Source: Spirochaetia bacterium (GTDB lineage Bacteria; Spirochaetota; Spirochaetia; DSM-16054; Sediminispirochaetaceae). From it: a stretch of 64,000 nucleotides of DNA. The stretch is taken from the NCBI GenBank assembly GCA_034520965.1, contig JAXHMY010000007.1, positions 162,785 to 226,784 of the forward strand. Reading direction: 5' to 3'. This document shows positions 1-64,000 of the stretch, piece by piece; within the stretch, counting starts at the first letter, position 1, and each line of letters opens with the position of its first letter. The notes under the pieces were generated by a model. That model did no database searches and was not told where the DNA came from. It was given only the letters and a program-made list of their open reading frames with translations. A program made the position numbers and the translations under genes.

Positions 1-310
1 CGTTTGGCATCAAACCAAGATCTGGAGGGTATCTTGTCTCGATATACACATCATTAATTTCAGCCAATATGTTTTCGTCTATTTTTATTTGGAATCCAAT
101 CTCTAATATAATTCCGTATAGTTTCTCGAGGTCGTGTATACGGGGAGTATTACTTCTACAGCTCTCAATTACAGCTTTAAGTATTTTTTCTAATGCTTGC
201 TGGCAATGAAATGCTGCATTTTGATTAAGGCTTGGATCTTCTGATAGTTTCTTTGCAGAGTTTAGATCTTTTATTGCAAAATTGACCCATTCTTCAACTC
301 GCTTTTTCAT
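1..310 (-). CDS. HEPN domain protein (toxin of MNT-HEPN pair), runs off the window edge
   Basis: Manual translation from ATG at 310: MKKRVEEWVNFAIKDLNSAKKL...AAFHCQQALEKILKA...PRIHDLEKL...YIETRYP, typical HEPN motifs; overlaps the end of the MNT gene. Confidence 0.85.
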   Translation of the reverse strand, partial: MKKRVEEWVNFAIKDLNSAKKLSEDPSLNQNAAFHCQQALEKILKAVIESCRSNTPRIHDLEKLYGIILEIGFQIKIDENILAEINDVYIETRYPPDLGLMPN

Positions 311-644
311 ACAATCTTCTTCCGTTTTTGATTATATCTTGAAAGAAATTATTCCCGTGTTGTTTTAACATTTCATATTCCTTTTTTGTATATACGAGCA
401 GGTCAATGGCAATTTTTCTATTTATTCTTCTGATTGCCTTTCTTATTTCTAGCTTCATTTTCATCTTTTCTTCGTACGACTGTGGTATCGTATCAATATC
501 CAGTATAACTAGCAGATCGATATCGCTTTCATCATCATAGTGACCATCGTTAATTGATCCAAATAATATTATCTCTTTTACATCTAAATTCTTTAATGAA
601 TCTACAATAGCTTCAAGATAGTTATCTATTTCGGTTGTATTCAT
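294..644 (-). CDS. Minimal nucleotidyltransferase (MNT) antitoxin
   Basis: 116 aa with ILFGS...DSDIDLLVI motif and DLLVYT; directly upstream of HEPN. Confidence 0.9.
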   Translation of the reverse strand: MNTTEIDNYLEAIVDSLKNLDVKEIILFGSINDGHYDDESDIDLLVILDIDTIPQSYEEKMKMKLEIRKAIRRINRKIAIDLLVYTKKEYEMLKQHGNNFFQDIIKNGRRLYEKAS

Positions 645-720
645 AATGTCCTATTGTAATATATTTTGGCTGCATTCTAAACTACTATTCATTATAAACG
701 AGGTGAACCGAGACAAAATT

Positions 721-807
721 GGGCGCGGATGGGAGAGGAATAGGTTATTTTTCTGAAGAAGGCGGCGCCCAGCCACTATCGCCGTTCATCCGCATAGATC
801 AGTAGTT
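721..807 (+). repeat. Degenerate copy of palindromic intergenic repeat family A
   Basis: gggcgcggatggga ... ggcggc/gcc ... gttcatccgca...gtagtt, same motifs as the full copies. Confidence 0.55.
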
Positions 808-823
808 AGCTATTTCGCTTGCG

Positions 824-3715
824 CTATGAAAACAGGTACTCCAGGTCTTCTCTGTTCAGGGACTTTACAAACGAGCTTTCTTCCGCGACGATTTCCTCGG
901 CCAAGGCGGTTTTGTGTTTTTGTAGTGTGAGGATTTTCTCTTCCACGGTAGTTTTGACGATATAGCGGTAGGCGATGACCTTGGAATTGCGACCGATGCG
1001 GTGAACCCGGTCTATCGCCTGGCGTTCAACCGCGGGGTTCCACCACGGATCGAAGAGGAATACGTAATCGGCAGCGGTCAGGTTAATTCCCAGACCGCCG
1101 GCTTTCAAGCTCAGCAGAAACAGCCGGATATTAGGGTCGTTCTGAAATAAGTCGATCTGTTCACGGCGGTCTTTAGTAGAACCGTCAAGGTAGGCGTACC
1201 CGTAACCGGCCTTGGCCGCGAGGGCTTCGATTCGCTTGAGGCTGCCGATAAATTGGGAAAATACGACCGCTTTATACCCTTCGGCGGTAATATCCTCCAG
1301 GGCTTCCCGGAGAAGCTCGAACTTGCACGAAGAAATATTCCGGTACTCATCGCTCACCAGGGATGGAAAGATGGCCGCTTGTCTCAACCGTAAAAGAGCC
1401 TCAAGGATAGTGACGGTTGATTTTTTGATTCCCTCGCGTTCGACATGGCTGTGTACTTTTTCACGGTAGTGTTCGCGTAGATTGTGATAGAATTCTGCCT
1501 GGTCAGTCTGCATTTCCGCGTACAGCAGGATTTCCTCTTTTTCAGGCAAATCCGGAGCTACCGTCTGTTTTGTCCTGCGCAGCACAAAGGGGTGAATCAT
1601 AGAGCGGAGTAGGGCTGTTTTCTCATCCGTGGCGGAGGTCTCCCCGTGGAAGTGTTCCTGCTCTATATCTTTGACAAAACGCTCATAAAACCTTTTTCGG
1701 GTATCCAAGAGCCCCGGGAGGAGAAAGTCAAACTGGGCCCACAGTTCCATCAGGCTGTTTTCGAGAGGTGTGCCGCTGAGTGCCAGCCGGTGGGAAGCGG
1801 AGAGCATCTTGACGGCTTTAAAAGTTTGTGAAGCAGCATTTTTTATAGCCTGGGCCTCGTCCAGAATGAGATAGCTGATATCTTCCTTCAAAAAAAACTC
1901 GATATCGTTGCGCAGAGTAGCATAGCTGGTCAGCACAATATCATGCTGTCTGATTTTTCCTGTATCTCTCTGCTGTCCATGATAACGGTACACCGATAGC
2001 TGCGGGGTAAAGCGTTCGATCTCATTCTGCCAGTTAGGGAGGGTGCTCACCGGGGCGACCACCAGCGCCCTTGTCAGCACAGCTTCATTCTTGCTCTGCT
2101 GCAGCAGCGCAAGGGTTTGTATCGTTTTTCCCAGTCCCATATCATCGGCCAAAACTCCTCCCAAGTGGTAATCGCGTAGAAACAGGAGCCACGAGAGCCC
2201 GGCCTTCTGATACTTTCGAAGCGTTCCCTGAAAGCCCTCTGGTTCTTCAAGCTTCATGAGCCCGGTAAAATTCTCGAGAGAAGCTAGTGATTCGCGAATG
2301 CGTACCAGCTCCACGGAATCATCACTGCGTATATCCCCCGCAAACTCCTTCCAAAAGGCGGGGTTGTAGGTTGGAATTGTTACCCGCCCACGCGTGTCCA
2401 GTCCGAATAGGCGTAATTTTCGCAGTTTCTCGATGGTGCTTTTATCGACTATAAGAAACTCGCCCTTTGTGGAAATTATCCCAGACTCTATGGCGGCCGG
2501 ATCGAAATCGAAGCGCTGCAGCCCTGCTTCGGTCCACTCTCCGGCTTCGACTTCGAGCCAGTTGTTTCTTACTGACACCCGCAGGCCGAAACTCCCGCTG
2601 TTCTTTCTGCGCAGAGGAGTCCCCTGTGTGCGGATCTCGAAGCCCGCCTCAATAAGCGCAGCCGCATGGCTGAGGATAAAGTCTGCGGAGCTTAGCTTGG
2701 CGGTAAAATGGTAGCGTGAACCGGAAGGCTCTTCTCGGATTACCGTTTTGCCCAATTTTTCACGCACCTGTTCAAACCACCCGGAGCTTTGATTCGGTGG
2801 AACAAAATTTAATTCGAGTTTTCCCCCTGCTGTTTCGCGTGCGTAAAAACTGCGGTGTAGATCGAAGTCGTAGAGCGTTGCGTCTATTCTGTAGGTGAGT
2901 TTGAGCGTTATTCCTTCCCGATACTCGGTTATATCTATCACCGGCAATGCCGTTTTGCTGCTCAGCAGATAGTCGGAATAGGTAAAATCGAGGCTCACCC
3001 CCGCAGCTGCCTTCAGCTGTGTGCGCAGGGTATGGATTTCGGACATGCGCAGTGCGCTCGTCTTAAGCAAGTCTTCAGTCGGCGTGTCGATTTTGCTGCT
3101 TTCCCACAAGATCTTACGGGAGTGGCAGCACAGGAGACAGTTACCGGTTTTTTTGGTTCTCTCAATCGAAATGTCCCGATATTCTCGTGAAGCCGGTGAG
3201 GGTGCAGAGAAGCGATAGACCGGTCGAAATAAAACGGAATTGCCGTGCAGCTCCGCTGCTTCAAAATCGATTTGAATGTTGGGATCGGTAATACGCGTGT
3301 ACTCGATAAACTTTGCTGAGACGCTGCGGCCCACCGGAGAGGCGGCCCGCTTTTCGCTACCGTCTCGAGCTTGACTAGGCCCGATAGTGGCTGGATATTT
3401 ATCTTCTCCGATATATTCAAGCAGTAGTGCGCCGATGTGAGAGCAGGGAGGCTCTTCTGCACAACTGCAGGTGCTGTTGAGCACAAACCCGTTGGAGAGC
3501 AGAGTTATCCGTACCCGCTGCCCGTCTTCCGATTGGCTGCCAATCTCTCCTTCTATATCGGTCAACACTTCGGAACTCTTTTCGTAGACCACCGTTTCAT
3601 AGCTAATCCGCAGCCCGCTGTCGAGCAACTGGGCGGCCTGTCGGTATACCGAGTTTCCGAGGAATCCTTTTATCCGTTTTTTGGAAGGTTTCGTTCGTCT
3701 TTGTTTGTGTGCCAT
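824..3715 (-). CDS. SWIM zinc finger + SNF2 family helicase/ATPase
   Basis: CSC..PCSH SWIM motif; LADDMGLGKT, DEAQ, LSGTPLEN, SLKAGGLGINL, QAIDRVHRIG SNF2 motifs. Confidence 0.95.
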   Translation of the reverse strand: MAHKQRRTKPSKKRIKGFLGNSVYRQAAQLLDSGLRISYETVVYEKSSEVLTDIEGEIGSQSEDGQRVRITLLSNGFVLNSTCSCAEEPPCSHIGALLLEYIGEDKYPATIGPSQARDGSEKRAASPVGRSVSAKFIEYTRITDPNIQIDFEAAELHGNSVLFRPVYRFSAPSPASREYRDISIERTKKTGNCLLCCHSRKILWESSKIDTPTEDLLKTSALRMSEIHTLRTQLKAAAGVSLDFTYSDYLLSSKTALPVIDITEYREGITLKLTYRIDATLYDFDLHRSFYARETAGGKLELNFVPPNQSSGWFEQVREKLGKTVIREEPSGSRYHFTAKLSSADFILSHAAALIEAGFEIRTQGTPLRRKNSGSFGLRVSVRNNWLEVEAGEWTEAGLQRFDFDPAAIESGIISTKGEFLIVDKSTIEKLRKLRLFGLDTRGRVTIPTYNPAFWKEFAGDIRSDDSVELVRIRESLASLENFTGLMKLEEPEGFQGTLRKYQKAGLSWLLFLRDYHLGGVLADDMGLGKTIQTLALLQQSKNEAVLTRALVVAPVSTLPNWQNEIERFTPQLSVYRYHGQQRDTGKIRQHDIVLTSYATLRNDIEFFLKEDISYLILDEAQAIKNAASQTFKAVKMLSASHRLALSGTPLENSLMELWAQFDFLLPGLLDTRKRFYERFVKDIEQEHFHGETSATDEKTALLRSMIHPFVLRRTKQTVAPDLPEKEEILLYAEMQTDQAEFYHNLREHYREKVHSHVEREGIKKSTVTILEALLRLRQAAIFPSLVSDEYRNISSCKFELLREALEDITAEGYKAVVFSQFIGSLKRIEALAAKAGYGYAYLDGSTKDRREQIDLFQNDPNIRLFLLSLKAGGLGINLTAADYVFLFDPWWNPAVERQAIDRVHRIGRNSKVIAYRYIVKTTVEEKILTLQKHKTALAEEIVAEESSFVKSLNREDLEYLFS

Positions 3716-3794
3716 ACTACCGCTTTGTTCAAGTTTTAGTAGTAGATGCTACCGAAAAATATACTTTCCGGCAAGCGATTACTCCGTCGCGCAG

Positions 3795-4021
3795 CGCGGA
3801 TGGGGAGGTTATATAAACTACGGATATATAAGGTTTACGCACGTGGGTAACCACGGATGTGCACGGATGGGAGGGGGGAGGTTTTTGAGGGGTAAGAATT
3901 TTAGGCTACTATCCTGGGAGAGCGGCTGGCGATGGTTGACTGCCGCCGTCCCGATATCAGTATTCATTCGTGAACATCCGCGGTTTAATTTATCTTCTTC
4001 CATCCGCGCATATCCGTAGTT
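3795..4021 (+). repeat. Palindromic intergenic repeat family A, full copy
   Basis: Left arm cggatggggaggttatataaactacggatata, inner aaccacggatg, right arms catccgcggtt and atccgtagtt. Confidence 0.9.
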
Positions 4022-4082
4022 AATTTCTTTATTCCTGAAGCAATAGAGTGTTTTGTGCCTCTTTTACTATAGGGAGGCACGT

Positions 4083-4760
4083 ATGCCATCACACTATGAT
4101 GCTTTGTTCAGGCGGCTGTTTGAGAACCCGGAGGTCAGTGCAGATTTTGCCCGTAACTACCTGCCGGTGGATTATAAAGGAAAAATCGACTTCGAGAGTG
4201 CTGCTATTGATCGGGATCCACTGCAGTGTGCCGATTTAGTTGATGCTCTTAGCAGAGCACATGTACCGCACTTTGAACCGCTTTTGTTCGACTTGAACCG
4301 AATTGACGATAAGCGACTGCGCGGATCTGTACAAACGGTGGTGGGCTTGCTATCTTTGAAGTATATTAAGCACCGCTTTACCGAGGGCCTGGTTGCTTAC
4401 CTGCTGCAAGAGCTGCATCGGCTACCACGTGAGAGCAACTTTTTGCATGAGTTCTATATGACTTTGATTAAGTTCAAAGCAGAGGAGGATCTGCAGAGGT
4501 TTCTGCAGATGGCCAGAGAGATGAATTACCGGGATATGGAGGAAGATATGATGACCTACGGACAGAGATTGTTAAAAGAGGGACGGGTCGAAGGTCTGCA
4601 AGACTCGTTGAAAAGACAACTAAAGAAAAAATTCGGCCTGGAAACAGAGGAATCGGTGAAGATAAACCAGATTAAGGATTCCAACAAGCTGGAGGCTGCT
4701 CTTGATGAGATTTTAAGCGCAGAGACAAAGCAGCAGGTGCTGGAGAAGCTGGGGCTGTAG
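4083..4760 (+). CDS. Rpn/YhgA-like protein, copy 1, with an in-frame deletion of about 85 aa covering the nuclease core
   Basis: MPSHYDALFRRLFENPE start after GGGAGG RBS; aligns with 14938-15942 but jumps from IDRD to PLQCAD, losing DLLY...YDHKS...VVFYHG. Confidence 0.85.
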   Translation: MPSHYDALFRRLFENPEVSADFARNYLPVDYKGKIDFESAAIDRDPLQCADLVDALSRAHVPHFEPLLFDLNRIDDKRLRGSVQTVVGLLSLKYIKHRFTEGLVAYLLQELHRLPRESNFLHEFYMTLIKFKAEEDLQRFLQMAREMNYRDMEEDMMTYGQRLLKEGRVEGLQDSLKRQLKKKFGLETEESVKINQIKDSNKLEAALDEILSAETKQQVLEKLGL

Positions 4761-4761
4761 T

Positions 4762-4953
4762 GCCGGCACGGATGGGGAGGTTATATAAACTACGGATATA
4801 TGCTCGGGCTTGCAGCTCTGTGGGCGGGGCAGGCGGGTAACCACGGATGGGCGCGGATGGGAAAAATAATTATTGAGATTTTGAAAGCGGGCGGTGCCAG
4901 GCAGAGACTGCGCCCGGCTCAAAATCAGTGTTCATCCGCGAACATCCGCGGTT
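4762..4953 (+). repeat. Palindromic intergenic repeat family A, full copy
   Basis: Same left arm at 4769; aaccacggatgggcgcggatggga; right arm gttcatccgcgaacatccgcggtt overlaps the stop codon of the convergent gene. Confidence 0.9.
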
Positions 4954-6562
4954 AATTGTTGTTTCCTATAGGTATCAGCATATGCTGAATTAGGAAATTC
5001 AGGTTATTGCATATGTACTTTAATAGTGGGTTCAGTCTTTTTTCATTGGCATCTATACTAAGCAATGAGAGAAACCTTAGATAAATGGTGTCATCGAGAA
5101 TATTCGTCAGGATAAAATCCCAGGTTTCTTTCCTTATCAGAAAATATTTATTGTGCCGTAAGAGGGCCTTAATTCGTGCGTTCTCATTTTTTTCGCCGAA
5201 TTCACGCTGCAACTCTTCAATATTACTGTCTGAAAAATCGAGCACCCTCTGAATCTTTTTTGCCAGATCGGGGTGCAGGGAATCCCCATCTTTCCAATGC
5301 ATTATCTCTTCAGATTCTTCAATATCATATTGTACCAGGTCCTTAGAGGGCGTACCTTCCGAAACTCGGGAAAGGAATTTTTCTGTGAACTCTTTGAGAA
5401 TATTTCCGGAATCTTGGGGCTTACCCTGTGGTTTATATTCCTCAAACACTTCATCAACCAACCGTTTGTCCTGAAAGACAGAATAGAATATGTGCTTTAG
5501 CTGTGGCTCGTCCATATACTGTGTTGTTGAATCCCGAAATCCAGCCATAGCCAAATAGCTTTTCCCGAAAAGAGATGGGATCGTTTCCGGTTCCGGGTCG
5601 CTCTGATTGTTCGGAGTGAGCCGGCTTTCCGGCTGCTGCTCCATTATCCCGGAGTCCAAGATTTCACGAATGCATTCTCTTGGGGTCATGCCGGTTGTGC
5701 TGTCCTCCGACACCAAAATGGTACACAGATCCTCGATAGGAAAGTGCATATCAAGGTAGCTTTCTACCACTTCGTGTATGCCAAGGGTGTTCGGCCGCAC
5801 ATTTTTAAAATAGTTCTTCCAATAGTCACGAATAATCTCCCGGGAAAAGTTTTTCCGAATAAAGGTACCCAGTTCGTTATTTTCTGGATAAAGCAGCAAA
5901 AAGAAAAGCATTTCGATTTGCACTGATGCGTGTGGTACCCATCGTTTTATGCGCTCAAGCAAACGGGAACAATTGCATCTGTCAGGTAATGAAATCGGTT
6001 TTTCGAGATACTGATTCACCCAATCCACGCTCTCCTGAATCTGAGCCCGAGTGATATCTCCGCTCACTACTGCGTGGGGTGTGAGTCTGTCTTCGATAAG
6101 GGTTGCAATCCCAAGCAGATATTTGTGGGAATCATATCCTTGGGTCTTTCCATCGAACACATGATACCCGTCGGTAGAAAGTGCCCTTATTTCCGGCATA
6201 GGGGTTCCATGGTGGTCTAGGAGGGAAAAATAGATGTCGCCATCTCTTTGAGTAGTATCAATATCTTTGTAGTAGTTAATGTCTCTGAACATCAGGAAGG
6301 TCTCAGTGTGCTCAAAACTTGCTAAATCCCCGATGGTAAACCACCCAAGTTTGTCCGGATACCAGGGGCTCAGATATCTCTCCTTTGTGCGGTCCGCATA
6401 GATCATGGTTTCGTCATAGCTATCCCTATCAACTATTTTTTCCATAAAGGGGTACTGTTCTATCAGCTGCAGCGTTTCCTCATAAACCGCTGTCCACTGG
6501 TCCTGTGTTATCCAGCTAAAATCAACAGAAAGTTCAATAACTATTCCCATTTTGCACCTCAC
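4952..6562 (-). CDS. Hypothetical protein (about 530 aa)
   Basis: Long uninterrupted ORF with protein-like composition; no motif recognised. Confidence 0.75.
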   Translation of the reverse strand: MRCKMGIVIELSVDFSWITQDQWTAVYEETLQLIEQYPFMEKIVDRDSYDETMIYADRTKERYLSPWYPDKLGWFTIGDLASFEHTETFLMFRDINYYKDIDTTQRDGDIYFSLLDHHGTPMPEIRALSTDGYHVFDGKTQGYDSHKYLLGIATLIEDRLTPHAVVSGDITRAQIQESVDWVNQYLEKPISLPDRCNCSRLLERIKRWVPHASVQIEMLFFLLLYPENNELGTFIRKNFSREIIRDYWKNYFKNVRPNTLGIHEVVESYLDMHFPIEDLCTILVSEDSTTGMTPRECIREILDSGIMEQQPESRLTPNNQSDPEPETIPSLFGKSYLAMAGFRDSTTQYMDEPQLKHIFYSVFQDKRLVDEVFEEYKPQGKPQDSGNILKEFTEKFLSRVSEGTPSKDLVQYDIEESEEIMHWKDGDSLHPDLAKKIQRVLDFSDSNIEELQREFGEKNENARIKALLRHNKYFLIRKETWDFILTNILDDTIYLRFLSLLSIDANEKRLNPLLKYICNNLNFLIQHMLIPIGNNN

Positions 6563-6654
6563 ACTTCACGTAGTGCTGTACGCATAGCTCCATTATACTC
6601 CTCTGTTACTCCTTTTCAAAGCAGGCGACACGACAGATATAAAAGATATTTAAG

Positions 6655-6870
6655 CCGCGGATGGGGAGGTTATATAAACTACGGATATATTGGGCTGCGC
6701 ACGGGGGTAAACCACGGATGGGCGCGGATGGGAGGGGATGGGAGGAGAACTATTTTGGGGAGTTATTAGTTGTTCATCACAGTGTTGGCTGCGATATGTG
6801 TATATTGCCGACGGCGGGCGGTGAATACAGCCAGCCCAATATCAGTGTGCATCTGTGAAAATCCGTAGTT
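6655..6870 (+). repeat. Palindromic intergenic repeat family A, full copy
   Basis: Left arm at 6658, right arm atccgtagtt at 6861-6870. Confidence 0.9.
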
Positions 6871-6931
6871 ATTTTCTTGTTTCCTGAAGCAGCAGGCGGT
6901 TTTGTGCCTCTTTAATTATAGGGAGGCGCGT

Positions 6932-7866
6932 ATGCCATCACACTATGATGCCTTGTTCAGGCGACTGTTTGAGAATCCGCAGGTCAGTGCAGATTTTGCT
7001 AGTAATTACCTGCCGGCGGAGTATCAGGAGAAAATCGATTTCAAGAGCGCTTCTATTGACCGGGATATCTATATCGATGAGGTTATAAGGCGAAATTACA
7101 CCGATCTGCTGTACAGGTTTGATAAGAAAGAAGGTAGAGGACAGCTGTATTTGTACCTGCTGTACGATCACAAATCTTCACCGGACAAATGGGTGTCCAT
7201 CCAGCTCCTGCGGTATATCATGCTCATCTACGCAAGTGAACTGAATGAGAACCCAGAAGGTGAATATACTGCCAGAGATTTTTCCGGTGGTCTTTTATCA
7301 TGGGACTGAAGAGTGGAAGCCTTCTCTGCAATCTGCCGATTGTATTGATGCTATTAGTAAAGATCATGTCCCGCATTTTAAGCCGCTTCTGTTCGATTTG
7401 AACCGCATTGACGATAAACAGCTACTCGGATCTGTACAAACGGTGGTGGGCTTGCTATCTTTAAAGTATATCAAGCACCGCTTTACCGAGAGCCTGGTTG
7501 CTTATTTGCTGCAGGAGCTGCATAGGCTTCCGCGTGAGAGCAACTTTTTGCATGAGTTCTATATGACTCTGCTTAAGTTCAAAGCCGAGAAGGAGCTGCA
7601 GACCTTTCTGCAGATAGCCAGAGAGATGAATTACCCGGGACATGGAGGAAGATATAATGACACGCGAACAGAGACTTCTAAAAGATGGACGAATTGAAGC
7701 TTTACAGGATTCACTTAAGAGGCTTATAAAGAAGAAGTTCGGTTTGGAAACAGAGGAATCGGTGAAGATAAACCAGATCAAAGACCCCGCAAAGCTGGAG
7801 GCCGCTCTCGATGAGATCCTAAGCGCAGAGACTAAGCAGCAGGTGCTGGAGAAGCTGGGGCTTTAG
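6932..7866 (+). pseudogene. Rpn/YhgA-like PD-(D/E)XK nuclease, copy 2, two frameshifts (possibly sequencing errors)
   Basis: Three overlapping ORFs (6902-7309, 7245-7697, 7642-7866) tile a homologue of 14938-15942. Confidence 0.85.
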
Positions 7867-7867
7867 A

Positions 7868-8149
7868 GCCGGCACGGATGGGGAGGTTATAGAAACTACG
7901 GATATATGTGGTGTATGCAGGTGGGTCACACAGCTGTGCGCGGATGGGATAATAATTATTATTAAAATTTTAAAGGGAGGCGGCTGTAGAGAGCGGCGCC
8001 GCCCGCCAATATATTCTTTCATCCGTGCATATCCGTAGTTAGTTCCATATCAGTGGTCATCCGCGAATATCTGCGGTTAAATTATATTTCTTATCTTCTT
8101 CCATCCGTGTTCATCCGTAGTTAATTAATTATCTTCCTCATCCGCGGTT
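7868..8149 (+). repeat. Palindromic intergenic repeat family A, full copy with multiplied right arms
   Basis: Left arm at 7875; atccgtagtt at 8031 and 8113; catccgcggtt ending at 8149. Confidence 0.9.
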
Positions 8150-8174
8150 GTCGCAGTCGGTTGCATCGTCGTAG

Positions 8175-8804
8175 TTATTTTTCTACCACACAGGTAAGCC
8201 AGGTGATAGCCTCGCGGCCCAGTCCGTCGCCGGTGGTGGCGCTGCTTATGCTGTGAAAGCCGGCGGATTTGGCCTGGTCGATCCACTCATCGGATGCGAG
8301 GAGCAGGTAGTATCGGCCTTTTTCGTCGTAGCCGCTTTCATCGAGGCCGGGGCGGCTTAAGGGTACGGAGAAGAGGAGTTTTCCGGCTTGCGTTAGCAGC
8401 TGGTGGAGGTGTTCGAAGGTAGGGTGCAGCTGCTCTTGCAAGAGGTGCATGAGGGAGGCGACCGCGTAGATGCCGTTGTAGTGCTCGTGCTCTAAGAGGG
8501 CAGCGGGCAGCTCATCGGGTAGGGCGCCTTGAAAGAGGCGTCCTTCGAGTTGGGGATGGAGGCAAAGGGCTCTGTCGATCATCGCGGGAGCGGGGTCGAT
8601 GCCCTGGACTTCGTATCCCTGCCCACACAGATAGGCTGCTTCCCGGCCGGAGCCGCATCCGATTTCGAGTAGTTGTGCGCCGGGGCTGAAAGTGTCGAGC
8701 AGCCGCCGGTGCAGATCCGCTACTTCGGCGCGTTCGTAGCGTTGTGATAGTTTTTCTGCGTGCTGTTGGTAGTAGCGGATGGTCGAGTTCTTTTCGTGCT
8801 TCAT
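8175..8804 (-). CDS. Class I SAM-dependent methyltransferase
   Basis: LLEIGCGSGREA motif I, GIDP, IYAVASLMHL. Confidence 0.9.
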   Translation of the reverse strand: MKHEKNSTIRYYQQHAEKLSQRYERAEVADLHRRLLDTFSPGAQLLEIGCGSGREAAYLCGQGYEVQGIDPAPAMIDRALCLHPQLEGRLFQGALPDELPAALLEHEHYNGIYAVASLMHLLQEQLHPTFEHLHQLLTQAGKLLFSVPLSRPGLDESGYDEKGRYYLLLASDEWIDQAKSAGFHSISSATTGDGLGREAITWLTCVVEK

Positions 8805-9009
8805 CTTCCGATTCCCTTACATTATATGGATAGTATAGTTCATTTGCATTATCCGGTGAATCGGCACGAGCGGGGTCTGATTCACTACACATTTGTTTAG
8901 TGGAACTTGCGACGTCGCAAGCTTTTGCCGCGGTGTGGCTTTGTATTTGGGCTGTAATGAGCTAGAATTTCCAAAAAGGAAGTGTATTTGATGTCGATCT
9001 GCTCGCTGG

Positions 9010-9090
9010 CGGCACGGATGGGGAGGTTATATAAACTACGGATATATTGGGTGTGCGCACGGGGGTAACACGGATGTGCACGGATGGGAA
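9010..9090 (+). repeat. Repeat family A, left arm only
   Basis: ggcacggatggggaggttatataaactacggatatattgg...cacggatgtgcacggatggga. Confidence 0.85.
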
Positions 9091-9123
9091 ATGGTTGGGA
9101 ATTGAAGGGATAAAGTAAATGGC

Positions 9124-10752
9124 CTATCTATCTCTTTTTATTGTGTATAACCCTAGTATTGGTTTATTCCACACCATATTTTTTAGCCAGTTGCTGAGGG
9201 TCTGGTAGTTGGGCAGGCCGAGTAGTTTGGCGGCCTGACGTTTGTTGCCGCCGGCCTGCTGTAGGGCCCGGGGCAGGTAGTGCTGCATTAGTTCAGTCAC
9301 CACATTATCAATATTGAAGTCTTGGTTCAGGGGGCGGTTCAAAAAATGTGGGACGGCTGCGGGAGAATCGGGGGCCGGGTCGGGGCGCACCAGTGATTCT
9401 TCGAGGAGGCTGCGGTTTATTTCGACAGCCGGGCTCCAAAGACAGGCGCGAGTGAGGGTGTTGATCAACTCGCGCACATTCCCGGGCCAGCTGTATTCGC
9501 GGATCAGACGCCGGGCGTCGATTGAAAGCTGCTTGTCTTGCCAGCCTTCAACGCCGGCAAAGCGGGAGTTGAGCTGGCCCAGAAAGTGGTCGGTCAGGGC
9601 TTCGATGTCCCGTTTGCGGCTGTGCAGCGGGGGCAGCTTTAGCACGCCCACGGCTATCCGGTGGAACAGGTCGTTGCGGAAGCTGCCGTCGGCCGACTCG
9701 CGGGCCAGGTCGCGGTTTGTAGCGCTTATTATGCGAAAATCGGAGTGACGGCGGAGGGTGCTGCCGACCCGCTGGAAGGATTGGTCTTGCAGGACCCTCA
9801 GCAGAAGGACCTGCACATGCATCGGCAGCTCGCCGATTTCATCCAGAAACAGAGTTCCGCTGTGGGCTTCTTCGATATAGCCGGTTTTATCACTGGCAGC
9901 CCCGGTAAAGGCGCCTTTTACATATCCGAAGAGCTCGGATTCTACCAGGCCCTGGGGCAGGGCGCCGCAGTTGACCGATATAAAGGGGCCGTCCGCCCGG
10001 CCGGAGGCGTTGTGGATGGCCTTGGCAAACAGCTCCTTGCCGGTGCCGGATTCACCGAGCAGCAGTACGGGCACGTCGAACAGGGCGATGCGACGGGCCC
10101 GGTTGACCGTTCTTTGCATGATTTTGGAGTGATGGATGATTTCGTCAAAGGCCGGGGTGGCCGGGAGCATTTCATCGGGTAAGGCCAGAAGTTTTTCGTC
10201 GACCGGGGAGGTGGTAGTGCTGCGGGGATGATACTCTGCCAAGATATCGAAGGGCAGGATGACCGTCCGCACTCCCTGCTCTTGGCTGGTTTCGATTAAG
10301 CGGGCTGGGTAAATGCTGCTGGCGATCAGGATCCAGGTGGCAGCCATGGCCGGGGTGCCAGGGCTCAGATGAAAGGTGAGGGCCGGAGCCGAATACAAGG
10401 GTTTCCCTTCGGCAGCCGAGCCTGTCTGTGCGGCGGTGCTGTGGCCTCTCTTATGCGGCTTAATTCCATTTAACACCTTAACGGCGTGCTCGTAGATTTC
10501 GGCAAACTCGGTGGGCGAGCTGAGCTCCACCAGGTGTGTCGAGATTTCGAGGTCCGAATGGCGCTGCTGCAGCCAGGCGACATAGGCGGTGGTCTCGGCC
10601 TGCGAATAATTGGAAAGCAGAGTGAGGGATTCGTAGGGCTCGGAGGCGAGGGCCTGGGCGATGGGGCCGGCGCCGACCCCGGGTTCGTGCTGGGAGGCAC
10701 GGATATCAGTGCCTCCAAGCCATGCGCATAATCGCGGCGGTTGCAAGCTCAT
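9124..10752 (-). CDS. Sigma-54 enhancer-binding activator with N-terminal CARF-like domain (RtcR-like)
   Basis: N-term CAWLGGTD and [10 protein letters not shown] (CARF-like); AAA+ [39 protein letters not shown]; Fis-type HTH. Likely start MSLQPP at 10752; one A missing in a run near 9180 would restore an ending of WLKKYGVE*. Confidence 0.9.
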
Positions 10753-10763
10753 AGGGTAATAGT

Positions 10764-10797
10764 ATAACAAATCTTGTAGGGGCACAAGAAAATTTAT
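10764..10797 (-). promoter_or_regulatory. Palindromic operator (site 1) overlapping a putative sigma-70 promoter of the activator gene
   Basis: Minus strand ATAAATTTTCTTGT-gcccct-ACAAGATTTGTTAT; overlaps TTGTGC-17-TACTAT ending 6 nt before the ATG. Confidence 0.65.
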
Positions 10798-10874
10798 TAT
10801 GCTATTGGTAGGTAGGGGCCGGCGGCTGGCCGCGGGACGTAGCAGCCGGGTTGGGTGGCTGCGTGAAGCCTCGC

Positions 10875-12074
10875 TCACATTATCGCTCCGTAGAGCTCCA
10901 CCGGATCGCTCAGGTCCCACAGGGTCCAGTTGCTGCTCATGGCATCGGAGAAACGGCCGATGGAGTCGTAGTCGATGGGGATCCAGTAGCCGGGACGCAG
11001 GTAGGCGGTGGTGTAGGCGACCTCAGTAAGGCTTCCGTTCTGGTCTGCTTCGCCACTGACGTGTATGTAGCCGTAGCCGTTGATCGGGCGGGCCGACCAG
11101 ACCATGGCAAGGGCGTGTCCGCTGCCGCCGCCGGGCGGGTAGAAGCTGGCCACCTTGCTGTTCCAGCCCCAGAACTCCAGCAGGCCGCAGGTGTACAGGG
11201 CGAAGTCTTCGCAGTCGCCGCCCTGTTGGGCCAAAAACTCATCCGGGGGCAGGGCGCGGTGGTTCGCTCGGTAGGTAAACAGCCGGTAGGTCTGCCGCTG
11301 AAAGGCCTCTACCTCCCGCCAGCTGAGGTGTCCGTTGCGGTCGGTGTCGGCTCCCATGTAGCGGGCCAGGAGTTGGCCATTGGTCAGGCCGGTACGCTGA
11401 TAAAAAAGGTGGGAGTTGATCCAGTAATGGGCCTGCCGCCCGCTGTTGAAGCTGCGGCCTAGCTGGGCAGCCGTTATCCGGCCACTGGAGCTGCGGGAGA
11501 GGCGGTAGCCGCGGTAGGTCCAGCTGGCCGGCGGAGTGGGGGCAGTGCTTCTCTCAGCTCGCCCGCCATCAGACCCGTGAGCCCTGTCGGCCTGGTAAGA
11601 TTCGGATTCATCGGCCCTCGAACCGCCGGCGCCGTCGCTAAGGTACTCTGTCAGGACTCCGGAGCTAAGCAGTGCCCATAGGATTACTGCCAGCCCTGCG
11701 ATAGTGAAGCTGAGCCGGAAGAACTCGGCCAAGCCGCTCGAACCGGTGTTTTTGGCCGCGGCGGTGGTGTTTTTCTCGACCGGCCGCGGAGGGGCTGCCC
11801 TCGGACTCGGGGTTGGGTTCCGGGTTTCGGGCGGGGCCGCCAAAATGTGGGCCTGCCCTTCGACGATTTGCAGCCTCCGCAGGGCAAATGTGCGCCGTTC
11901 ATGGCGCAGGTAACAGTAGGTCCGCACGTAATTATTTCCCCAGCGCTCGTAAAACTCCAGCGGCACGATGATACGCTGCGATACCTCGCCTTCGCCGTTT
12001 TCATACTGTATTCGGACCGATTGATGTCCGTTCTGCAGCGCCTCTAAGGCGCGGCGTGTCCGTAACTCTTCCAT
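10875..12074 (-). CDS. WYL domain - transmembrane helix - EF-hand-like loop - transglutaminase-like cysteine protease fusion
   Basis: [20 protein letters not shown]...[62 protein letters not shown]...GHALA...WIPIDY triad pattern. Confidence 0.8.
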
Positions 12075-12085
12075 ACCAACCTATA

Positions 12086-12102
12086 TGCAATTTTCGTACC
12101 AA
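12086..12102 (-). promoter_or_regulatory. Sigma-54 (-24/-12) promoter for the WYL fusion gene
   Basis: Minus strand TTGGTACGAAAATTGCA (GG-N10-GC); predicted +1 about 12075, next to the ATG at 12074 (leaderless). Confidence 0.75.
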
Positions 12103-12107
12103 TTCTC

Positions 12108-12124
12108 TTGGCATGGAAATTGCA
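12108..12124 (+). promoter_or_regulatory. Sigma-54 promoter for the beta-barrel gene
   Basis: TTGGCATGGAAATTGCA (GG-N10-GC), back to back with the minus-strand promoter. Confidence 0.8.
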
Positions 12125-12136
12125 TTTTATGTTTTT

Positions 12137-12207
12137 GGGATGCATGTCCTGTAGTCGATTTCCGGCCGTCGGAAAGCCGCAGGGCCAGAGCCAGTAGCCG
12201 GCTGCAG
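12137..12207 (-). repeat. Dispersed repeat family B
   Basis: Reverse complement gccggctactggctctggccc...tacaggacatgcatc matches 53650-53735 and 59533-59636. Confidence 0.75.
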
Positions 12208-12246
12208 CGTGCAGCCTGACAAGTAAACCAGCGATGGAGGAAGTGT

Positions 12247-12828
12247 ATGCGCACTTTGTTGACGATTGTGTTGTTGTTTGGGTTTGCCGGGGGAGGTCTT
12301 TTTGCCCAGGCGGACGCACAGGGGCGGGGATTTATGTTTCAGATAGGTTTGGGAGCCGCTGAGATAGAGTGGCCCCAGGGGTTGAAAGAGCTGATGGACT
12401 ATGCCGAAGGCCAGCCGGATATAGACCGGGTGAAGGTGCATCTGAACCTGGGCCTGGGGGCGGCAGTGAGCGAAAATCTGTACCTGTTGGGCAGTCTGCA
12501 GGGCTACGGCGACCGCCTGGAGGACAGCTATGGTGACTATGTCCAGATAAATGCGTATCTGTTTGGCCTGGGGCTGCGCTGGTATCCCTTTGTAGCCGGA
12601 CTGGTGCTGGGCGGCGACATCGGGGCCGCCCGCCTGGTGGCTATGGGCTCGGGGGTAGAGAGCAATGCCTCCGAATGGGGCAACGGCTTGGGCTTTACGG
12701 CCGGCTACGATTTCGGCGGCCGCCCGACCGGCGTGTCCCTGATTCTGGGGCTGCGGTTCGACGGCATGAGCGTCGAGGGCGAGTCGGTGGGCACCGCGGC
12801 CCTGTTTCTGAACCTGGCTTTTAAGTAA
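12247..12828 (+). CDS. Outer-membrane beta-barrel protein
   Basis: Signal peptide, alternating Gly/aromatic strands (FGLGLRWYPF, GFTAGYDF), C-terminal LNLAFK; GGAGG RBS. Confidence 0.75.
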   Translation: MRTLLTIVLLFGFAGGGLFAQADAQGRGFMFQIGLGAAEIEWPQGLKELMDYAEGQPDIDRVKVHLNLGLGAAVSENLYLLGSLQGYGDRLEDSYGDYVQINAYLFGLGLRWYPFVAGLVLGGDIGAARLVAMGSGVESNASEWGNGLGFTAGYDFGGRPTGVSLILGLRFDGMSVEGESVGTAALFLNLAFK

Positions 12829-12834
12829 GTGAAA

Positions 12835-12869
12835 ATAAAATATTTTGTTGCCGGTACAAATTATTTTAT
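12835..12869 (+). promoter_or_regulatory. Palindromic operator/UAS (site 2)
   Basis: ATAAAATATTTTGT-tgccggt-ACAAATTATTTTAT, 13/14 inverted match; centre 70 bp upstream of the GG of the 12920 promoter. Confidence 0.7.
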
Positions 12870-12919
12870 AGAAAGGGGCTGAGAAAGTCCGGCTCGCCCC
12901 GTTGCGGGGCAATTCTTTC

Positions 12920-12936
12920 CTGGCACGCTTCTTGCA
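12920..12936 (+). promoter_or_regulatory. Sigma-54 promoter upstream of the PrsW gene
   Basis: CTGGCACGCTTCTTGCA, essentially the consensus YTGGCACG-N4-TTGCW. Confidence 0.85.
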
Positions 12937-13050
12937 TAAAGTAGGGACCGGGCCTCAAGACCGGCGAGCCTGAGAGGGTCAGGTAAAGAGTGCATCTTAT
13001 GTAAAAATGATATTTAAAAAACAGATGTAAAAAAGTGGCTTTTTTTGTCG

Positions 13051-13120
13051 CAGATGGGGAGGTTATATAAACTACGGATATATGGGGTTTCAGCAGGGCG
13101 GGCAACACGGATGGGGATGG
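13051..13120 (+). repeat. Repeat family A, left arm only
   Basis: cagatggggaggttatataaactacggatatat...caacacggatggggatgg. Confidence 0.85.
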
Positions 13121-13170
13121 TTGGGAAAGACCGTGATTGACGGATGTGTTATAGTTGAGAAAAAGGGATT

Positions 13171-14697
13171 GTGAAAATGGTGTTGATTATTTCGGTGGCA
13201 ACCAGTCTTATCTGGATAAAAATTCTGAAAACCTTTGATGATGCCCAGGGGCTGAAGAGCAAGCGGACGGCGGTGAGCGGGTTTTTTCTGTACGGGCTGC
13301 TGAGCGTGCCGCTGGTGCTGCTGCTGTACGCATTGGCCGGACCGCTGGTGTATCCGATTACCCGCGATTCGGCGGTGCTGGAGAACCTGTTTTTGGTGGG
13401 GCCGGTGGAAGAGCTGGGCAAGTTCCTGGTTTTCTATCTGGTGGCTGTGGGCAGCGGGTCGATCCAGGAGCCCCGCGACGGGGTGCTGCACGCCGCTTCG
13501 GTGGGGCTGGCCTTTGCGGTGGTGGAGAACGTGTTTTACTCGGTATACGGCCTGGAATTGCTGCTGTACCGCTCTATGCTGACCACCGCCGGCCACATGA
13601 GTTATGCGGCCATCTGGGGTTTTGCGGCGGGGGTGTATTTGTACACACGGCCGGCGTTTATGCGGGCTGCGGCAGCGACTGCGGCTTCCCGGGGCTCAGC
13701 TGCCGGAGGGGCTGTGCCGCTTAAGCCTGGTGAATCGGAGAGCTTTGCCGACGGAGCGGCCTACGGGCCATCACTGGTGGTGAGTGCAGTGGCTTCGGCG
13801 GCCCTGCTGCACGGTCTGTACAACAGCTTTCTCGACCTGGGGGCCCTTGGTGCGGCCCTGCTGCTGGATGCCGGGACTGTTCTGCTGGCACTGGTCGGCC
13901 TGTCGCACCTGAAGAAACTCTCCCCCTTCGCAGAGTTTCCGTTCTCGCAGTACCGCTTGGCTATTCCCCAGTTGAAGGAGGCCCTGCGGCACAATCCGGA
14001 TAACTTCGTACTGCACAAGCGCCTGGGGCTGCACTACATCCGCAGCCGGGACACCGCCAAGGGACGGCGCCACTTGCGACGGGCCTCCCACATCAGGCCG
14101 CGCGAGCTGTCCAGCCGCTTTTATCTGGCGCTGCTGGACTACCTGTTGGCGGGCCCGGGCAGACGAAGCCAAAGACAGCGGGCGAGGGGTGTGGTACCGG
14201 TGCTCTGGTCGCAGAGCAGGCTGATCGGCGGGGCTACACTGCGGCTTGGCAATAAAGCTGCAAACGATCCTGCAGCTGCTCCCGCCGATGAGGCCCGCCA
14301 GGCCCTGCACCGCCTGGCTGTGCGGATACCCCTGAAAAGCCTGAGACAGCTGCGCCGCCAGGTGAAACAGGTTTTTGCGGTACATCCGCGCCGCCGCGAG
14401 CTGTTTGAAATATGCGAGGAACTGGTTGCCGGTAAACGCGGTAAGAGCAGCAGCCCCCTGGACCGTGACGGGGTACTGCACCGCGGCCGGGAATATCCTG
14501 CGCACGAGGAGAGGCTTCGCGGGAAGGCGGCTCAAGAGGGATTGGCTCGCGAGTGTCCGGCCCTCGCGTCCGACACGAAGTCGGGGAGAATTTACTTTCC
14601 CGAGCCTCCCCTGGCGGCGGTGAATCCGCAGCTGGCCGCTAGGAAGATTCGTGCGACCGGCAGGATCATCGAACAGAAACGGCGGGAGATCGGCTGA
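13171..14697 (+). CDS. PrsW family glutamic intramembrane protease with C-terminal TPR-like region
   Basis: GPVEELGKF, GLAFAVVEN, GHMSYAAIWG, ALLHGLYN motifs; multiple TM; LKEALRHNPDNFVLHKRLGLHY TPR-like. Confidence 0.9.
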   Translation: MKMVLIISVATSLIWIKILKTFDDAQGLKSKRTAVSGFFLYGLLSVPLVLLLYALAGPLVYPITRDSAVLENLFLVGPVEELGKFLVFYLVAVGSGSIQEPRDGVLHAASVGLAFAVVENVFYSVYGLELLLYRSMLTTAGHMSYAAIWGFAAGVYLYTRPAFMRAAAATAASRGSAAGGAVPLKPGESESFADGAAYGPSLVVSAVASAALLHGLYNSFLDLGALGAALLLDAGTVLLALVGLSHLKKLSPFAEFPFSQYRLAIPQLKEALRHNPDNFVLHKRLGLHYIRSRDTAKGRRHLRRASHIRPRELSSRFYLALLDYLLAGPGRRSQRQRARGVVPVLWSQSRLIGGATLRLGNKAANDPAAAPADEARQALHRLAVRIPLKSLRQLRRQVKQVFAVHPRRRELFEICEELVAGKRGKSSSPLDRDGVLHRGREYPAHEERLRGKAAQEGLARECPALASDTKSGRIYFPEPPLAAVNPQLAARKIRATGRIIEQKRREIG

Positions 14698-14764
14698 ATA
14701 GCAGAACAGGCAAGCGACAGTGAACCAGACCTCCGGTAACAGCCGCACTTGTGGTCGACGCTGT

Positions 14765-14868
14765 GCCGGCACGGATGGGCGCGGATGGAAGGGGGAACAA
14801 TTCTAAATATCTTGAAGGCAGGTGCCTCCCGACCTAATATCTGTGTTCATCCGTGTAAATCCTTAGTT
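14765..14868 (+). repeat. Repeat family A, short copy
   Basis: gccggcacggatgggcgcggatgga ... gttcatccgtgtaaatccttagtt. Confidence 0.8.
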
Positions 14869-14937
14869 AAATTTTTTTCCTGGTTTTTTTGAAGCAGAAG
14901 GCGCCTTTTGTGCCTCTTTTACTATAGGGAGGCGCGT

Positions 14938-15942
14938 ATGCCAGCACACTATGACGCTTTGTTCAGGCGGCTGTTTGAAAAGCCGGAGGTCAGCGCAGAT
15001 TTTATTCGTAATTATCTGCCGGCGGGCTATCAGGGGAAAATAGATTTCGAAAGTGCTACTATTGATCCGGACACCTATATCGATGAGGTTCTCCGACGGA
15101 ATTACACTGATCTGCTGTACAGGTTTGATAAAAGAGAAGGCGGCGGACCGCTGTATGTGTACCTGCTGTACGACCACAAATCATCACCGGACAAATGGGT
15201 GTCCATTCAGCTGCTGCGTTATATCATGCTCATCTACAGGAAGGAGCTGGAGAAGAAACATCCGCCGACGATACTACCGGAGGTGTTTCCGGTGGTCTTC
15301 TATCATGGGACTGAAGAGTGGACCCATTCACTGCAATGCGCCGATACTATTGATGCGCAGCGCAGAGAACATCTGCCGCATTTTAAGCCGTTTCTGTTTG
15401 ATTTGAACCGTATTGATGATAAACAGCTGCGCGGATCTGTACAAACGGTGGTGGGCTTGCTATCTTTAAAGTATATCAAGCAGCGCTTCACCGAGAGCAT
15501 AGTTGCTTACCTGCTGCAAGAGCTGCATCGGCTACCGCGTGAGAGTAGTTTTTTGCATGAGTTCTATATGACTCTGATTAAGTTCAAAGCAGAGGAGGAG
15601 CTGCAGAGGTTTCTGCAGAAGGCCAGAGAGATGAATTACCGGGATATGGAGGAAGATATAATGACGCGCGAACAGAGATTGTTAAAAGAGGGTCGGGCCG
15701 AAGGGCTTGAAAAAGGACTTCAAGAGGGCCGTGTCGAAGGACTTCAAGAAGGACGAGGTGAGGGCCGTGTCGAAGGCCTGCAAGACTCGTTGAAACGACA
15801 ACTGAAGAAGAAGTTCGGTCTGAAAACGGAAGAATCGGTGAAGATAAACCAGATTAAAGAGCCAGCTAAATTAGAATCGGCCCTGGATGAGATAATAACC
15901 GCAGAGACCAAGCAGCAGGTGCTAGACAAGCTGGGCCTGTAG
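14938..15942 (+). CDS. Rpn/YhgA-like PD-(D/E)XK nuclease, copy 3, intact
   Basis: HYDALFRRLF, TDLLY, YLLYDHKSSPD, QLLRYI, FPVVFYHG, EG-repeat coiled coil, conserved helical C-terminus. Confidence 0.9.
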   Translation: MPAHYDALFRRLFEKPEVSADFIRNYLPAGYQGKIDFESATIDPDTYIDEVLRRNYTDLLYRFDKREGGGPLYVYLLYDHKSSPDKWVSIQLLRYIMLIYRKELEKKHPPTILPEVFPVVFYHGTEEWTHSLQCADTIDAQRREHLPHFKPFLFDLNRIDDKQLRGSVQTVVGLLSLKYIKQRFTESIVAYLLQELHRLPRESSFLHEFYMTLIKFKAEEELQRFLQKAREMNYRDMEEDIMTREQRLLKEGRAEGLEKGLQEGRVEGLQEGRGEGRVEGLQDSLKRQLKKKFGLKTEESVKINQIKEPAKLESALDEIITAETKQQVLDKLGL

Positions 15943-15947
15943 TGCCC

Positions 15948-16177
15948 CCGCGGATGGGGAGGGGATGAGTGAATTGCGGAGCTAATTCTATTCATTGTAA
16001 ATAAGTATTAGTGATTGAGTAGCAGGCTTTTATATTCTTATTAGCCGCTGACTGTTAATAATAGTAAGTTTTAGAAACAGAATTATCTTCTGAATTGATT
16101 TTTAATTTCCTCACAATTTATTATCTGTGTACATCCGCGTTCATCCGTAGTTTATTAATAATCTTCCCCATCCGCGG
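15948..16177 (+). repeat. Repeat family A copy with perfect 13-bp terminal inverted repeat
   Basis: ccgcggatgggga (15948-15960) / tccccatccgcgg (16165-16177); AT-rich interior; inner atccgcgttcatccgtagtt. Confidence 0.8.
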
Positions 16178-16319
16178 TCCGTTCGCCTGCTTTTTAGTGC
16201 ACAATGCCCTCGGCCGGCAGGTGGTGTATCAGGTGTATTACAAAGGTCATATGGCCGGTGACTACGTGGCCTATACTGTCAATAATGGACAATAATTTTT
16301 AGTTGTTATTTAATGTAGC

Positions 16320-16354
16320 ATAAAATTTTTTATTTCTATTACAAGTTATTTTAT
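16320..16354 (+). promoter_or_regulatory. Palindromic operator/UAS (site 3)
   Basis: ATAAAATTTTTTAT-ttctatt-ACAAGTTATTTTAT; centre 89 bp upstream of the GG of the 16424 promoter. Confidence 0.6.
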
Positions 16355-16423
16355 CTATAGGAAAAATCCATCTTGATTTAGCTCACTTACTGTTTCTTAT
16401 TACCCCAAATTCAACCCTTATTT

Positions 16424-16440
16424 TTGGCATGCTTATTGCT
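16424..16440 (+). promoter_or_regulatory. Sigma-54 promoter upstream of the lipoprotein genes
   Basis: TTGGCATGCTTATTGCT (GG-N10-GC). Confidence 0.8.
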
Positions 16441-16519
16441 AACATAACTGCAGGATTATTTATTAGCCACTGCATTGTTGAATGACTTTCTTAGGTGGCC
16501 ATCAAAAGGAGCAGTAAGT

Positions 16520-17254
16520 ATGCAAAAGATTTTATTAGTTCTTGCCTTCGCATCAGTAGTATTGAGCTCATGTGTCTCCTACCGACTCGATCCGGTACCG
16601 AACCAGAATATCGAGGTTCGACATGAGCGGGGCGCAACATATCCCATCTACGAAAGTTCAAAGATAGGAATGGTTGTAGCACCAGAGTTTAGAGAATCGG
16701 AGCTGATGGTAAAGGTGACTGTGAAGAATAACAGCGGCAAAGAGATGTTTATCAGCGATACGGATTTTATAGTCGAAGTGAGCGAGGACAGGCAGAACTG
16801 GAACCCGCTTAAAGTGTATGCATCGGATGAGTACTACGCTAAGGAAAAGCGCGCGTATACCGTTGGGGCGGTGTTGATGGTTATCTCGGCCACCGCCGAT
16901 ACCGCTTCCGCCGGCTATGGCAGCAGTACTACCAGCGGAAATGTGTACGGTTCGGGTACCTACGGTTCCTATTCCGGAAGCTACAGCGGCACCACCACTT
17001 ACTACGATCCGACTGCAGCTGAATTGGCGGCTCAACGCAATTCCCAGATGGTTTCGCAGTATGCCCAGGAAGGGCAGGGCTGGCTGCAGCTGCTCGAGGA
17101 CAATCTATTTTATTCGAAGGACCTACGGCCAAACGAGACCTATTTCGGTTTAGTGTTTGCAGAGAAAGGCTATGGAGATTACTACCGCATCACCTGTACT
17201 AATCCTGATTTTGAGATTGTACGGATTGAGTATGTAAAGCGGGAGGATAGATAA
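16520..17254 (+). CDS. Putative lipoprotein
   Basis: MQKILLVLAFASVVLSSC lipobox; AGGAG RBS; Gly/Ser/Tyr-rich middle segment. Confidence 0.8.
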   Translation: MQKILLVLAFASVVLSSCVSYRLDPVPNQNIEVRHERGATYPIYESSKIGMVVAPEFRESELMVKVTVKNNSGKEMFISDTDFIVEVSEDRQNWNPLKVYASDEYYAKEKRAYTVGAVLMVISATADTASAGYGSSTTSGNVYGSGTYGSYSGSYSGTTTYYDPTAAELAAQRNSQMVSQYAQEGQGWLQLLEDNLFYSKDLRPNETYFGLVFAEKGYGDYYRITCTNPDFEIVRIEYVKREDR

Positions 17255-17330
17255 GTTGCGGGCACTATTTTATAAAAACCTAATGTTGCTGAATCGATTT
17301 CAGGAGCATACAATGTGAAAGGAAGTAAAA

Positions 17331-18368
17331 ATGAAAGTGAAGATATTGAAACATGTAGTATTGCCAATTTTTATTAGCGTTATGTTCATATCATGTACAT
17401 CAATGGTTGAAAACGGAACTATGAGTCGTACTCAATCGACACCGGCGTCGACGCCATCAGCTAAGAATAATGCAGTCAGTGAAAAAGATGAGGGCAGCGA
17501 AGAACTTCAATCAGCCCAAGAGCGTATTGCCGAACTCGAGGCAGAGAACAAACAGCTAAAGGAAGAAATAGAGTCGCTCAATCAATCTCCGGAGGTGATG
17601 TTTCGAAAAGCGGTATCACTTAAGGAGGATGACCCGCAGCAGGCGATGAGGCTGCTAAAGGAAATAACTGTCAAGTTCCCACTTAGTGAGTACAGTGAAC
17701 CTGCGCAGGAAGAGTTAGCAGCGTTGGTCAAAACTACTGAAGAAGAACTAAAGCGAGTACTTTCGGAGAAAGAGATTCCTGCCGAAGCAAGGTTACAGAC
17801 TATTCAAATTACTTTAGACAGTTATGGAAGCTATCTGAGTGATGAGCTTGTGAGCCGAGCTGAGCAAGAAATAGAGGAGTTGCAAACGGAGATCAAGCGA
17901 ACTAAATATATCCGTTCGCGTTATGATGAGATGCAGGAGGTTACTTTTCACTCATCCCGCAGAGATACTTCAACAAGAACTAATCGGGGATACTTTTCAA
18001 TCGATTTCTATATAGTCGAGTCGGATAAAACCGACAGTACCTATTTTAGATTCCGTGCGAATTACCGGGGAGAAAGTTGGATTTTTTATAAGAAAATTAC
18101 TCTGCTGGGGAGTAACGGAGTAAAGCTTGAAATCGAGCCCGATGAGTACCGGGAAAAAGAAACCGAGGTTGAGACGGGAGGTGTGCGGGAGTGGTCCGAC
18201 AGCTACCTTTCCGATTCCTACAATGACAAAATTCTCGAACTGGCCGAGGCGGAGACTGTTAAGGTGCGATTTGACGGAAAGTATCGCATTGATTTTGAGA
18301 TGACCGAGAAACAGCGTGCGGCGCTGAAGGAGATAGTCTCGCTGTATGAACACCTTTCTAAGGGATAG
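17331..18368 (+). CDS. Putative lipoprotein with coiled coil and TPR-like segment
   Basis: Signal ending FISC; ERIAELEAENKQLKEEI coiled coil; LKEITVKFPLSEYS TPR-like. Confidence 0.8.
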   Translation: MKVKILKHVVLPIFISVMFISCTSMVENGTMSRTQSTPASTPSAKNNAVSEKDEGSEELQSAQERIAELEAENKQLKEEIESLNQSPEVMFRKAVSLKEDDPQQAMRLLKEITVKFPLSEYSEPAQEELAALVKTTEEELKRVLSEKEIPAEARLQTIQITLDSYGSYLSDELVSRAEQEIEELQTEIKRTKYIRSRYDEMQEVTFHSSRRDTSTRTNRGYFSIDFYIVESDKTDSTYFRFRANYRGESWIFYKKITLLGSNGVKLEIEPDEYREKETEVETGGVREWSDSYLSDSYNDKILELAEAETVKVRFDGKYRIDFEMTEKQRAALKEIVSLYEHLSKG

Positions 18369-18465
18369 ATCAGGATTGAATAGGGCTGATCTTCAAAGAA
18401 ACAGTTGTTGAAGCGACAAATAGATACTAAAATGGAGAAAATCTTGTCGGTATTGAGAATGGCCA

Positions 18466-19056
18466 ATGGACACTTACAATCTTTCATTTACTTTCGGTGG
18501 TTTACTGCTTGCCGAATCGACGGAAATTGCGCATGCATTCGTACAGACTGAGGACTGGGCAGTGGTGCGACAGAGGGTGATGAATGAAAACATACTACAA
18601 AAAACACGAATGCGGAGCAGAAAACGTTATTACGAAGGCTTATCGAAGAGATTCAAGGCGGCGTACCAATGGGAATTAGAGTATATAGCCAATGCCGAGT
18701 TAGAAACGAAAAAAGTTGTTCTGTTTTTGATTGCGTGTCGTAATTATGAGTTCATTCGTAATTTCTACATTGAGGTGGTGCGAAAAAAGCTGCAGGAGAA
18801 TGATTTCACCCTGCTTGAATATGAGTATCATGCTTTTTTTGAGCATAAGCTTGAAGAACACCCGGAACTTAATGCATTGTCCGACAGCAGCAGAAAAAAG
18901 ATAAGAGAAATTGTGCTGAAGGTGCATCGAGAGGCCGGAATTATGGATAAAGCAAAAGGCAAAACAAAGCTCCTGTTTCCGCTTGTTCCGCAGGAAATGA
19001 GGGAGTTGTATAAAAGGAACGGCGCGGAGGATGAGTTAGAGATTCTGTTGTTCTAA
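18466..19056 (+). CDS. brxA: BREX protein BrxA (DUF1819)
   Basis: YNLSFTFGGLLLAES, ENILQK, LSDSSRKKIR motifs; first gene of the BREX order. Confidence 0.9.
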   Translation: MDTYNLSFTFGGLLLAESTEIAHAFVQTEDWAVVRQRVMNENILQKTRMRSRKRYYEGLSKRFKAAYQWELEYIANAELETKKVVLFLIACRNYEFIRNFYIEVVRKKLQENDFTLLEYEYHAFFEHKLEEHPELNALSDSSRKKIREIVLKVHREAGIMDKAKGKTKLLFPLVPQEMRELYKRNGAEDELEILLF

Positions 19057-19095
19057 GTGTGAACGTATAACTGAAGGTAAAAAAGAGGGGCTGAA

Positions 19096-19710
19096 GTGAC
19101 GTCTTACAATATTAATTTCGAAAACATCTACCACATAGTCAGCAACGAGAAGTTTCTGCGAATGGAAGGTCTGGGGAATGAGGTTCCGTTTTTTATTCAG
19201 ACCTACGATATAAAGCTGCAAGACAAGGTCTATTCCGAGATACATACGCTGAGTAAGCGCCTCGAGACACACGGAATCTCGGTCCTAACTGTAGGTATAT
19301 ATGATGTTGCCATAGATTACCTGCAGGAAAGTGGAAAGCTTGAGAAACTGTTTAAGGCGGAGCAAAGAACAGATAAAGCGAAATTCGAGCGTGAGCTTGG
19401 GAATAAAATTCTCAATCCGCAGAAAATTATAGTACCGCGGATGATGGACATGCGGAGAGAGGCGGAAGCTCAATTGATACTGCTCCATCAGGTGGGCGAG
19501 GTTTTTCCGTATATCCGCACACATACATTGCTGCAGCAACTGCAGAATCATTTTAGCGATATTCCTTTGGTACTTTTTTACCCGGGGGAATATGTGACCT
19601 CATATCAGGAGGGTTTTTACCTGTCACTGTTCGGCGATCCGAACTTCAAAGGTGATTACTACCGTGCATTCAAATTAGAAGATTACAAAATTCGTGGGAG
19701 GATAGAATAG
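19096..19710 (+). CDS. brxB: BREX protein BrxB (DUF1788)
   Basis: GLGNEVPFFI, VGEVFPYIRTH, PLVLFYPGEY, YYRAF. Confidence 0.92.
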   Translation: MTSYNINFENIYHIVSNEKFLRMEGLGNEVPFFIQTYDIKLQDKVYSEIHTLSKRLETHGISVLTVGIYDVAIDYLQESGKLEKLFKAEQRTDKAKFERELGNKILNPQKIIVPRMMDMRREAEAQLILLHQVGEVFPYIRTHTLLQQLQNHFSDIPLVLFYPGEYVTSYQEGFYLSLFGDPNFKGDYYRAFKLEDYKIRGRIE

Positions 19711-22700
19711 ATGGCGAGGCTTGGCGATATTCTGGTTCGCGATATACACCGTACAATTGACGGGGTTATCAAGGCTGATGATAAAACGCATATTTTACAA
19801 GAGGTTGATGAGTATGTGCTGACCAATGAGATACAGAAGTATCTCGATAAGGTGATGCGAGGGTACCGGGATTCGATTGAGAGAAGCCAAACCAACTCTC
19901 CATATCCCTGGAACGGAGTATGGATCAGCGGGTATTTTGGATCCGGTAAATCCCATCTTCTCAAGATTCTCTCCTATATTTTAGACAATCAAACAGTGGA
20001 CGGAGAGTCGCTGTTGAAAAAGTTTCTCCCCAAAGTGCGTGATGACATAGTACGGGGAGATTTCGAGCAGGCGGCCAGGATCCCCTCGGTGAGCATCCTG
20101 TTCAATATTGACCAACAGGCGGATGCGGCTAAATCGAAGGATGAAAATGCCCTGTTGTTTATCTTTGAGAAGGTATTCAACCGCATGCGGGGTTTTTTAG
20201 AGGATGATCCGGTCATTGCCAATTTTGAGGAAGACCTTTCAAAAAAGGAGCGTTACGAGGAGTTCAAAGCATTCTACCAGCAGCGAAATGGGGTGAGCTG
20301 GGTTGAGGATCGCAGCGACGTGATGCTTTTAGAGCAAGACCGCTTTGCCGAAACATGGATGGAGTTTGATGGGTGTAGCCGCGAAGAGGCCGGTCGCTTG
20401 CTGGAGCGTTACGAAAACTCATATTCGCTTTCCGTAGAGGGGTTTGCAAAACGGGTAAAAAGCTGGCTGGATGCCCAGGATGATTCTCGTTTTCGGCTCA
20501 ATTTTTTTATTGATGAGGTGGGGCAGTTTATAACCGGATATCCCCGGCTTACTCTGAACTTACAGACGATTGCCGAATCTCTGGGAACTATTTGTCAGGG
20601 CCGGGTATGGATATTCGTCACCAGCCAGGAGAGTCTGAATACTGTGGTGGGGGACAGTAACACCGAGCAGTCATACGACTTTTCAAAAATACGCGATCGG
20701 TTTCATTTTCGAATTCCTCTCAGTTCTGCCGACGTAAAAGAGGTCATTCAGCGGAGGCTTCTGGAGAAAAACGAAGAGGGGCGTGAGAAGCTTGGCGAGC
20801 TGTTTATGCATGAGCGAGAGAGTTTTAAAACCCTGTTCAGCTTTCAGCAGGGGGTAAAGGAGCTGCATTTCAAGGGTAAGGAAGATTTTATTCTCTCGTA
20901 TCCCTTTCAGGCTTACCAGTATCATTTGCTGCAGCAGGCCTTAAAAGGACTTTCGGAGCACAATGCGTTTATGGGCCGGCATGTCTCGCGGGGTGAGCGT
21001 TCGATGTTGGAGATATTTCAAGATGTCGGCCGTGATATAGAGAGTAAAGAGCTGTTTACCTGGGCGGCCTTTGACCAGATGTTTGCGGGGATTCGAAATA
21101 CCTTACAGAGTTCGCTGCTCAATGCGATAAACCTGGCCGAGCGCAATATTGACAAGCAAATGGCGGTGCGGCTGCTAAAAATCCTGCTCCTAGTAAAATA
21201 CATAAAGGATTTTACCGCGACCGTAGACCACCTTTCTGTACTGCTACTTTCTAATATGGATCAGGATTTAGCAAAACTGAAAGAGGAGGTGCGCGAAGCA
21301 CTAAACCTGCTCGAGCGTCAAAGCTATATCGAGCGCCATGGTGAGGAGTATGAATACCTTACCAACGAAGAGAAGGACGTAGAGGAGGAGATTAAAAACG
21401 CCCATGTGGATATCGATGAGATGCGCAAATTCTTTGACGATGTTATTTTTGGCAGTGTTATCAAGGGCAGCAAGATTCGCTACGGTGAAAATGGTCAGGA
21501 CTATCCCTTTCGTAAATTGATCGACGGAGAGTCGATGAAGTCCGGTACGCATGCCGATATCTCAATCAATATTATCAGCCCCTTTCATCCGAACACCGGT
21601 GATAAAAACACTATTCTCCAGCAGTCTGTCGGTAAAAAAGAGATGCTGGTGTTTCTTGTTACCGAGCCGCGCTTTGCCGGGGACCTTACCCTGTACTTCA
21701 AAACCCAAAATTACATTCAAAAAAAGCAGGGTCATGTGAGCAACGCCACCCGTAAGCGCATCATTTCGGATAAACAAAACCGAAATTATGAGCGGCGTGA
21801 TCAGTTGACCCGTGAGATGAGAGATGCCCTGGAAACTGCCGAGATATACGCCTTCGACAGTAAGCTGGATATAGGAAAAAAGAGTCCCAAGGACAGAATT
21901 GAAGAGGCCTTTCAGCTGTTTATACAGACTGCTTATCCGTATCTGGGTATGCTGAAAAATACCTACTCGGAAGATCAGTTGTCCAAAATTCTTTTTCCCA
22001 GCGATGCCGATGCCCTGGACGGATCCGGCGGATTAGCTATGCAGGAGGATGAAAAGGAGCTGTACAACTATATTGTGAGAGTTGATGCGGGAAATGAGAA
22101 GGTGGTGCTGAGCAGCCTGATGTATGAGTTTCAGGGTGGTCAGCATGGGTGGTACCCGTTTGCCATTCTCTGCCTGGTGGCCAAGCTCTACATGCGGGAT
22201 GCAATTGAGATTTTCATCGGAACCAAGCCACAGGATACTGCACGGGTATACGATATTCTGCGGAAAAATCGTGATCTCGAGCAGGTGGTAATCAAGCCGG
22301 CGGCTCAGTTTCGGGATGAAGAGGTAGAGGCATTAAAACGTTTCTATAAAGAGTTTTTTCTGTTCAACAGCACCAAGGAGAAGGGGAAGGAAGTTGCGAT
22401 TGAATTCAAAAAATCGCTCAATAATGAGCTTGAGAATGTGCAGACTTATTTAGCCCAGAAAGTTCAGTACCCTTTCTTAGAAAAATTAGAGCCCTATTAC
22501 TCTCAATTGAACGAACTTGTTCATAAAAATGAGTACAGTTATTTCTTGAAAAATAGAGAGGAGTTTGAAGAAGATCTTCTGTTTGGAAAAGAGGAGATCT
22601 ATAATCCGATAGAGAAGTTTTTTAAGGCACAGCAGAATGAGCTGTGGAAGAACCTACGTGATTATCTCAAGACCCATGAGCCGAATCTTTCCGAACTCAA

Positions 22701-23223
22701 TATGCAGAGCGAGGTTCAGAAGGCCTGGGACTTGCTTGATTCTGAGGAGCCCTATAAACAGAGCCGAGTAAAAAAGGCGAAGGATATTGTCGAGGCAATA
22801 AAAGAAAAAGAGAATGAGCAATTGCCTATAGTTATTAAGAAGGCGAAGGCTACAGTAGATAAGTATCTTGCTGATCTAAAGGAGATCGAAGAGTTCGACA
22901 AATTGTCTCAAGGGGACAAGCAGGAGATTATCAAACCGTTTGAGCTGTTACGCGATAACGAGATCGAGCAGCATAGTATTTTTCCGGTGATTCGGGACAA
23001 GGCAGTTGAGAAGGGTGAACGTCTATTCGAAGAGGCCCGTGATCGAATACACACGAAGACGAACCCAGAGAAAAAGATCCTCTACGCCTCTGCCTCCGAG
23101 AAAAAGGTCAATTTTTCTAAGCCGGAGCTGGTGAGTGAAGAGGATGTAAATGCATACGCAGAACAGTTGCGAAAGCAGTATAAGAATTTGATCAAGGCAG
23201 GAAAGAGGATTGGATTGTCATAG
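19711..23223 (+). CDS. brxC: BREX P-loop ATPase BrxC
   Basis: 1170 aa; GVIKAD, VWISGYFGSGKSHLLK, IDEVGQFI, VTSQE, SRGERSML. Confidence 0.95.
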   Translation: MARLGDILVRDIHRTIDGVIKADDKTHILQEVDEYVLTNEIQKYLDKVMRGYRDSIERSQTNSPYPWNGVWISGYFGSGKSHLLKILSYILDNQTVDGESLLKKFLPKVRDDIVRGDFEQAARIPSVSILFNIDQQADAAKSKDENALLFIFEKVFNRMRGFLEDDPVIANFEEDLSKKERYEEFKAFYQQRNGVSWVEDRSDVMLLEQDRFAETWMEFDGCSREEAGRLLERYENSYSLSVEGFAKRVKSWLDAQDDSRFRLNFFIDEVGQFITGYPRLTLNLQTIAESLGTICQGRVWIFVTSQESLNTVVGDSNTEQSYDFSKIRDRFHFRIPLSSADVKEVIQRRLLEKNEEGREKLGELFMHERESFKTLFSFQQGVKELHFKGKEDFILSYPFQAYQYHLLQQALKGLSEHNAFMGRHVSRGERSMLEIFQDVGRDIESKELFTWAAFDQMFAGIRNTLQSSLLNAINLAERNIDKQMAVRLLKILLLVKYIKDFTATVDHLSVLLLSNMDQDLAKLKEEVREALNLLERQSYIERHGEEYEYLTNEEKDVEEEIKNAHVDIDEMRKFFDDVIFGSVIKGSKIRYGENGQDYPFRKLIDGESMKSGTHADISINIISPFHPNTGDKNTILQQSVGKKEMLVFLVTEPRFAGDLTLYFKTQNYIQKKQGHVSNATRKRIISDKQNRNYERRDQLTREMRDALETAEIYAFDSKLDIGKKSPKDRIEEAFQLFIQTAYPYLGMLKNTYSEDQLSKILFPSDADALDGSGGLAMQEDEKELYNYIVRVDAGNEKVVLSSLMYEFQGGQHGWYPFAILCLVAKLYMRDAIEIFIGTKPQDTARVYDILRKNRDLEQVVIKPAAQFRDEEVEALKRFYKEFFLFNSTKEKGKEVAIEFKKSLNNELENVQTYLAQKVQYPFLEKLEPYYSQLNELVHKNEYSYFLKNREEFEEDLLFGKEEIYNPIEKFFKAQQNELWKNLRDYLKTHEPNLSELNMQSEVQKAWDLLDSEEPYKQSRVKKAKDIVEAIKEKENEQLPIVIKKAKATVDKYLADLKEIEEFDKLSQGDKQEIIKPFELLRDNEIEQHSIFPVIRDKAVEKGERLFEEARDRIHTKTNPEKKILYASASEKKVNFSKPELVSEEDVNAYAEQLRKQYKNLIKAGKRIGLS

Positions 23224-23425
23224 AGATATTTAGATGGTGTTCATTGAGAAGAACCGAGTAGAACGTCAATTCAAGAATATAACACTGATGTTATATAGTC
23301 TCAAGGAATGTTATTACTATTAAGATTCCAGGTATAGGATTTACCGGTAGCATGGTGACGTTATATTTAGATACCATGGTAATTACATCTATTTTAGAGG
23401 CGATGTTAAAAAAGGGAGGTTGCAG

Positions 23426-24265
23426 ATGGAAACAAACCAGCTCGAAAGCTGGACAAACAGAGGCGCAATTCAATCGTCGATAAACTCACATGAGGCCATT
23501 CGCTCTGCATTATCTTCAAGTACCGGACTATCCAATAGTAATTACGAAGTATACCTCCAGGGATCCTGATAAGAATAGTACAAATATCCGGGGAATAGCG
23601 ATGTCGATGTGGTAGTACAATTAAATAGCTGTTTCTACTCTAATCTCTCCGATTCTGAAAAATCTCAATTAGGATTAATACCAGCATCATACGGTTTAAG
23701 CGACTTTCGCCACAATGTAATGGACGCATTGGTCAATCGATTTGGTTCAGCGAACGTTGTGCAAGGAAACAAATCAGTTAAGATACAATTTAATTCTACC
23801 GGTGTCGTGCCTGCAGACGTCGTTGTGTGTATTGAATACCGACACTATTCAGCACTCAGGGTTTTATATACTGGAATGGGATTCCTAACCAACGCAGGAC
23901 AAGAACTCATTATTAACTATCCAAAGCTTCATTATGAAAACGGTACAAAAAAATCAGACCGAACCAGTGGGGCATATAAGAAAACCGTACGTATGTTCAA
24001 GAATGCAAACCGATATTTTAGAGAGCGGTACCAAGCACGAACTGTTCCTTCGTATCTTATAGAATGTTCACTTTATAATATAAAAGATTCGCTGTTTAGT
24101 TTTCAGTTGAGGGATAGGTTCTACAAGATAGCGTCACTACTTGCAGAAGATGATGTGAGTAATTTTGTTTCTCAGAATGGGATAGGTACACTTTGGGGGA
24201 ATCGTCCCGATCAGTTTGAAGCGAGTTTACTTCGAAAGTTCGCTTGCAATATGCAGAAACTTTAG
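23426..24265 (+). pseudogene. CBASS CD-NTase (CdnE-like), interrupted by compensating +1/-1 indels at about 23567-23595
   Basis: METNQLESW...YEVYLQGS then TGATAA; removing one G and adding one G gives QGSYKNSTNIRGNSDVDVVV; later GNKSVKI, ADVVVC, IINYPKLHYENG, YKKTVRMFKN, PSYLIECSLYN. Confidence 0.85.
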
Positions 24266-24271
24266 GGGGGG

Positions 24272-24838
24272 ATGATGCACGGATATACATATAAGACCAA
24301 AAATCGGGGCCAAACCTATTTCATTATGGTGTTTATTTCAATTGTTGCGTTTGATTTACTCAGTACCGGATTGGACAGAGCTCAGCTCGAATTCCCTTGG
24401 TACCTCTCCATACCTTCGGCTTCTGCATTATTCGGTGCAATCTACTACATGTACTCACAGTGTTTATGGAAAATGTCTATACTGGATTATCCACCATTAA
24501 TAGCTGGAAGATGGAAGGGACAAGTTAATTCCTCCTGGTCAGATCACCCTACAGAGGCAACGCTTACGCTTAAACAGACTTGGAATAAGATTTCGGTACG
24601 ACTGGAAACGGAATATTCAGATTCGTATAGCCTCGGAGCTTTTTTTGCATCCGAAGGAGATACACACTTGCATTATGAGTACTTGAACACCCCAAGAAAC
24701 AACTCACCGTCTACGCAGAACACTCACCACGGGACTGCAAAGATTATCCAAAAGAGCAGAACTAAGCTCATCTGCCAGTATTATAGTGACCGAGATCGTA
24801 GTAATATTGGAACTATATATCTTCAGAAAACTAATTAA
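24272..24838 (+). CDS. CBASS Cap15-like 2TM + beta-barrel effector
   Basis: Two N-terminal TM helices, then GRWKGQVNSSW, QTWNKISVRLETEYSDSYS, YEYLNTP, HHGTA, YYSDRDR; follows the CD-NTase. Confidence 0.88.
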   Translation: MMHGYTYKTKNRGQTYFIMVFISIVAFDLLSTGLDRAQLEFPWYLSIPSASALFGAIYYMYSQCLWKMSILDYPPLIAGRWKGQVNSSWSDHPTEATLTLKQTWNKISVRLETEYSDSYSLGAFFASEGDTHLHYEYLNTPRNNSPSTQNTHHGTAKIIQKSRTKLICQYYSDRDRSNIGTIYLQKTN

Positions 24839-25066
24839 GCGCATTTTTTAATGATGAATAACTGCGATTTGCCGGTGTTTTTGACTTTTACTTTCATTTG
24901 CCAGGTTTTCTGTATACCAAACGGTTGGTGTTGATCTGGTATTGAATATGGCAAAAAGATTTTTAAATTGGAGAACCGAAATTAAACTGATTAAAGAATT
25001 TCTAAAAAGATCATTAAAATTAATGGGGTAAGCCAGCAGGTAAGCGATGACTAAAGAAAATGGAAT

Positions 25067-25215
25067 ATGAAATTAAATAATAAAGAAGAGTATCGTAAAG
25101 CTAACAGCATGGTTAATTGTCTATTTGAAGTTCAGTCAGACTCAAATGATGGGATTACATAAAATAAACTCGTAGATCTTATAGCCGAATATGAGGAAGA
25201 GAATGTTCCTTTTGG
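25067..25215 (+). pseudogene. Decayed HigA-like antitoxin N-terminal remnant
   Basis: MKLNNKEEYRKANSMV...*NKLVDLIAEYEEENVPF, resembles the 28076 ORF. Confidence 0.45.
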
Positions 25216-25278
25216 GAAATATGGTTTTGATAAAAAGGTTAAACATCATATGAGTAAACAATTAAGAGGTATAAGTAT

Positions 25279-27114
25279 ATGGATTTAAACAAATTAAAAA
25301 AATTCTCCCGCAACATGCGCGTGAAACTGATAGAACAGATTGAACAGCGTCTTAATTATGTGGTTGGGGTGGAAGATGAATATACCCGGGCGCATGCTGG
25401 TGAGATTAAGATAATTAATAAGCTCATTAATAAAGAAGGGAAGGAACAGTTTCTCGAAGAGGTTGCGTACACCTGGTTCAACAGACTTGCCGCACTTCGA
25501 TATATGGATGTAAAAGGCTACAACAAGACGAAGATTGTATCGCCTTCTGAGGGAGAATCACAATCGCAGCTCCTTGCCGTGATAAAACAGGGAAAGCTGC
25601 CGGAGGAAATCAAGCGGGTATCTGATCAGGTATTCGGATATCTCGATGGCAAAATAAAGGCACAACAACCGGACCGGGAAGCATACCGCACGGCTCTGCT
25701 TGCGATGTGTAATGATCTGGGGCGTATTCTTCCTTTTCTCTTCAAGCAGGTTGACGACTGGGCTGCTCTGCTGTTACCGACGGACCTTTTGTCTCCCCAA
25801 TCTATTATTGCAGAATTCCGTGAAGGCATGGGTGATGAGGAGTGCAGTGATGTAGAGATTATCGGCTGGCTCTATCAGTTCTATATTGCGGAGAAAAAGA
25901 ACAAGGTTATCGGTGATCTCAAGAAAAATAAAAAGATAGAAAAAGAAAATATTCCTGCTGCTACCCAGCTCTTTACTCCACATTGGATTGTCCGGTATAT
26001 GACTGAAAACTCCCTTGGGCGTCTATGGATGTTGAATCGTCCAGAGTCGAAGATCATTGAAGGGATGGAATATTACATTCCATCGGAGGATATCGAGGAC
26101 GATTTTCTTATAATAAGAGGCCCTGAAGAAATCAAAATCTGCGATCCTGCATGTGGAAGTGGCCATATGCTTACCTACGCGTTTGATCTTCTCTACCGAA
26201 TGTATGAGGAGGATGGTTATTCGTCAGGAGAAATTCCAGAGCTTATTATCAGAAATAACCTTTATGGGCTCGAGATTGACGAGAGAGCGGGGGAGTTAGC
26301 GGCGTTTGCCCTTACGATGAAGGCCCGCGAGAGGGATCGGTATTTTTTTAGACGTGGTTTATATCCGATGATACGGGTGCTTCATCCGGTGGATCTAAGC
26401 GATTTCTCAGAGCTGAAGGAACTTGTGAATTTCCTTTCCGGAGATGACATTGACCGCGATACGGTTCTCCATGATCTCAGGCTTTTCAAAGCGGCGGATA
26501 ATTTCGGGTCACTACTAAGGCCAAGTTTAACTGAATTGGAATGTGAGAAGGCACTGAAAAGACTTGATGAGTATGAAGCAGGGTTAGCGAATCCTTCTCT
26601 GGAGGAAATGGAACTCGTAACCCGCTGCAGAAACGCTTTAGGCCATGCACGCATGCTCTCCCGGAAGTATCATGTGGTCATAGCCAATCCGCCGTATATG
26701 GGGAACAAAGGCTTAAATAATAATCTGAAAAGTTTACTGCAGGATGAGTATTTAGATGTAAAGTCGGATCTTTTTTCAGCATTTATAGTAAGAAATACCG
26801 AACTTACATTACCACAAGGACAACTTGGTTTTATGACACCTTTTGTTTGGATGTTCATATCTTCCTATGAAAAACTACGATTATTCATGATTGATAATAA
26901 AACGATTACCTCTCTTGTTCAGTTAGAGTATTCGGGTTTTGAAGGAGCTACTGTTCCTGTATGTACCTTTACATTAGAGAATGCCCATAAACCTAAATTC
27001 CGAGGTGGGTATGTTCGATTGGCTGATTTTAAGGGAGCAGCTAAGCAGGGTCCTAAGGCATTAGAGATTATTCAGTCATATCGTGATTCAAGGAGATCAA
27101 ATGATATTCACTAA
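25279..27114 (+). CDS. pglX: BREX adenine methyltransferase PglX, N-terminal catalytic half
   Basis: EEVAYTWFNR, VEIIGWLYQFY, IPAATQLFTPHWIV, DPACGSGHML, IANPPYMG; ends at 611 aa. Confidence 0.95.
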   Translation: MDLNKLKKFSRNMRVKLIEQIEQRLNYVVGVEDEYTRAHAGEIKIINKLINKEGKEQFLEEVAYTWFNRLAALRYMDVKGYNKTKIVSPSEGESQSQLLAVIKQGKLPEEIKRVSDQVFGYLDGKIKAQQPDREAYRTALLAMCNDLGRILPFLFKQVDDWAALLLPTDLLSPQSIIAEFREGMGDEECSDVEIIGWLYQFYIAEKKNKVIGDLKKNKKIEKENIPAATQLFTPHWIVRYMTENSLGRLWMLNRPESKIIEGMEYYIPSEDIEDDFLIIRGPEEIKICDPACGSGHMLTYAFDLLYRMYEEDGYSSGEIPELIIRNNLYGLEIDERAGELAAFALTMKARERDRYFFRRGLYPMIRVLHPVDLSDFSELKELVNFLSGDDIDRDTVLHDLRLFKAADNFGSLLRPSLTELECEKALKRLDEYEAGLANPSLEEMELVTRCRNALGHARMLSRKYHVVIANPPYMGNKGLNNNLKSLLQDEYLDVKSDLFSAFIVRNTELTLPQGQLGFMTPFVWMFISSYEKLRLFMIDNKTITSLVQLEYSGFEGATVPVCTFTLENAHKPKFRGGYVRLADFKGAAKQGPKALEIIQSYRDSRRSNDIH

Positions 27115-28036
27115 TAACGGCGTCGTGTATTCGCGGATCGAGTTCAGGAGCGAGGAAGAAGTAGAGAATGTGGTCATCGATAACTTTAAACTTCTGTTCG
27201 GCGATTATTCCATCCTCCTGCCAAAACGGCTGATTGCAACTTCGGGTGGGAAGGGAACCATACCCGACGGTATTATCATCAATTTCGAGGAAGATCTGTG
27301 GTATATCCTTGAGGTTGAACGCGGGATCCACGGTACCTGGGAGCATATTGCGCCGCAGGTGGTAAAGCAGATAACTGCTATGCAGAACGGGGAAACCAAG
27401 AACAAGATTGTCGATAACTGTATCAGAGAGATCGGAAAGAAAAGTGGTTTTACCGATCTGCTGGCTGAGATCGATATTCAAGAAATAGGTATTCATGGAC
27501 GCTTGAATAGGATTCTCAAAAAAGAACCGATAGTGGCCTTGCCGATTGACATGATTCCCAATGATCTCGAAGAGTGGGCAAAAAGCTTGCGTGTACCGGT
27601 AAAAATTTGGCTTGTAGAAAAGTATTCCGACCTGCAGGGAAATATTCTCTACCACATACCCGATATCGAGGAGCACCTTGCGCAAGCAGAGAATGGGCTG
27701 AGTTATACTGAAGAGGAGCTTCGCAGCGGGAACCTGCTTGAGAAGGTGGTAAAGGCAGGTTTTCTCCATGATGGACAACGAGTATATATGGACTACGGGA
27801 AAAAGGGGCAGCCGAAGACCCACTTCGATGGGATAATACGAGTAGATGGCATAGATGTAGACGGTACTGTTTCTTCTCCCAGTATATCTTCACTGCGCTG
27901 TATACAATCGGTTAATCCTGAACGGACCACTTCAAACGGCTGGGTTACCTGGAAGACAGAAGACGGCAAACTCATCGATGATGCGTATCAACGGTTTAAG
28001 GAGAGTATTCGAGAAAGTGAGAATACGGTACAATAA
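27101..28036 (+). CDS. PD-(D/E)XK endonuclease fused to a RAMA-like domain
   Basis: EEEVEN...IPDGII...ILEVER; C-term LVKAGFL-like segment, SPS, SNGWVTWK typical of RAMA; AGGAG RBS, overlaps the pglX-N stop. Confidence 0.7.
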   Translation: MIFTNNGVVYSRIEFRSEEEVENVVIDNFKLLFGDYSILLPKRLIATSGGKGTIPDGIIINFEEDLWYILEVERGIHGTWEHIAPQVVKQITAMQNGETKNKIVDNCIREIGKKSGFTDLLAEIDIQEIGIHGRLNRILKKEPIVALPIDMIPNDLEEWAKSLRVPVKIWLVEKYSDLQGNILYHIPDIEEHLAQAENGLSYTEEELRSGNLLEKVVKAGFLHDGQRVYMDYGKKGQPKTHFDGIIRVDGIDVDGTVSSPSISSLRCIQSVNPERTTSNGWVTWKTEDGKLIDDAYQRFKESIRESENTVQ

Positions 28037-28075
28037 GGTTTCCATGAAGGCAAAAGTTATCCTCTGGGGGTACAT

Positions 28076-28270
28076 ATGAAGCTGATAAAGAACGAGAAGG
28101 ACTACGAGCAAGCACTGTCGCGAGTTGAAGAGCTCATAGACATCGAACCGCTTGAAGGGAGCGATGAGGCGGAAGAGCTTGAACTACTTGCTCTTTTAAT
28201 CAACACCTATGAAGATAAAGTTTATCCGATTAAAATACCGGATGGAACAGCAGGGTTTGACCCGCAATAG
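28076..28270 (+). pseudogene. Truncated HigA-like antitoxin (no HTH)
   Basis: IKNEKDYEQALSRVEELID...ELELLALLINTYEDKVYPI. Confidence 0.7.
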
Positions 28271-28338
28271 TATATGAACCAAAGTGTACTAAATTGCCGG
28301 GTGTCAATATATCTGAGAAGATGTAGGCGGTATAGCAA

Positions 28339-29502
28339 ATGAAGATAAAGCGTTTAATACTTAAAAATTGGAAAAATTTTACGGATGTAGATGTCGGCCT
28401 TGCTTCCCGCTCTTTCATCGTTGGGCCAAACGCATCGGGAAAGTCGAATCTCCTCGACAGTCTCCGTTTTTTGCATGATATCAGCCGACCGGGAAGGGGT
28501 CTTGCAAAGGCCCTTTCCGACAGAGGCGGGCTTAAGAAAATACGCTCCCTTTCGGCAAGAAAAGAACCACAGGTAGAAATAAAAATCGAACTGGAAGAGG
28601 CGGATAAAACAAAGTCTACTACATGGACATATCATCTAAGTCTTATCAATGAAGTACGTGGAACGCATCGTACGCTCATAGAAAAAGAACGGGTAACGAA
28701 GGATGGTGAGATACTCCTTAACCGCCCCGATAAAGACGATGAAAGTGATTCTCTCCGTCTAACTCAAACCAGCTTGGAACAAATAAATGTAAACAGCGCA
28801 TTCAGGGAATTGTATACGTTCTTTCAAGATATTGGTTACATCCATCTGATCCCGCAGATTATACGACAGCCGGAACTCTTTTTTAATACAAACATAAAAA
28901 TAGACGATGATTCGTACGGATTTCATTTTCTCGAAAGTATCGTGAATGCCTCCCCGCAGAAAAAGAGATCTCGATTAAAAAAAATTGAACAGGCCTTAAA
29001 AATTGCGGTTCCACAGCTTACCGACCTTAGAGAATCAAGAGATGAGAAGGGGGTGCCGCATCTCGAGGCTACGTACGAGCATTGGCGGCCGAATGCGGGG
29101 AAGCAGCAGGAAAGAGAGTTTTCGGACGGAACTATACGGCTTATTGGCCTATTGTGGTCTATTCTCGAAGGTAAATCAGTTATCCTATTAGAGGAACCGG
29201 AATTGTCGCTTCACCCGGCTATTGTACGTAAAATCCCGCAAATAATTCATAACATTACAAGGGGTAAGGGGAACAATATACAAATCATGCTGAGTACACA
29301 TAGTCCTGATCTCCTCTCCGACGGTTCGATATCGGCAAAAGAAATAATACTGTTAGATGCGGCCAAAGAGGGAACGCGAGTAAGAACAGCACATGATATT
29401 GATGATGTACGAACATTGCTTGAATCAGGTTTGAGTCCAGAAGAGGTAGTTATACCTTTCAGCTCTCCGAAAGATGCGGAACAGCTGTCACTATTTAAAT
29501 AA
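28339..29502 (+). CDS. ABC-type (AAA_21-like) ATPase
   Basis: LKNWKNF, GPNASGKSN, FSDGTIR, LLEEPELSLHP, LSTHSPDLL. Confidence 0.92.
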   Translation: MKIKRLILKNWKNFTDVDVGLASRSFIVGPNASGKSNLLDSLRFLHDISRPGRGLAKALSDRGGLKKIRSLSARKEPQVEIKIELEEADKTKSTTWTYHLSLINEVRGTHRTLIEKERVTKDGEILLNRPDKDDESDSLRLTQTSLEQINVNSAFRELYTFFQDIGYIHLIPQIIRQPELFFNTNIKIDDDSYGFHFLESIVNASPQKKRSRLKKIEQALKIAVPQLTDLRESRDEKGVPHLEATYEHWRPNAGKQQEREFSDGTIRLIGLLWSILEGKSVILLEEPELSLHPAIVRKIPQIIHNITRGKGNNIQIMLSTHSPDLLSDGSISAKEIILLDAAKEGTRVRTAHDIDDVRTLLESGLSPEEVVIPFSSPKDAEQLSLFK

Positions 29503-29518
29503 TACAGATGGAAATAGT

Positions 29519-30133
29519 ATGCGAGAAACTCCATTAAAACTTGTAATAGAAGATGATATCAGTCTTGAGGTAGCACGAAAAATTGTTCTTGGTACAAACA
29601 ACAACTTCTACATCGATCGGGTATTACCGGATACTTCCCGAAAAAAATCTGAACGAGGCTTAGGGTATATAAAGAAAAGGATCCAGGCTTTCAACAATGC
29701 CTCTGCATACAGTAATTTTTTGATAATTACGGATTTAGACCAAAATGAGTGTGCGCCGGTTTTTATTAATGACTTGTTGGGAAATAGTAGAAAGCAGGGC
29801 CTGTTTCTCAGAATTGCGGTGCGTGAGATAGAGAGTTGGATAATTGCTGACCGGAAGAACTTCTCCTCGTATTTTGCTATCTCAAAGGATATTATAGATA
29901 AAAATCCAGAAAGTATTACTGATCCCAAAGAATATCTATTTCAGTTAGCAAAGAGATCTCGTTCAAGAAATATAAGAGAAGGCATACCTCCCTCGGATGC
30001 TACTGCACGATTAGGTCCTGAATATAATGAGATACTTATACGTTTTGTGCATGAGAGGTGGAATTTCAAAGAGGCACTGCAGAACTCAGATAGCCTAAGA
30101 CGATTTGTTATGCAGTTTGATAATAAAAAATAG
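29519..30133 (+). CDS. DUF4276-like TOPRIM-fold partner of the ATPase
   Basis: LVIEDD, ITDLD..CAP, VREIESWIIAD, PESITDPK, SDSLRR. Confidence 0.7.
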   Translation: MRETPLKLVIEDDISLEVARKIVLGTNNNFYIDRVLPDTSRKKSERGLGYIKKRIQAFNNASAYSNFLIITDLDQNECAPVFINDLLGNSRKQGLFLRIAVREIESWIIADRKNFSSYFAISKDIIDKNPESITDPKEYLFQLAKRSRSRNIREGIPPSDATARLGPEYNEILIRFVHERWNFKEALQNSDSLRRFVMQFDNKK

Positions 30134-30142
30134 GAGGTCTTC

Positions 30143-32412
30143 ATGCTCAAACAAGAACTCAAAGATGAACTTCAAAACTGGTACCGGCAAATGCAGAATA
30201 ATAGTGATTTCATACCTAAATCTAAACTGCCGCAATACTATCAGACGTTTCGCGACAAGTTTGGGCCGGAAAAGTTGCAAAGACTTGACGGAGATGAACT
30301 CCTTATCACCATGCACGAGCGTGGCAATCGAGACAGTCTGGTGTACTGGCTTGAGTTCAAAAATGATGATGAGTTTCCGTCAGTCTTCGGTGGCATTCAA
30401 GGAGGAAGTGCACACAAATTCGGAATTTTTAGAAAGAAGGAAACCGGTGAATGGGTTACCGGTAGTTCTAACAATAGCAGAGAAATAAGTGAGAAAGAGG
30501 CCATTGAAATAGCTCGTAGGCAACGGGATCAGCTTGTAAAGGGTGCCGAATTATTGGAAGCCCTCCCGGAAAATGCCGATGATGCAATCTATGAACAGTT
30601 GCAAGAAGATCTAAACAGGGATTCCCCTGATGTGGCCGACAGCGCCTGGGGTCATAAATACTTTAGTTTACTTTTTCCGGATAAGCTAGATGATTACCAT
30701 AGGGAAGACTACCAGAAGTTTCATCTCATCCGGCTCCTGCAGGAACCACCGGAAGGAAGCGGCCGATTCATATGTGCGGGTCGTTTTGTCGCTGCTGCAT
30801 CGGAGATGGGTATACCAATTAATCATCTTACCACTCTTCTCAACAAGCGGAATGGGCGACCCTATAGGTATTGGAGAGTTGAATTAGATTCTTCATCCCA
30901 GGGATGGGAGAGTAGATGGGATCAGATGTATCAAAGTGGCTACATTGCCATTGGGTGGAAGGATCTCGGCGATCTGAGTAGTATCGATCACTCCATAAAG
31001 GGAAAACGACGAATACAGGACCTTCTGCTATCAACATACAATGAGACTTCCGGAACTGTAAAAGAGGATGTCTATAGTTTTATTGCTACTATGGAAGCGA
31101 AAGATGTTGTGCTTGCCCTTGATCAGAATACCGTTGTAGGAATTGGCCGAATTGCAGGTGACTACTATCATGAGCCAAGAGATCATTTTACTCCTCATCG
31201 TCGACCTGTATATTGGTACTCCAACGAAAGATGGCAGCTACCGGTAGGCAGGCAATCAAGCCGGAATGTCCGAAGAATAAAAGTAGAGACGAATCATCTT
31301 GAAATAGAGAAGCGGCTCTTCGCCTCGGGAGAGATAGCTGCGATTCCTCACCGTACGCAAGGCGATAGTGGCGCGCTTTCGCCAATAGATGGTATTCCCA
31401 GTAAAATCAATTCGGTCTTGAAACGAAAGAAACAGGTTATTCTTCATGGCCCTCCGGGTACGGGAAAAACGTACTGGGCCCGCCATACGGCTTCTGCCCT
31501 TGCATCTCGTTCGTGGTTTGGTAAAGATTTCGCAGATTTGAGTGCGGAAGAGAAGGTTTTAATTGATGGACAAGTAGATAAAGGTGGTGCGGTTCGGCTG
31601 TGTACCTTTCATCCGGCCTACGGTTATGAGGATTTTATCGAAGGCTACCGCCCGGAAAAAGCGATGCTGAGCAGATGGTCTTTACCCTCAAAAAGGGGAT
31701 TTTCTGCAGTCTCTGCGAGGACGCGGGAAAAAGTCCTGATAAGAACTTCTACCTGGTGATAGATGAAATAAACCGTGGTGATATCCCTCGCATTTTTGGA
31801 GAACTCATCACCCTGCTTGAAAATGACAAACGGGGTGTTTCCCATCAGCTCCCCTTATCGAAGGAGGCCTTTGCGGTACCTGAGAATGTGTATCTCATCG
31901 GTACAATGAACACCGCCGACCGATCTATAGCCCTCCTTGATACCGCTCTCAGACGACGTTTCGGTTTTATTGAGCTCATGCCGGATTATGGGGTCCTTGA
32001 GGATGTGGTACTGGCTGATTCTATTCCCATTGCGGGGTGGTTGGAAAAACTGAACGAGCGTATCCTCGAACACATCGGTAAAGATGCGAGGAATCTGCAA
32101 ATCGGACACGCATACCTCATGGAGCGTGGTCGGCCGGTAAGCGAAATGGAGCGATTCACAAGAATAATAGAGGAGGACATCGTCCCCCTCCTGCAGGAAT
32201 ACTGCTATGAGGATTATCCGACGTTGGCAGCGGTATTGGGGGAAGGATTAGTTGATACACAGCGACAAAGAATTCGCTACGAGTTGTTCGAACCGGACCA
32301 GCGAGATAGTTTCATTCAGAACATCCTGGCTCCTTCACCGGAGATTACGACAAGTCCTCAGATTGTAGAGCAAGAAGAGTATGATGAAGAGAATGGTGAT
32401 GAGGAGGAATGA
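30143..32412 (+). CDS. mcrB: McrB-family GTPase (one-base frameshift in the A-run near 31656)
   Basis: GPPGTGKT, TFHPAYGYEDFIEG, IDEINRG, GTMNTADRSI, ALRRRF; central PUA/EVE-like segment (YIAIGW...GIGRIAGDY...HRRPVYW). Confidence 0.9.
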
Positions 32413-33716
32413 ACACGATACCTATTGAGCTTGAAGAGTGGCAAACCCTATCCCCCCTCGATTGCGAGTCTCTTTCGAATGTGAATCTGGAAGGTCATTC
32501 TTCAGCCCGAAGGATCGCAGCGGAACTTACAAGCAGCGGACGGTTCGAACTACAGGAGCTTCTCCAAGGGATCAAGCTGAGAACCAGTTCGTATGTCGGA
32601 AGGCTCATTCTTGGGCCCCTTAGTATTACCATACGGCCAAAACTCAGAGGGGCGCCGCTGCTGACACTGCTTCGATATGCGTACGCTTTGCGCAACTTCT
32701 CACTGTACGATCTTGTGCACTACGCGAAAACGGATTTTGCATTTCAGGATCTGCTTATATATCAATTTTCCCAAGAGATGGAAGAACTGCTGCGGCGTGG
32801 TATCCACAGAGAGTATGAACGTCGAGCCGATCTGCTTTCAAGCCCCCGCGGCCGCATCGATATGAATAGCTACGCTCGCTCTGCTCAGCACACAAGGACT
32901 CGTCTTCCGGTTCTCCATTATCCGCGGCTGTCGGATACGTTGATAAACAGGGTGTTGCGTGCAGGGATTTCCTTGTCAACTTCACTTACCGACGAGATGG
33001 AGCTCAAGGCGAGACTGCGCGGTCTGGATCGAATACTCTCGATGGAGGTTCGGCCGATCCAGCTGAATACGGATGTGCTATTGCGGGCAGAGCGGCAGTT
33101 GGATAGGCGTACGTCTGCATATCTTCCTTCGTTTCGTATTATAAAAATGCTGTTTGATGGATCCGGAATCGATTTTGACGAGGTACATGCCGGTGTGAGA
33201 CTGCCGGGTATGCTCTTCGATATGAATCGCTTTTTCCAAATGCTAATTTCCCGATTTTTTCATGAGCATCTGGAAGGATACGTTGTGGAGGATGAATACC
33301 GGCTGAAGAATCTTTTTTCCTATGATCCGGACTACAATCCAAAAGGAAAGAAACTTCCGAAACTGCGGCCTGATTTTATTATAAAAAAAGATGGCGCGAT
33401 TGTCGCGATTTTAGATGCGAAGTATCGTGATTTATGGGAGAAGGATTTTCCATCGTATATGTTATACCAGCTCTCTTTGTATGCACTGAGCCGGAATGAA
33501 TGTGACCGGGCTGTGATTCTTTATCCGACTCTCAGCGAGTTCGCCACCGAGCAGCACATAGCCATACACGAGCCGCTGTACGGTACAGGAAGAGCCAAGG
33601 TAATCCTGCGGCCGGTAAAACTACTGTATTTAGAAAACCTGCTGCGGGATGAGCATACTGCAGATAATTGGAGAAGAAGGGTAGAGTTTGCAAAATGGAT
33701 GGTGTTTGGTGATTGA
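32409..33716 (+). CDS. mcrC: McrC-family endonuclease
   Basis: YVG...IRPK, RGRID, FDMNRFFQ, LRPDF...LDAKYR, YQLSLYA; ATGA overlap with mcrB. Confidence 0.92.
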   Translation: MNTIPIELEEWQTLSPLDCESLSNVNLEGHSSARRIAAELTSSGRFELQELLQGIKLRTSSYVGRLILGPLSITIRPKLRGAPLLTLLRYAYALRNFSLYDLVHYAKTDFAFQDLLIYQFSQEMEELLRRGIHREYERRADLLSSPRGRIDMNSYARSAQHTRTRLPVLHYPRLSDTLINRVLRAGISLSTSLTDEMELKARLRGLDRILSMEVRPIQLNTDVLLRAERQLDRRTSAYLPSFRIIKMLFDGSGIDFDEVHAGVRLPGMLFDMNRFFQMLISRFFHEHLEGYVVEDEYRLKNLFSYDPDYNPKGKKLPKLRPDFIIKKDGAIVAILDAKYRDLWEKDFPSYMLYQLSLYALSRNECDRAVILYPTLSEFATEQHIAIHEPLYGTGRAKVILRPVKLLYLENLLRDEHTADNWRRRVEFAKWMVFGD

Positions 33717-33751
33717 TGGAAAGTCACAAACAGATAATGGGGAGGTAGAAA

Positions 33752-34885
33752 TTGTTGTATGAAAAAGATCTTGAAGAAAAAATAACAGAATTGATCTCAT
33801 TAGGACGTGAAGGTGACTATTGGGACTTCAAAAAGTTACCCCATTCTAATCCAAGTGACCTCCTCCATGATATTATCTGCCTTGCTAATTCACTTTCAAG
33901 AAATTCAAAACACATTATTATTGGAGTTTCAGATCCAGAAGAAGGATGTGTAGTAGAAGGTTTATTTCCTGATACAGAGCACAGGAAAAAACAGCATCAC
34001 TATAATGATTTTCTGCGTGACAAGAAATTTGCAGGTGATATTAGACCATCAATAACATTGCATACATTAGAGATTGAAAATAAAGAAATCGATGTGCTTG
34101 TTATTGATGATACTTGTTTCAAACCGTATTACTTAATACAGGATACCGATGGGATAAAAGCATTTCATATCTATACACGATTTGGAGATACAAATACTCC
34201 TAAGAACTCATCGGCTGACCTCTATTATGCTGAGAAGTTATGGCAACAAAGATTTGGACTTGATTTGCCGCCCATTGATCGTTTTGAAATGTTACTCGGT
34301 CAAGAAAATATGTGGAATATAGATGTTGGAAATAGAGAATATAGTCACCATAAGCATTCCCCAGAGTATCAAATTCGGTTTTGCAAGACTCACGAGGGAA
34401 GGGAACCCTATTCTCATTATTTCCCAAATCCTAAGAGTTTTTTTGGAAAATTACAATTGATGTATTTTTCGACCGTATTGTACGAAACAGGGTATTGTGG
34501 TTTAGATGAGTTTCGCATACCTAATGTTACTCCACATATTGAAAATTTAGAAATCGAAGGAACGGATTGGTTTTATTATTACTTTGAAATGGATTCTATT
34601 GAATGGAAAATAAATAAATTATTGGGTTTATTTTGGATGAGTTATTTGAATCCTGATTATTGGCCTTTTGTTGTATTTCATGACAGTATTGAAAGAGAAC
34701 GATTTAACCAATATTTGATAGATACTGGAAATGATTTTCTTAAACTATCACCAGATGAGCATGATCTTAGGATTGCAAAACAAATAGACGAAGATGGAGA
34801 AGGGGGAGATGTAGGACCAGAATATATTGGCAAAACTGTTCGTGCATTTAGAGAATGGAGATCAATAGATGATATATGGAAATAA
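33752..34885 (+). CDS. Schlafen/AlbA_2 domain protein with unknown C-terminus
   Basis: EGDYWDFK, LLHDIICLANS, IIIGVSD, KPYYL, IYTRFGDTNTP. Confidence 0.85.
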   Translation: MLYEKDLEEKITELISLGREGDYWDFKKLPHSNPSDLLHDIICLANSLSRNSKHIIIGVSDPEEGCVVEGLFPDTEHRKKQHHYNDFLRDKKFAGDIRPSITLHTLEIENKEIDVLVIDDTCFKPYYLIQDTDGIKAFHIYTRFGDTNTPKNSSADLYYAEKLWQQRFGLDLPPIDRFEMLLGQENMWNIDVGNREYSHHKHSPEYQIRFCKTHEGREPYSHYFPNPKSFFGKLQLMYFSTVLYETGYCGLDEFRIPNVTPHIENLEIEGTDWFYYYFEMDSIEWKINKLLGLFWMSYLNPDYWPFVVFHDSIERERFNQYLIDTGNDFLKLSPDEHDLRIAKQIDEDGEGGDVGPEYIGKTVRAFREWRSIDDIWK

Positions 34886-35888
34886 AAAGGAAACGTTTTA
34901 TGATTGGTAAAAACCCTGTTCAAAACTTTTATAGGGCATCAGCAAAAGATTTTAAGAAAATACCGGGGAGTCCAGTTGCGTATTGGGCTAGTGGAAAAGT
35001 AATAAAGTGTTTTAGTGAAAATATATTATTGAAAAAGATTGGTTTCCCAAAACAAGGAATGACTACATCAGATAATGAAAGATTTTTAAGACAATGGTTT
35101 GAAGTATCTATTGATTCAATTGGATTTAATAAAGCGAATTTATTTGAAGCAAAAGAATCTTTGGTAAAATGGTTTCCTTATAATAAAGGTGGAGATTATC
35201 GTAAATGGTATGGGAATCAAAGTTTTATATTAAATTATTGGAATGACGGTTATGAGATAAAGAAATTTCATGAAGAACTTAATAAAACAAATCAGGGAGG
35301 TAGGCTAAAGAATCAAAGCTTATATTTTAAAGAATCTATTAGTTGGTCTTTTATAAGCTCGGCCTATTTTGGTGTAAGATATTATCAAAAAGGATTTATC
35401 TTTGATGTAGCAGGTTCTTCACTATTTCCGAATAAAGAAAACTTTTATAGAGTATTAGGATTATTGTGTTCAAAAATTGGACCGTATTTACTAAAAGTGT
35501 TAAATCCAACACTTAATTTTCAAGCACAAAATATTTCTGCTTTACCTTATAAAATACCGGGAAAATTAGTTATTGACAAAATAGAACAGCAACTAATTTT
35601 GTATGCAAAGAATGACTGGAACTCCTACGAAACCTCCTGGGACTTCACTAAATTACCTTTATTAGAGAAAGACTTTAAAACTGAAAATATTTTTACCTCT
35701 TATCAAAACCTCCGCGTTCACTGGCAAGCGATGACCTCCGAGATGAAGCGTCTTGAGGAGGAGAACAATCGCATCTTCATTGAGGCGTATGGACTGGAGG
35801 ATGGTAAGCGCTTCACAAACCCCGTCTGGTTAGGAAAGGAAAAATAGCAGAAACTCCAAATAAGAACAGAAAAAAGGAGTGACTGCCT

Positions 35889-36212
35889 ATGAAAATTACC
35901 AAAGAAGAGAAGAAGCTGCACATCGAACTATGGAAAGAAAGTGGCCTGACCAAGACCGAGTATGCACAGCAAATCGGAATAAAACGGAATATCTTCTACA
36001 GTTGGTTTAATCAGCTGCAAAATAAAAAGAGAACCGCCGATCAGGGCTTTGTCTCTGTCAGCTTAACAGCAGCACAGTGTGCTCACACAAGCAGCAGTAA
36101 AGAAGCGGCCAGCATTAAAATCGAACTACCTAATGACTATCGCATCGAAGTGTACCCGGATTTTAGTCCAGATACCCTACGGGCTGTAGTCTCTGCATTG
36201 GAGCACCTCTAA
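35889..36212 (+). CDS. tnpA: IS66 accessory protein TnpA
   Basis: WKESGLTKTEYAQQIGI...FYSW HTH; first ORF of the element. Confidence 0.88.
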   Translation: MKITKEEKKLHIELWKESGLTKTEYAQQIGIKRNIFYSWFNQLQNKKRTADQGFVSVSLTAAQCAHTSSSKEAASIKIELPNDYRIEVYPDFSPDTLRAVVSALEHL

Positions 36213-36559
36213 TGTTTCTCGATCTGTCAAAGGTCCAGCTGTTTGTAAAAGCTGGACCGACCGATATGCGAAAGCAATCAGCCGGACTGGCGGCAGTGGT
36301 GCAGGAAGAAATGGAGCTTGATCCTTTTCAAAAAGCACTGTTCATCTTCTGCAATCGTAAACGCACCCTTATGAAGGCAATCTACTGGGATCGCAACGGC
36401 TTTTGTCTATGGCAAAAACGCCTTGAACAAGATACTTTCCCCTGGCCTACGGAGGCAGATGAAGTACATCAGATTAGTGCTCGACAGTGGCGGCTGCTGC
36501 TCGACGGGCTGAATATTTGGAAAGCCCACCGTGAACTTGAGTACACAAAAGTGACTTAG
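36212..36559 (+). CDS. tnpB: IS66 accessory protein TnpB
   Basis: TDMRK..GL, FIFCNRKR, YWDRNGFCLWQKRLE..FPWP. Confidence 0.95.
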   Translation: MFLDLSKVQLFVKAGPTDMRKQSAGLAAVVQEEMELDPFQKALFIFCNRKRTLMKAIYWDRNGFCLWQKRLEQDTFPWPTEADEVHQISARQWRLLLDGLNIWKAHRELEYTKVT

Positions 36560-36599
36560 GGTCTAGAACAAAAATAAGTGATCTGATACAATTCGGCTT

Positions 36600-38152
36600 G
36601 TGAGTATAGAAGCGAGACCGGAGCAACTACCGGAAGACATAAGCGAATTACAGCAGATGGTACGTGATCTGCAGGGTGAAAACCTCAAGCAAAAACTGGC
36701 CTACGAGCAGCTGGAAGAGAAGTATCAGATTGTCCTGAACAGATTTTTTGCTAAATCAACAGAAAAACTAAATACCGTCGAGCAAAAACAAGCACTGCTT
36801 TTCAATGAAGCCGAATGTCTCTCAGAGGCCCCGCAAGAGGAGAGCGAAGAGAGACCGGTGGCCGCTCACACGAGGGTAAAGAAAAAGGGCCATGGGGGCA
36901 GAGAGCCTTTGCCTGAGCATCTACCCCGTGAGACTACCGAAATTGATCTGCCCGAAGAGCAAAGGGTCTGTAACTGTGGAGCGCCTCTTCAGCGTATTGG
37001 AGAAGAGATCAGCGAAAAGCTGGAGATTCGCCCACCGCAGTTTGTGGTCAAACGTACGGTTCGCCACACCTATGCATGTAGTACAGGCGGAGATGAGAGT
37101 GCAGATGCGCACACCATACTCACTGCAGCCGCTGCCCCGCAGCTGATTGAAAAGGGGATAGCCACAGAATCCCTGGTAGCCTACATTGCGACGGCAAAGT
37201 ACTGCGATGGGCTGCCCTTGTACCGGCAGGAGAAAATGTTTGAGCGGCTGAACATCCATATTCCCAGAGAGACGATGGGAAGGTGGATCATGAAAGCCAG
37301 CAAAAAACTTGAGCCGCTGATCGAGCTGTTCGATGATGAGATTCGCGCCGGGCCTGTAATCAATATGGATGAAACCCGGGTGCAGGTCCACCGGGAGCAA
37401 AACAAAGAGAACAGCAGTAACTCCTACATGTGGGTAGCAGTTGGGGGAATGCCAAAGAAGCCAATCGTACGCTATCTCTATGCCCCATCGCGAGGCAAAC
37501 ACGTGCCCGAAGTGTATCTGCATTCTTTCCGCGGTTATCTTCAAACCGATGGGTATGAAGGATACAGTCACATCGGAGGCTTCGGCGATATTACGCATGT
37601 AGCCTGTCTGGCCCATATCCGTCGTAAGTTTGTTGACGCGGCAAAGGTGAAAAAGAAAACCGGAGCGGCCCATGAGGCAGTGAGCAAGATTGCAAAGATC
37701 TACCAAAGAAAAAGAACTGCGGGAGAAGAACCTCCCTGCAACCGAATTCTGCAGCCCGGCGGGCGGCGATTGAACCTTTACTTGAAGATTTTTCTATCTG
37801 GCTCAGCAGGAAAAGCAATGTTGCCCCTCATCTCAGTCTAGGAAAAGCTGTTGCATATGCCAGAGGCCAGTGGGATAAACTCAGCCATTTTCTCGATCAT
37901 GAAGCTCTGACTCCGGACAACAATGTGAGTGAACGTGCAATTCGGCCTTTCGTAATCGGACGAAAAAACTGGCAGTTTTGTGACAGTCCACGAGGAGCCT
38001 ATGCAAGTGCAAACTTCTATTCTCTCATTGAAACGGCCAAACTAAACGGATTGGATCCCTATGGATACCTTAGATATGTGCTTTCAGGATGTATTTCCGC
38101 AGAAACAGATGGCGACTGGAGAAAACTTCTGCCACAGAACTTCCCAGGTTAG
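36600..38152 (+). CDS. tnpC: IS66 DDE transposase TnpC (frameshifted near 37700-37850)
   Basis: GREPLPEHLPR, KYCDGLPLYRQ, MDETRVQV, LQTDGYEGY, CLAHIRRKF, DNNVSERAIRP, SLIETAKLNGLDP. Confidence 0.93.
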
Positions 38153-39020
38153 TTTTTTAACCCTGTGTTTGTGAAGCGCTTACGGAGGATGAGCCACCTG
38201 GCAGGTTCCTTGGGAAGAGATTACCCTCACCTGTAATCCCTACTACCGTTACGGTAGAAACAAGAGCAAGGAGGAGCTGGAGAAACTTCTTCTTGCCGAC
38301 ACGATGCGTGAATATGTATCCTACGCTGTCGGTTGCATATTCGGTCGCTACTCTATAGACAAGGACGGCCTTGTACTGGCTAATGCCGGTGATGATATAG
38401 AGGAGTATTACCGCCAGATACCGAAGCCGACATTTGTTCCCGATGAAAGTGGTATTCTGCCGGTCACCGCAGATGAAGACTATACGGACGATCTTCCCTC
38501 ACAGTTTCGAAGCTTCCTTCGAACCACCTTTGGTGATCAGCACTACCGTGAGAACATCTCTTTCATAGAGGATGCGGTCGGAAAGGACATCCGGGGTTAT
38601 TTCCTCAAGAACTTCTACGGCGACCATGTAAAGCGCTACAAAAAGCGCCCCATCTACTGGATGATCTCTTCCCCGAACGGCAGCTTCAAAGCACTTATCT
38701 ATCTGCACCGTTACCATAAGGACACCATCAACCGTTTTCTCAACGACTACCTGCGTCCATACAAACAGAAATTACAGGCAAAAATAGAGAACAACGCCCA
38801 TATTATCGACTCAGGATCTTACGGAACCCCCGAGAAGAATCGAGCACAAAAACAGATAACCGAATACGAAAAACAGCTCAAGGAGCTCTCAGCCTGGGAG
38901 AAGGATGTAGTCTATCCCCTCGCATCGCAGCGGATCGAACTGGACCTCGACGACGGAGTAAAGGTGAACTACGCCAAACTCGGTGCTATACTGGAGAAGG
39001 TAAAAGGACTGAATGCATAG

Positions 39021-40464
39021 ATGAAGAGTAAAATCGATACGCTGTTACAGAAGGAAGAAGGCAAGCAACTAGAGTTTAAGCGGGACCTCTCCTCCTCGAA
39101 AAACCTGATCAAGACTATCGTAGCGTTTGCCAACAGCTCCGGCAGAACCGTGGTCATCGGAGTCGAGGACGGGACAAAAGAATTGGTGGGTATAGAGAAT
39201 ATCCTCGACGAAGAGGAGAGGCTGGGCAGCATCATTGCCGACTCCATCTCCCCTCGCATCGTACCGAATATCGAAATCGTCAGCATAGAAGAGAAGTGCC
39301 TGTTGCTCGTGGAAGTGTACCTCAGCGGTTCCCGACCACATTGGATTACCGCAGATGGGGAGGATGAGGGCGTATATGTGCGCTTGGGCTCATCCAACAG
39401 AAAAGCCGATCGGCAGCTCATAGAGGAAATACGGCGGACGGTGCAGGGAACCGCATACGATGAGCTTCCTGTGGCCGATGGCACAATAGATGACCTCGAT
39501 ATATTGGCAATGAGGGACGTCTTCGGCAGCGCGGACAATCTACCGGACACGCAGCTCGAAACCCTCAAGCTCATGAGACCGTATCAGGGCCGCAACGTTC
39601 CTAGTATCTGGAGCGATCCTTCTCTTCGGCAAGACCCGAAGGCAGCTCTTCTCCGATGCCTGGATACAATGTGGCCGGTTCATCGGTATCAACAAGGCAA
39701 AAATATTCGATCATATCGATATATATGACCACCTCCCCCAGGCAGTAGACAGTATCATGCTCTTTTTGAAGAAACACGCCATGCGGGGAGCTGACTTTTC
39801 CGAGCTGCGTAGAAAAGACGTATGGAGCATTCCGATTACCATACTACGCGAGGTGCTCATAAACGCCCTCGTACACTCTGACTACTCTCAACGCGGCGCG
39901 CCCATACGGGTAGCCTTCTTCGACGATCGTATAGAAGTCGAGAACCCCGGCATACTCCTACCCGGTTTTACCATAGAAGATATGAAGCAAGGAGTTTCGA
40001 AAATCAGAAATCCCGTCATCGCCCGTGTTTTTCGAGAAATAAACCTCATCGAGCAGTGGGGCAGCGGCGTTCCGCGCATATTCAGTGAAGCGGAGGAACT
40101 TGGATTGCCGGAGCCGGAAATTATCGAAATCGGTATGCGCCTGCGCTTTGTGGTATGGCTGTCTGAAGCAATTACCCCGGCAGAGCACCCCGCAAGCGAT
40201 AAAGTAACCCCCCAAGTAACCCCCCAAGTAACCCCCCAAGTAAAAAAGCTATTGAATAGCTTGAACACTGAGATGACTACATCTGAGATACTTGAAAAGC
40301 TAAACCTTAGTGATAGAAAAAACCTTAGAACCACCTACCTTGAGCCTGCCTTGGAGAATGGCTTGATCGAACGTACGCATCCTGACTCACCGAGAAGCCC
40401 GACACAAAGTTATCGATTAACTGATTACGGAAGGAAAGTTGTAGAATCCATAAAAGAAAATTGA
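39021..40464 (+). CDS. AlbA_2 + HATPase_c_4 + HTH protein (frameshift near 39609)
   Basis: EGKQLEFK, IVAFANSSG, IGVED; LREVLINALVHSDY, IEVENPG, RNPVIA, EQWGSG; VTPQ repeats; PRSPTQSYRLT. Confidence 0.88.
40202..40243 (+). repeat. 12-bp tandem repeat (aagtaacccccc x3) encoding VTPQ
   Basis: Seen directly in the sequence. Confidence 0.9.
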
Positions 40465-40593
40465 GAGCACAAGGAAAATACCGACCCGGGCCGTCGATCC
40501 AGTAGTTATGAGAAGTGTATATATTGGATTGAAAGTACGATTTATTATAAATATTGATACTTTAAGTATAAAAAGTTTGCAACCGAGGTAAAA

Positions 40594-40980
40594 ATGAGTT
40601 ATTATGAATACAAGAACTTCAGAGAGGCGTGTTGTAGTCACAGGGATTCGATTATACTCATTAATCCTGTCCCTAAAACTGCATACCGAGATTTTAACCT
40701 CAAGAACAAGAAAGAGGTGCTTGATTTCATATGTAACGATGGCCTTGAAGACCGTGTGTTTATCAACACAAAGGAATGGGAAAAGAATCCGAATCCGAAG
40801 GAAGGCATCATGGTTGATGCGTACAAGTTCCGTACAATCCATCGTCTGGGCTATATAGCTTTTATGTATAATGAACACACACAGAAGTGGATAATCAAAT
40901 CTCTGCATCTCTCTGAAGATCGAAACCCAATTATGTACATCGCCTTGCAAAAAGCCGGATTATTCGATTTGGAGGAATAA
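40594..40980 (+). CDS. MqsR-like (RelE-fold) toxin candidate
   Basis: 128 aa; VDAYKF...GYIAF...WIIKSLHLS C-terminal pattern; upstream of a Zn-finger HTH gene. Confidence 0.55.
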   Translation: MSYYEYKNFREACCSHRDSIILINPVPKTAYRDFNLKNKKEVLDFICNDGLEDRVFINTKEWEKNPNPKEGIMVDAYKFRTIHRLGYIAFMYNEHTQKWIIKSLHLSEDRNPIMYIALQKAGLFDLEE

Positions 40981-40981
40981 T

Positions 40982-41617
40982 ATGAATACACCAACTTGCC
41001 CTGTCTGCGGATCGGAAGGAGTCAAAGCCTACACAAAGCGTGAGTATCTGCAAGAGCCTTTCGGCGGACAAACAGCAGTCGAGCTTAAGGAATACCGCTG
41101 CCCGGTATGTGAATCAACCGGAGATCTATTCAATGAGAATGATGAACTTATAGAGCAGACTCAGAACGAGTTGAAATTTCAGAGCGTAAAAAACATACTT
41201 GATGACTTTCATCGTAACAAGATAAGCATGTCTGCCCTGGAACGGGCGCTCGGCATCCCGCAGCGGACATTCACGAAATGGAAAAATGGAAATGCAAAGG
41301 CCTCTGCAACAGGTATTACTCTCTTACGTTTCATTCGGCTTTTCCCTTGGCTGGTCGACGTGGCTGAAAACAAGTATGACTACGATACCGCCCAGAAGAT
41401 TTACATTCAGTCCGCAGTACAGAAACTGCTTTCGAAGGTTGAGTTTGATGCGCGCAGCTTTTCTGAAGCCGGAATAGTGTCAACATCACAATCTGCCTTT
41501 TTTTATATTAATTACAATAAAGGGGAGGAACCATTTCACGAAACAGTTCCAGCGACCTCAGCAGCGCCAGGACTGAATGTAAGTGAAGCTACCCCTTTAT
41601 ATGCTGGAGAAGTGTAA
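40982..41617 (+). CDS. MqsA-like zinc finger + HTH antitoxin with C-terminal extension
   Basis: CPVCG...YRCPVCE; SMSALERALGIPQRTFTKWKNG HTH; about 70 aa extra tail. Confidence 0.75.
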   Translation: MNTPTCPVCGSEGVKAYTKREYLQEPFGGQTAVELKEYRCPVCESTGDLFNENDELIEQTQNELKFQSVKNILDDFHRNKISMSALERALGIPQRTFTKWKNGNAKASATGITLLRFIRLFPWLVDVAENKYDYDTAQKIYIQSAVQKLLSKVEFDARSFSEAGIVSTSQSAFFYINYNKGEEPFHETVPATSAAPGLNVSEATPLYAGEV

Positions 41618-41618
41618 A

Positions 41619-42035
41619 ATGAAGATAGGTAATTTTATTCTTTGTGATGATATCCGCTATGAAGTGGGAAGCAAACTCTCCCTTATGGGGGTGTATGCCG
41701 ATTCAATTGAGTTCAGTGTTCCCCCCGATAAAAAAGACACTTGGCCGAAGCGAATTCGTTTAGCAGTGTATCTGACCGCTGACCTTGAAGGCAAGACTTC
41801 ATCTGCCTTCAAAATAAGAGCAGTTCACGAAAAAGGTGAAGTCATTTTAGGGGAAGGCTCTTTTGAACAAGGCATTGAGGACAAACTGAAAATAGGAATG
41901 GTGAACCGCAACTTCGCTTTCGAAACCGATGGAGAGTATGCTTTCTTTCTGGATGTATTCGATGCAGAAGGAAAACTCATCGAAAGATCCGAACCAGGAT
42001 TTTCAGTGATGGTGAAAGAAAGGGTGGTTGAGTAA
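41619..42035 (+). CDS. DUF6941-like small beta-rich protein
   Basis: FILCDDIRYEVGSKLSLMGVY N-terminal motif, F..DGEY near the C-terminus. Confidence 0.65.
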   Translation: MKIGNFILCDDIRYEVGSKLSLMGVYADSIEFSVPPDKKDTWPKRIRLAVYLTADLEGKTSSAFKIRAVHEKGEVILGEGSFEQGIEDKLKIGMVNRNFAFETDGEYAFFLDVFDAEGKLIERSEPGFSVMVKERVVE

Positions 42036-42114
42036 TGCGTAATGGGTAATCCTTATTTGAACTATTGATGGATAGGGTATATGCTGTTGCTATCATATAA
42101 ACTAGGATAAGGCT

Positions 42115-44667
42115 ATGTCGCAGAAACTGATAGATGCATTGCACACCCACTTCAAGAAACACCGCATTATATTCTGGTACGATGAGAACGAGGCCAAACG
42201 CGATTTGTTTGCGAGCTATCAGAACAGCGATGTTCACAAGCTTGAGGTGCAGAACAACGAGTTTTGGTTAAAGTACCATATACTGCGAGAAAAGCCGGGC
42301 GACAAGTTTCTGGTCTACAGCCCGCAGGCTCGCCCTGAGGATGAAAGCAATTGGCTGCTGGATCTCAATTTGGCCCATTTTGTGTTTGCCACCGACGAGG
42401 TGGCGCTTTTGTTGCAGGAGCTTGAACTCGGGAACCAGCACGCCGGATTTATTAGGGAGCATGTTGATTTTTTTGCGAACACCGCTGAAAGGCTGGAACC
42501 GTTCAAGAAACAGCTTGGTTCGCAGGAGACCAAGCGCAGCCTCTCCTATGCAATGCTGGCAGTGCTCTGTAGCCGGAGCCTACGTCAAAAGTCTGTGCGA
42601 AAAGACCTGATGGGCTTGCTGCCGACTCTCATAGAAAACGAGCTCATCGAAGACGGACTGTTTTATCAGAATATTCAAAAATATGGTGTTGCGAGTTTTT
42701 TCTGGGATGAAGTGGCCACACGTTTTGGCTATACCTCCGACCACCCCTCACTAAAGGGATTTGTACTGCATCTGTTTCAATCCGCCCTCTATTTCGCGAC
42801 CGGTGCGGAAAGCTCTGCTTATGCAAAAGAGGCTTTTACATTTCTGGATACCTGGCGCAGTTTTACCGGCAGCGTAAAAAACTACATGCAGATTGCTGAA
42901 ATGATGGAAGCTGAGCTCAACATCGATCATGAAATAAAGCAGGTTGATATAAGCATTCTTACAGGCATCGATCTGTTTAAGAGTATCGACAAACGTATTC
43001 TCGGTTATCTGACCACGCATGCTGTAGATGAGACCATAGAAACCGAAAAAGCTTTGGCAATAATCCGTGCACGACGTGAGAACTTCTGGTATTCGAATGA
43101 GGCGGAAGGAAAACTCCGCGATTACTACTCGGCTTTGGAAGCCTTTTTCACCTATCAATATAAACGGGGAGTAGTAGAAAGTGTAAAAAGTCGGAAGCTT
43201 GGGAAAACTGAATTGTGGAAGCTCTACGTTGAGGGGCTGTACGAACTGGATACTCTGCATCGGAGATTTCTATTCCACTATAACCGTACCACCGCCGATC
43301 CTAACTTTCACAGTCTGCTTGAGAAAATGGAAAAGCATTATCTGAATGCCTTTCAGTTTGAGGTGCAGCGCATGTGGGAACAGTGCTACACATCCGAATC
43401 TCTCGATCCACCCTCCGGAATCCGGCGGCAGTCTGATTTTTTTGACAGGTATGTCAGCCCCTATGTAGATGAGGACAAGGTTTTGTTTGTGCTTATATCG
43501 GATGCTCTGCGCTATGAGGTCGGGGTGGAACTGTCTACTCGCCTCCGCAGGACCAATCGTTTTCAAGTTCAACTAGATTCTATGCAGGCCAGTATTCCAA
43601 GCTTTACCCAGTTAGGCATGGCCGCGCTTTTGCCGCATGTGAAACTGGAAATAGACGCCGAAAGTGGGAATGTCCTGGTGGACGACCAAAAATCCGCTGG
43701 AGTAAGTCAGCGGCAGAAGATCCTGGAACATTTTTTCTCTAAGGAATATCCTCAAAAGACCGTGAAAGCCATGCAGGCCGATGACTTCAACCATATGTCC
43801 CAGGAACAGCAGTTGCAGGAGATCAACGGGGTAAGTCTATTTTTCCTGTTTCATAATCACATTGATGCTATTGGGGACAACGCCAAGACTGAAGCTGGTC
43901 TTCCGGCGGCGGTGGAAGAGGAGATTAGCTTTCTTACAAATCTCTGCCGTAAAATCACCAACTTAAACCGTACACATCTGCTTATTACCGCCGACCATGG
44001 ATTTCTCTTTCAGCACAAGGATATTGATGAATCCGACAGTGTCTCAATAAAAACCATGGCCCATGAGTTTCGGCGGAACCGGCGGTTTATACTCGGATCA
44101 AAACTCACCAAAAAAGACGGTCTTACCCGTATTGATGGACAGGCCTTGAGATTGCAGTCAGAGATCCAAGTGATGGTACCCCAGGGTTTAAGCCGAATTT
44201 CGGTAAAAGGTGGCGGCCGCCGGTTCGTTCACGGTGGGATATCTCCGCAGGAAATCATTCTTCCTCTTATCACAATACGGAAAACCCGTAATGATGATGT
44301 CGGCACGGTGGATGTGGAAGTGCTCAAAAAGGGTGAGCTGATATCTTCGGGTCAGGTCACCATAAAATTTTTCCAGTCCCAGCCGGTGGGCCCCAAAATG
44401 AATCCCCGCACTTTACTCATTCGCTTTGAAGCTGATGAGGGACAGGTGCTGTCCAACAACGTCGAAGCGATCTTTGACAACGCCGATAAATATGAGCAAA
44501 ACCGTGGCAAGAGTTATAGTTTTACCTTCAACCGCGATGCCGAGCGATACAACGACAGGTATATTACGCTGAAAATGTACGATAAAAAAGAGGGTGGCAC
44601 ACTCGTGTTTTATAATGAGTACTCCTATAAGTACAGAACCAAGATGGAAAAAGATTTTGATTTATAA
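42115..44667 (+). CDS. pglZ: BREX phosphatase PglZ (type A)
   Basis: RIIFWYD, ISDALRYEVG, PSFTQLGMAALLPH, HNHIDAIGD, ITADHGF, FVHGGISPQE. Confidence 0.96.
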   Translation: MSQKLIDALHTHFKKHRIIFWYDENEAKRDLFASYQNSDVHKLEVQNNEFWLKYHILREKPGDKFLVYSPQARPEDESNWLLDLNLAHFVFATDEVALLLQELELGNQHAGFIREHVDFFANTAERLEPFKKQLGSQETKRSLSYAMLAVLCSRSLRQKSVRKDLMGLLPTLIENELIEDGLFYQNIQKYGVASFFWDEVATRFGYTSDHPSLKGFVLHLFQSALYFATGAESSAYAKEAFTFLDTWRSFTGSVKNYMQIAEMMEAELNIDHEIKQVDISILTGIDLFKSIDKRILGYLTTHAVDETIETEKALAIIRARRENFWYSNEAEGKLRDYYSALEAFFTYQYKRGVVESVKSRKLGKTELWKLYVEGLYELDTLHRRFLFHYNRTTADPNFHSLLEKMEKHYLNAFQFEVQRMWEQCYTSESLDPPSGIRRQSDFFDRYVSPYVDEDKVLFVLISDALRYEVGVELSTRLRRTNRFQVQLDSMQASIPSFTQLGMAALLPHVKLEIDAESGNVLVDDQKSAGVSQRQKILEHFFSKEYPQKTVKAMQADDFNHMSQEQQLQEINGVSLFFLFHNHIDAIGDNAKTEAGLPAAVEEEISFLTNLCRKITNLNRTHLLITADHGFLFQHKDIDESDSVSIKTMAHEFRRNRRFILGSKLTKKDGLTRIDGQALRLQSEIQVMVPQGLSRISVKGGGRRFVHGGISPQEIILPLITIRKTRNDDVGTVDVEVLKKGELISSGQVTIKFFQSQPVGPKMNPRTLLIRFEADEGQVLSNNVEAIFDNADKYEQNRGKSYSFTFNRDAERYNDRYITLKMYDKKEGGTLVFYNEYSYKYRTKMEKDFDL

Positions 44668-44685
44668 GCGAGAGGAGCAGTAGTA

Positions 44686-46749
44686 ATGGTACCGGAAGAA
44701 AAAATACACGAACAATTTGCCGGATTCCTGGTTCGCAAAGACCTCTCCAAGTTGGTGAAAGGGAATGCGCTGGTTCCCACCTATGTGCTGGAATACTTGC
44801 TGGGGCAGTACTGTGCTACCAACGATGAGGACTCCATTAAGTCCGGCATTGAGACTGTACGTATGATTTTGGAGAAACATTACGTAAACCGAAACGAGTC
44901 CGAACTGGTACGCTCGAAGATAAAAGAGGAGGGGCGATTTAAGATCATTGATCGAATCGTGGTTGCCCTGAACGATAAAGATGATGTGTATGAAGCGACT
45001 TTTTCAAACTTGGGACTGAAGAAGGTAGTTGTTGATGGGGAATATGTAAAGGAACATCCAAAGCTTCTGGTAGGAGGCGTGTGGTGTATACTCGACATGG
45101 AGTACAGCCACGAAAACGAACCAAAAAATTCTCCTTGGATTATTGAAAGCCTCAAACCGATTCAGATATCACACGTCGATTTCAATTTTTTTCATGAAGC
45201 ACGTCGCGCATTTACCGTTGAACAATGGCTCGATTTAATAATCCAAAGTCTAGGTTTCAATCCTGATGAATTGGGGTATCGTAACAAGTTATTTCAGATT
45301 ATTCGCCTAATACCCTATTGTGAGAACAACTACAATGTGATCGAGCTCGGTCCGAAGGGAACCGGTAAATCCCACATCTTCTCCGAGTTCTCGCCCCACG
45401 GTATTCTGGTCTCCGGCGGAGAAGTCAGCCTCGCTAAACTGTTTGTAAACAACAGTAGCGGCCGACTTGGTTTAGTTGGATATTGGGATGTGGTGGCTTT
45501 CGATGAATTTGCCGGCGCCGGCAAAAAGGCTGATAAAAGCCTGGTAGATGTAATGAAGAACTACATGGCCAACCGCAGTTTCTCCCGCGGCACCGAACAG
45601 CTGACCGCCGATGCATCGATGGCCTTTGTCGGCAATACCTCCAAAAGCGTATCCTACATGCTCAAACACTCCAACCTGTTTAACGATCTGCCCGCCGGAT
45701 ACCAGGATTCAGCCTTTTTAGACCGAATCCACTATTACATTCCCGGTTGGGAGGTAAGCATTATCCGCAACGAAATGTTCACCGACGGCTTCGGTTTCAT
45801 TGTTGATTATCTGGCCCAAGTGTTCAAACTGCTTCGCTTTCAGGACTACTCCGAGGTATGGCGTACGCATTTCGAGCTCGATCCGAGCCTCTCGACCAGA
45901 GATAAGGAGGGCATCGGTAAGTCTCTCTCTGGGCTGATCAAAATTCTGTATCCCCATAAAGAGGTCACTAAAAGTGATCTCGAGCCCCTGCTACGCTTTG
46001 CAATAGAAGGCCGCAAACGGGTTAAATCTGAAATTTACAAGATAGACAGAACCTTTGACCCAGTGAAGTTTCAATATAAAGACCTGCACTCCGGCGAGAC
46101 AAAAGAAGTAGAGACCAACGAAGAGAAACAGTACCCGATATTTTTCGGGAAAAGTGATCAACTACGTACCTCCACGGCGGTTGAAACCGATTCCGGTGTA
46201 CATGATGGTTCCTCAACTCAAGAATCCGCGGATGTCAGTTCTCCAACTTCAGACACGGATAGCGCAGCGAAGGAAGAACACTTTATTGTCACTGAAAACC
46301 AGATGGGCATCAGTTATACAAAACTTTTCGATCCCTATCTGAAAGGCGCTCAGGAAATTACCATAGTTGATCCTTACATCCGCCGCACCTTCCAATTCAG
46401 AAACTTAGTTGAGTTTATGCAGGTGGTCACAACAGTGAAGCAGGAAGGCGATGAAGTGTCCGTTCATCTTGTTACTGATAATGGCGACTCGAGCCGGGTA
46501 GAAATAGAAAGCGAACTGAAGCGAATACAGGAAAACCTACTGAACGTAGACATTAACTTTACCTTTGAGTTTGCCGGTAAGCATTCGATCCATGCCCGCA
46601 GTATCAGCACCGACACAGGCTGGAAAATCTCACTCGATCGTGGCTTGGACATCTTCCAGAAATATGACACTCATCCTCTGGCAATTGAATCGTTCTGTCA
46701 GGAGGCGCGTTTCTGTAAGGCCTTCGAGATCACATATATTAAGGTGTAG
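44686..46749 (+). CDS. brxL: BREX BrxL with C-terminal MIT_C/PLD-like domain
   Basis: VPTYVLEYLLGQYC, ELGPKGTGKSH, VAFDEFAG, AFLDRIH; C-term IVDPYIR...IHARSI.TDTGWKISLDRGLD. Confidence 0.93.
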   Translation: MVPEEKIHEQFAGFLVRKDLSKLVKGNALVPTYVLEYLLGQYCATNDEDSIKSGIETVRMILEKHYVNRNESELVRSKIKEEGRFKIIDRIVVALNDKDDVYEATFSNLGLKKVVVDGEYVKEHPKLLVGGVWCILDMEYSHENEPKNSPWIIESLKPIQISHVDFNFFHEARRAFTVEQWLDLIIQSLGFNPDELGYRNKLFQIIRLIPYCENNYNVIELGPKGTGKSHIFSEFSPHGILVSGGEVSLAKLFVNNSSGRLGLVGYWDVVAFDEFAGAGKKADKSLVDVMKNYMANRSFSRGTEQLTADASMAFVGNTSKSVSYMLKHSNLFNDLPAGYQDSAFLDRIHYYIPGWEVSIIRNEMFTDGFGFIVDYLAQVFKLLRFQDYSEVWRTHFELDPSLSTRDKEGIGKSLSGLIKILYPHKEVTKSDLEPLLRFAIEGRKRVKSEIYKIDRTFDPVKFQYKDLHSGETKEVETNEEKQYPIFFGKSDQLRTSTAVETDSGVHDGSSTQESADVSSPTSDTDSAAKEEHFIVTENQMGISYTKLFDPYLKGAQEITIVDPYIRRTFQFRNLVEFMQVVTTVKQEGDEVSVHLVTDNGDSSRVEIESELKRIQENLLNVDINFTFEFAGKHSIHARSISTDTGWKISLDRGLDIFQKYDTHPLAIESFCQEARFCKAFEITYIKV

Positions 46750-46760
46750 ATGAAGTGCGA

Positions 46761-46798
46761 TTGAAAGGAGTTTTATCAAACGGTAGAACTCCTTTCAA
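46761..46798. terminator. Stem-loop between convergent genes (putative terminator)
   Basis: TTGAAAGGAGTT...AACTCCTTTCAA 12-bp perfect inverted repeat, extendable with G-U pairs; no clear U-tract. Confidence 0.6.
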
Positions 46799-46924
46799 CA
46801 GAGGGAAGCAGTGCCAACAGCCGCAAAGATATCTCTAAAAGCATTTGGCGGGATATCACCAATAAAAATGAGCAGGGGAACCTGAAACCCAGGCGCAAAC
46901 CGTATCTGAGTAAATCTTCTACGG

Positions 46925-47473
46925 TTAAGTCTTGACATCTGGAACATTCCCTGAAATCTGGCCTAATGCCAGTAGGTCAACGAAGTCCGCATGCGAAGCG
47001 GACTTTATGGTGTTTGTAGAGCTATTAATATCATGAATCAAACCTGGAAGCCGTAATACTTCGACCCTATGTTTTTTTATCAGCTCAACCTCTGCCTCGG
47101 ATTTCACCTTATTTATGATCAGGATACGCTTCCAGGTACCAACAAAGAGTTTCTTGAGTAGTTTTTCTTTCTTTGAATTGAAGAACTTTTTTGAAACCCA
47201 TTCTTCAACACCCAGTACAAGTTCTTCTTCAGATCTTTTCATACTGTTTGAAGGTCTCCCATTGCGTTGTGCTGCAATTGGTACCTTTGAGATGTAGCTA
47301 ATAGGTCGAATCGATGCTTGGACCTCGATATGTACGTTCTCTCGTTCTCCAGAAACCAGCACTCGAGTACCTAAGATATCAATTTCTTGTACACCTACTT
47401 TAATCCCCCTAATGGTGAAATAGCCTTTTCGATTGAAGTACTCTTCTACTAACTCTTCCGCTAATAACGCCAT
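46925..47473 (-). CDS. PD-(D/E)XK family nuclease-like protein
   Basis: MALLAEELVEEYFNRKGYFTIRGIKVGVQEIDIL...HIEVQ; AGGAGAG RBS upstream. Confidence 0.7.
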   Translation of the reverse strand: MALLAEELVEEYFNRKGYFTIRGIKVGVQEIDILGTRVLVSGERENVHIEVQASIRPISYISKVPIAAQRNGRPSNSMKRSEEELVLGVEEWVSKKFFNSKKEKLLKKLFVGTWKRILIINKVKSEAEVELIKKHRVEVLRLPGLIHDINSSTNTIKSASHADFVDLLALGQISGNVPDVKT

Positions 47474-47687
47474 ATATTGAATCTCTCCTATTCGTAATCG
47501 TAAATTACGACTTTGATTTATGCTACTATGGGCTAATGATAATTTAAAATTATCTGAAAATGTCAACACCGGAGTAGAAAGGCAATTTTCCACTGTATAT
47601 TCTTAAGGTAATGATTGAAAAGACTGTTATATTCCTATGCGAATTTTCAGAAAACCTCACCTTTACCATTAAACAAAACCTAACCGC

Positions 47688-50600
47688 TCAACCCATTTCC
47701 TTTCTCAACCTCAAACTCGGCAACACAATCCGGTATTCTTTTTCTTCGGTCTGGTCTTTCCATACAAGGATAAAACTGGCTTTCGCGCTTTCTATGTGGT
47801 AGCCTTTGTTAATCCATTTTTCTTTTATTTCGGTGGAAAAGCGTTTCGAAAAATTGAGTGCTGCCCGGCCGGTGGAGGTGTAGAGGGTGTTTTCCTGGTC
47901 ACCGGTAAAAAGAATATCACCGGCTGTGAGGTTTTTGACTATATGCTGTTTTGAGTTATGTTCAAAACCCCCGAGATACACATCTCGATGTCCAAGCTGG
48001 ATGACTATTTCGCTTGGCGATGCATATTCATTAGTAACTGCTTCATAATGTAAGTCCGGAATATCTTTGGAAAATGCAATTTCCTGAGTATTCGTATGAA
48101 TAGATAGATTGTTTTTAGCACGGGTTATCGCCACATACAGTAGCCTTTTTCGTTCATCCGATGTAAGCTGATAATTACGCAGCATGATATACACATTATC
48201 GAACTCTTTTCCCTTTGACTTATGCATGGTGGAAACAACTACGGTATCTTTCTTAGGAATGTACGCATCTTCCACTTTTATTTCATTGACAAATGTAGTC
48301 CATTCGGAAATCGTTTTCTGCGGATATGTTTTCTCAAAGAGGTAAATGAGTTCATTGAATAAGTTTAGATTGATTGATTTAGAAAATTTCTTTCGTATGT
48401 GCTGCACAGACTGAAGCCAGTATTGTTCATCGATGCCACTGAATGCGTTTTCTTTATTTCTTTCCAAATAGAAGGTGAATGTCCTCAATTCCAATAAATT
48501 CGATACTGAAAATTGATTGTCCGAAATGATCAACCTGGCATTTATACCTTTTTGTTCGAGCAATCCATGAACCAGTGCAGATTCTTCATTTGTAAATGTT
48601 AATATGGCTGTAGAGCCAGCTGGCTGTTCTTGGCATAATTGTTCAACAACAGGTTGGTATAGATTTTCAGTTGTATAGGAGAAGAGCTTTATTTCGCCCG
48701 TCTGCGAGCGGTGCGGCTGCAGCTGATTGCTTTTCAGGCGGTTCTGAATGGTGTGTACATAGTGGTTGGAAAATTGCACAATATTTCGTACACTTCGGAA
48801 ATTTGTCAGCAGTTCAATTGATCTGGCGTTATACCGTGTGGCAAATGCTCTGAAATTCTCCACTGAAGCACCGCGGAATTCATACACATTCTGGTCGTCG
48901 TCACCCACAATTATCGATCGGATTGTTTCAGCTTTTTTAATAATCAGATTTACCAGTGCAAACTCATTTGATCCAACGTCTTGGAACTCATCTATAAGTA
49001 ATATACTTTTGGTTGTGATTTTATCTTCTGTTAATTCACCTTTTTCAAGCTTATCGATTGTAGCTTCAATTATATTTTCGGATTTGTGAATATTTCCTTG
49101 GATACCATTTAGTTCAAAACAGAGCCCGTGGAAGGTATAGATATCAAGTGCATAGGCCATTTTACCGAGAAACTGGAACAGTCTGTCTTTTAGCTCCATT
49201 GCTGCAATTCGTGAAAATGCAAGCATTAGAAACTGTTCCGGCTTCACATCTTCCATCAAAATGAGAGAGGCAATTTTATGAACCAGAACCCTTGTTTTGC
49301 CGCTGCCCGGTCCGGCCGCCACCATGATGTGTTGACTTGTATTATCTTGAATAACCGCGAGCTGCTCCTGCGAGACGTCGTTGATGAGTCGGTTGAACTT
49401 CTCCAATGTAAGCGGGCGCTCTATTTCGGTTTTTCGGTTTGGAAAATGCTTTTTAATAAAATCTGCGTACTCGAGTGTAAAATAGTCGTCTACAAATACA
49501 AGCGCAGACTCATAATCATCAATCATCCGCTTAGCATATTCACCGGCAATGTGGACCTGTTGTATACGATTTTGATAGTACTCTTCAAGGGTGGAATAGT
49601 CATCCTGGGTATATCTTTTCCGGTTGTTTTTTTCAATTCTATCGATGGTAATGGCTGGATAATATACGAAAAAGCCATCGACCAATTCTATGACTTTTGT
49701 CTTCCCAAGGAACAGCAATACAGCTTCAATCTCTTCAATTTCAAAGGCTTCCCCTAATAATCCCTGAGTTAATGTATCCTTTAACTGAACTATCGAAAAA
49801 TCTATTTGACTTCTATTCTTCGCATCAATACTTTCGGACTTTGTGCTATGTTCAATAAAGTACTCAATTACTCTTCCCGAAAGGTCGTTTTGTCTATGTA
49901 ATCTGTTTTTAATAATGTCACCAGAAAACTGAAACTCAATTTGATAGTAGGTACCATTGTTACTTTTCGTATAGTCGACCCATCCAGCTGCCTTCCAATA
50001 GTGAAGTACTGATTCTATCTCCTTTACATAATAAGTGTCTGAGGATTCCTTTTGAAGCTCTTCATTCACCTGTTTTAAGTTTACGATTACTTTTTCCTCT
50101 GCATAATGTTCTAATAGCTTCTTCTCTATCTCCATTAATCTTTTAAGAATAGTTTTAGCACCATCACGATTTGTTGAAGTATCAATTGAAATAACCAGAT
50201 CCTTCCGGTCTCCCAGTACTCCTACTTCCCGTAAAATATTGATGTATCTGCAGGTTGTACGCATATCCAGGCCTACCTTGTCTGCCAGATAATCGACCTG
50301 CTGCTCCTTTTTACTGCGTTTCACCATGATTCTGATTATTGCGTCAAGATTCTGAAGGTCGCTCTTATCTAAATTGGCATAGGTGCGAATCTTTTTTTTG
50401 GCCTCGATAATGTTTCTTATTTGGAAACTATCAGCATAGACCCGTGGAACGTTCATGCCTCTGTGTACATAGTTGCATTTTTCCAATGCGGCAATTGATG
50501 TTTTTACTTTTGTGTCTATATCGTATTGTTCTTGATCCCAGCCGGCTTCACGGGCAATTTCCAGCGCAGATTTTGAAATGCGGTTCTTATTACCGGATAA

Positions 50601-52529
50601 TGTCTTGATGCTCCTCCAGACCTGATCTATGTCCTTATGGTTCAGTTTGCTCAACTGCAGCAGTTGAAAATGCACATTCAGATCGTTCTCATTAAACAGA
50701 ATAATACAGTCGGCTTCGATATCACTTTTTCTTCCAGCCCGGCCGGCTTCCTGTACATACCCCTCCAGGGAGTTTGATATTTGATAATGAATGACTTTAC
50801 TTACATCATCCTTATCCACACCCATGCCGAAGGCGGTTGTAGCAACTATAATAGTAGTTTCCCCCTGCATGAATTTGTTCTGATTTTCTATTTTTTCATC
50901 GCGCTCCATTTTTCCATGGTAGGGAAGCGCATTGTACCCATCTTCCGACAGTTTTTTCGCAAGCTGCGAGCAACTCTTTACTTTGGTTACATAGATGATT
51001 ACAGGTTCAGCGGATTCATCCAAGACTCTCAGTAATTCCTGATATTTGGTTTTGTTATCCTTTACAGGAATAATTCTATAATGCAGATTTGGGCGAAATA
51101 CTTTGGTGGTGTACTCTGCTAATTTTAAACCGAGGGTTTCATGGAAGTAAGCTTTAATATCTTCGATTACCTGCCGCTTCGCCGTAGCAGTGAAACAGGA
51201 AACCGGAAAAGGCTTTGTAAGCCGTTTGTCCTCCTGCAGTTGGTTGATGAACTTTCCAATATACTCATAGTCAACACGAAAATCCTGTCCCCAAATAGAG
51301 AAACAATGTGCTTCGTCAATGATAAACCTTGCTATTGTACGCTTCTGCAAGAGCACCTTTGTGGTTCGAGACCGGAGCGACTCCGGGGACAGATATAAAA
51401 TATGAGCTCTTCCATCTTCGATTCTATGCAGTGCATCACTTCTTTCGATGGGTGTCTGTAAACCGTTCAAAGTAACTGCTGATACAATCCCGTGTCTGGA
51501 TTCGAGTACATCGATTTGATCTTTCATCAAAGACTGTAACGGCGAAATGACCACCGTCAGATGGCTGCAGCTCTCTCCCAGCATCAAAGCCGGTAACTGG
51601 AAGGTAAGCGATTTGCCACCTCCGGTCGGGAATACGGCAATAAATGACTCTCTGGATAAGGCGACATCTACCACACGTTTCTGCAGCGGAATTTTATCTG
51701 ACGGGTTGAAATTTCTGAAATCATCATACCCGAAGTACCGCTTCAGCGCTTTGCTTGGATTAAAGAAATTCCTGCAATAGCTGCAATGGGGATCATCGCA
51801 TATCTCTCCACTGAGATGATCTAAAATGAGGCCGGATTCGGGATATTGACGCAGTACCCATTGGGGAAGACAACTGTCGGTACTCTTTGTGTTCAACAGC
51901 GCCAGCACATATGCGAAGGGAACCGGATGTTGTGTAATGTACGGCAGCAGCGATTTTGAACTGCAGATTCTATCCTGTAAACCATCTCTAATATTGCGTT
52001 CTAATTCTGCCTCAGCTTGGTGCGATAAACTAAATTCGATGTACTCAAAAAAACCTTTAAATCCTTGTATTTTATGCAATAAATAATACAGAATATCCTT
52101 GAAAGAATCATCCAATTCGTCGAAGGCTTGAATCTCATCCAGCAGAATCTGCTGTGCTATCTTCGAATCCTCCAGCGGATTATTTAACTCTTCTGAAACA
52201 AGCTTGTAATCCTTAACCAGGCTGTGATACGGGCGTTTTGGAAAGAGCAGGGGTGATAACAATAACGTGTCGATGGCCTCGGGAATACTGGAAAAAAGCT
52301 GAGCACTTCCATTTTCCAGCAGCATGGGAATATCGTGGGCTACTATGTTATGGCCGCAGACGAAGCGCGCCGCTCCCATAAATGTTGCCAGCTGCTTCAA
52401 AGAAGCTCCATGATATAATTCACCATTGAATACTGCCCCAATATCAGCAATTTGATGGGTGTCGGTAGTCTCTAAGTCGAAGAAAAGATTCTTTTCCATA
52501 TTTTTTTCAATATCGGCATTCATATTCAT
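47688..52529 (-). CDS. DEDD exonuclease-like + RecQ helicase + UvrD helicase fusion
   Basis: FFDLETT, GHNIVAHD, DTLLLS; PTGGGKSLTFQLP, DEAHCFSIWGQDFR, AFGMGVD, QEAGRAGR; AGPGSGKT, DEFQD, VGDDDQ, TMHKSKGKEF, YVAITRAK. Confidence 0.93.
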   Translation of the reverse strand: MNMNADIEKNMEKNLFFDLETTDTHQIADIGAVFNGELYHGASLKQLATFMGAARFVCGHNIVAHDIPMLLENGSAQLFSSIPEAIDTLLLSPLLFPKRPYHSLVKDYKLVSEELNNPLEDSKIAQQILLDEIQAFDELDDSFKDILYYLLHKIQGFKGFFEYIEFSLSHQAEAELERNIRDGLQDRICSSKSLLPYITQHPVPFAYVLALLNTKSTDSCLPQWVLRQYPESGLILDHLSGEICDDPHCSYCRNFFNPSKALKRYFGYDDFRNFNPSDKIPLQKRVVDVALSRESFIAVFPTGGGKSLTFQLPALMLGESCSHLTVVISPLQSLMKDQIDVLESRHGIVSAVTLNGLQTPIERSDALHRIEDGRAHILYLSPESLRSRTTKVLLQKRTIARFIIDEAHCFSIWGQDFRVDYEYIGKFINQLQEDKRLTKPFPVSCFTATAKRQVIEDIKAYFHETLGLKLAEYTTKVFRPNLHYRIIPVKDNKTKYQELLRVLDESAEPVIIYVTKVKSCSQLAKKLSEDGYNALPYHGKMERDEKIENQNKFMQGETTIIVATTAFGMGVDKDDVSKVIHYQISNSLEGYVQEAGRAGRKSDIEADCIILFNENDLNVHFQLLQLSKLNHKDIDQVWRSIKTLSGNKNRISKSALEIAREAGWDQEQYDIDTKVKTSIAALEKCNYVHRGMNVPRVYADSFQIRNIIEAKKKIRTYANLDKSDLQNLDAIIRIMVKRSKKEQQVDYLADKVGLDMRTTCRYINILREVGVLGDRKDLVISIDTSTNRDGAKTILKRLMEIEKKLLEHYAEEKVIVNLKQVNEELQKESSDTYYVKEIESVLHYWKAAGWVDYTKSNNGTYYQIEFQFSGDIIKNRLHRQNDLSGRVIEYFIEHSTKSESIDAKNRSQIDFSIVQLKDTLTQGLLGEAFEIEEIEAVLLFLGKTKVIELVDGFFVYYPAITIDRIEKNNRKRYTQDDYSTLEEYYQNRIQQVHIAGEYAKRMIDDYESALVFVDDYFTLEYADFIKKHFPNRKTEIERPLTLEKFNRLINDVSQEQLAVIQDNTSQHIMVAAGPGSGKTRVLVHKIASLILMEDVKPEQFLMLAFSRIAAMELKDRLFQFLGKMAYALDIYTFHGLCFELNGIQGNIHKSENIIEATIDKLEKGELTEDKITTKSILLIDEFQDVGSNEFALVNLIIKKAETIRSIIVGDDDQNVYEFRGASVENFRAFATRYNARSIELLTNFRSVRNIVQFSNHYVHTIQNRLKSNQLQPHRSQTGEIKLFSYTTENLYQPVVEQLCQEQPAGSTAILTFTNEESALVHGLLEQKGINARLIISDNQFSVSNLLELRTFTFYLERNKENAFSGIDEQYWLQSVQHIRKKFSKSINLNLFNELIYLFEKTYPQKTISEWTTFVNEIKVEDAYIPKKDTVVVSTMHKSKGKEFDNVYIMLRNYQLTSDERKRLLYVAITRAKNNLSIHTNTQEIAFSKDIPDLHYEAVTNEYASPSEIVIQLGHRDVYLGGFEHNSKQHIVKNLTAGDILFTGDQENTLYTSTGRAALNFSKRFSTEIKEKWINKGYHIESAKASFILVWKDQTEEKEYRIVLPSLRLRKEMG

Positions 52530-52596
52530 TTACAAGCTTAACATGAGATTCTAAGAAAATGTTGCAGATTTATTCCATTTCGGTATAAGCGCTTTC

Positions 52597-52658
52597 CACT
52601 GATACATAAACTGCAAGTCCTCCGCGCATCGTGCAGACTAAGAACTGCGGAGTGGCGG
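52597..52658 (+). repeat. 62-bp dispersed direct repeat C (second copy 59882-59943)
   Basis: cactgatacat.aactg.aagt.ctcc...catcgtgcagac.aagaactgcgg.gtggcgg. Confidence 0.85.
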
Positions 52659-52665
52659 GAGAATG

Positions 52666-52762
52666 CGAAAGGAAAAACTGCTGGGATTAGCCGACTGTTC
52701 CTGGAACTCCAGGGGGCAGGATATCATCATAACAGGAGCGATCGGAATGGGAAAAAGCATCG
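52666..52762 (+). pseudogene. IS21 IstB-like ATPase remnant
   Basis: RKEKLLGLADCSWNSRGQDIIITGAIGMGKS resembles the IstB segment before and including Walker A. Confidence 0.5.
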
Positions 52763-52955
52763 TTCTGACTTCGAATGGGTGGACGCGGCCGGGTATCATC
52801 TATAATGCAGCATAATACGACGTATTCACCTTACTCCTACTCTTCGCTGCTTTCCTTTGACATTGACACATTCAGTGGTTTTATGAAGTTTATTGTACCA
52901 ATCCAGTACAAAATGAGAATATAATAATTTGCTTTAGTTATCCTTTTCGCGTATC

Positions 52956-52984
52956 TTTACATTTATAATGGACCCCGATATAAT
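52956..52984 (+). promoter_or_regulatory. Sigma-70 promoter of higBA
   Basis: TTTACA-17-TATAAT, 7 nt before ATG 52992. Confidence 0.65.
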
Positions 52985-52991
52985 ATTATCC

Positions 52992-53285
52992 ATGATAAAG
53001 ACTTTTAAGTCTTCCGGCACAGAGGATATTTTTGATGGGGTGGCATCTCAAGCAGCGAGAAAATGCTGTCCTAAAGTTATTTGGCCGGTGGCTCGACGCA
53101 AGTTGGATCAAATCAACCGAGTTCGAGATATCAGTGAACTAAAAGTGCCTCCTGGGAACCGTCTTGAACACTTAAAGGGTGACCGGGAGAATCAATATAG
53201 TATACGTATCAATCAACAGTACAGAATTTGTTTTACATGGGAGGAAGGTTATGCCTACGAAATCGAAATTACAGACTACCACTGA
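52992..53285 (+). CDS. higB: HigB (RelE/ParE) toxin
   Basis: MIKTFK, ARRKLDQI, PPGNRLEHLKGDR..QYSIRINQQYRICF, EITDYH. Confidence 0.93.
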   Translation: MIKTFKSSGTEDIFDGVASQAARKCCPKVIWPVARRKLDQINRVRDISELKVPPGNRLEHLKGDRENQYSIRINQQYRICFTWEEGYAYEIEITDYH

Positions 53286-53592
53286 TGTCGGGCGACGGCT
53301 GCCAAGAAAACGCCCCCCGACCCATCCCGGGGAAATGCTTTTAGAGGAGTTCGTTAAGCCGCTCGGCATCACACAAACAGAACTTGCTCGCTGCCTGGAC
53401 GTTTCTTACCCTCGTCTCAATGAAATTATTAAAGGCAGGCGTTCGGTAACTCCGGACACCGCATTGCGACTGTCTCGTGTCTTGGGTATGTCTGCGGATT
53501 TTTGGCTGGGCCTGCAGCAGGACTGGGATCTCTGGCACGCAATGAACAATCCCCAGGCGGAGAAGATTAATCATTTGAAACCGATTTGTTGA
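53251..53592 (+). CDS. higA: HigA antitoxin
   Basis: PTHPGEMLLEEF, LNEIIKGRRSVTPDTALRL, FWLGLQ. Confidence 0.93.
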   Translation: MPTKSKLQTTTDVGRRLPRKRPPTHPGEMLLEEFVKPLGITQTELARCLDVSYPRLNEIIKGRRSVTPDTALRLSRVLGMSADFWLGLQQDWDLWHAMNNPQAEKINHLKPIC

Positions 53593-53649
53593 AAATGGGA
53601 TAGAGCTTAAAAGGTTTTTGTGTGCAAACTTTGACCTATACTGTGTACC

Positions 53650-53735
53650 CGCCGACCCAAGGGGCCTCCGGCCGGCTACTGGAAGTGGCCCCTCGGTTGT
53701 GGGCGGTGGGGGTCGTCTACAGGATGAGCATCTTT
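53650..53735 (+). repeat. Dispersed repeat family B
   Basis: 33 nt identical to 59533-59565 (cgccgacccaaggggcctccggccggctactgg), then tacaggat..gcatctttt. Confidence 0.85.
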
Positions 53736-53919
53736 TAAATAAATTAAAAAATTTACCTTATGGGGGATAGATGCGGAAGTCTTGTGTATACGCCACACGA
53801 TGCTGCGATGTTCGTTTAAGAAGTGCCTGATAATGTTACGCTTGAGCCATGGTGGTATTTCTAATACTATGGGAGCGATTATGAAAATTGTGTGATTAAG
53901 GTAAAAGAGTATAAGGAAA

Positions 53920-55355
53920 GTGCCCATGCCTAAGATTTTTACAGGCGGTGCGATTGGAAGGCTGCCCCTGCTTATTATGATTACAGTTTTAATTCAGTTG
54001 AGTGTGCCGGGAGTTCCGCTGGTGGCGGATGAGGCCTCTCAGCAGGTGAGCGTGGCGGTGTTTGACCTTGCGGTAACCGGGAATATGGAAAAGGACAACG
54101 CGGTTTCGCTGAGCAATCTGCTGCAGGCGGCGATTAAAGAGAATGCGGTGTTTGATGTGGTGGAGCGTGATCGCTTACAGGATGTGCAGCAGGAGCAGAT
54201 GCGTCAGTTATCTGGCGGGATTGAAGAGGCGGTGGAAATTGGGAAGATGCATGCCGCGCAGCAGCTTTTAATTGGGAGTGTGGGCAAGCTGTTTGATAAT
54301 ATTGTTATTACGGTGCGGCTGGTTGAGACCGAGACGGGGCGGATTATTGCGGCGGATACTATCTACACTGATAAGCAATTTATAGAAACCGATATTAAAA
54401 AGCTCGCTGTGCGTTTAGCCACCAAATCTCTGGATTATACGCGACCAATTTCAATGGAACTCATTAATGTGGAGATCGAGCAGGAGAACTTTCAGAAAGG
54501 CAAAGCGGTACATAGATATTTATATCCAAAGAAACGGGGTGACTCCAGAGGGTGCGCGAACTGCGCGATGAGTTGTTGCCCCGCCTGGCTGAACAATATG
54601 CGGATAATGCCAACCGGCTGCGTAAGGATGATAGTTATGAAGCGGCCCTATCGATGGTTCAAGAGGCCCTGGCTTTGCGGATTGATGAAAAATATGTTGA
54701 ACTGCAGGACAAGATTATTGAGCAGCAGGAAGAACACCAGCAGCGGATAGAATTAAATGAGAAGCGGGAGGCACAGAAGGAAAAAGAGAGGGCCCTGCGG
54801 CGGCAGAAAATTATTGAAAATGGCCGCTTATATCCGCTTCTGACCTATTACCGTAATCTTTCCTTGTACGGTTTGCATATCCTCAGCGCAAGCAGTTGGG
54901 TTATTGATGAGTATCTGAATGTACCCTCGGGTATGGGAGAGCTTGGTATAGAAATATATGCAACTGATGATCCCTTCACGTTACGGGAGGGACAGGGGCG
55001 CGGCATGGTAAATAACATGGCTTTAATCGGCAGCAATATTACTTACATCCAGGGTGAACCGTATTCGCGGCTGGTTTTGAGCGGCTATGTATCGCCCTAT
55101 TTAACTGCCGGCATAAAATTAGCGAACCTCGGAATTATTTTCGGTTTAGATGGGGGCGCTTCTTTTGAATATAATAACGCGCTGGAGGCCGGGTATAGAT
55201 GGGCTGTGAATGGCGGGGCGCATCTTTCGGCCGAAATAAAAATAAAGCGATCCTTCGGCCTTTCGGTACTGGTGAAGGGGGATTATCAATATTATCCAGA
55301 CGCGCCATCGTTGTCTAGGCCGTTGTTGCGGGTAGGAATGGGGTTAGTATTTTAA
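53920..55355 (+). CDS. CsgG-like + TPR + beta-barrel protein 1 (frameshifted near 54500-54550)
   Basis: VAVFDL, FDVVERDRL, AVEIGK...LLIGSVGKL, RLVETETGRII; helical middle; C-term LRVGMGLVF. Confidence 0.75.
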
Positions 55356-55356
55356 A

Positions 55357-57141
55357 ATGGATATACATATAAACTATAGTGAAAGTAAATTGAGCAGGAC
55401 TCTTAAGCTACTCATTATTATCGGATTATTGCTGGTTCCGGTAAATTCTCTGTATGCGCTGCAAACCCTCAAGCTGGTGTTGCTACCCTTGAACAGTACC
55501 GAGAGCTTGACGGATACCCGGGATAAGTTTTCAGAGCAGCTGCGGGTGGAATTGATAAACAGCCAGGAGTTTATTGTGATCGACCCTTTTGTGGTCAGGG
55601 AAGCAATGATAGAACAGGGCGTTGTGATCGGCGGTGATATTGACCGGCAGGCGGTAATAGAAGTGGGTAAGGGCGTAAATGCGGATATTGTGCTTTCGGG
55701 CAGCTTGGGGCGTGAGGGCGAGACCTATCGCCTCACCCTGGATATGATCAGTACTGTCAAAGGTCAGAGCGTGTATGCCGAAACCTATGATATTAGTGAT
55801 AAAAGTTATGTGAGGGATATCCGCTCGTTAACTGAACGGCTTGTAGAGCATGGCCGCTTAATTACACAGATAACACTGGAAGATGTAAAAACGCTGCTTG
55901 AGGTTGGACAGTTCAAAGAAGCGCAGTACGCCTTAAGAACTTATCTTGATTTTCATGAAGAAAACAATTCTGTAGCCCACCTCCAGGAAATGGTGCATGA
56001 GGGGCTCGCGCGCTCTGCATATGAGGCAGCACAGGATTATCTGGATAACTACCTGTTTGCAGATGCCCTGGTGTCCATAAATGAGGCTTTGTCTTATCAG
56101 CCGGAGAATAAACTATATCTTGAGTTTGTTAAAACGATTCAACGTTCAAAAATTGAGTTTGAACAGGCCCGGCAGGCGGAGCTTTTATCGAGCTTGGAAC
56201 ACATCGTTGAGCAGCAGCAATATGAGACCGCTGCTTCCTTAATCGAGATTATGTACAACCGCGGTTATGATTCTACCCGTCTGCAGGAGCTGCATGAGCA
56301 GGTGCGAAGTGGTACTAAAGAGGTTGAGTATTTTCAAAACGCCCAGCGTGCCCTGTGGGAGCACGACTATGTGACTGCCAGATTAGCTATCAGACGGGCG
56401 ATTCAACTGAATCCAAAAGAGGATAAGTACCATGCCTTTTTGCAGAAGCTGGAGGAAGAGGAGTCTGAGTATACTGCCAGCCGAACCGTATGGAGGGAGT
56501 ACCGTGCGGAGTTTCAGAATATAGATCGAATAAAACTTTTCCGGCTCAACAAGCATTTAACGAATGGATTTTCTGTAGGAATGATTTTCAATAATTTCAC
56601 CTATAGAGATAAGAATACCCTTAATGAAGAAGATCAAGGCTTAATAGGTTTTGAGACTTATTATAATTGGCATAGGCTGTTGCCGAATCGAACTAACCTG
56701 AGTGCCCTTTCAATCTACTATGTGCTGCGCAGCGGGATGCGCCTGTCCTACGGAGATTCAGAGGAGTATGGTGTAGCAAATGCGAGCGGTTTCAGGGATA
56801 TTACCCAGGAGCGGACTCTGTATGGTGAGGGGTTTGGCGCAGCCGGAGCGGAGTTCAGTTTATTCAGTTATGTAGTGAGTTTGTTTGCAGAGCTGAACAG
56901 CGGTGGTCTGTATATGTCCGATTACTTCCGGAGCCCCGGAATAGAGGTAGAGAACACAACTCGAAAGGGGTATTTTGGCATCGGCGGTGCTATCGGAACC
57001 GACTTTACCTGGACTCCCACTGAAACTACACATGTTACTGTCGGCTATCGAAGTTCCTGGAACCTCTTTTACCCAGAGTCGGAGCATGAGCAGTTTCGCT
57101 TTTCAACCCTCTCCTTCACCTACGGCTGGGCGGTAAAATGA
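55357..57141 (+). CDS. CsgG-like + TPR + beta-barrel protein 2
   Basis: Signal peptide, IEVGKGVNADIVLSGSLG, TPR (EALSYQPEN, RAIQLNP), C-term LSFTYGW. Confidence 0.8.
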   Translation: MDIHINYSESKLSRTLKLLIIIGLLLVPVNSLYALQTLKLVLLPLNSTESLTDTRDKFSEQLRVELINSQEFIVIDPFVVREAMIEQGVVIGGDIDRQAVIEVGKGVNADIVLSGSLGREGETYRLTLDMISTVKGQSVYAETYDISDKSYVRDIRSLTERLVEHGRLITQITLEDVKTLLEVGQFKEAQYALRTYLDFHEENNSVAHLQEMVHEGLARSAYEAAQDYLDNYLFADALVSINEALSYQPENKLYLEFVKTIQRSKIEFEQARQAELLSSLEHIVEQQQYETAASLIEIMYNRGYDSTRLQELHEQVRSGTKEVEYFQNAQRALWEHDYVTARLAIRRAIQLNPKEDKYHAFLQKLEEEESEYTASRTVWREYRAEFQNIDRIKLFRLNKHLTNGFSVGMIFNNFTYRDKNTLNEEDQGLIGFETYYNWHRLLPNRTNLSALSIYYVLRSGMRLSYGDSEEYGVANASGFRDITQERTLYGEGFGAAGAEFSLFSYVVSLFAELNSGGLYMSDYFRSPGIEVENTTRKGYFGIGGAIGTDFTWTPTETTHVTVGYRSSWNLFYPESEHEQFRFSTLSFTYGWAVK

Positions 57142-58876
57142 ACGGAGCCCTTCGCTCTTTTTTCGCTGGAGTCTTACCTAAGTTGGGTCTAAAGACCACA
57201 GTAAGTTTTATCCTAGCGCTAGTGCTGATTCCAAGTCTGTGTGCAGAGGTTGCTGATACGGCCGATGAGAGGGGGCTCAGAATTGGGGTTCTGCCCTTTC
57301 GCTATTATGAGAATGTAACTGCCTCCCAGGCACAAATTATATCAGAGATTGTAAAGGCACATTTGAGCGAACTCCAGATTATACAGTTGATTGAGCTGGG
57401 CTCGGATGAGTTGATGGAGGAGACTGCCCTGCAATTATCTGGTGCGGTAAAGACGCAGGATGTGCTTGAGCTTGGCAGGCGATATGGTTTGAGGTATGTT
57501 TTATCCGGAAGTTGTGATACCCAGAACGGGAATATTCAGCTAACCGCAATCGACTGCTATTCCCGGCGGGAGGGGTTATGTACGGCAAGACCGCCGAGTT
57601 GGGCACAAATACTATCGAGTCTGATATAGTGATTTTATTCGGGCCCTGGCGGGAGATTTAGAGGGAAAGATTATCGGTCGGAGCCTTGAAGATATTAAAA
57701 CCCTTACAGCACTGCATCACTGGGATGAAGCATATGCGGTACTGCGTGATTATACTGATATTTATGGCGAGAGTAGTGCAACTGATCAGTTAAAGAGAGC
57801 TGTTTTTCTGCAATTTTATAGAGATAGTAAAGAGCGTATGTATCGGCTTAGTGAAGTAAAGGCTCCCCCTGAATGGAACGAAATGGTGCTGCTCATGCTG
57901 AGCTACTATCCGGATGAACAATCCGGCCGGGCTAAGCAAGGGTTGCTGGCCTACCCTTGAAGAGCTGGATGGGCTCTATCGGCAGCAACGTGAATCTGAG
58001 ATTGCAGATGTAGTGAAAGCTATAAGGTCCTATGCGGGGGCTGGAAACATTGTATATGCCAGGGAACTAATGCGTGAGAATAGAAAAAAGTATCCCTATT
58101 CCATTGAATTAGCAGCGGTAGAAGCCTTTTTGAACTCCAGAGAGGCTGAGCTGTGGGCGCGAAGGGCCGGAACCTGCTATCGGCAGATAAGCAGCGGCAG
58201 GCCGCCTACTGACGCGAATAAGGCCTTGTCCCTATTCCCGGCCTCAACCGATTACCTTGAGCTTGTGCAAAAAATTGAGTTAAAGGGCAAACGAGAGCGG
58301 GAATTAGAGCGAACCGTGTATTCCGGTAGAAATGATTGGGCAGTATCTAAAAGACCAGCTTACGGCGGTAAAATTCACAGCTCGCTTACCTTTTATCATG
58401 ATAGGCTGAATGAGGTTTATATTGACGGGGGTTTTCCAACAGTGGGAATCGAGCTGCAGAAATATACGCCGGTCCTGATCCCGCTGTACCGCTATCTTGA
58501 TCTTGATGCGAGGCTGGGGTGGGGGACGAATGAAATGAATTTGAGCGGCGGCGACTTGTATGCGGATTTTTATCATTTAGAACTTTTAGGTGGCATTGGA
58601 GGGATTTTGCGCTTCCACACATTCAGCTTTGCCGTGGGGCTTCACTCCGGTATCGGTTTGCTACGGCGTGATTTGGATATGGATGACATCAATAGCAGTG
58701 CAAGTGGAATGTATTATAATCCCACAGGATCAGTAGAACTACAAGGTTCGGCTGCATACTCCTTTGGAACTGCCTACGATATTGGCCTTGGAATACGTGT
58801 ATCACCGATGTACGTTATGAATGAGGGAATTGTAAACCGGTGGCAAGCCGCTCTATGGTTAGGCCGGTCATTTTAA
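57138..58876 (+). CDS. CsgG-like + TPR + beta-barrel protein 3 (frameshifted)
   Basis: IGVLPF, LELGRRYGLRYVLSGS; ORF pieces 57138-57629 and 57914-58876; C-term LWLGRSF. Confidence 0.7.
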
Positions 58877-58997
58877 GACTTTAATAAAATTGCCAGAATG
58901 AACTGGTGGAAGTGGTGATCTGAATTAACCCTAAGTCATTTGATGTGACTGATAGCAGCTTTGAAAAGGAGTCGTTACTCTCCTGTTAAGGGTATTC

Positions 58998-59450
58998 TCA
59001 GTTCAGTATAAGGGTCAGGTTAAAGGCGGCGATGATTAGGGATAGGGCGGTGAAGCCCAGGCTGATGAGGGTGTGCTGTTTGTCAAAGCGCCGGTTCACA
59101 TCATCGAAGCGACGTTCCTGCGCGGAAAAGCGTTCATCAATCTGTTTTTGCAGTGAGTTGAAGTGTGATTCTTGGGCGGCAAAGCGTTCGTCCATCTGTT
59201 TTTGCAAGGCCTCGAATCGTTTGTCCTGAGCGGCAAACCGCTCGTCTACCCGGCGGAAGCCCTCCTTCATCGAGGCTAACATTTCCTTTATGCTGCTGCT
59301 CAGTTCGGTGTAGCGGCGTTCGTGAGTTTCCTGCTCGACGTAGGTGCCGGTGAGCAGGGCAAAGCAGCGGTGCAGAGATTTGGGGTTCTTTACTTCGACT
59401 GCCTCAGAGAATTCCTCTTCCAGTATTTCGGCCAGATCTTTCATGTCCAT
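58998..59450 (-). CDS. BDR-like coiled-coil repeat protein with C-terminal membrane anchor
   Basis: DERF.AQ..RF repeats; hydrophobic C-terminus; AGGAG RBS. Confidence 0.75.
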   Translation of the reverse strand: MDMKDLAEILEEEFSEAVEVKNPKSLHRCFALLTGTYVEQETHERRYTELSSSIKEMLASMKEGFRRVDERFAAQDKRFEALQKQMDERFAAQESHFNSLQKQIDERFSAQERRFDDVNRRFDKQHTLISLGFTALSLIIAAFNLTLILN

Positions 59451-59492
59451 GCTCCTATTATACATCGGATATACTTGTAAAGACAGGGCGGA

Positions 59493-59636
59493 AGAGCTGT
59501 GGGCTTCAAAATTGAGCCAAAATTGTGTTACACGCCGACCCAAGGGGCCTCCGGCCGGCTACTGGCTGTGGCCCCTTGGGTGGGAGGCGGCGGAAGCCGT
59601 ATACAGGATATGCATCTTTTATAAAAATATTATTTC
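59493..59636 (+). repeat. Repeat D (47 bp, second copy 61354-61400) fused to repeat B
   Basis: gggcttcaaaattgagccaaaattgtgtt.cacgccgac shared with 61354-61400; continues as family B. Confidence 0.85.
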
Positions 59637-59825
59637 CTTCATATGATATTCAGGTTTCAGCAGGTTTTGCCGGCGAGAAGGGTGTTGATCAATGTGTCTG
59701 TAAACTTCAGCTCTCTACAAACCCCGGTTAAAATACAAAGGTGCAGCATCTGTTACAAGTAAATCGATTTTGCAGCACGCTGACTACTTTTTTCTTGTGA
59801 CAATTATCGGTAGACTGTATCTAAC

Positions 59826-59878
59826 AAGGCCTTCCACGCCTCTGCTGCGGCATGCGTACCCGGGAAGGCTTATTTTTG
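59826..59878. ncRNA. Structured hairpin, possibly an abiF-like RNA motif
   Basis: gccttcc/ggaaggc outer stem, acgc/gcgt inner stem; family resemblance is from memory only. Confidence 0.35.
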
Positions 59879-60127
59879 CTGCACTGATACATGAACTGGA
59901 AGTTCTCCATACATCGTGCAGACGAAGAACTGCGGGGTGGCGGTCGTAGGCGGATTGGACAAAAAGGCATTATCAGCCCCTGTCACCTGATGGATAAAAT
60001 TATCACTATATTTCCTGATGTAAGTGAGAACTGACTGAACCATGAATTTTGATGATCATTCGGTTGAGTATACGTGTAGCTGCCTGCAGAGTGGACAAAT
60101 ATTAACTGGTAGTTTATATTTGTACAA

Positions 60128-61303
60128 ATGATACGACGAACCATTGAGAAAGAGCTTATTACAACTTCCCGGGAATACCCCGTGGTTACGATCACCGGGC
60201 CTCGCCAGGCAGGTAAAACCACTCTTGCTCGTAACACCTTTCCCAACCATACATATGTAAACCTGGAACAGCCGGAGATACGAGCTTTTGCGTTGGAGGA
60301 TCCGAAGGGCTTCTTTCACCGTTTTCCAGCGCCACTCATTATCGATGAAATTCAGCGAGTTTCGGAGCTACTCTCCTGGATTCAGGTCATCAGCGATGAA
60401 AACCAGGATAAAACAGCTCAGTTCATTTTAACCGGAAGTCACCAGCCGGCTCTCAGACAGGCGATTAGTCAATCATTGGCCGGTAGAACGGCCCTTTTAC
60501 ACCTGTTGCCGTTAAGCCTTGAGGAGTTGCCCCCTTCGGAAAGGGAAAAAAGCAGATCCGAGCTCCTTCTAAAGGGATTCATGCCCCGGCTTTACGATAA
60601 ACCCGTGCGGCCCGGCAGGTACTACCGGGATTACTATGCTACCTATGTAGAACGGGATGTCCGGCAGCTCATGGCTATAGAGAATCAACAATCCTTCGAG
60701 CTTTTTCTTCGTCTTCTAGCCGCCAGGACAGGCCAAATAGTGAATTTCTCTCAGCTGGCGAGCCAGGTGGGCATGAGTGCGCCCGGGATCAAGAAATGGT
60801 TCGGGATTCTCGAGGCTTCATACATTATATTCAAGCTGCCCCCCTATTATCGCAATCTGGGGAAAAGGCTGACAAAATCGCCAAAAATCTACTTTACCGA
60901 ACCGGGTCTCGCGGTGTATTTGCTGGGAATAGAGAATGGCGACCAGCTGGAACGGGATCCTGCTTTCGGAGGAATCTTTGAAAACATGGTTATCGTCGAT
61001 ATACTCAAGCACCGTTATAATCAGGGTAAGGAGGCGGGGCTCTTTTTCTTTCGAGACCACCACGGCAACGAGGTAGACCTGCTCGTGCCGGAGAGTAGAA
61101 AGAAAACTACTTCAATTCCGGTTGAGATAAAATCTTCACGGACCTATCGAAGCGATTTTCTAAAGGGCATTTCATATTTCAAAAAGCTTGTTCCCGAGGC
61201 ACCGCCAGGCGTATTAATCTACGACGGAGACTTGGAGTTCGAGAAACCGGAAGGCTCAGCTTTGAACTTCAGGAACACTGGCGAATTTTTTCAACGTTCG
61301 TAG
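60128..61303 (+). CDS. AAA_14 ATPase with DUF4143 C-terminal PD-(D/E)XK-like domain
   Basis: ITGPRQAGKTTL, IIDEIQR, LTGS, SLAGR, KSPKIYFTEPGL, FENMV, EVDLL...VEIKS. Confidence 0.93.
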   Translation: MIRRTIEKELITTSREYPVVTITGPRQAGKTTLARNTFPNHTYVNLEQPEIRAFALEDPKGFFHRFPAPLIIDEIQRVSELLSWIQVISDENQDKTAQFILTGSHQPALRQAISQSLAGRTALLHLLPLSLEELPPSEREKSRSELLLKGFMPRLYDKPVRPGRYYRDYYATYVERDVRQLMAIENQQSFELFLRLLAARTGQIVNFSQLASQVGMSAPGIKKWFGILEASYIIFKLPPYYRNLGKRLTKSPKIYFTEPGLAVYLLGIENGDQLERDPAFGGIFENMVIVDILKHRYNQGKEAGLFFFRDHHGNEVDLLVPESRKKTTSIPVEIKSSRTYRSDFLKGISYFKKLVPEAPPGVLIYDGDLEFEKPEGSALNFRNTGEFFQRS

Positions 61304-61467
61304 AGTTCCATTACATACCGATTGATTTTTGTACCTGCAGATGGTCCGGTTGCAGAGATCTGGGCTTCAAAATTGAGCCAAAATTGTGTTGCACGCCGAC
61401 GCAGAGGTTTTCTATCAGCTGCGTTCAGTCATTGATAAGAGTTTATCTTCCCATTATTTTGCATAGT

Positions 61468-61635
61468 CACCCCTATGGACCGGTTCCGCTGGATTACGAT
61501 GACGGAACAAGTACGGTTAAAGCCGGCAAAGGTTCAACAGCATTACGCAAAGATGCACCTTTTTCAGATAACGAATTGGAAACGATTAAAAGGGTGGTAA
61601 ATAGATGGAAAAAATGCAACGGCACAGAAACTGTC
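61468..61635 (+). pseudogene. Panacea (DUF4065/SocA-like) antitoxin remnant
   Basis: PYGPVPLDYD...FSDNELETIKRVVNRWK; no proper start or end. Confidence 0.5.
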
Positions 61636-61752
61636 GGAAATGGCAATCCGATTCTCGCATCGTTTGCAACTAAGCTATTGCCGTATATAGGATTGGGAAC
61701 AGGGGGTATGGAGAGATTTTGTAGTGATAGGTTGAAATTAAAGATCTTCTAT

Positions 61753-61781
61753 TTGACTTTAGCCCTGAAAATGGATAAAAT
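61753..61781 (+). promoter_or_regulatory. Sigma-70 promoter
   Basis: TTGACT-17-TAAAAT upstream of 61823. Confidence 0.6.
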
Positions 61782-61822
61782 AGAACTGTATTTTGTGAAA
61801 TATTCACAAATAGGGGTAAAAA

Positions 61823-63169
61823 ATGCTTATTGAGTTTAGTATTGGCAACTTCAAGTCGTATAAGGATATCTCAACCATTAGCTTGCTGGCATCCTCTGAC
61901 ACCACCCATCTTAAAAACAATGTGGTCGATTATCCGCTCCAGTCTGCGCAAAAGAATAGGAGAATGAACATCTTAAAAAGTGCCGTCCTGTATGGTGCAA
62001 ATGCCTCAGGTAAAAGCAATCTGTTTGATGCGCTCAAGTTTGTTAAGTATTTTGTTTTTAACTCATCCAAGAACATGCAGGTAAGTGAAAACATCCCGAC
62101 AGAACCATGTAGAGTCAGCACCTTTTCAGACTCGGAGCCTTCTCACTTTGAGTTGATCTTCAGCCATGAGAAGATACTGTATCGGTATGGGTTTGATGTG
62201 AGCTCAGAGAAAGTAGTCAACGAGTGGTTGTTTTTTTCACCAAAGGGTAAAGAAGCCAAGCTTTTTGTCAGAGAAGGTCAGAACTTTCAGCTCGGCGAGT
62301 ATTTTAAGGAAGGCAAGGGCTTGGATGAAAAGACCCGTGAAAACGCCCTCTTTCTCTCGGTGTGCGCCCAGTTCAATGGAGATATCTCGACTAAGGTTTT
62401 AAAATGGTTCAGCAGCTTTAATGTGATCTCGGGAATCGAAGATAAAAGCTATTTGAAATTTACCTTGGATCAGCTGGGGAATGAGATATTCCTGAATGAG
62501 CTGAAGAACTTTCTCCAGATTGCGGATGTGGGAATCGAAGATATCAACTTTGAGCAGAGGAGTGTAGATATTGATGAGATTCCGGACGAAATCAAGGCTC
62601 TTTTTCTAAAAAACAAATCTATGGGAAAAACTACAGTTGATAATATGAAGGACGAAATCAAGGTCAAAGCCTTAGAGAATAAATTTCGTTTTATGCACCG
62701 ACAATTTGATCAGGATGGTCAATCCGCAGAAATGGTTCCATTTACCCTTGAACAGGAATCCCAGGGAACCCAGAAACTATTCGCCCTCTCCGGTCCTCTG
62801 ATTATACTCTCAAGTACGGCAAAACCCTCCTCATCGACGAGCTTGATACTCGACTTCATCCGCTCATCACACAATTTATTCTCCGGCTTTTTCATTCAGC
62901 TGAGAAAAATCCCAACAATGCTCAGCTTATCTGTGCCACCCATGATGTGCAGCTGCTCAGCAACAGGATCTTTCGACGCGACCAGATATGGTTTACCGAA
63001 AAAAATAAATACGACGTAACCCGATCTTTACTCTCTCAGCGACTATACCGTCCGTAAGGACGCGACTTTTAATAAAGATTACATTCTGGGAAAGTATGGT
63101 GCTGTTCCCTATGTAAGCGATCGATCTGTACTCTATGGAACAGAAAGTGAGCCGGAAGAAGCAAAGTAG
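61823..63169 (+). CDS. RloA/AbiLi-like AAA_21 ATPase (frameshifts near 62800 and 63020)
   Basis: MLIEFSIGNFKSY, YGANASGKSN, ESQGTQKL; shifted frames give IDELDTRLHP, QLICATHD, FRRDQIWF, YILGKYGAVP. Confidence 0.88.
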
Positions 63170-63241
63170 ACAATCCTCAGCTTATCTGAAGAGGGGGAAA
63201 ACCCTCAACAGAACCGTAGGATCCCGAGGTGCCCCGAAACA

Positions 63242-63394
63242 GCAGGCGTTCGGTAACTCCGGACACGGCATTGCGACTGTCTCGTGTTCTGGGTATGTCT
63301 GCGGATTTTTGGCTGGGCCCACAGCAAGACTGGGATCTCTGGCACGCAATGAACAATCCCCAGGCAGAGAAGATTAAACATTTGAAATCGATTT
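63242..63394 (+). pseudogene. Duplicated 3' half of higA
   Basis: Near-identical to 53435-53587. Confidence 0.9.
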
Positions 63395-63505
63395 ATGTAA
63401 AATAGACCAGCGATACTTATTGACAAGTATAGGTAGTTTTTTTTACACAGAACTTTACTACACTTTTTACTTTACTTAGCTGCAAGTAACGTGTAAAATG
63501 TCAGA

Positions 63506-64000
63506 ATGAAGCGATGACTACCGAGACAAAATCCTTAAAATCTTCAATCAACAATCTGGATACGCCCGCACAAAGGATATAAAAAATCATGGAATACATC
63601 ACTCACATCTAAATGAACTTCAGAAGGACGGAACAATAGTCAAATTGAAACATGGTCTCTACTGTCTATCTGATAATAGCCAGTTCAATTCGCTTAAAGA
63701 GGCACAGGTCTACATTCCAAGCGGAATAATCTGTCTCGGAACCGCTCTATCCTACTATGGGCTTTCCACCTGGATCCTCCGGAGGTTCATATCGCGATTC
63801 CAAAAAGCCGCAAGGTAAAATCTCCCGATTATCCTCCCATACGGATCTACTATTTCTCCGGTATCTTCTACGAAACAGGCATAGTACATGAATCCACCGA
63901 ATCAGGCGTCACGATTCAAATCTATGATATCGAAAAACAGTCTGCGATATTGTACGCTACAGAAATCAAATCGGGACCGACATTATGAAAAGAAGCCCAA
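63506..64000 (+). CDS. AbiEi-family type IV TA antitoxin (frameshifted, runs off the window)
   Basis: Manual translation: DYRDKILKIFNQQSGYARTKDI...GTIVKLKHGLY...GIICLGTALSYYGLST...PEVHIAIP...IYDIEK..CDIVRYRNQIG. Confidence 0.8.

Follow-up and report, generated by a model that had tools for sequence, protein, structure and literature searches.

LapD–LapG of Pseudomonas fluorescens and Legionella pneumophila provides a known case of cytoplasmic nucleotide control over periplasmic proteolysis, in which LapG is a periplasmic transglutaminase-fold protease with a Ca of functional importance close to the active site (PMC4359373); residue D139 of LapG is a Ca ligand (PMC4866520). The protein described here, encoded in a 64,000-nucleotide stretch of a Spirochaetia bacterium contig (JAXHMY010000007.1; this whole analysed stretch is called the window below), would follow a similar plan, with a Ca-binding Cys-His-Asp protease domain of this fold in the periplasm and a nucleotide-type signal read in the cytoplasm. 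Unlike LapD–LapG, it joins sensor and protease in one polypeptide. Its sensor is a WYL domain, whereas that of LapD is a degenerate GGDEF-EAL module with HAMP, and its peptidase domain is predicted to be membrane-tethered and carries an extra EF-hand-like loop, whereas LapG is soluble.

The WYL domain recalls the regulators BrxR, CapW, PafBC and DriD, with which it shares the fold and a conserved Arg-rich face. Like these wHTH-WYL-WCX regulators, it occurs in a defence island; BrxR lies upstream of BREX, and no BrxR was found with the BREX genes of the window. In contrast to them, the window protein lacks both HTH and WCX; it is no DNA-binding regulator, and would act through a predicted enzyme domain on the periplasmic side of the membrane. 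To our knowledge, WYL domains have so far been found in soluble proteins, namely transcription regulators, helicases and Cas accessory factors. The main text of Makarova et al. 2014 names no membrane or transglutaminase-like protein among WYL fusion partners (PMC4012209), and in the supplement the term "Transglut" is absent from the WYL list, its five occurrences all falling in the CARF-neighbour table (file 9). A full-text literature search combining WYL with transglutaminase or transmembrane returned no description of the architecture.

TgpA of Pseudomonas aeruginosa is likewise an inner-membrane protein with a periplasmic transglutaminase-like Cys-His-Asp domain, and this domain (6g4h) was among the Foldseek matches of our protein, weakly (E 3.7e-2). 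TgpA differs in having several TM helices and is not known to carry a sensor domain in the cytoplasm. The neighbouring gene of the locus encodes a CARF-AAA+-HTH protein similar to RtcR and is paired with a sigma-54-driven target, as rtcR is with rtcBA; the predicted target differs, being the membrane WYL-peptidase and other envelope genes rather than an RNA repair operon. Makarova et al. 2014 had already noted RtcR-like activators without linkage to Rtc in the vicinity of R-M systems (PMC4012209).

The WYL-TM-peptidase gene occupies positions 10875..12074 on the minus strand; its coordinates and residues were re-derived and give a 399-aa protein, encoded by a single-copy gene in its own genome. 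The domain order is WYL, Pro-rich linker, hydrophobic helix, acidic linker, EF-hand loop and transglutaminase-like domain, an architecture that homologues share. A family search found 289 relatives, and 194 were retrieved: the WYL RxF motif and GGDCED occur together in 120 of these, from many assemblies, and a hydrophobic segment lies between the WYL and Cys motifs in 114 of the 120 two-ended proteins. Relatives longer than the window protein (up to 620 aa) showed no additional Pfam domain. No NCBIfam family and, at 1e-8, no PADLOC model matched the 399-aa protein. A scan of IMG/VR yielded no full-length relative, with six loci matching just ~17–80 residues around the Cys motif, and we propose no phage origin for the gene. 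The AF2 model of the protein has a mean pLDDT of 80.6.

An assembly chimera, for which the earlier note on this DNA had allowed, or a dead gene would fit with the position of the gene in a GC-rich part of an assembly of metagenome type, beside Rpn/YhgA-like genes, and with a decayed copy at the related locus L025. Against such an artefact, the reading frame is intact and the architecture search recovered the same fusion in 120 of the 194 retrieved proteins. The gene is covered seamlessly by contigs of run X1, and positions 11500–12041, with WYL, linker, TM helix and the start of the outer domain, are spanned by one contig of a different study (X3, record 17). Over this interval the latter contig is ~93% identical to the window, the sole gap being in-frame and 3 nt long. 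On these contig data we consider the chance of an artefact negligible.

The N-terminus of the protein is a WYL domain, predicted to be cytoplasmic (residues 1–79, Pfam core 17–70; 11838..12074, minus strand), and the earlier claim that it comes without HTH or WCX held. PF13280 matched residues 17–70 with 31.0 bits (cut-off 21.8), and a profile of 32 relatives matched the WYL domain of PafBC (E 4.9e-13). The predicted structure, mostly above pLDDT 87 over residues 1–75, superposes on the Sm/SH3-like beta-barrel of PafBC (6sj9; Z 11.8, rmsd 1.9, 77 aligned), as well as on CapW (7tb6; Z 11.7), BrxR (7qfz; Z 10.9) and DriD (Z 8.8), and these structural matches to WYL regulators are confined essentially to model residues 1–82. 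No Pfam HTH family was detected in the 399-aa protein at E up to 1, and the barrel is preceded by a single 13-residue helix (residues 2–14). WCX is not present, the WYL domain being followed by the disordered Pro-rich linker (79–113) and then the TM helix. Among the 32 aligned relatives Y24, R34, C54, R57, R61, F63 and R67 are invariant, seven residues in ~55 WYL positions of proteins that are just 29–81% identical, and the Arg-rich RxFRxxR stretch is common to PafBC. The domain may bind a nucleic-acid or nucleotide ligand on its conserved Arg face; pocket residues of the CapW WYL domain are given in PMC11662680.

The Pro-rich linker (residues 80–113; 11736..11837, minus strand) contains 8 Pro in 35 residues, has a pLDDT below 50 and varies in length across the family alignment. 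It leads into the single transmembrane helix (residues 114–141; 11652..11735, minus strand), for which the model gives a helix at 114–137 and the Kyte-Doolittle plot a 19-residue maximum at 123–141 (mean 2.14). The N-terminal flank of the hydrophobic helix is more positive than the C-terminal flank in 98 of 120 family members, and relatives lacking the WYL domain retain the helix as an N-terminal anchor. Both observations support the predicted type-II topology in the inner membrane, with the N-terminus inside and the C-terminus outside, as had been proposed from the sequence earlier. The WYL domain may influence the outer domain; a rigid conformational relay between the two is disfavoured because both linkers are disordered and variable in length.

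Beyond the membrane, residues 243–254 (11313..11348, minus strand) form an EF-hand-like Ca-binding loop that satisfies all canonical EF-hand positions and is bracketed in the model by helices 233–241 and 252–265. Conservation across 164 sequences is high (D1 in 161, D/N3 in 164, D/N/S5 in 162, G6 in 127, L/I/M8 in 164 and E12 in 161), so that positions 1, 3, 5, 8 and 12 are kept in at least 161, and 125 of the 164 proteins have a fully canonical loop. Profile comparison with EF-hand proteins gave weak matches (3.6e-4 to 1e-2). We retain the name "EF-hand-like", which the earlier note had also used, because Pfam EF-hand_6 scored below threshold on the 399-aa protein (12.7 vs 25) and a single loop was found, with no pair.

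The remainder of the chain is a transglutaminase-like domain, predicted to be periplasmic (residues 221–399; 10878..11414, minus strand). PF01841 matched residues 259–339 with 25.9 bits (cut-off 23), and the triad residues C288 (11211–11213), H320 (11115–11117) and D368 (10971–10973), all on the minus strand, are invariant in the 32 aligned relatives, as is the whole D287-C288-E289-D290 motif (11205–11216, minus strand). When fragments are counted, 133 of the 194 retrieved proteins carry DCE[DG]xA, a His and P[IV][DE][YF]. The top fold match for residues 221–397 was Ca-bound LapG (4fgo; Z 9.8, rmsd 3.4, 127 aligned), followed by 3kd4, PeiP, TglA, PeiW, 3isr and CPR-C4 (Z 8.9–8.3), with human TG3 at Z 7.3; Z values of 8–10 stand only moderately above the best Z of 7–8 that the tool typically returns for unmatched models. 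The family profile touches LapG at the Cys motif, aligning the DCED stretch (E 5.8e-3). When the C-terminal 221 aa were compared as a single sequence with those of the PDB, no match was significant (LapG, E 0.96), and Peptidase_C93 (PF06035, the BTLCP/LapG family) did not match the 399-aa protein at E up to 1; relative P0173 reached 20.0 bits with this model (cut-off 27). The Cys-His-Asp transglutaminase-like assignment of the earlier note is thus borne out by family, triad and fold. The domain is probably a Ca-dependent peptidase or isopeptidase rather than a cross-linker.

The gene lies directly upstream, on the same strand, of a gene for an RtcR_PspF2-type CARF-AAA+-HTH sigma-54 enhancer-binding protein (9124..10752, minus strand; 542 aa from ATG 10752), in agreement with the placement and the CARF identity given earlier. 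This activator matched Pfam Sigma54_activat (8.4e-66) and, over its full length, the PADLOC model RtcR_PspF2--CARF_AAA_HTH (PDLC01995; 7.3e-175, residues 8–526 on profile positions 4–478 of 481), and its N-domain profile matched the Csm6 CARF domain (5.2e-6). Activators of this class usually become constitutive when the CARF domain is deleted. Pfam RtcR was matched by 8 of 9 aligned activator N-domains, the window's own not being among them, and the protein falls below the NCBIfam RtcR equivalog cut-off (325.7 vs 650 bits). No RtcA or RtcB family was detected among the window ORFs scanned. Activator homologues adjoin the family gene in 13 of 28 related loci (L001, L002, L008, L010, L012, L014, L018, L020, L021, L025 as a fragment, L081, L082 and L084), and in none of 28 loci of ordinary WYL proteins (L047–L074) from the same tblastn database; the 15 related loci without an activator include many with short flanks. 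The activator is retained beside the WYL-less TM-peptidase variants of L018 and L021, the former also keeping the promoter.

A 122-nt gap (10753..10874, minus strand) separates the two genes, with no terminator-like site and no sigma-70 promoter called by the tool. By eye, an extended -10-like element, TGTTATACT (10761–10769), ends 8 nt ahead of ATG 10752 and is conserved in L001. The activator therefore seems to have its own extended -10 promoter, in which case read-through would not be its only source of transcription. The positive feedback by read-through suggested earlier gains support from the sigma-54 promoter and the lack of a terminator between the genes.

The WYL-TM-peptidase gene is preceded by a sigma-54-type promoter motif, TGGTACGAAAATTGC (12087..12101, minus strand), which has GG-N10-GC spacing and one mismatch, T for C at position 4. 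The motif stops 12 nt ahead of the ATG at 12074, leaving no space for a leader or Shine-Dalgarno sequence, so a leaderless mRNA would be required. Of 16 relatives, 9 have a site with at most one mismatch at the same place, the 5' end of the gene; the background frequency is 0.008 per 180-nt stretch (48 such sites per 1.07 million strand-bases over all loci). Looser sites were seen in L005, L011, L012, L025 and L081, and none at the family gene in L016 and L085. Searches with PF04552, PF04963 and TIGR02395 detected no gene for sigma-54 itself (rpoN) in the assembly that contains the window, which is 85.9% complete. In relatives rpoN was detected throughout (20 of 20, among them 9 of 9 members of the same genus), and the own genome encodes 8 strong sigma-54 activator genes.

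The window holds five sigma-54 sites with at most one mismatch, four of them within 12.1–16.4 kb. Back to back with the promoter of the WYL-TM-peptidase gene is the divergent sigma-54-type site TGGCATGGAAATTGC (12109..12123, plus strand; inverted repeat I1), facing a gene for a 193-aa secreted protein (12247..12828, plus strand) with a signal-peptide-like N-terminus and a C-terminal ...LAFK; by eye it resembles an outer membrane protein (OMP), and it may be one. A perfect site at 12921–12935 precedes a gene for a PrsW-type intramembrane protease fused to TPR (13171..14697, plus strand), homologues of which adjoin the family gene in L023, L081 and L082. Ahead of that site by 51 nt is a 35-bp palindrome, ATAAAATATTTTGT-N7-ACAAATTATTTTAT (12835..12869), a candidate enhancer (UAS). 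The palindrome has only two sites in the window, where 100 shuffles gave an expectation of 0. Its second copy (16320–16354) and the sigma-54-type promoter TGGCATGCTTATTGC (16425–16439) together span 16320..16439 on the plus strand, ahead of genes 16520–17254 and 17331–18368, which run into brxA; the TGGCATGCTTATTGC string also precedes the L082 homologue (71% identical) of 17331–18368.

Neither the palindrome nor its half-site was found in the promoter region of the WYL-TM-peptidase gene itself. The proposed control of this gene by the adjoining activator is therefore based on their adjacency and on AT-rich repeats of a similar kind in L082. Only weak repeats, such as GGCTGCA..TGCAGCC at 12198–12215, were detected near the promoter, and we draw no conclusion from them.

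The surroundings are a BREX defence island with BREX type 1 genes. Several window proteins (16520–17254, 17331–18368, 4952–6562 and, in Pfam and NCBIfam, 12247–12828) matched no informative family. Among 14 related loci, eight have PADLOC matches among the neighbours, and L010, L017, L018 and L021 are without defence neighbours. A linkage of the family gene to BREX in particular was considered and rejected, with brxA adjoining in two loci only (the window and the decayed L025). The distribution of the gene is patchy: in a phylum-wide sample of 401 genomes 2 carried it, as did 6 of 31 relatives, its own genome included. The earlier note had mentioned neither the sigma-54 promoter nor the conserved activator pairing nor the BREX setting.

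We favour, with moderate confidence, the interpretation that the protein is a periplasmic (iso)peptidase, Ca-dependent and anchored in the membrane, which is induced by way of sigma-54 and CARF and has its cytoplasmic WYL domain as a second input. Since the promoter is of the sigma-54 type, expression of the gene would depend on an enhancer-binding protein. Infection or RNA damage would be signalled by a nucleotide or an RNA end, to be read by the CARF domain of the activator, and the activator would then turn on the WYL-TM-peptidase gene and, at this locus, also the OMP-like protein, the PrsW-TPR protease and further envelope genes. With the activator gene following without a terminator, the activator would be co-induced in a feed-forward manner. 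The WYL domain might add a second, post-translational input, such as ssDNA, RNA or a cyclic nucleotide; because the linkers are floppy, ligand-driven clustering or tethering by WYL is more likely than a rigid relay. The outer domain would then cleave envelope proteins or cell-wall peptides. A more specific version, a two-tier effector in which CARF/sigma-54 induction is followed by a WYL-gated or WYL-clustered Ca-dependent (iso)peptidase that sheds surface proteins or cuts the wall, leading to receptor removal or abortive lysis, is tentative and in our judgement rather improbable. If correct, it would be the first WYL domain signalling across a membrane, and a defence-island effector outside the cytoplasm at a place where BREX loci usually carry BrxR. 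A defence role of any such kind would add an extracytoplasmic effector class to defence islands.

Independently of defence, a conserved family with WYL inside and a LapG-like domain outside offers a concrete system in which inside-out signalling to the envelope by a nucleic-acid-type sensor can be tested. The pairing with the activator and the sigma-54 promoters also provides a defined target gene for the poorly understood RtcR_PspF2 CARF activators, so that their inducing signal becomes assayable with a simple reporter.

A more ordinary function has to be weighed against an induced, WYL-controlled peptidase. The protein could be a constitutive housekeeping peptidase or cross-linker of the envelope, its WYL domain serving only as a cytoplasmic anchor, an oligomerisation module or a degenerate remnant that gates no signal, and sigma-54 standing for general envelope stress and not for defence. 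This would agree with the WYL-less relatives of L018 and L021, which sit in the same promoter and activator context, with the disordered, variable linkers, with the resemblance of the co-regulated genes to envelope proteins and with the four loci lacking defence neighbours. The rarity and patchiness of the gene speak against housekeeping, seven WYL invariants with an RxFRxxR stretch also found in PafBC are unlike a decaying remnant, and 8 of 14 loci have PADLOC-type neighbours. We regard this explanation as improbable. The same WYL-less loci bear on a further possibility, namely that the membrane-tethered WYL domain is a feedback partner that binds the CARF domain of the activator, either inhibiting it (cf. 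PspA–PspF) or enabling it (cf. RtcA/RtcB–RtcR), and relays envelope or periplasmic conditions (Ca, substrate) to transcription, from outside to inside. In favour are the close and recurrent pairing of the two genes, the frequent co-occurrence of CARF and WYL genes noted by Makarova et al. (PMC4012209) and the case of E. coli, where RtcA and RtcB, products of the regulated operon, bind in trans to the CARF domain of RtcR and are needed for activation (PMC9650030). The pairing is nevertheless kept in L018 and L021, so WYL is not needed for it, and the invariant catalytic triad indicates an enzyme rather than a sensor domain; outside-in feedback is thus quite unlikely in our estimation.

The fold comparison also invites a single-chain analogue of LapD/LapG, in which WYL would read c-di-GMP and the LapG-like domain would free a surface adhesin, so that the protein would act in attachment and not in defence. 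LapG is indeed the best fold match and a precedent for control of this kind, a WYL transcription factor perceiving c-di-GMP has been reported (PMC11880434), and one related locus, L011, has a GGDEF-EAL neighbour. However, neither LapD nor an adhesin was seen near the gene, and no giant adhesin or type-1 secretion genes lie beside it in the window or in annotated relatives. The Peptidase_C93 model was unmatched, and the context is one of CARF/sigma-54 and defence, with c-di-GMP turnover at 1 of 14 loci. We find such an attachment function very unlikely and keep to the induced (iso)peptidase with a WYL input.

As to the substrate of this (iso)peptidase, the pseudomurein endoisopeptidases PeiW and PeiP match the outer domain with a fold Z of 8.8 each, within 1 Z unit of LapG, and their likeness keeps cell-wall peptide cleavage a possible activity. 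They differ in being soluble methanogen phage lysins that act on archaeal pseudomurein, whereas the window protein is bacterial and membrane-bound and includes WYL and EF-hand parts. The nearest language-model clusters, which serve as leads only, were small Transglut_core proteins of Methanobacteriota and phages (0.90–0.92).

The open reading frame at 10875..12074 on the minus strand is genuine and encodes a 399-residue protein in which Pfam recognised a WYL domain (residues 17–70; 31.0 bits against a curated cut-off of 21.8) and a Transglut_core domain (residues 259–339; 25.9 bits, cut-off 23); no NCBIfam model matched it. An AlphaFold2 model, computed from an alignment of 32 relatives, had a mean pLDDT of 80.6, with confident parts at residues 1–75 and 180–399, a helix at 114–137 and disorder at 79–113 and 146–170. 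Its N-terminal 79 residues superposed best on the WYL domain of PafBC (Z 11.8, rmsd 1.9, 77 residues aligned), followed by the WYL domains of CapW (Z 11.7), BrxR (10.9) and DriD (8.8); Foldseek matches reached E values of about 1e-4, and a family profile found PafBC by sequence (4.9e-13). This agrees with the WYL domain proposed in the earlier note. Neither an HTH ahead of the barrel nor a WCX behind it was found, and the protein is therefore not a BrxR/CapW-type regulator.

The best fold match of residues 221–398 was Ca-bound LapG (Z 9.8, 127 residues aligned), followed by a group within one Z unit (BDI_1141, PeiP, TglA, PeiW, 3isr and CPR-C4) and by eukaryotic transglutaminases at Z about 7, values just moderately over the noise that the tool states for unmatched models. 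This lends weight to the sequence, in which C288, H320, D368 and the entire GGDCED motif were invariant in the 32 relatives, confirming the Cys-His-Asp transglutaminase-like domain. The proposed EF-hand-like loop fell below the Pfam EF-hand_6 threshold (12.7 vs. 25), but every canonical position is satisfied and strikingly conserved across 164 sequences (D1 in 161, D/N3 in 164, D/N/S5 in 162, L/I/M8 in 164 and E12 in 161), and the AlphaFold2 model flanks the loop with two helices. Because LapG and Pei are the closest folds and Ca activation recurs in this superfamily (PMC4866520), the outer domain would be a Ca-dependent peptidase or isopeptidase, not a cross-linker.

An exhaustive representative search recovered 289 relatives at E values up to 1e-3, 97 of them at 1e-30 or better, while a word-indexed search returned 65, the named ones all being Spirochaetota MAG entries labelled “WYL domain-containing protein”. 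GGDCED and the WYL RxF motif occurred together in 120 of 194 retrieved proteins; a hydrophobic 19-mer (Kyte–Doolittle 1.6 or more) separated the two motifs in 114 of the 120, and its N-terminal flank was the more positive side in 98. This charge bias and the lack of a signal peptide before the WYL domain suggest an N-in, C-out topology, in line with the single membrane pass seen earlier. Short relatives lack the WYL domain and keep an N-terminal anchor helix, and longer ones carry no additional Pfam domain. The fusion is not an assembly chimera, a possibility that the earlier note had raised: contigs of sequencing run X1 tile the gene with no joints, and a contig from a separate study (about 93% identity, with one in-frame 3-nt gap) runs from the WYL domain through the TM helix into the beginning of the outer domain. 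The gene is present in one copy in its own genome, and its distribution is patchy, with full-length matches in 2 genomes of a phylum-wide sample of 401, in 6 of 31 close relatives (its own genome counted among them) and in 2 of 9 further same-genus genomes. No full-length relative was found in IMG/VR.

The gene downstream (ATG at 10752, end at 9124, minus strand) encodes the CARF activator described previously: the product matched PADLOC RtcR_PspF2--CARF_AAA_HTH over its full length (7.3e-175), and its N-domain profile matched the CARF domain of Csm6 (5.2e-6). Eight of nine members of this N-domain family match Pfam RtcR, the exception being the activator itself, which also scores under the NCBIfam RtcR equivalog cut-off; no rtcBA genes lie in the window. 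Of 28 related loci, 13 have an activator homologue next to the family gene, and many of the other 15 have very short flanks. The homologue is divergent in L002, L008, L010, L012, L014, L018 and L021 and, with the same arrangement as in the window, co-directional downstream in L001, L081, L082 and L084; L020 has a homologue at about 6 kb and L025 a fragment. The tblastn database also included 28 short loci centred on ordinary WYL proteins, and none of these had one. The suggested read-through into the activator gene, here from a sigma-54 promoter, is plausible, since the 122-nt gap holds no terminator-like site. An extended -10-like element, TGTTATACT, seen by eye in the gap, ends 8 nt ahead of the activator ATG and is kept in L001; a promoter-scanning tool made no call there.

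A sigma-54-type site, TGGTACGAAAATTGC, on the minus strand at 12101..12087 stops 12 nt short of the WYL-gene ATG at 12074. Back-to-back with it is TGGCATGGAAATTGC (12109–12123, plus strand), directed towards a secreted OMP-like gene. Upstream of a PrsW-TPR gene lies a perfect site (12921–12935), and upstream of two unknown genes running into brxA lies another sigma-54-type site (16425–16439). Near-consensus sites (at most one mismatch) number five in the window, four of them inside one 4.4-kb stretch. When 180 nt at the gene 5′ end were scanned on the coding strand, 9 of 16 related loci had such a site, against a background of 0.008 per scanned stretch (48 in 1.07 million strand-bases). Looser sites occurred in L005, L011, L012, L025 and L081, and none in L016 or L085. 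The GC-to-ATG distance is 12–15 nt in nine loci (the window, L002, L008, L013, L014, L017, L018, L081 and L082) and 21–27 nt in four (L005, L006, L010 and L012). The short spacing, seen at 12074–12101 in the window, 7977–8006 in L017, 5634–5663 in L018, 8874–8901 in L082 and 4113–4142 in L081, would imply leaderless transcripts from the nine putative promoters, since the start codon lies only 12–15 nt past the -12 element.

A 35-bp palindrome, ATAAAATNTTTTNT-N7-ACAANTTATTTTAT, has just two copies in the window (0 expected): one at 12835–12869, 51 nt upstream of the 12921 promoter, and one at 16320–16354, 70 nt upstream of the 16425 promoter. It looks like a candidate enhancer through which the adjacent activator would act. 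The promoter of the WYL gene itself lacks it; in the orthologous locus L082, similar AT-rich repeats sit between divergent promoters. The four clustered sites, two of them behind the palindrome, have the appearance of a local sigma-54 regulon. The own genome encodes eight strong sigma-54 activators, and no rpoN was found in its 85.9%-complete assembly of nine contigs; as rpoN was present in 20 of 20 relatives searched, its absence is probably an assembly gap. Just upstream of brxA, 17331–18368 encodes a 345-residue protein of no known family; its 71%-identical homologue in L082 (13343–14308) stands behind an identical promoter string, TGGCATGCTTATTGC, which assigns the gene to the sigma-54 cluster and not to BREX proper. 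In the same-genus locus L081, two small genes resembling, by eye, a Phd/YefM-type antitoxin and its toxin (3560–4070) separate the PrsW-TPR promoter from the WYL-peptidase gene.

The architecture, catalytic and Ca-type motifs and promoter motif were all observed together with their conservation, and the gene pairing and island setting were likewise observed. We infer that the adjacent activator drives the WYL-gene promoter, with the WYL domain as a ligand-binding module that modulates the enzyme domain. The closest working analogy is LapD/LapG, in which periplasmic proteolysis is controlled from the cytoplasm (PMC4359373). Alternatively, the WYL domain could communicate with the activator, a reading motivated by the binding of RtcA and RtcB to the RtcR CARF domain (PMC9650030). 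The module may serve defence or stress.

The WYL fusion partners given by Makarova et al. (2014) are Cas3, nucleases, helicase, nucleotidyltransferase, BRCT and TerB, and the same paper notes RtcR-like activators close to R-M systems. Its main text does not mention a WYL-transglutaminase or membrane WYL protein, and the WYL list of its supplement has no “transglut” entry. No description of the architecture was found among full-text matches for “WYL domain” and “transglutaminase”, nor among the matches listed for “WYL domain” and “transmembrane”. Set against these sources, the system is of two known kinds, a WYL sensor–effector fusion and a CARF/sigma-54 regulon, in a form that appears to be new, and so does its regulatory context with the conserved sigma-54 site.

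The window is a defence island. Its BREX type 1 locus (18466–46749) comprises brxA, brxB, brxC, pglX-like, pglZ and brxL, with a Cap15-like cyclic-dinucleotide receptor (24272–24838), AAA_21, McrBC (32409–33716), Schlafen/AlbA_2 genes and an IS66 element (36212–37841) inserted between brxC and pglZ. The locus has no BrxR, as the second of the genome's two WYL domains is far outside the window. The pglX-like methylase is seemingly split (25279–27114 and 27083–28036). SNF2 and UvrD/DEAD helicases are also present, and 47688–52529 (minus strand) encodes a 1613-residue protein in which DEAD/Helicase_C and UvrD-type helicase modules are joined. In another spirochaete MAG (L025), a WYL-peptidase pseudogene (7990–8770), decayed by an in-frame stop and an internal deletion removing the catalytic core, and the activator fragment (6045–6476) lie directly upstream of BrxE-like, brxA, brxB and brxC genes. 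Neighbours matched PADLOC models in 8 of 14 related loci (a raw count without background control), including AbiE, HNH, GajB-like, RmrA/CapP-like and the candidate systems PDC-S01 and PDC-S09, and PrsW-TPR homologues accompany the family gene in L023, L081 and L082. Three Rpn/YhgA-like (Transposase_31) genes occur at 4053–4760, 6902–7866 and 14908–15942, one intact, one in three overlapping ORFs and one partial. Two copies, about 80% similar, flank a GC-rich segment (0.55–0.62 vs. about 0.44) that holds a methyltransferase, the activator, the WYL-peptidase, the OMP-like gene and PrsW-TPR.

Follow-up and report, generated by a model that had tools for sequence, protein, structure and literature searches.

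Type I systems (HsdM with HsdS) and Type IIB/IIG systems with a separate specificity subunit place catalysis and recognition on separate polypeptides, and HsdS, a Methylase_S protein, carries two recognition domains with conserved coiled-coil regions between them. PglX (also BrxX) is the sequence-specificity component of BREX, and all examples that have been solved or studied are single chains; a two-gene form contradicts this current description. This is the very point on which a 2025 review sets BREX against Type I systems, and the methods of a preprint divide BrxX into "jaws" of residues 1-660 and 661-1205 for model fitting. A close precedent is the type 1 BREX of Brevibacterium casei, where PglX is encoded in two CDS and interpreted as functional; as described there, the break lies past the variable region, leaving the N-terminus and middle in one CDS and the C-terminus in the other, and is linked with programmed inversions (Milman et al. 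2023, PMC9881135). A preprint reports accessory defence genes that are embedded within loci of BREX, DISARM, Type I R-M and Hma (Payne et al. 2024, 10.1101/2024.01.29.577857).

The BREX locus and the break in pglX

We examined a 64,000-nucleotide stretch (the window) of a Spirochaetia genome assembly that comprises 9 contigs and is 86% complete. Pfam matches for brxA, brxB, brxC, pglX, pglZ and brxL form one co-oriented cluster, which makes up a complete type 1 BREX in which pglX is present as pglX-N and an IS-interrupted pglX-C. The features are as follows.

18466-19056, plus strand: brxA (Pfam BrxA, 2.9e-39)
19096-19710, plus strand: brxB (Pfam BrxB, 2.9e-31)
19711-23223, plus strand: brxC (Pfam BrxC domains)
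23400..24838, plus strand: embedded CBASS-like pair, between brxC and pglX-N
23609-24265, plus strand: ORF of the oligonucleotide cyclase of that pair (PADLOC Cyclase, 6.3e-57, profile positions 66-292 of 297)
24272-24838, plus strand: 2TM/Cap15-like effector of that pair (PADLOC 2TM effector, 1.3e-42; Pfam Cap15_CD_rec)
25279-27114, plus strand: pglX-N, putative catalytic subunit gene, 611 aa (Pfam Eco57I, N6_Mtase, MmeI_Mtase)
27101..28036, plus strand: first cargo gene, NucS-like nuclease-fold N-terminus and RAMA domain (Pfam RAMA, 2.1e-7, below the gathering score)
28339-29502, plus strand: HEC-01A, ABC/AAA_21 ATPase (PADLOC, 5.4e-147; Pfam AAA_21)
29474-30133, plus strand: HEC-01B (PADLOC, 4.6e-54)
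30143-32412, plus strand: mcrB, two frames in the window (Pfam AAA_5)
32409-33716, plus strand: mcrC (Pfam McrBC)
33752..34885, plus strand: PDC-S50 candidate defence gene, Schlafen/AlbA_2 domain (PADLOC, 7.3e-94; Pfam SLFN_AlbA_2)
34900..35803, plus strand: pglX-C part 1, target recognition domain and start of the helical spacer (own RBS and start; alignment with 17 stand-alone PglX-C proteins)
35804-38183, plus strand: IS66-family element inside pglX-C, three ORFs (Pfam TnpB_IS66, DDE_Tnp_IS66)
38184..39020, plus strand: pglX-C part 2, remaining spacer and conserved C-terminal region
39021..40464, plus strand: AlbA_2/HATPase_c_4/Fic-like_C accessory gene, two frames in the window (Pfam)
42115-44667, plus strand: pglZ (Pfam PglZ, 7.5e-46)
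44686-46749, plus strand: brxL (Pfam BrxL_ATPase, 1.5e-123)

PglX-N is composed of an N-terminal helical bundle and a gamma-class N6-adenine methyltransferase domain (DPACGSGH; NPPY at residue 470), with both motifs invariant in alignments. Its matches to solved PglX proteins (E 3e-99 for 8C45 and 2e-100 for 9EWZ) identify it as a PglX/BrxX methyltransferase. The protein ends in a conserved short-form tail at a stop that is the same in a separately assembled congeneric genome, G003. The recognition domain and C-terminal region are not part of the methyltransferase polypeptide, which stops at 27114, and recognition is encoded from 34900, where an ATG is preceded by AAAAAGGAAA (an alternative ATG lies at 34876). 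Residues 48-590 of PglX-N align with residues 70-632 of Salmonella PglX (8C45) and residues 2-305 of PglX-C with residues 629-927; because one alignment ends at 632 and the other starts at 629, the halves abut and nothing has been lost between them. The break corresponds to residue ~630 of the solved single-chain PglX/BrxX, and no published description of a break at this position was found in the literature searched. Without the IS, PglX-C would measure ~585 aa. The locus thus has the two-gene form of PglX, namely a PglX-N of ~600 aa ending shortly past the methyltransferase domain and a co-oriented PglX-C of ~580-600 aa beginning a few residues upstream of the motif F(F/Y)RASAxDFKKIPGSP. Neither piece of PglX-C matched a Pfam family at E <= 0.001, Methylase_S included, which sets it apart from HsdS. 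A first-pass annotation made from the letters of the sequence had already described a 611-aa PglX-N with NPPY and this stop, a PglX-C restarting at 34900 with its own RBS, a combined length of about 1190 aa, co-oriented intervening genes and a first cargo gene overlapping the PglX-N stop; ORF calls agree with this description, the pieces sum to ~1185 aa, and all eight ORFs between the halves lie on the plus strand.

The gap between the halves measures 7.76-7.79 kb and holds four modules: the NucS-like/RAMA protein, HEC-01A/B, McrBC and PDC-S50. These are same-strand genes within a defence system with matches to defence-family models, as is characteristic of embedded defence cargo. The first of them starts at ATG 27101 behind the Shine-Dalgarno sequence AAGGAG, ahead of the pglX-N stop. 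The Atlas cluster nearest to its product scores 0.97 and is 77% RAMA, with leads to NucS_C, and we regard the protein as a candidate modification-reading nuclease. In the CBASS-like pair upstream, the frame of the cyclase is broken near its 5' end, with stops in the N-terminal part. The accessory gene that follows pglX-C reads through in G003, and read run X1 has one base fewer at 39608 (depth 2.3); the same kind of gene lies inside the slot between the halves in two other loci, L022 and L139 (PADLOC). Scans of 23000-42200 returned 40 promoter-like sites where 36.3 +/- 6.9 were expected, and 23 terminator-like sites where the expectation was 17 +/- 4; these counts weigh on neither side of the question of co-transcription. 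A megablast search of complete E. coli genomes with the region gave no match.

The recognition gene itself is interrupted by an ordinary IS66-family element, whose terminal inverted repeats match perfectly over 17 bp and which is flanked by an 8-bp target duplication (35796-35803 / 38184-38191). Two more copies with 98% identity are found on another contig, and the transposase is frame-broken in all three. A junction between IS66 and pglX-C was found in run X1, and no X1 contig joins across the IS. The interruption is recent. Since it breaks the recognition gene, BREX methylation and exclusion are probably off in this genome, while the four cargo systems may still be working; for the same reason the window locus itself cannot show function. 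Three single-base frameshifts near PglX-C look like assembly errors. The one-base gap after 38194 in pglX-C part 2 is absent from G003 and run X1, and altogether three frame breaks are absent from G003 and/or X1. The two mcrB frames are joined by an extra A after 31655 in X1 contigs, which is absent in run X2, so the two runs disagree here.

Such single-base indel errors, together with an assembly that is fragmented and incomplete, could suggest that the whole arrangement arose artificially when a metagenome-derived genome was assembled or binned. We consider this extremely improbable: both junctions between pglX and cargo lie within X1 short-read contigs with zero differences (26834-28000 and 34330-35006; X1 has a depth of 2-7 and may be the sample from which the window was assembled), PglX-N ends identically in G003 and is followed there by the same genes, and the same layout occurs in 22 public loci.

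Recurrence of the split and selection on the halves

We fetched 151 pglX loci, comprising, among others, 94 fused loci, 25 split with a gap and 10 classed as "other", with an ordinary frameshifted pglX. Removal of two duplicate contigs and of L076 left 22 distinct split loci; because short-form queries were used to select the loci, the ratio of 22 split to 94 fused should not be read as a frequency. The 22 come from several phyla and are broken at the same place within complete BREX operons, with gaps of 1.5-5.7 kb, and in none of them is PglX a single polypeptide. Collecting loci split at the same position and comparing their cargo was the check proposed by the first-pass annotation, and the cargo varies between them; PADLOC names among it are Shedu, DRT UG5-nitrilase, HEC-02, SIR2-HerA and PDC-S02. 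In every one of the 22 a PglX-C match follows downstream on the same strand, and its beginning always falls on one motif, within residues 5-18 of the window PglX-C. The surrounding BREX genes are brxC and pglZ (20/22 each), brxA and brxB (18/22 each) and brxL (10/22); genes missing from this count are tentatively attributed to the locus ending at a contig end or at the 10-kb flank. Dedicated starts with a leader ahead of the conserved FYRASA motif were observed in 17 other stand-alone PglX-C genes.

Among the matches listed, 104 of 120 PglX-N relatives are 590-660 aa long and 92 of 120 are 598-615 aa long; of the 104, 97 have a tail of the same type. A 601-aa form that its source names P. aeruginosa is present on 361 contigs. 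On a tree of the N core (108 rows) the split state needs at least six changes, at least four of them on starred branches, so it does not make up a single clean lineage, and the gene could have been broken independently in some instances. Two loci (L098, L160) have an internal stop in PglX-N. L154 falls on the tree as the "fused" sister of the split locus L101; it was left unused as a case of allele replacement, as it matches query residues 1-267 only.

G003, from a congeneric species, allows selection to be assessed. Its PglX-N end is followed by the RAMA gene and then by HEC-01A, its PglX-C end is uninterrupted, and pglX-C part 2 shares 90.1% DNA identity with that of the window. The dN/dS values are 0.057 for the PglX-N tail (75 codons), 0.067 for the RAMA gene (311 codons), 0.029 for HEC-01A (189 codons) and 0.036 for PglX-C part 2 (238 codons, dS 0.40). 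As judged from these substitution ratios, both PglX halves are under purifying selection in the genus. The first-pass annotation had named a split unique to this strain, with decay in both halves, as the outcome that would count against it; the split is shared with G003 and the 22 loci, and dN/dS is low.

These observations bear on whether a defence island merely destroyed pglX when it inserted, the pieces of the gene being pseudogene remnants caught before decay. The IS66 element in pglX-C, the several frame breaks nearby and the 10 frameshifted pglX genes among the fetched loci fit such a history. However, a remnant would not be expected to keep the same stop and restart in a sister species at dN/dS 0.036-0.057 and dS about 0.4, nor to acquire a dedicated start and leader in 17 other PglX-C genes or to retain the short-form tail in nearly all short proteins listed, and G003 and/or X1 lack three of the frame breaks. 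We therefore regard destruction of pglX as improbable. Recurrence of the same stop and restart in the sister species under purifying selection, and in the 22 loci, indirectly supports a working PglX made of two subunits, one M-like and one S-like.

Exchange of cargo, tail and recognition domain

The first-pass annotation held that the specificity region and the cargo are swapped as one module by recombination in conserved pglX flanks. The part of this proposal that concerns recombination agrees with the comparisons between loci. Two PglX-N proteins, P0001 and P0002, share 87.4% identity in residues 1-475 and 36.2% beyond, and the loci L016 and L107 show the same pattern. This supports two recombination breakpoints, one at NPPY and one where the recognition domain ends. 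Recognition domains share 26-41% identity where their flanks are 84-97% identical.

The single module is not borne out. L016 and L107 have cargo that is 93.9% identical and tails and recognition domains that are unrelated; conversely, L016 and L045 have recognition domains that are 85% identical and different cargo. Tail identity does not correlate with recognition-domain identity (rho 0.03, 136 pairs), a comparison also tried as a proxy for contact. To judge from these alignments, cargo, post-NPPY tail and recognition domain reassort independently. The recognition domain of G003 was not found in its assembly with the window PglX-C as query, which leaves the comparison of modules within the genus incomplete.

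Base composition argues in the same direction. GC content is 0.453 in the N core and falls to 0.359 in the post-NPPY tail; it is 0.46 in the RAMA gene, 0.411 in HEC-01, 0.476 in McrBC, 0.339 in PDC-S50 and 0.291 in the recognition domain, and returns to 0.43-0.49 in the conserved C part of pglX-C. The first reading of this DNA as AT-rich from just after NPPYMG to ~35620 was right about the boundaries; the interior of the cassette is a GC mosaic. Its remark that the cassette lacks TIR/TSD and a recombinase holds: the search for repeats flanking the cassette, or for copies of the pglX-C start inside it, returned chance 9-12-mers only (E >= 0.12), and the sole recombinase is the IS66 transposase.

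Proposed organization and comparison with known systems

The locus is best explained, with good though not full confidence, as a type 1 BREX with a naturally two-gene PglX, that is, a split enzyme with a cargo slot subject to independent exchange, whose recognition gene happens here to be broken by IS66. PglX-N would contribute the helical bundle and the SAM-dependent N6-adenine methyltransferase domain, and PglX-C, from its own start, the target recognition domain, helical spacer and C-terminal region. By analogy with HsdM and HsdS, we infer that the two form a non-covalent heterodimer, a PglX-like unit that would read the BREX motif for methylation and exclusion. Comparison of the loci shows the space between the genes to be a recurrent slot that collects co-oriented accessory defence genes, which are exchanged by recombination with conserved pglX sequence as anchors.

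It is also conceivable that the halves no longer make up one enzyme, with PglX-N acting alone or with another partner, such as the RAMA protein, and PglX-C having a separate DNA-binding role in the BREX complex. The missing co-variation between tail and recognition domain and the translational overlap of the RAMA gene with pglX-N are in keeping with this idea. However, PglX-C is kept downstream in all 22 distinct split loci, the halves are contiguous parts of one solved fold, and the first cargo gene varies between loci, so no cargo protein can be the general partner. Furthermore, PglX-N alone would be without a recognition domain, and we know of no means by which a gamma-class methyltransferase domain lacking one reads a 6-bp motif. 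Separate roles for the halves thus appear unlikely, if slightly less so than destruction of the gene, and a two-subunit PglX remains the preferred reading.

A broader proposal, which we put forward tentatively and hold to be somewhat less probable than its negation, is that two-gene PglX represents a distinct and widespread BREX design. The methyltransferase subunit would join a free recognition subunit in an HsdM/HsdS-like complex, and the conserved pglX-N end and pglX-C start would provide a dedicated cargo slot with fixed homology arms. Specificity, through the recognition domain, and second-line defences, through the cargo, could then be swapped independently at one locus, and the same catalytic subunit might be combined with different recognition subunits. 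Such a natural and widespread split between methyltransferase and recognition domain would be a ready-made tool for re-targeting by subunit exchange, and would reveal which half contacts BrxB, BrxC and PglZ. For annotation, "PglX" entries of ~600 aa and unannotated PglX-C genes ought to be read as pairs rather than truncations, and the slot is a place to search for new defence genes.

Several known systems share parts of this organization. The embedded genes of Payne et al. are likewise co-oriented and nested in a host system, and the PADLOC HEC and PDC models of that approach match the cargo here; as presented there, in a text in which "pglX" has no occurrences, those genes sit between system genes, whereas here they lie inside a normally single gene. 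B. casei shares a type 1 BREX with a two-CDS PglX, but in our locus the break precedes the recognition domain, the account of B. casei (PMC9881135), as far as consulted, describes no cargo between the CDS, and, unlike in B. casei, the region contains neither an invertase nor inverted pglX repeats. HsdM/HsdS and the Type IIB/IIG systems resemble two-gene PglX in the division of catalysis and recognition and in the exchange of recognition domains between conserved flanks; PglX-C differs from HsdS in having one recognition domain and a PglX-specific C-terminal region instead of two recognition domains, and the pglX-N and pglX-C genes are not adjacent. Close relatives are the single-chain PglX/BrxX proteins of Salmonella (8C45/8Q56) and E. 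coli HS (BrxX, 9EWZ/8ZEK), with which both halves align end to end and share the SAM-binding GxG region and NPPY, with brxABC upstream and pglZ-brxL downstream. The difference is that the chain is divided here at ~630 between two genes, the first ending in a stop of its own and the second beginning at a start of its own, and that up to 7.8 kb of other genes stand between the halves.

The BREX cluster and its divided methyltransferase gene

A complete type 1 BREX cluster (Pfam) lies on the + strand of the window, with the methyltransferase gene in pieces between brxC and pglZ.

Features of the BREX locus in the window
18466-19056, +, brxA (Pfam)
19096-19710, +, brxB (Pfam)
19711-23223, +, brxC (Pfam)
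25279-27114, +, PglX-N, catalytic half, 611 aa; Eco57I, N6_Mtase and MmeI_Mtase domains; NPPY at residue 470
27101-28036, +, gene with NucS-like fold and RAMA domain (Pfam RAMA 2.1e-7, below gathering; nearest Atlas cluster 0.97, 77% RAMA, NucS_C leading)
28339-30133, +, HEC-01A and HEC-01B (PADLOC 5.4e-147 and 4.6e-54)
30143-33716, +, McrB and McrC
33752-34885, +, PDC-S50, Schlafen/AlbA_2 protein (PADLOC 7.3e-94)
34900-35803 and 38184-39020, +, PglX-C, recognition half, interrupted by IS66
35804-38183, +, IS66 element in pglX-C; 17-bp perfect inverted repeats, 8-bp target duplication
42115-44667, +, pglZ (Pfam)
44686-46749, +, brxL (Pfam)

In alignments to solved chains, PglX-N residues 48-590 match residues 70-632 of Salmonella PglX (8C45) and residues 70-627 of E. 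coli BrxX (9EWZ), while PglX-C residues 2-305 match 8C45 residues 629-927. In single-chain numbering the halves therefore meet near residue 630, with no loss or duplication, and this break is where the methyltransferase domain gives way to the target recognition domain. The division of pglX into catalytic and specificity genes 7.8 kb apart, proposed in the first-pass annotation, is thus confirmed by ORFs, Pfam and these alignments. PglX-C starts at the ATG at 34900, which has AAAAAGGAAA directly upstream; a second possible ATG lies at 34876. Every ORF in the 7.8-kb gap has the same orientation, and the start of the RAMA gene overlaps the PglX-N stop, with a strong AAGGAG ahead.

Other genes accompany the cluster. 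Directly upstream of brxA (14908-18368) are a YhgA-like transposase_31 gene and two ORFs of 259 and 345 aa without any family match. A CBASS-like pair, an oligonucleotide cyclase and a 2TM/Cap15-like effector, is nested between brxC and pglX-N (23400-24838); stops interrupt the cyclase frame shortly beyond the N-terminal part, two closely spaced frame slips are suggested by the sequence, and metagenome run X2 shows no indel over this region up to 23566. Three small ORFs (128, 211 and 150 aa) at 40594-42035, between the accessory gene that follows pglX-C and pglZ, match no PADLOC family; the 150-aa ORF has a weak DUF6941 match.

Lesions in this genome and conservation in a sister species

Two further IS66 copies with 98% identity are present on another contig, and the transposase is broken in all copies. 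These two stand head to tail at G000:C3:55877-59461 of the same genome (L163, L164), one full and the adjoining one partial, covering IS positions 1172-2380. Run X1, a salt-pan metagenome that is possibly the source sample (depth about 2-7), has the IS/pglX-C junction among its contigs, none of which joins across IS66. Three of the frame breaks in the window read differently in X1 contigs: after 31655 in mcrB they have one extra A in an A run (X2, a second and noisier run from that sample, reads as the window does); after 38194 in the second part of pglX-C they have one extra T, which G003, a second species of the genus, shares; and at 39608 in the AlbA_2/HATPase gene they have one base fewer, at depth 2.3, where G003 reads through. 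Because X1 differs from the window at all three, these frameshifts are probably assembly errors, and we take the IS66 insertion to be the sole genuine lesion of pglX-C. If the element were removed, PglX-C would measure about 585 aa, against 574-597 aa in most other loci. Since PglX is required for methylation and restriction in the BREX systems studied, according to passages of PMC12707154, and IS66 interrupts pglX-C, BREX is probably inactive in this genome; the interruption by the IS is recent, and the embedded cargo systems need not be inactive along with BREX.

In G003 the last 76 PglX-N residues are 95% identical to those of the window and have the same end; next come the RAMA gene, a HigB/HigA-type pair absent from the window, and HEC-01A. 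An uninterrupted PglX-C end is found on a different contig. Between window and G003, dN/dS is 0.057 for the PglX-N tail (75 codons), 0.067 for the RAMA gene (311 codons), 0.029 for HEC-01A (189 codons) and 0.036 for the second part of PglX-C (238 codons, dS 0.40). These low values indicate that selection has maintained both halves in their split state.

At 28021-28267, the spacer that separates the RAMA gene from HEC-01A is 80.6% like part of the G003 HigB/HigA-type pair (L008 1623-1895) in the same place, and is either what remains of a toxin-antitoxin pair lost by deletion in the window lineage or the edge of a G003 insertion. An X2 contig reads the PglX-N stop TAA as GAA at 27111-27112, with a second TAA directly after; this adds one residue, as in G003, and reflects strain variation in the tail, with no read-through into the cargo.

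Spread of the two-gene form and exchange of its segments

With PglX-N as query and lengths restricted to 336-1070 aa, a protein database search gave 7998 matches. Lengths among the 120 listed fall within 590-660 aa in 104 cases and within 598-615 aa in 92, and 97 of the 104 end in the window-type tail; a 601-aa form with the source name P. aeruginosa is on 361 contigs. From two scans of species-representative genomes we obtained 151 loci, some contigs being fetched twice: pglX is fused (about 1170-1250 aa) in 94, split with a gap in 25, cut by the contig end in 18 and otherwise broken in 10, and four have a short N on a contig too short for the C half. The queries were short-form proteins, so the split and fused counts are no frequency. 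Removing duplicate contigs (L093, L103) and L076 leaves 22 distinct split loci, and PglX-N has an internal stop in L098 and L160.

All 22 have a PglX-C match downstream on the same strand, beginning at the same motif (within residues 5-18 of window PglX-C) across a gap of 1.5-5.7 kb. PglX-C genes that stand alone begin with a start codon of their own, and a short leader precedes this motif. Around them we found brxC and pglZ (20/22 each), brxA and brxB (18/22 each) and brxL (10/22); the missing genes probably reflect loci that run into a contig end or the 10-kb flank limit. By record titles, the hosts include several Pseudomonadota families, Chlorobiota, Actinomycetota and one Kiritimatiellae MAG. 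The comparison of loci split at the same position thus yielded one shared break with varying cargo. A split unique to this strain, with decay in both halves, is contradicted by G003, the low dN/dS and the 22 distinct loci; the split is not an accident of this strain.

In three loci with a fused pglX, another PglX-C-like stretch lies upstream of that gene on the same strand (L074 10419-12131; L086 8129-9835; L090 6330-8095); these stretches may represent tandem copies of pglX or recognition modules in reserve.

Slot contents differ between loci and comprise known or candidate defence systems, with PADLOC naming Shedu, DRT UG5-nitrilase, HEC-02A/B, SIR2-HerA and PDC-S02, and also an AlbA_2/HATPase_c_4 protein. 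The window's AlbA_2/HATPase_c_4 gene follows pglX-C (39021-40464); counterparts of about 495 aa lie inside the slot in L022 (1723-3210) and L139 (6814-8298), so this gene can sit on either side of pglX-C.

The idea that the specificity region and cargo are swapped as one module is not supported. L016 and L107 share the N core (86% DNA identity), a 4543-bp cargo stretch that takes in ~115 bp at the start of pglX-C (93.9%) and the conserved C part (82%), with no DNA match in the post-NPPY tail or the recognition domain. Conversely, L016 and L045 have recognition domains 85% identical and different cargo (Shedu and DRT versus HEC-02 and SIR2-HerA), and identity in the tail shows no correlation with that in the recognition domain (rho 0.03; 136 pairs, 17 loci). 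In L016 versus L092 and L099 versus L146, the N core, tail and C part are 89-97% identical and the recognition domains only 37-38%. Recombination in conserved pglX flanks fared better: window PglX-N and its closest database relative are 87.4% identical over residues 1-475 and 36.2% beyond, which points clearly to a breakpoint at NPPY, although tail, cargo and recognition domain appear to move separately. On our reading, at least three segments are exchanged independently. The conserved N core, pglX-C start and C part would serve as recombination anchors in the exchange mechanism that we infer.

Several X1/X2 contigs match the window only over the NPPYMG-coding stretch (26683-26718), the site of the mosaic breakpoint, and diverge on one side, so other pglX alleles in the same sample share this short conserved stretch.

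Composition and junctions bear out the first-pass description in part. Both boundaries of the AT-rich stretch are real, but its interior is a mosaic: GC is 0.453 in the N core, 0.359 in the tail, 0.46 in RAMA, 0.411 in HEC-01, 0.476 in McrBC, 0.339 in PDC-S50, 0.291 in the recognition domain and 0.43-0.49 in the conserved C part. No repeats above chance 9-12-mers link the junctions, in keeping with the reported lack of TIR/TSD or recombinase; the exception is IS66, whose transposase is the sole recombinase and which has its own inverted repeats and target duplication. In an N-core tree of 108 rows, 20 of them split, no fewer than 6 changes of the split state are required, of which at least 4 fall on starred branches; one 17-row clade holds 15 of the 20 split rows. 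This distribution fits recombination downstream of NPPY or repeated origin, and the tree favours neither.

The two-gene PglX and known systems

Two genes with a clean domain border, both under purifying selection, in many taxa and with changing cargo, are established. A two-subunit PglX is indirectly well supported by these sequence comparisons: the PglX-N and PglX-C products would associate into a PglX-like unit, whose catalytic 'upper' and recognition 'lower' parts may together fill the role of the single chain in the BREX complex.

In the portions covered of the PglX structure paper (PMC11341690), the BrxX preprint and the V. cholerae BREX preprint, 'split' is absent or has other senses (sample aliquots, model fitting, culture split). 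The word has no occurrence in the covered text of a 2026 BREX survey (PMC12839542), whose BrxX section treats a single chain and whose supplementary gene-neighbourhood data could hold split loci uncommented; 'pglX' likewise has none in that of a preprint on embedded defence genes. A 2025 review, in its covered part, describes the recognition domain as integral to the methyltransferase in BREX. The closest precedent in the sources covered comes from a locus of Brevibacterium casei that has PglX in two CDS (PMC9881135, in part); there, the break follows the variable region and is linked to programmed inversions, and so differs from that of the window. The two-gene PglX with a cargo slot is widespread and under selection, and its division into catalytic and recognition subunits would be analogous to HsdM/HsdS. 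PglX-C has no Pfam match and aligns instead to the C half of PglX, so it does not belong to the HsdS family, though it would act as an S subunit does.
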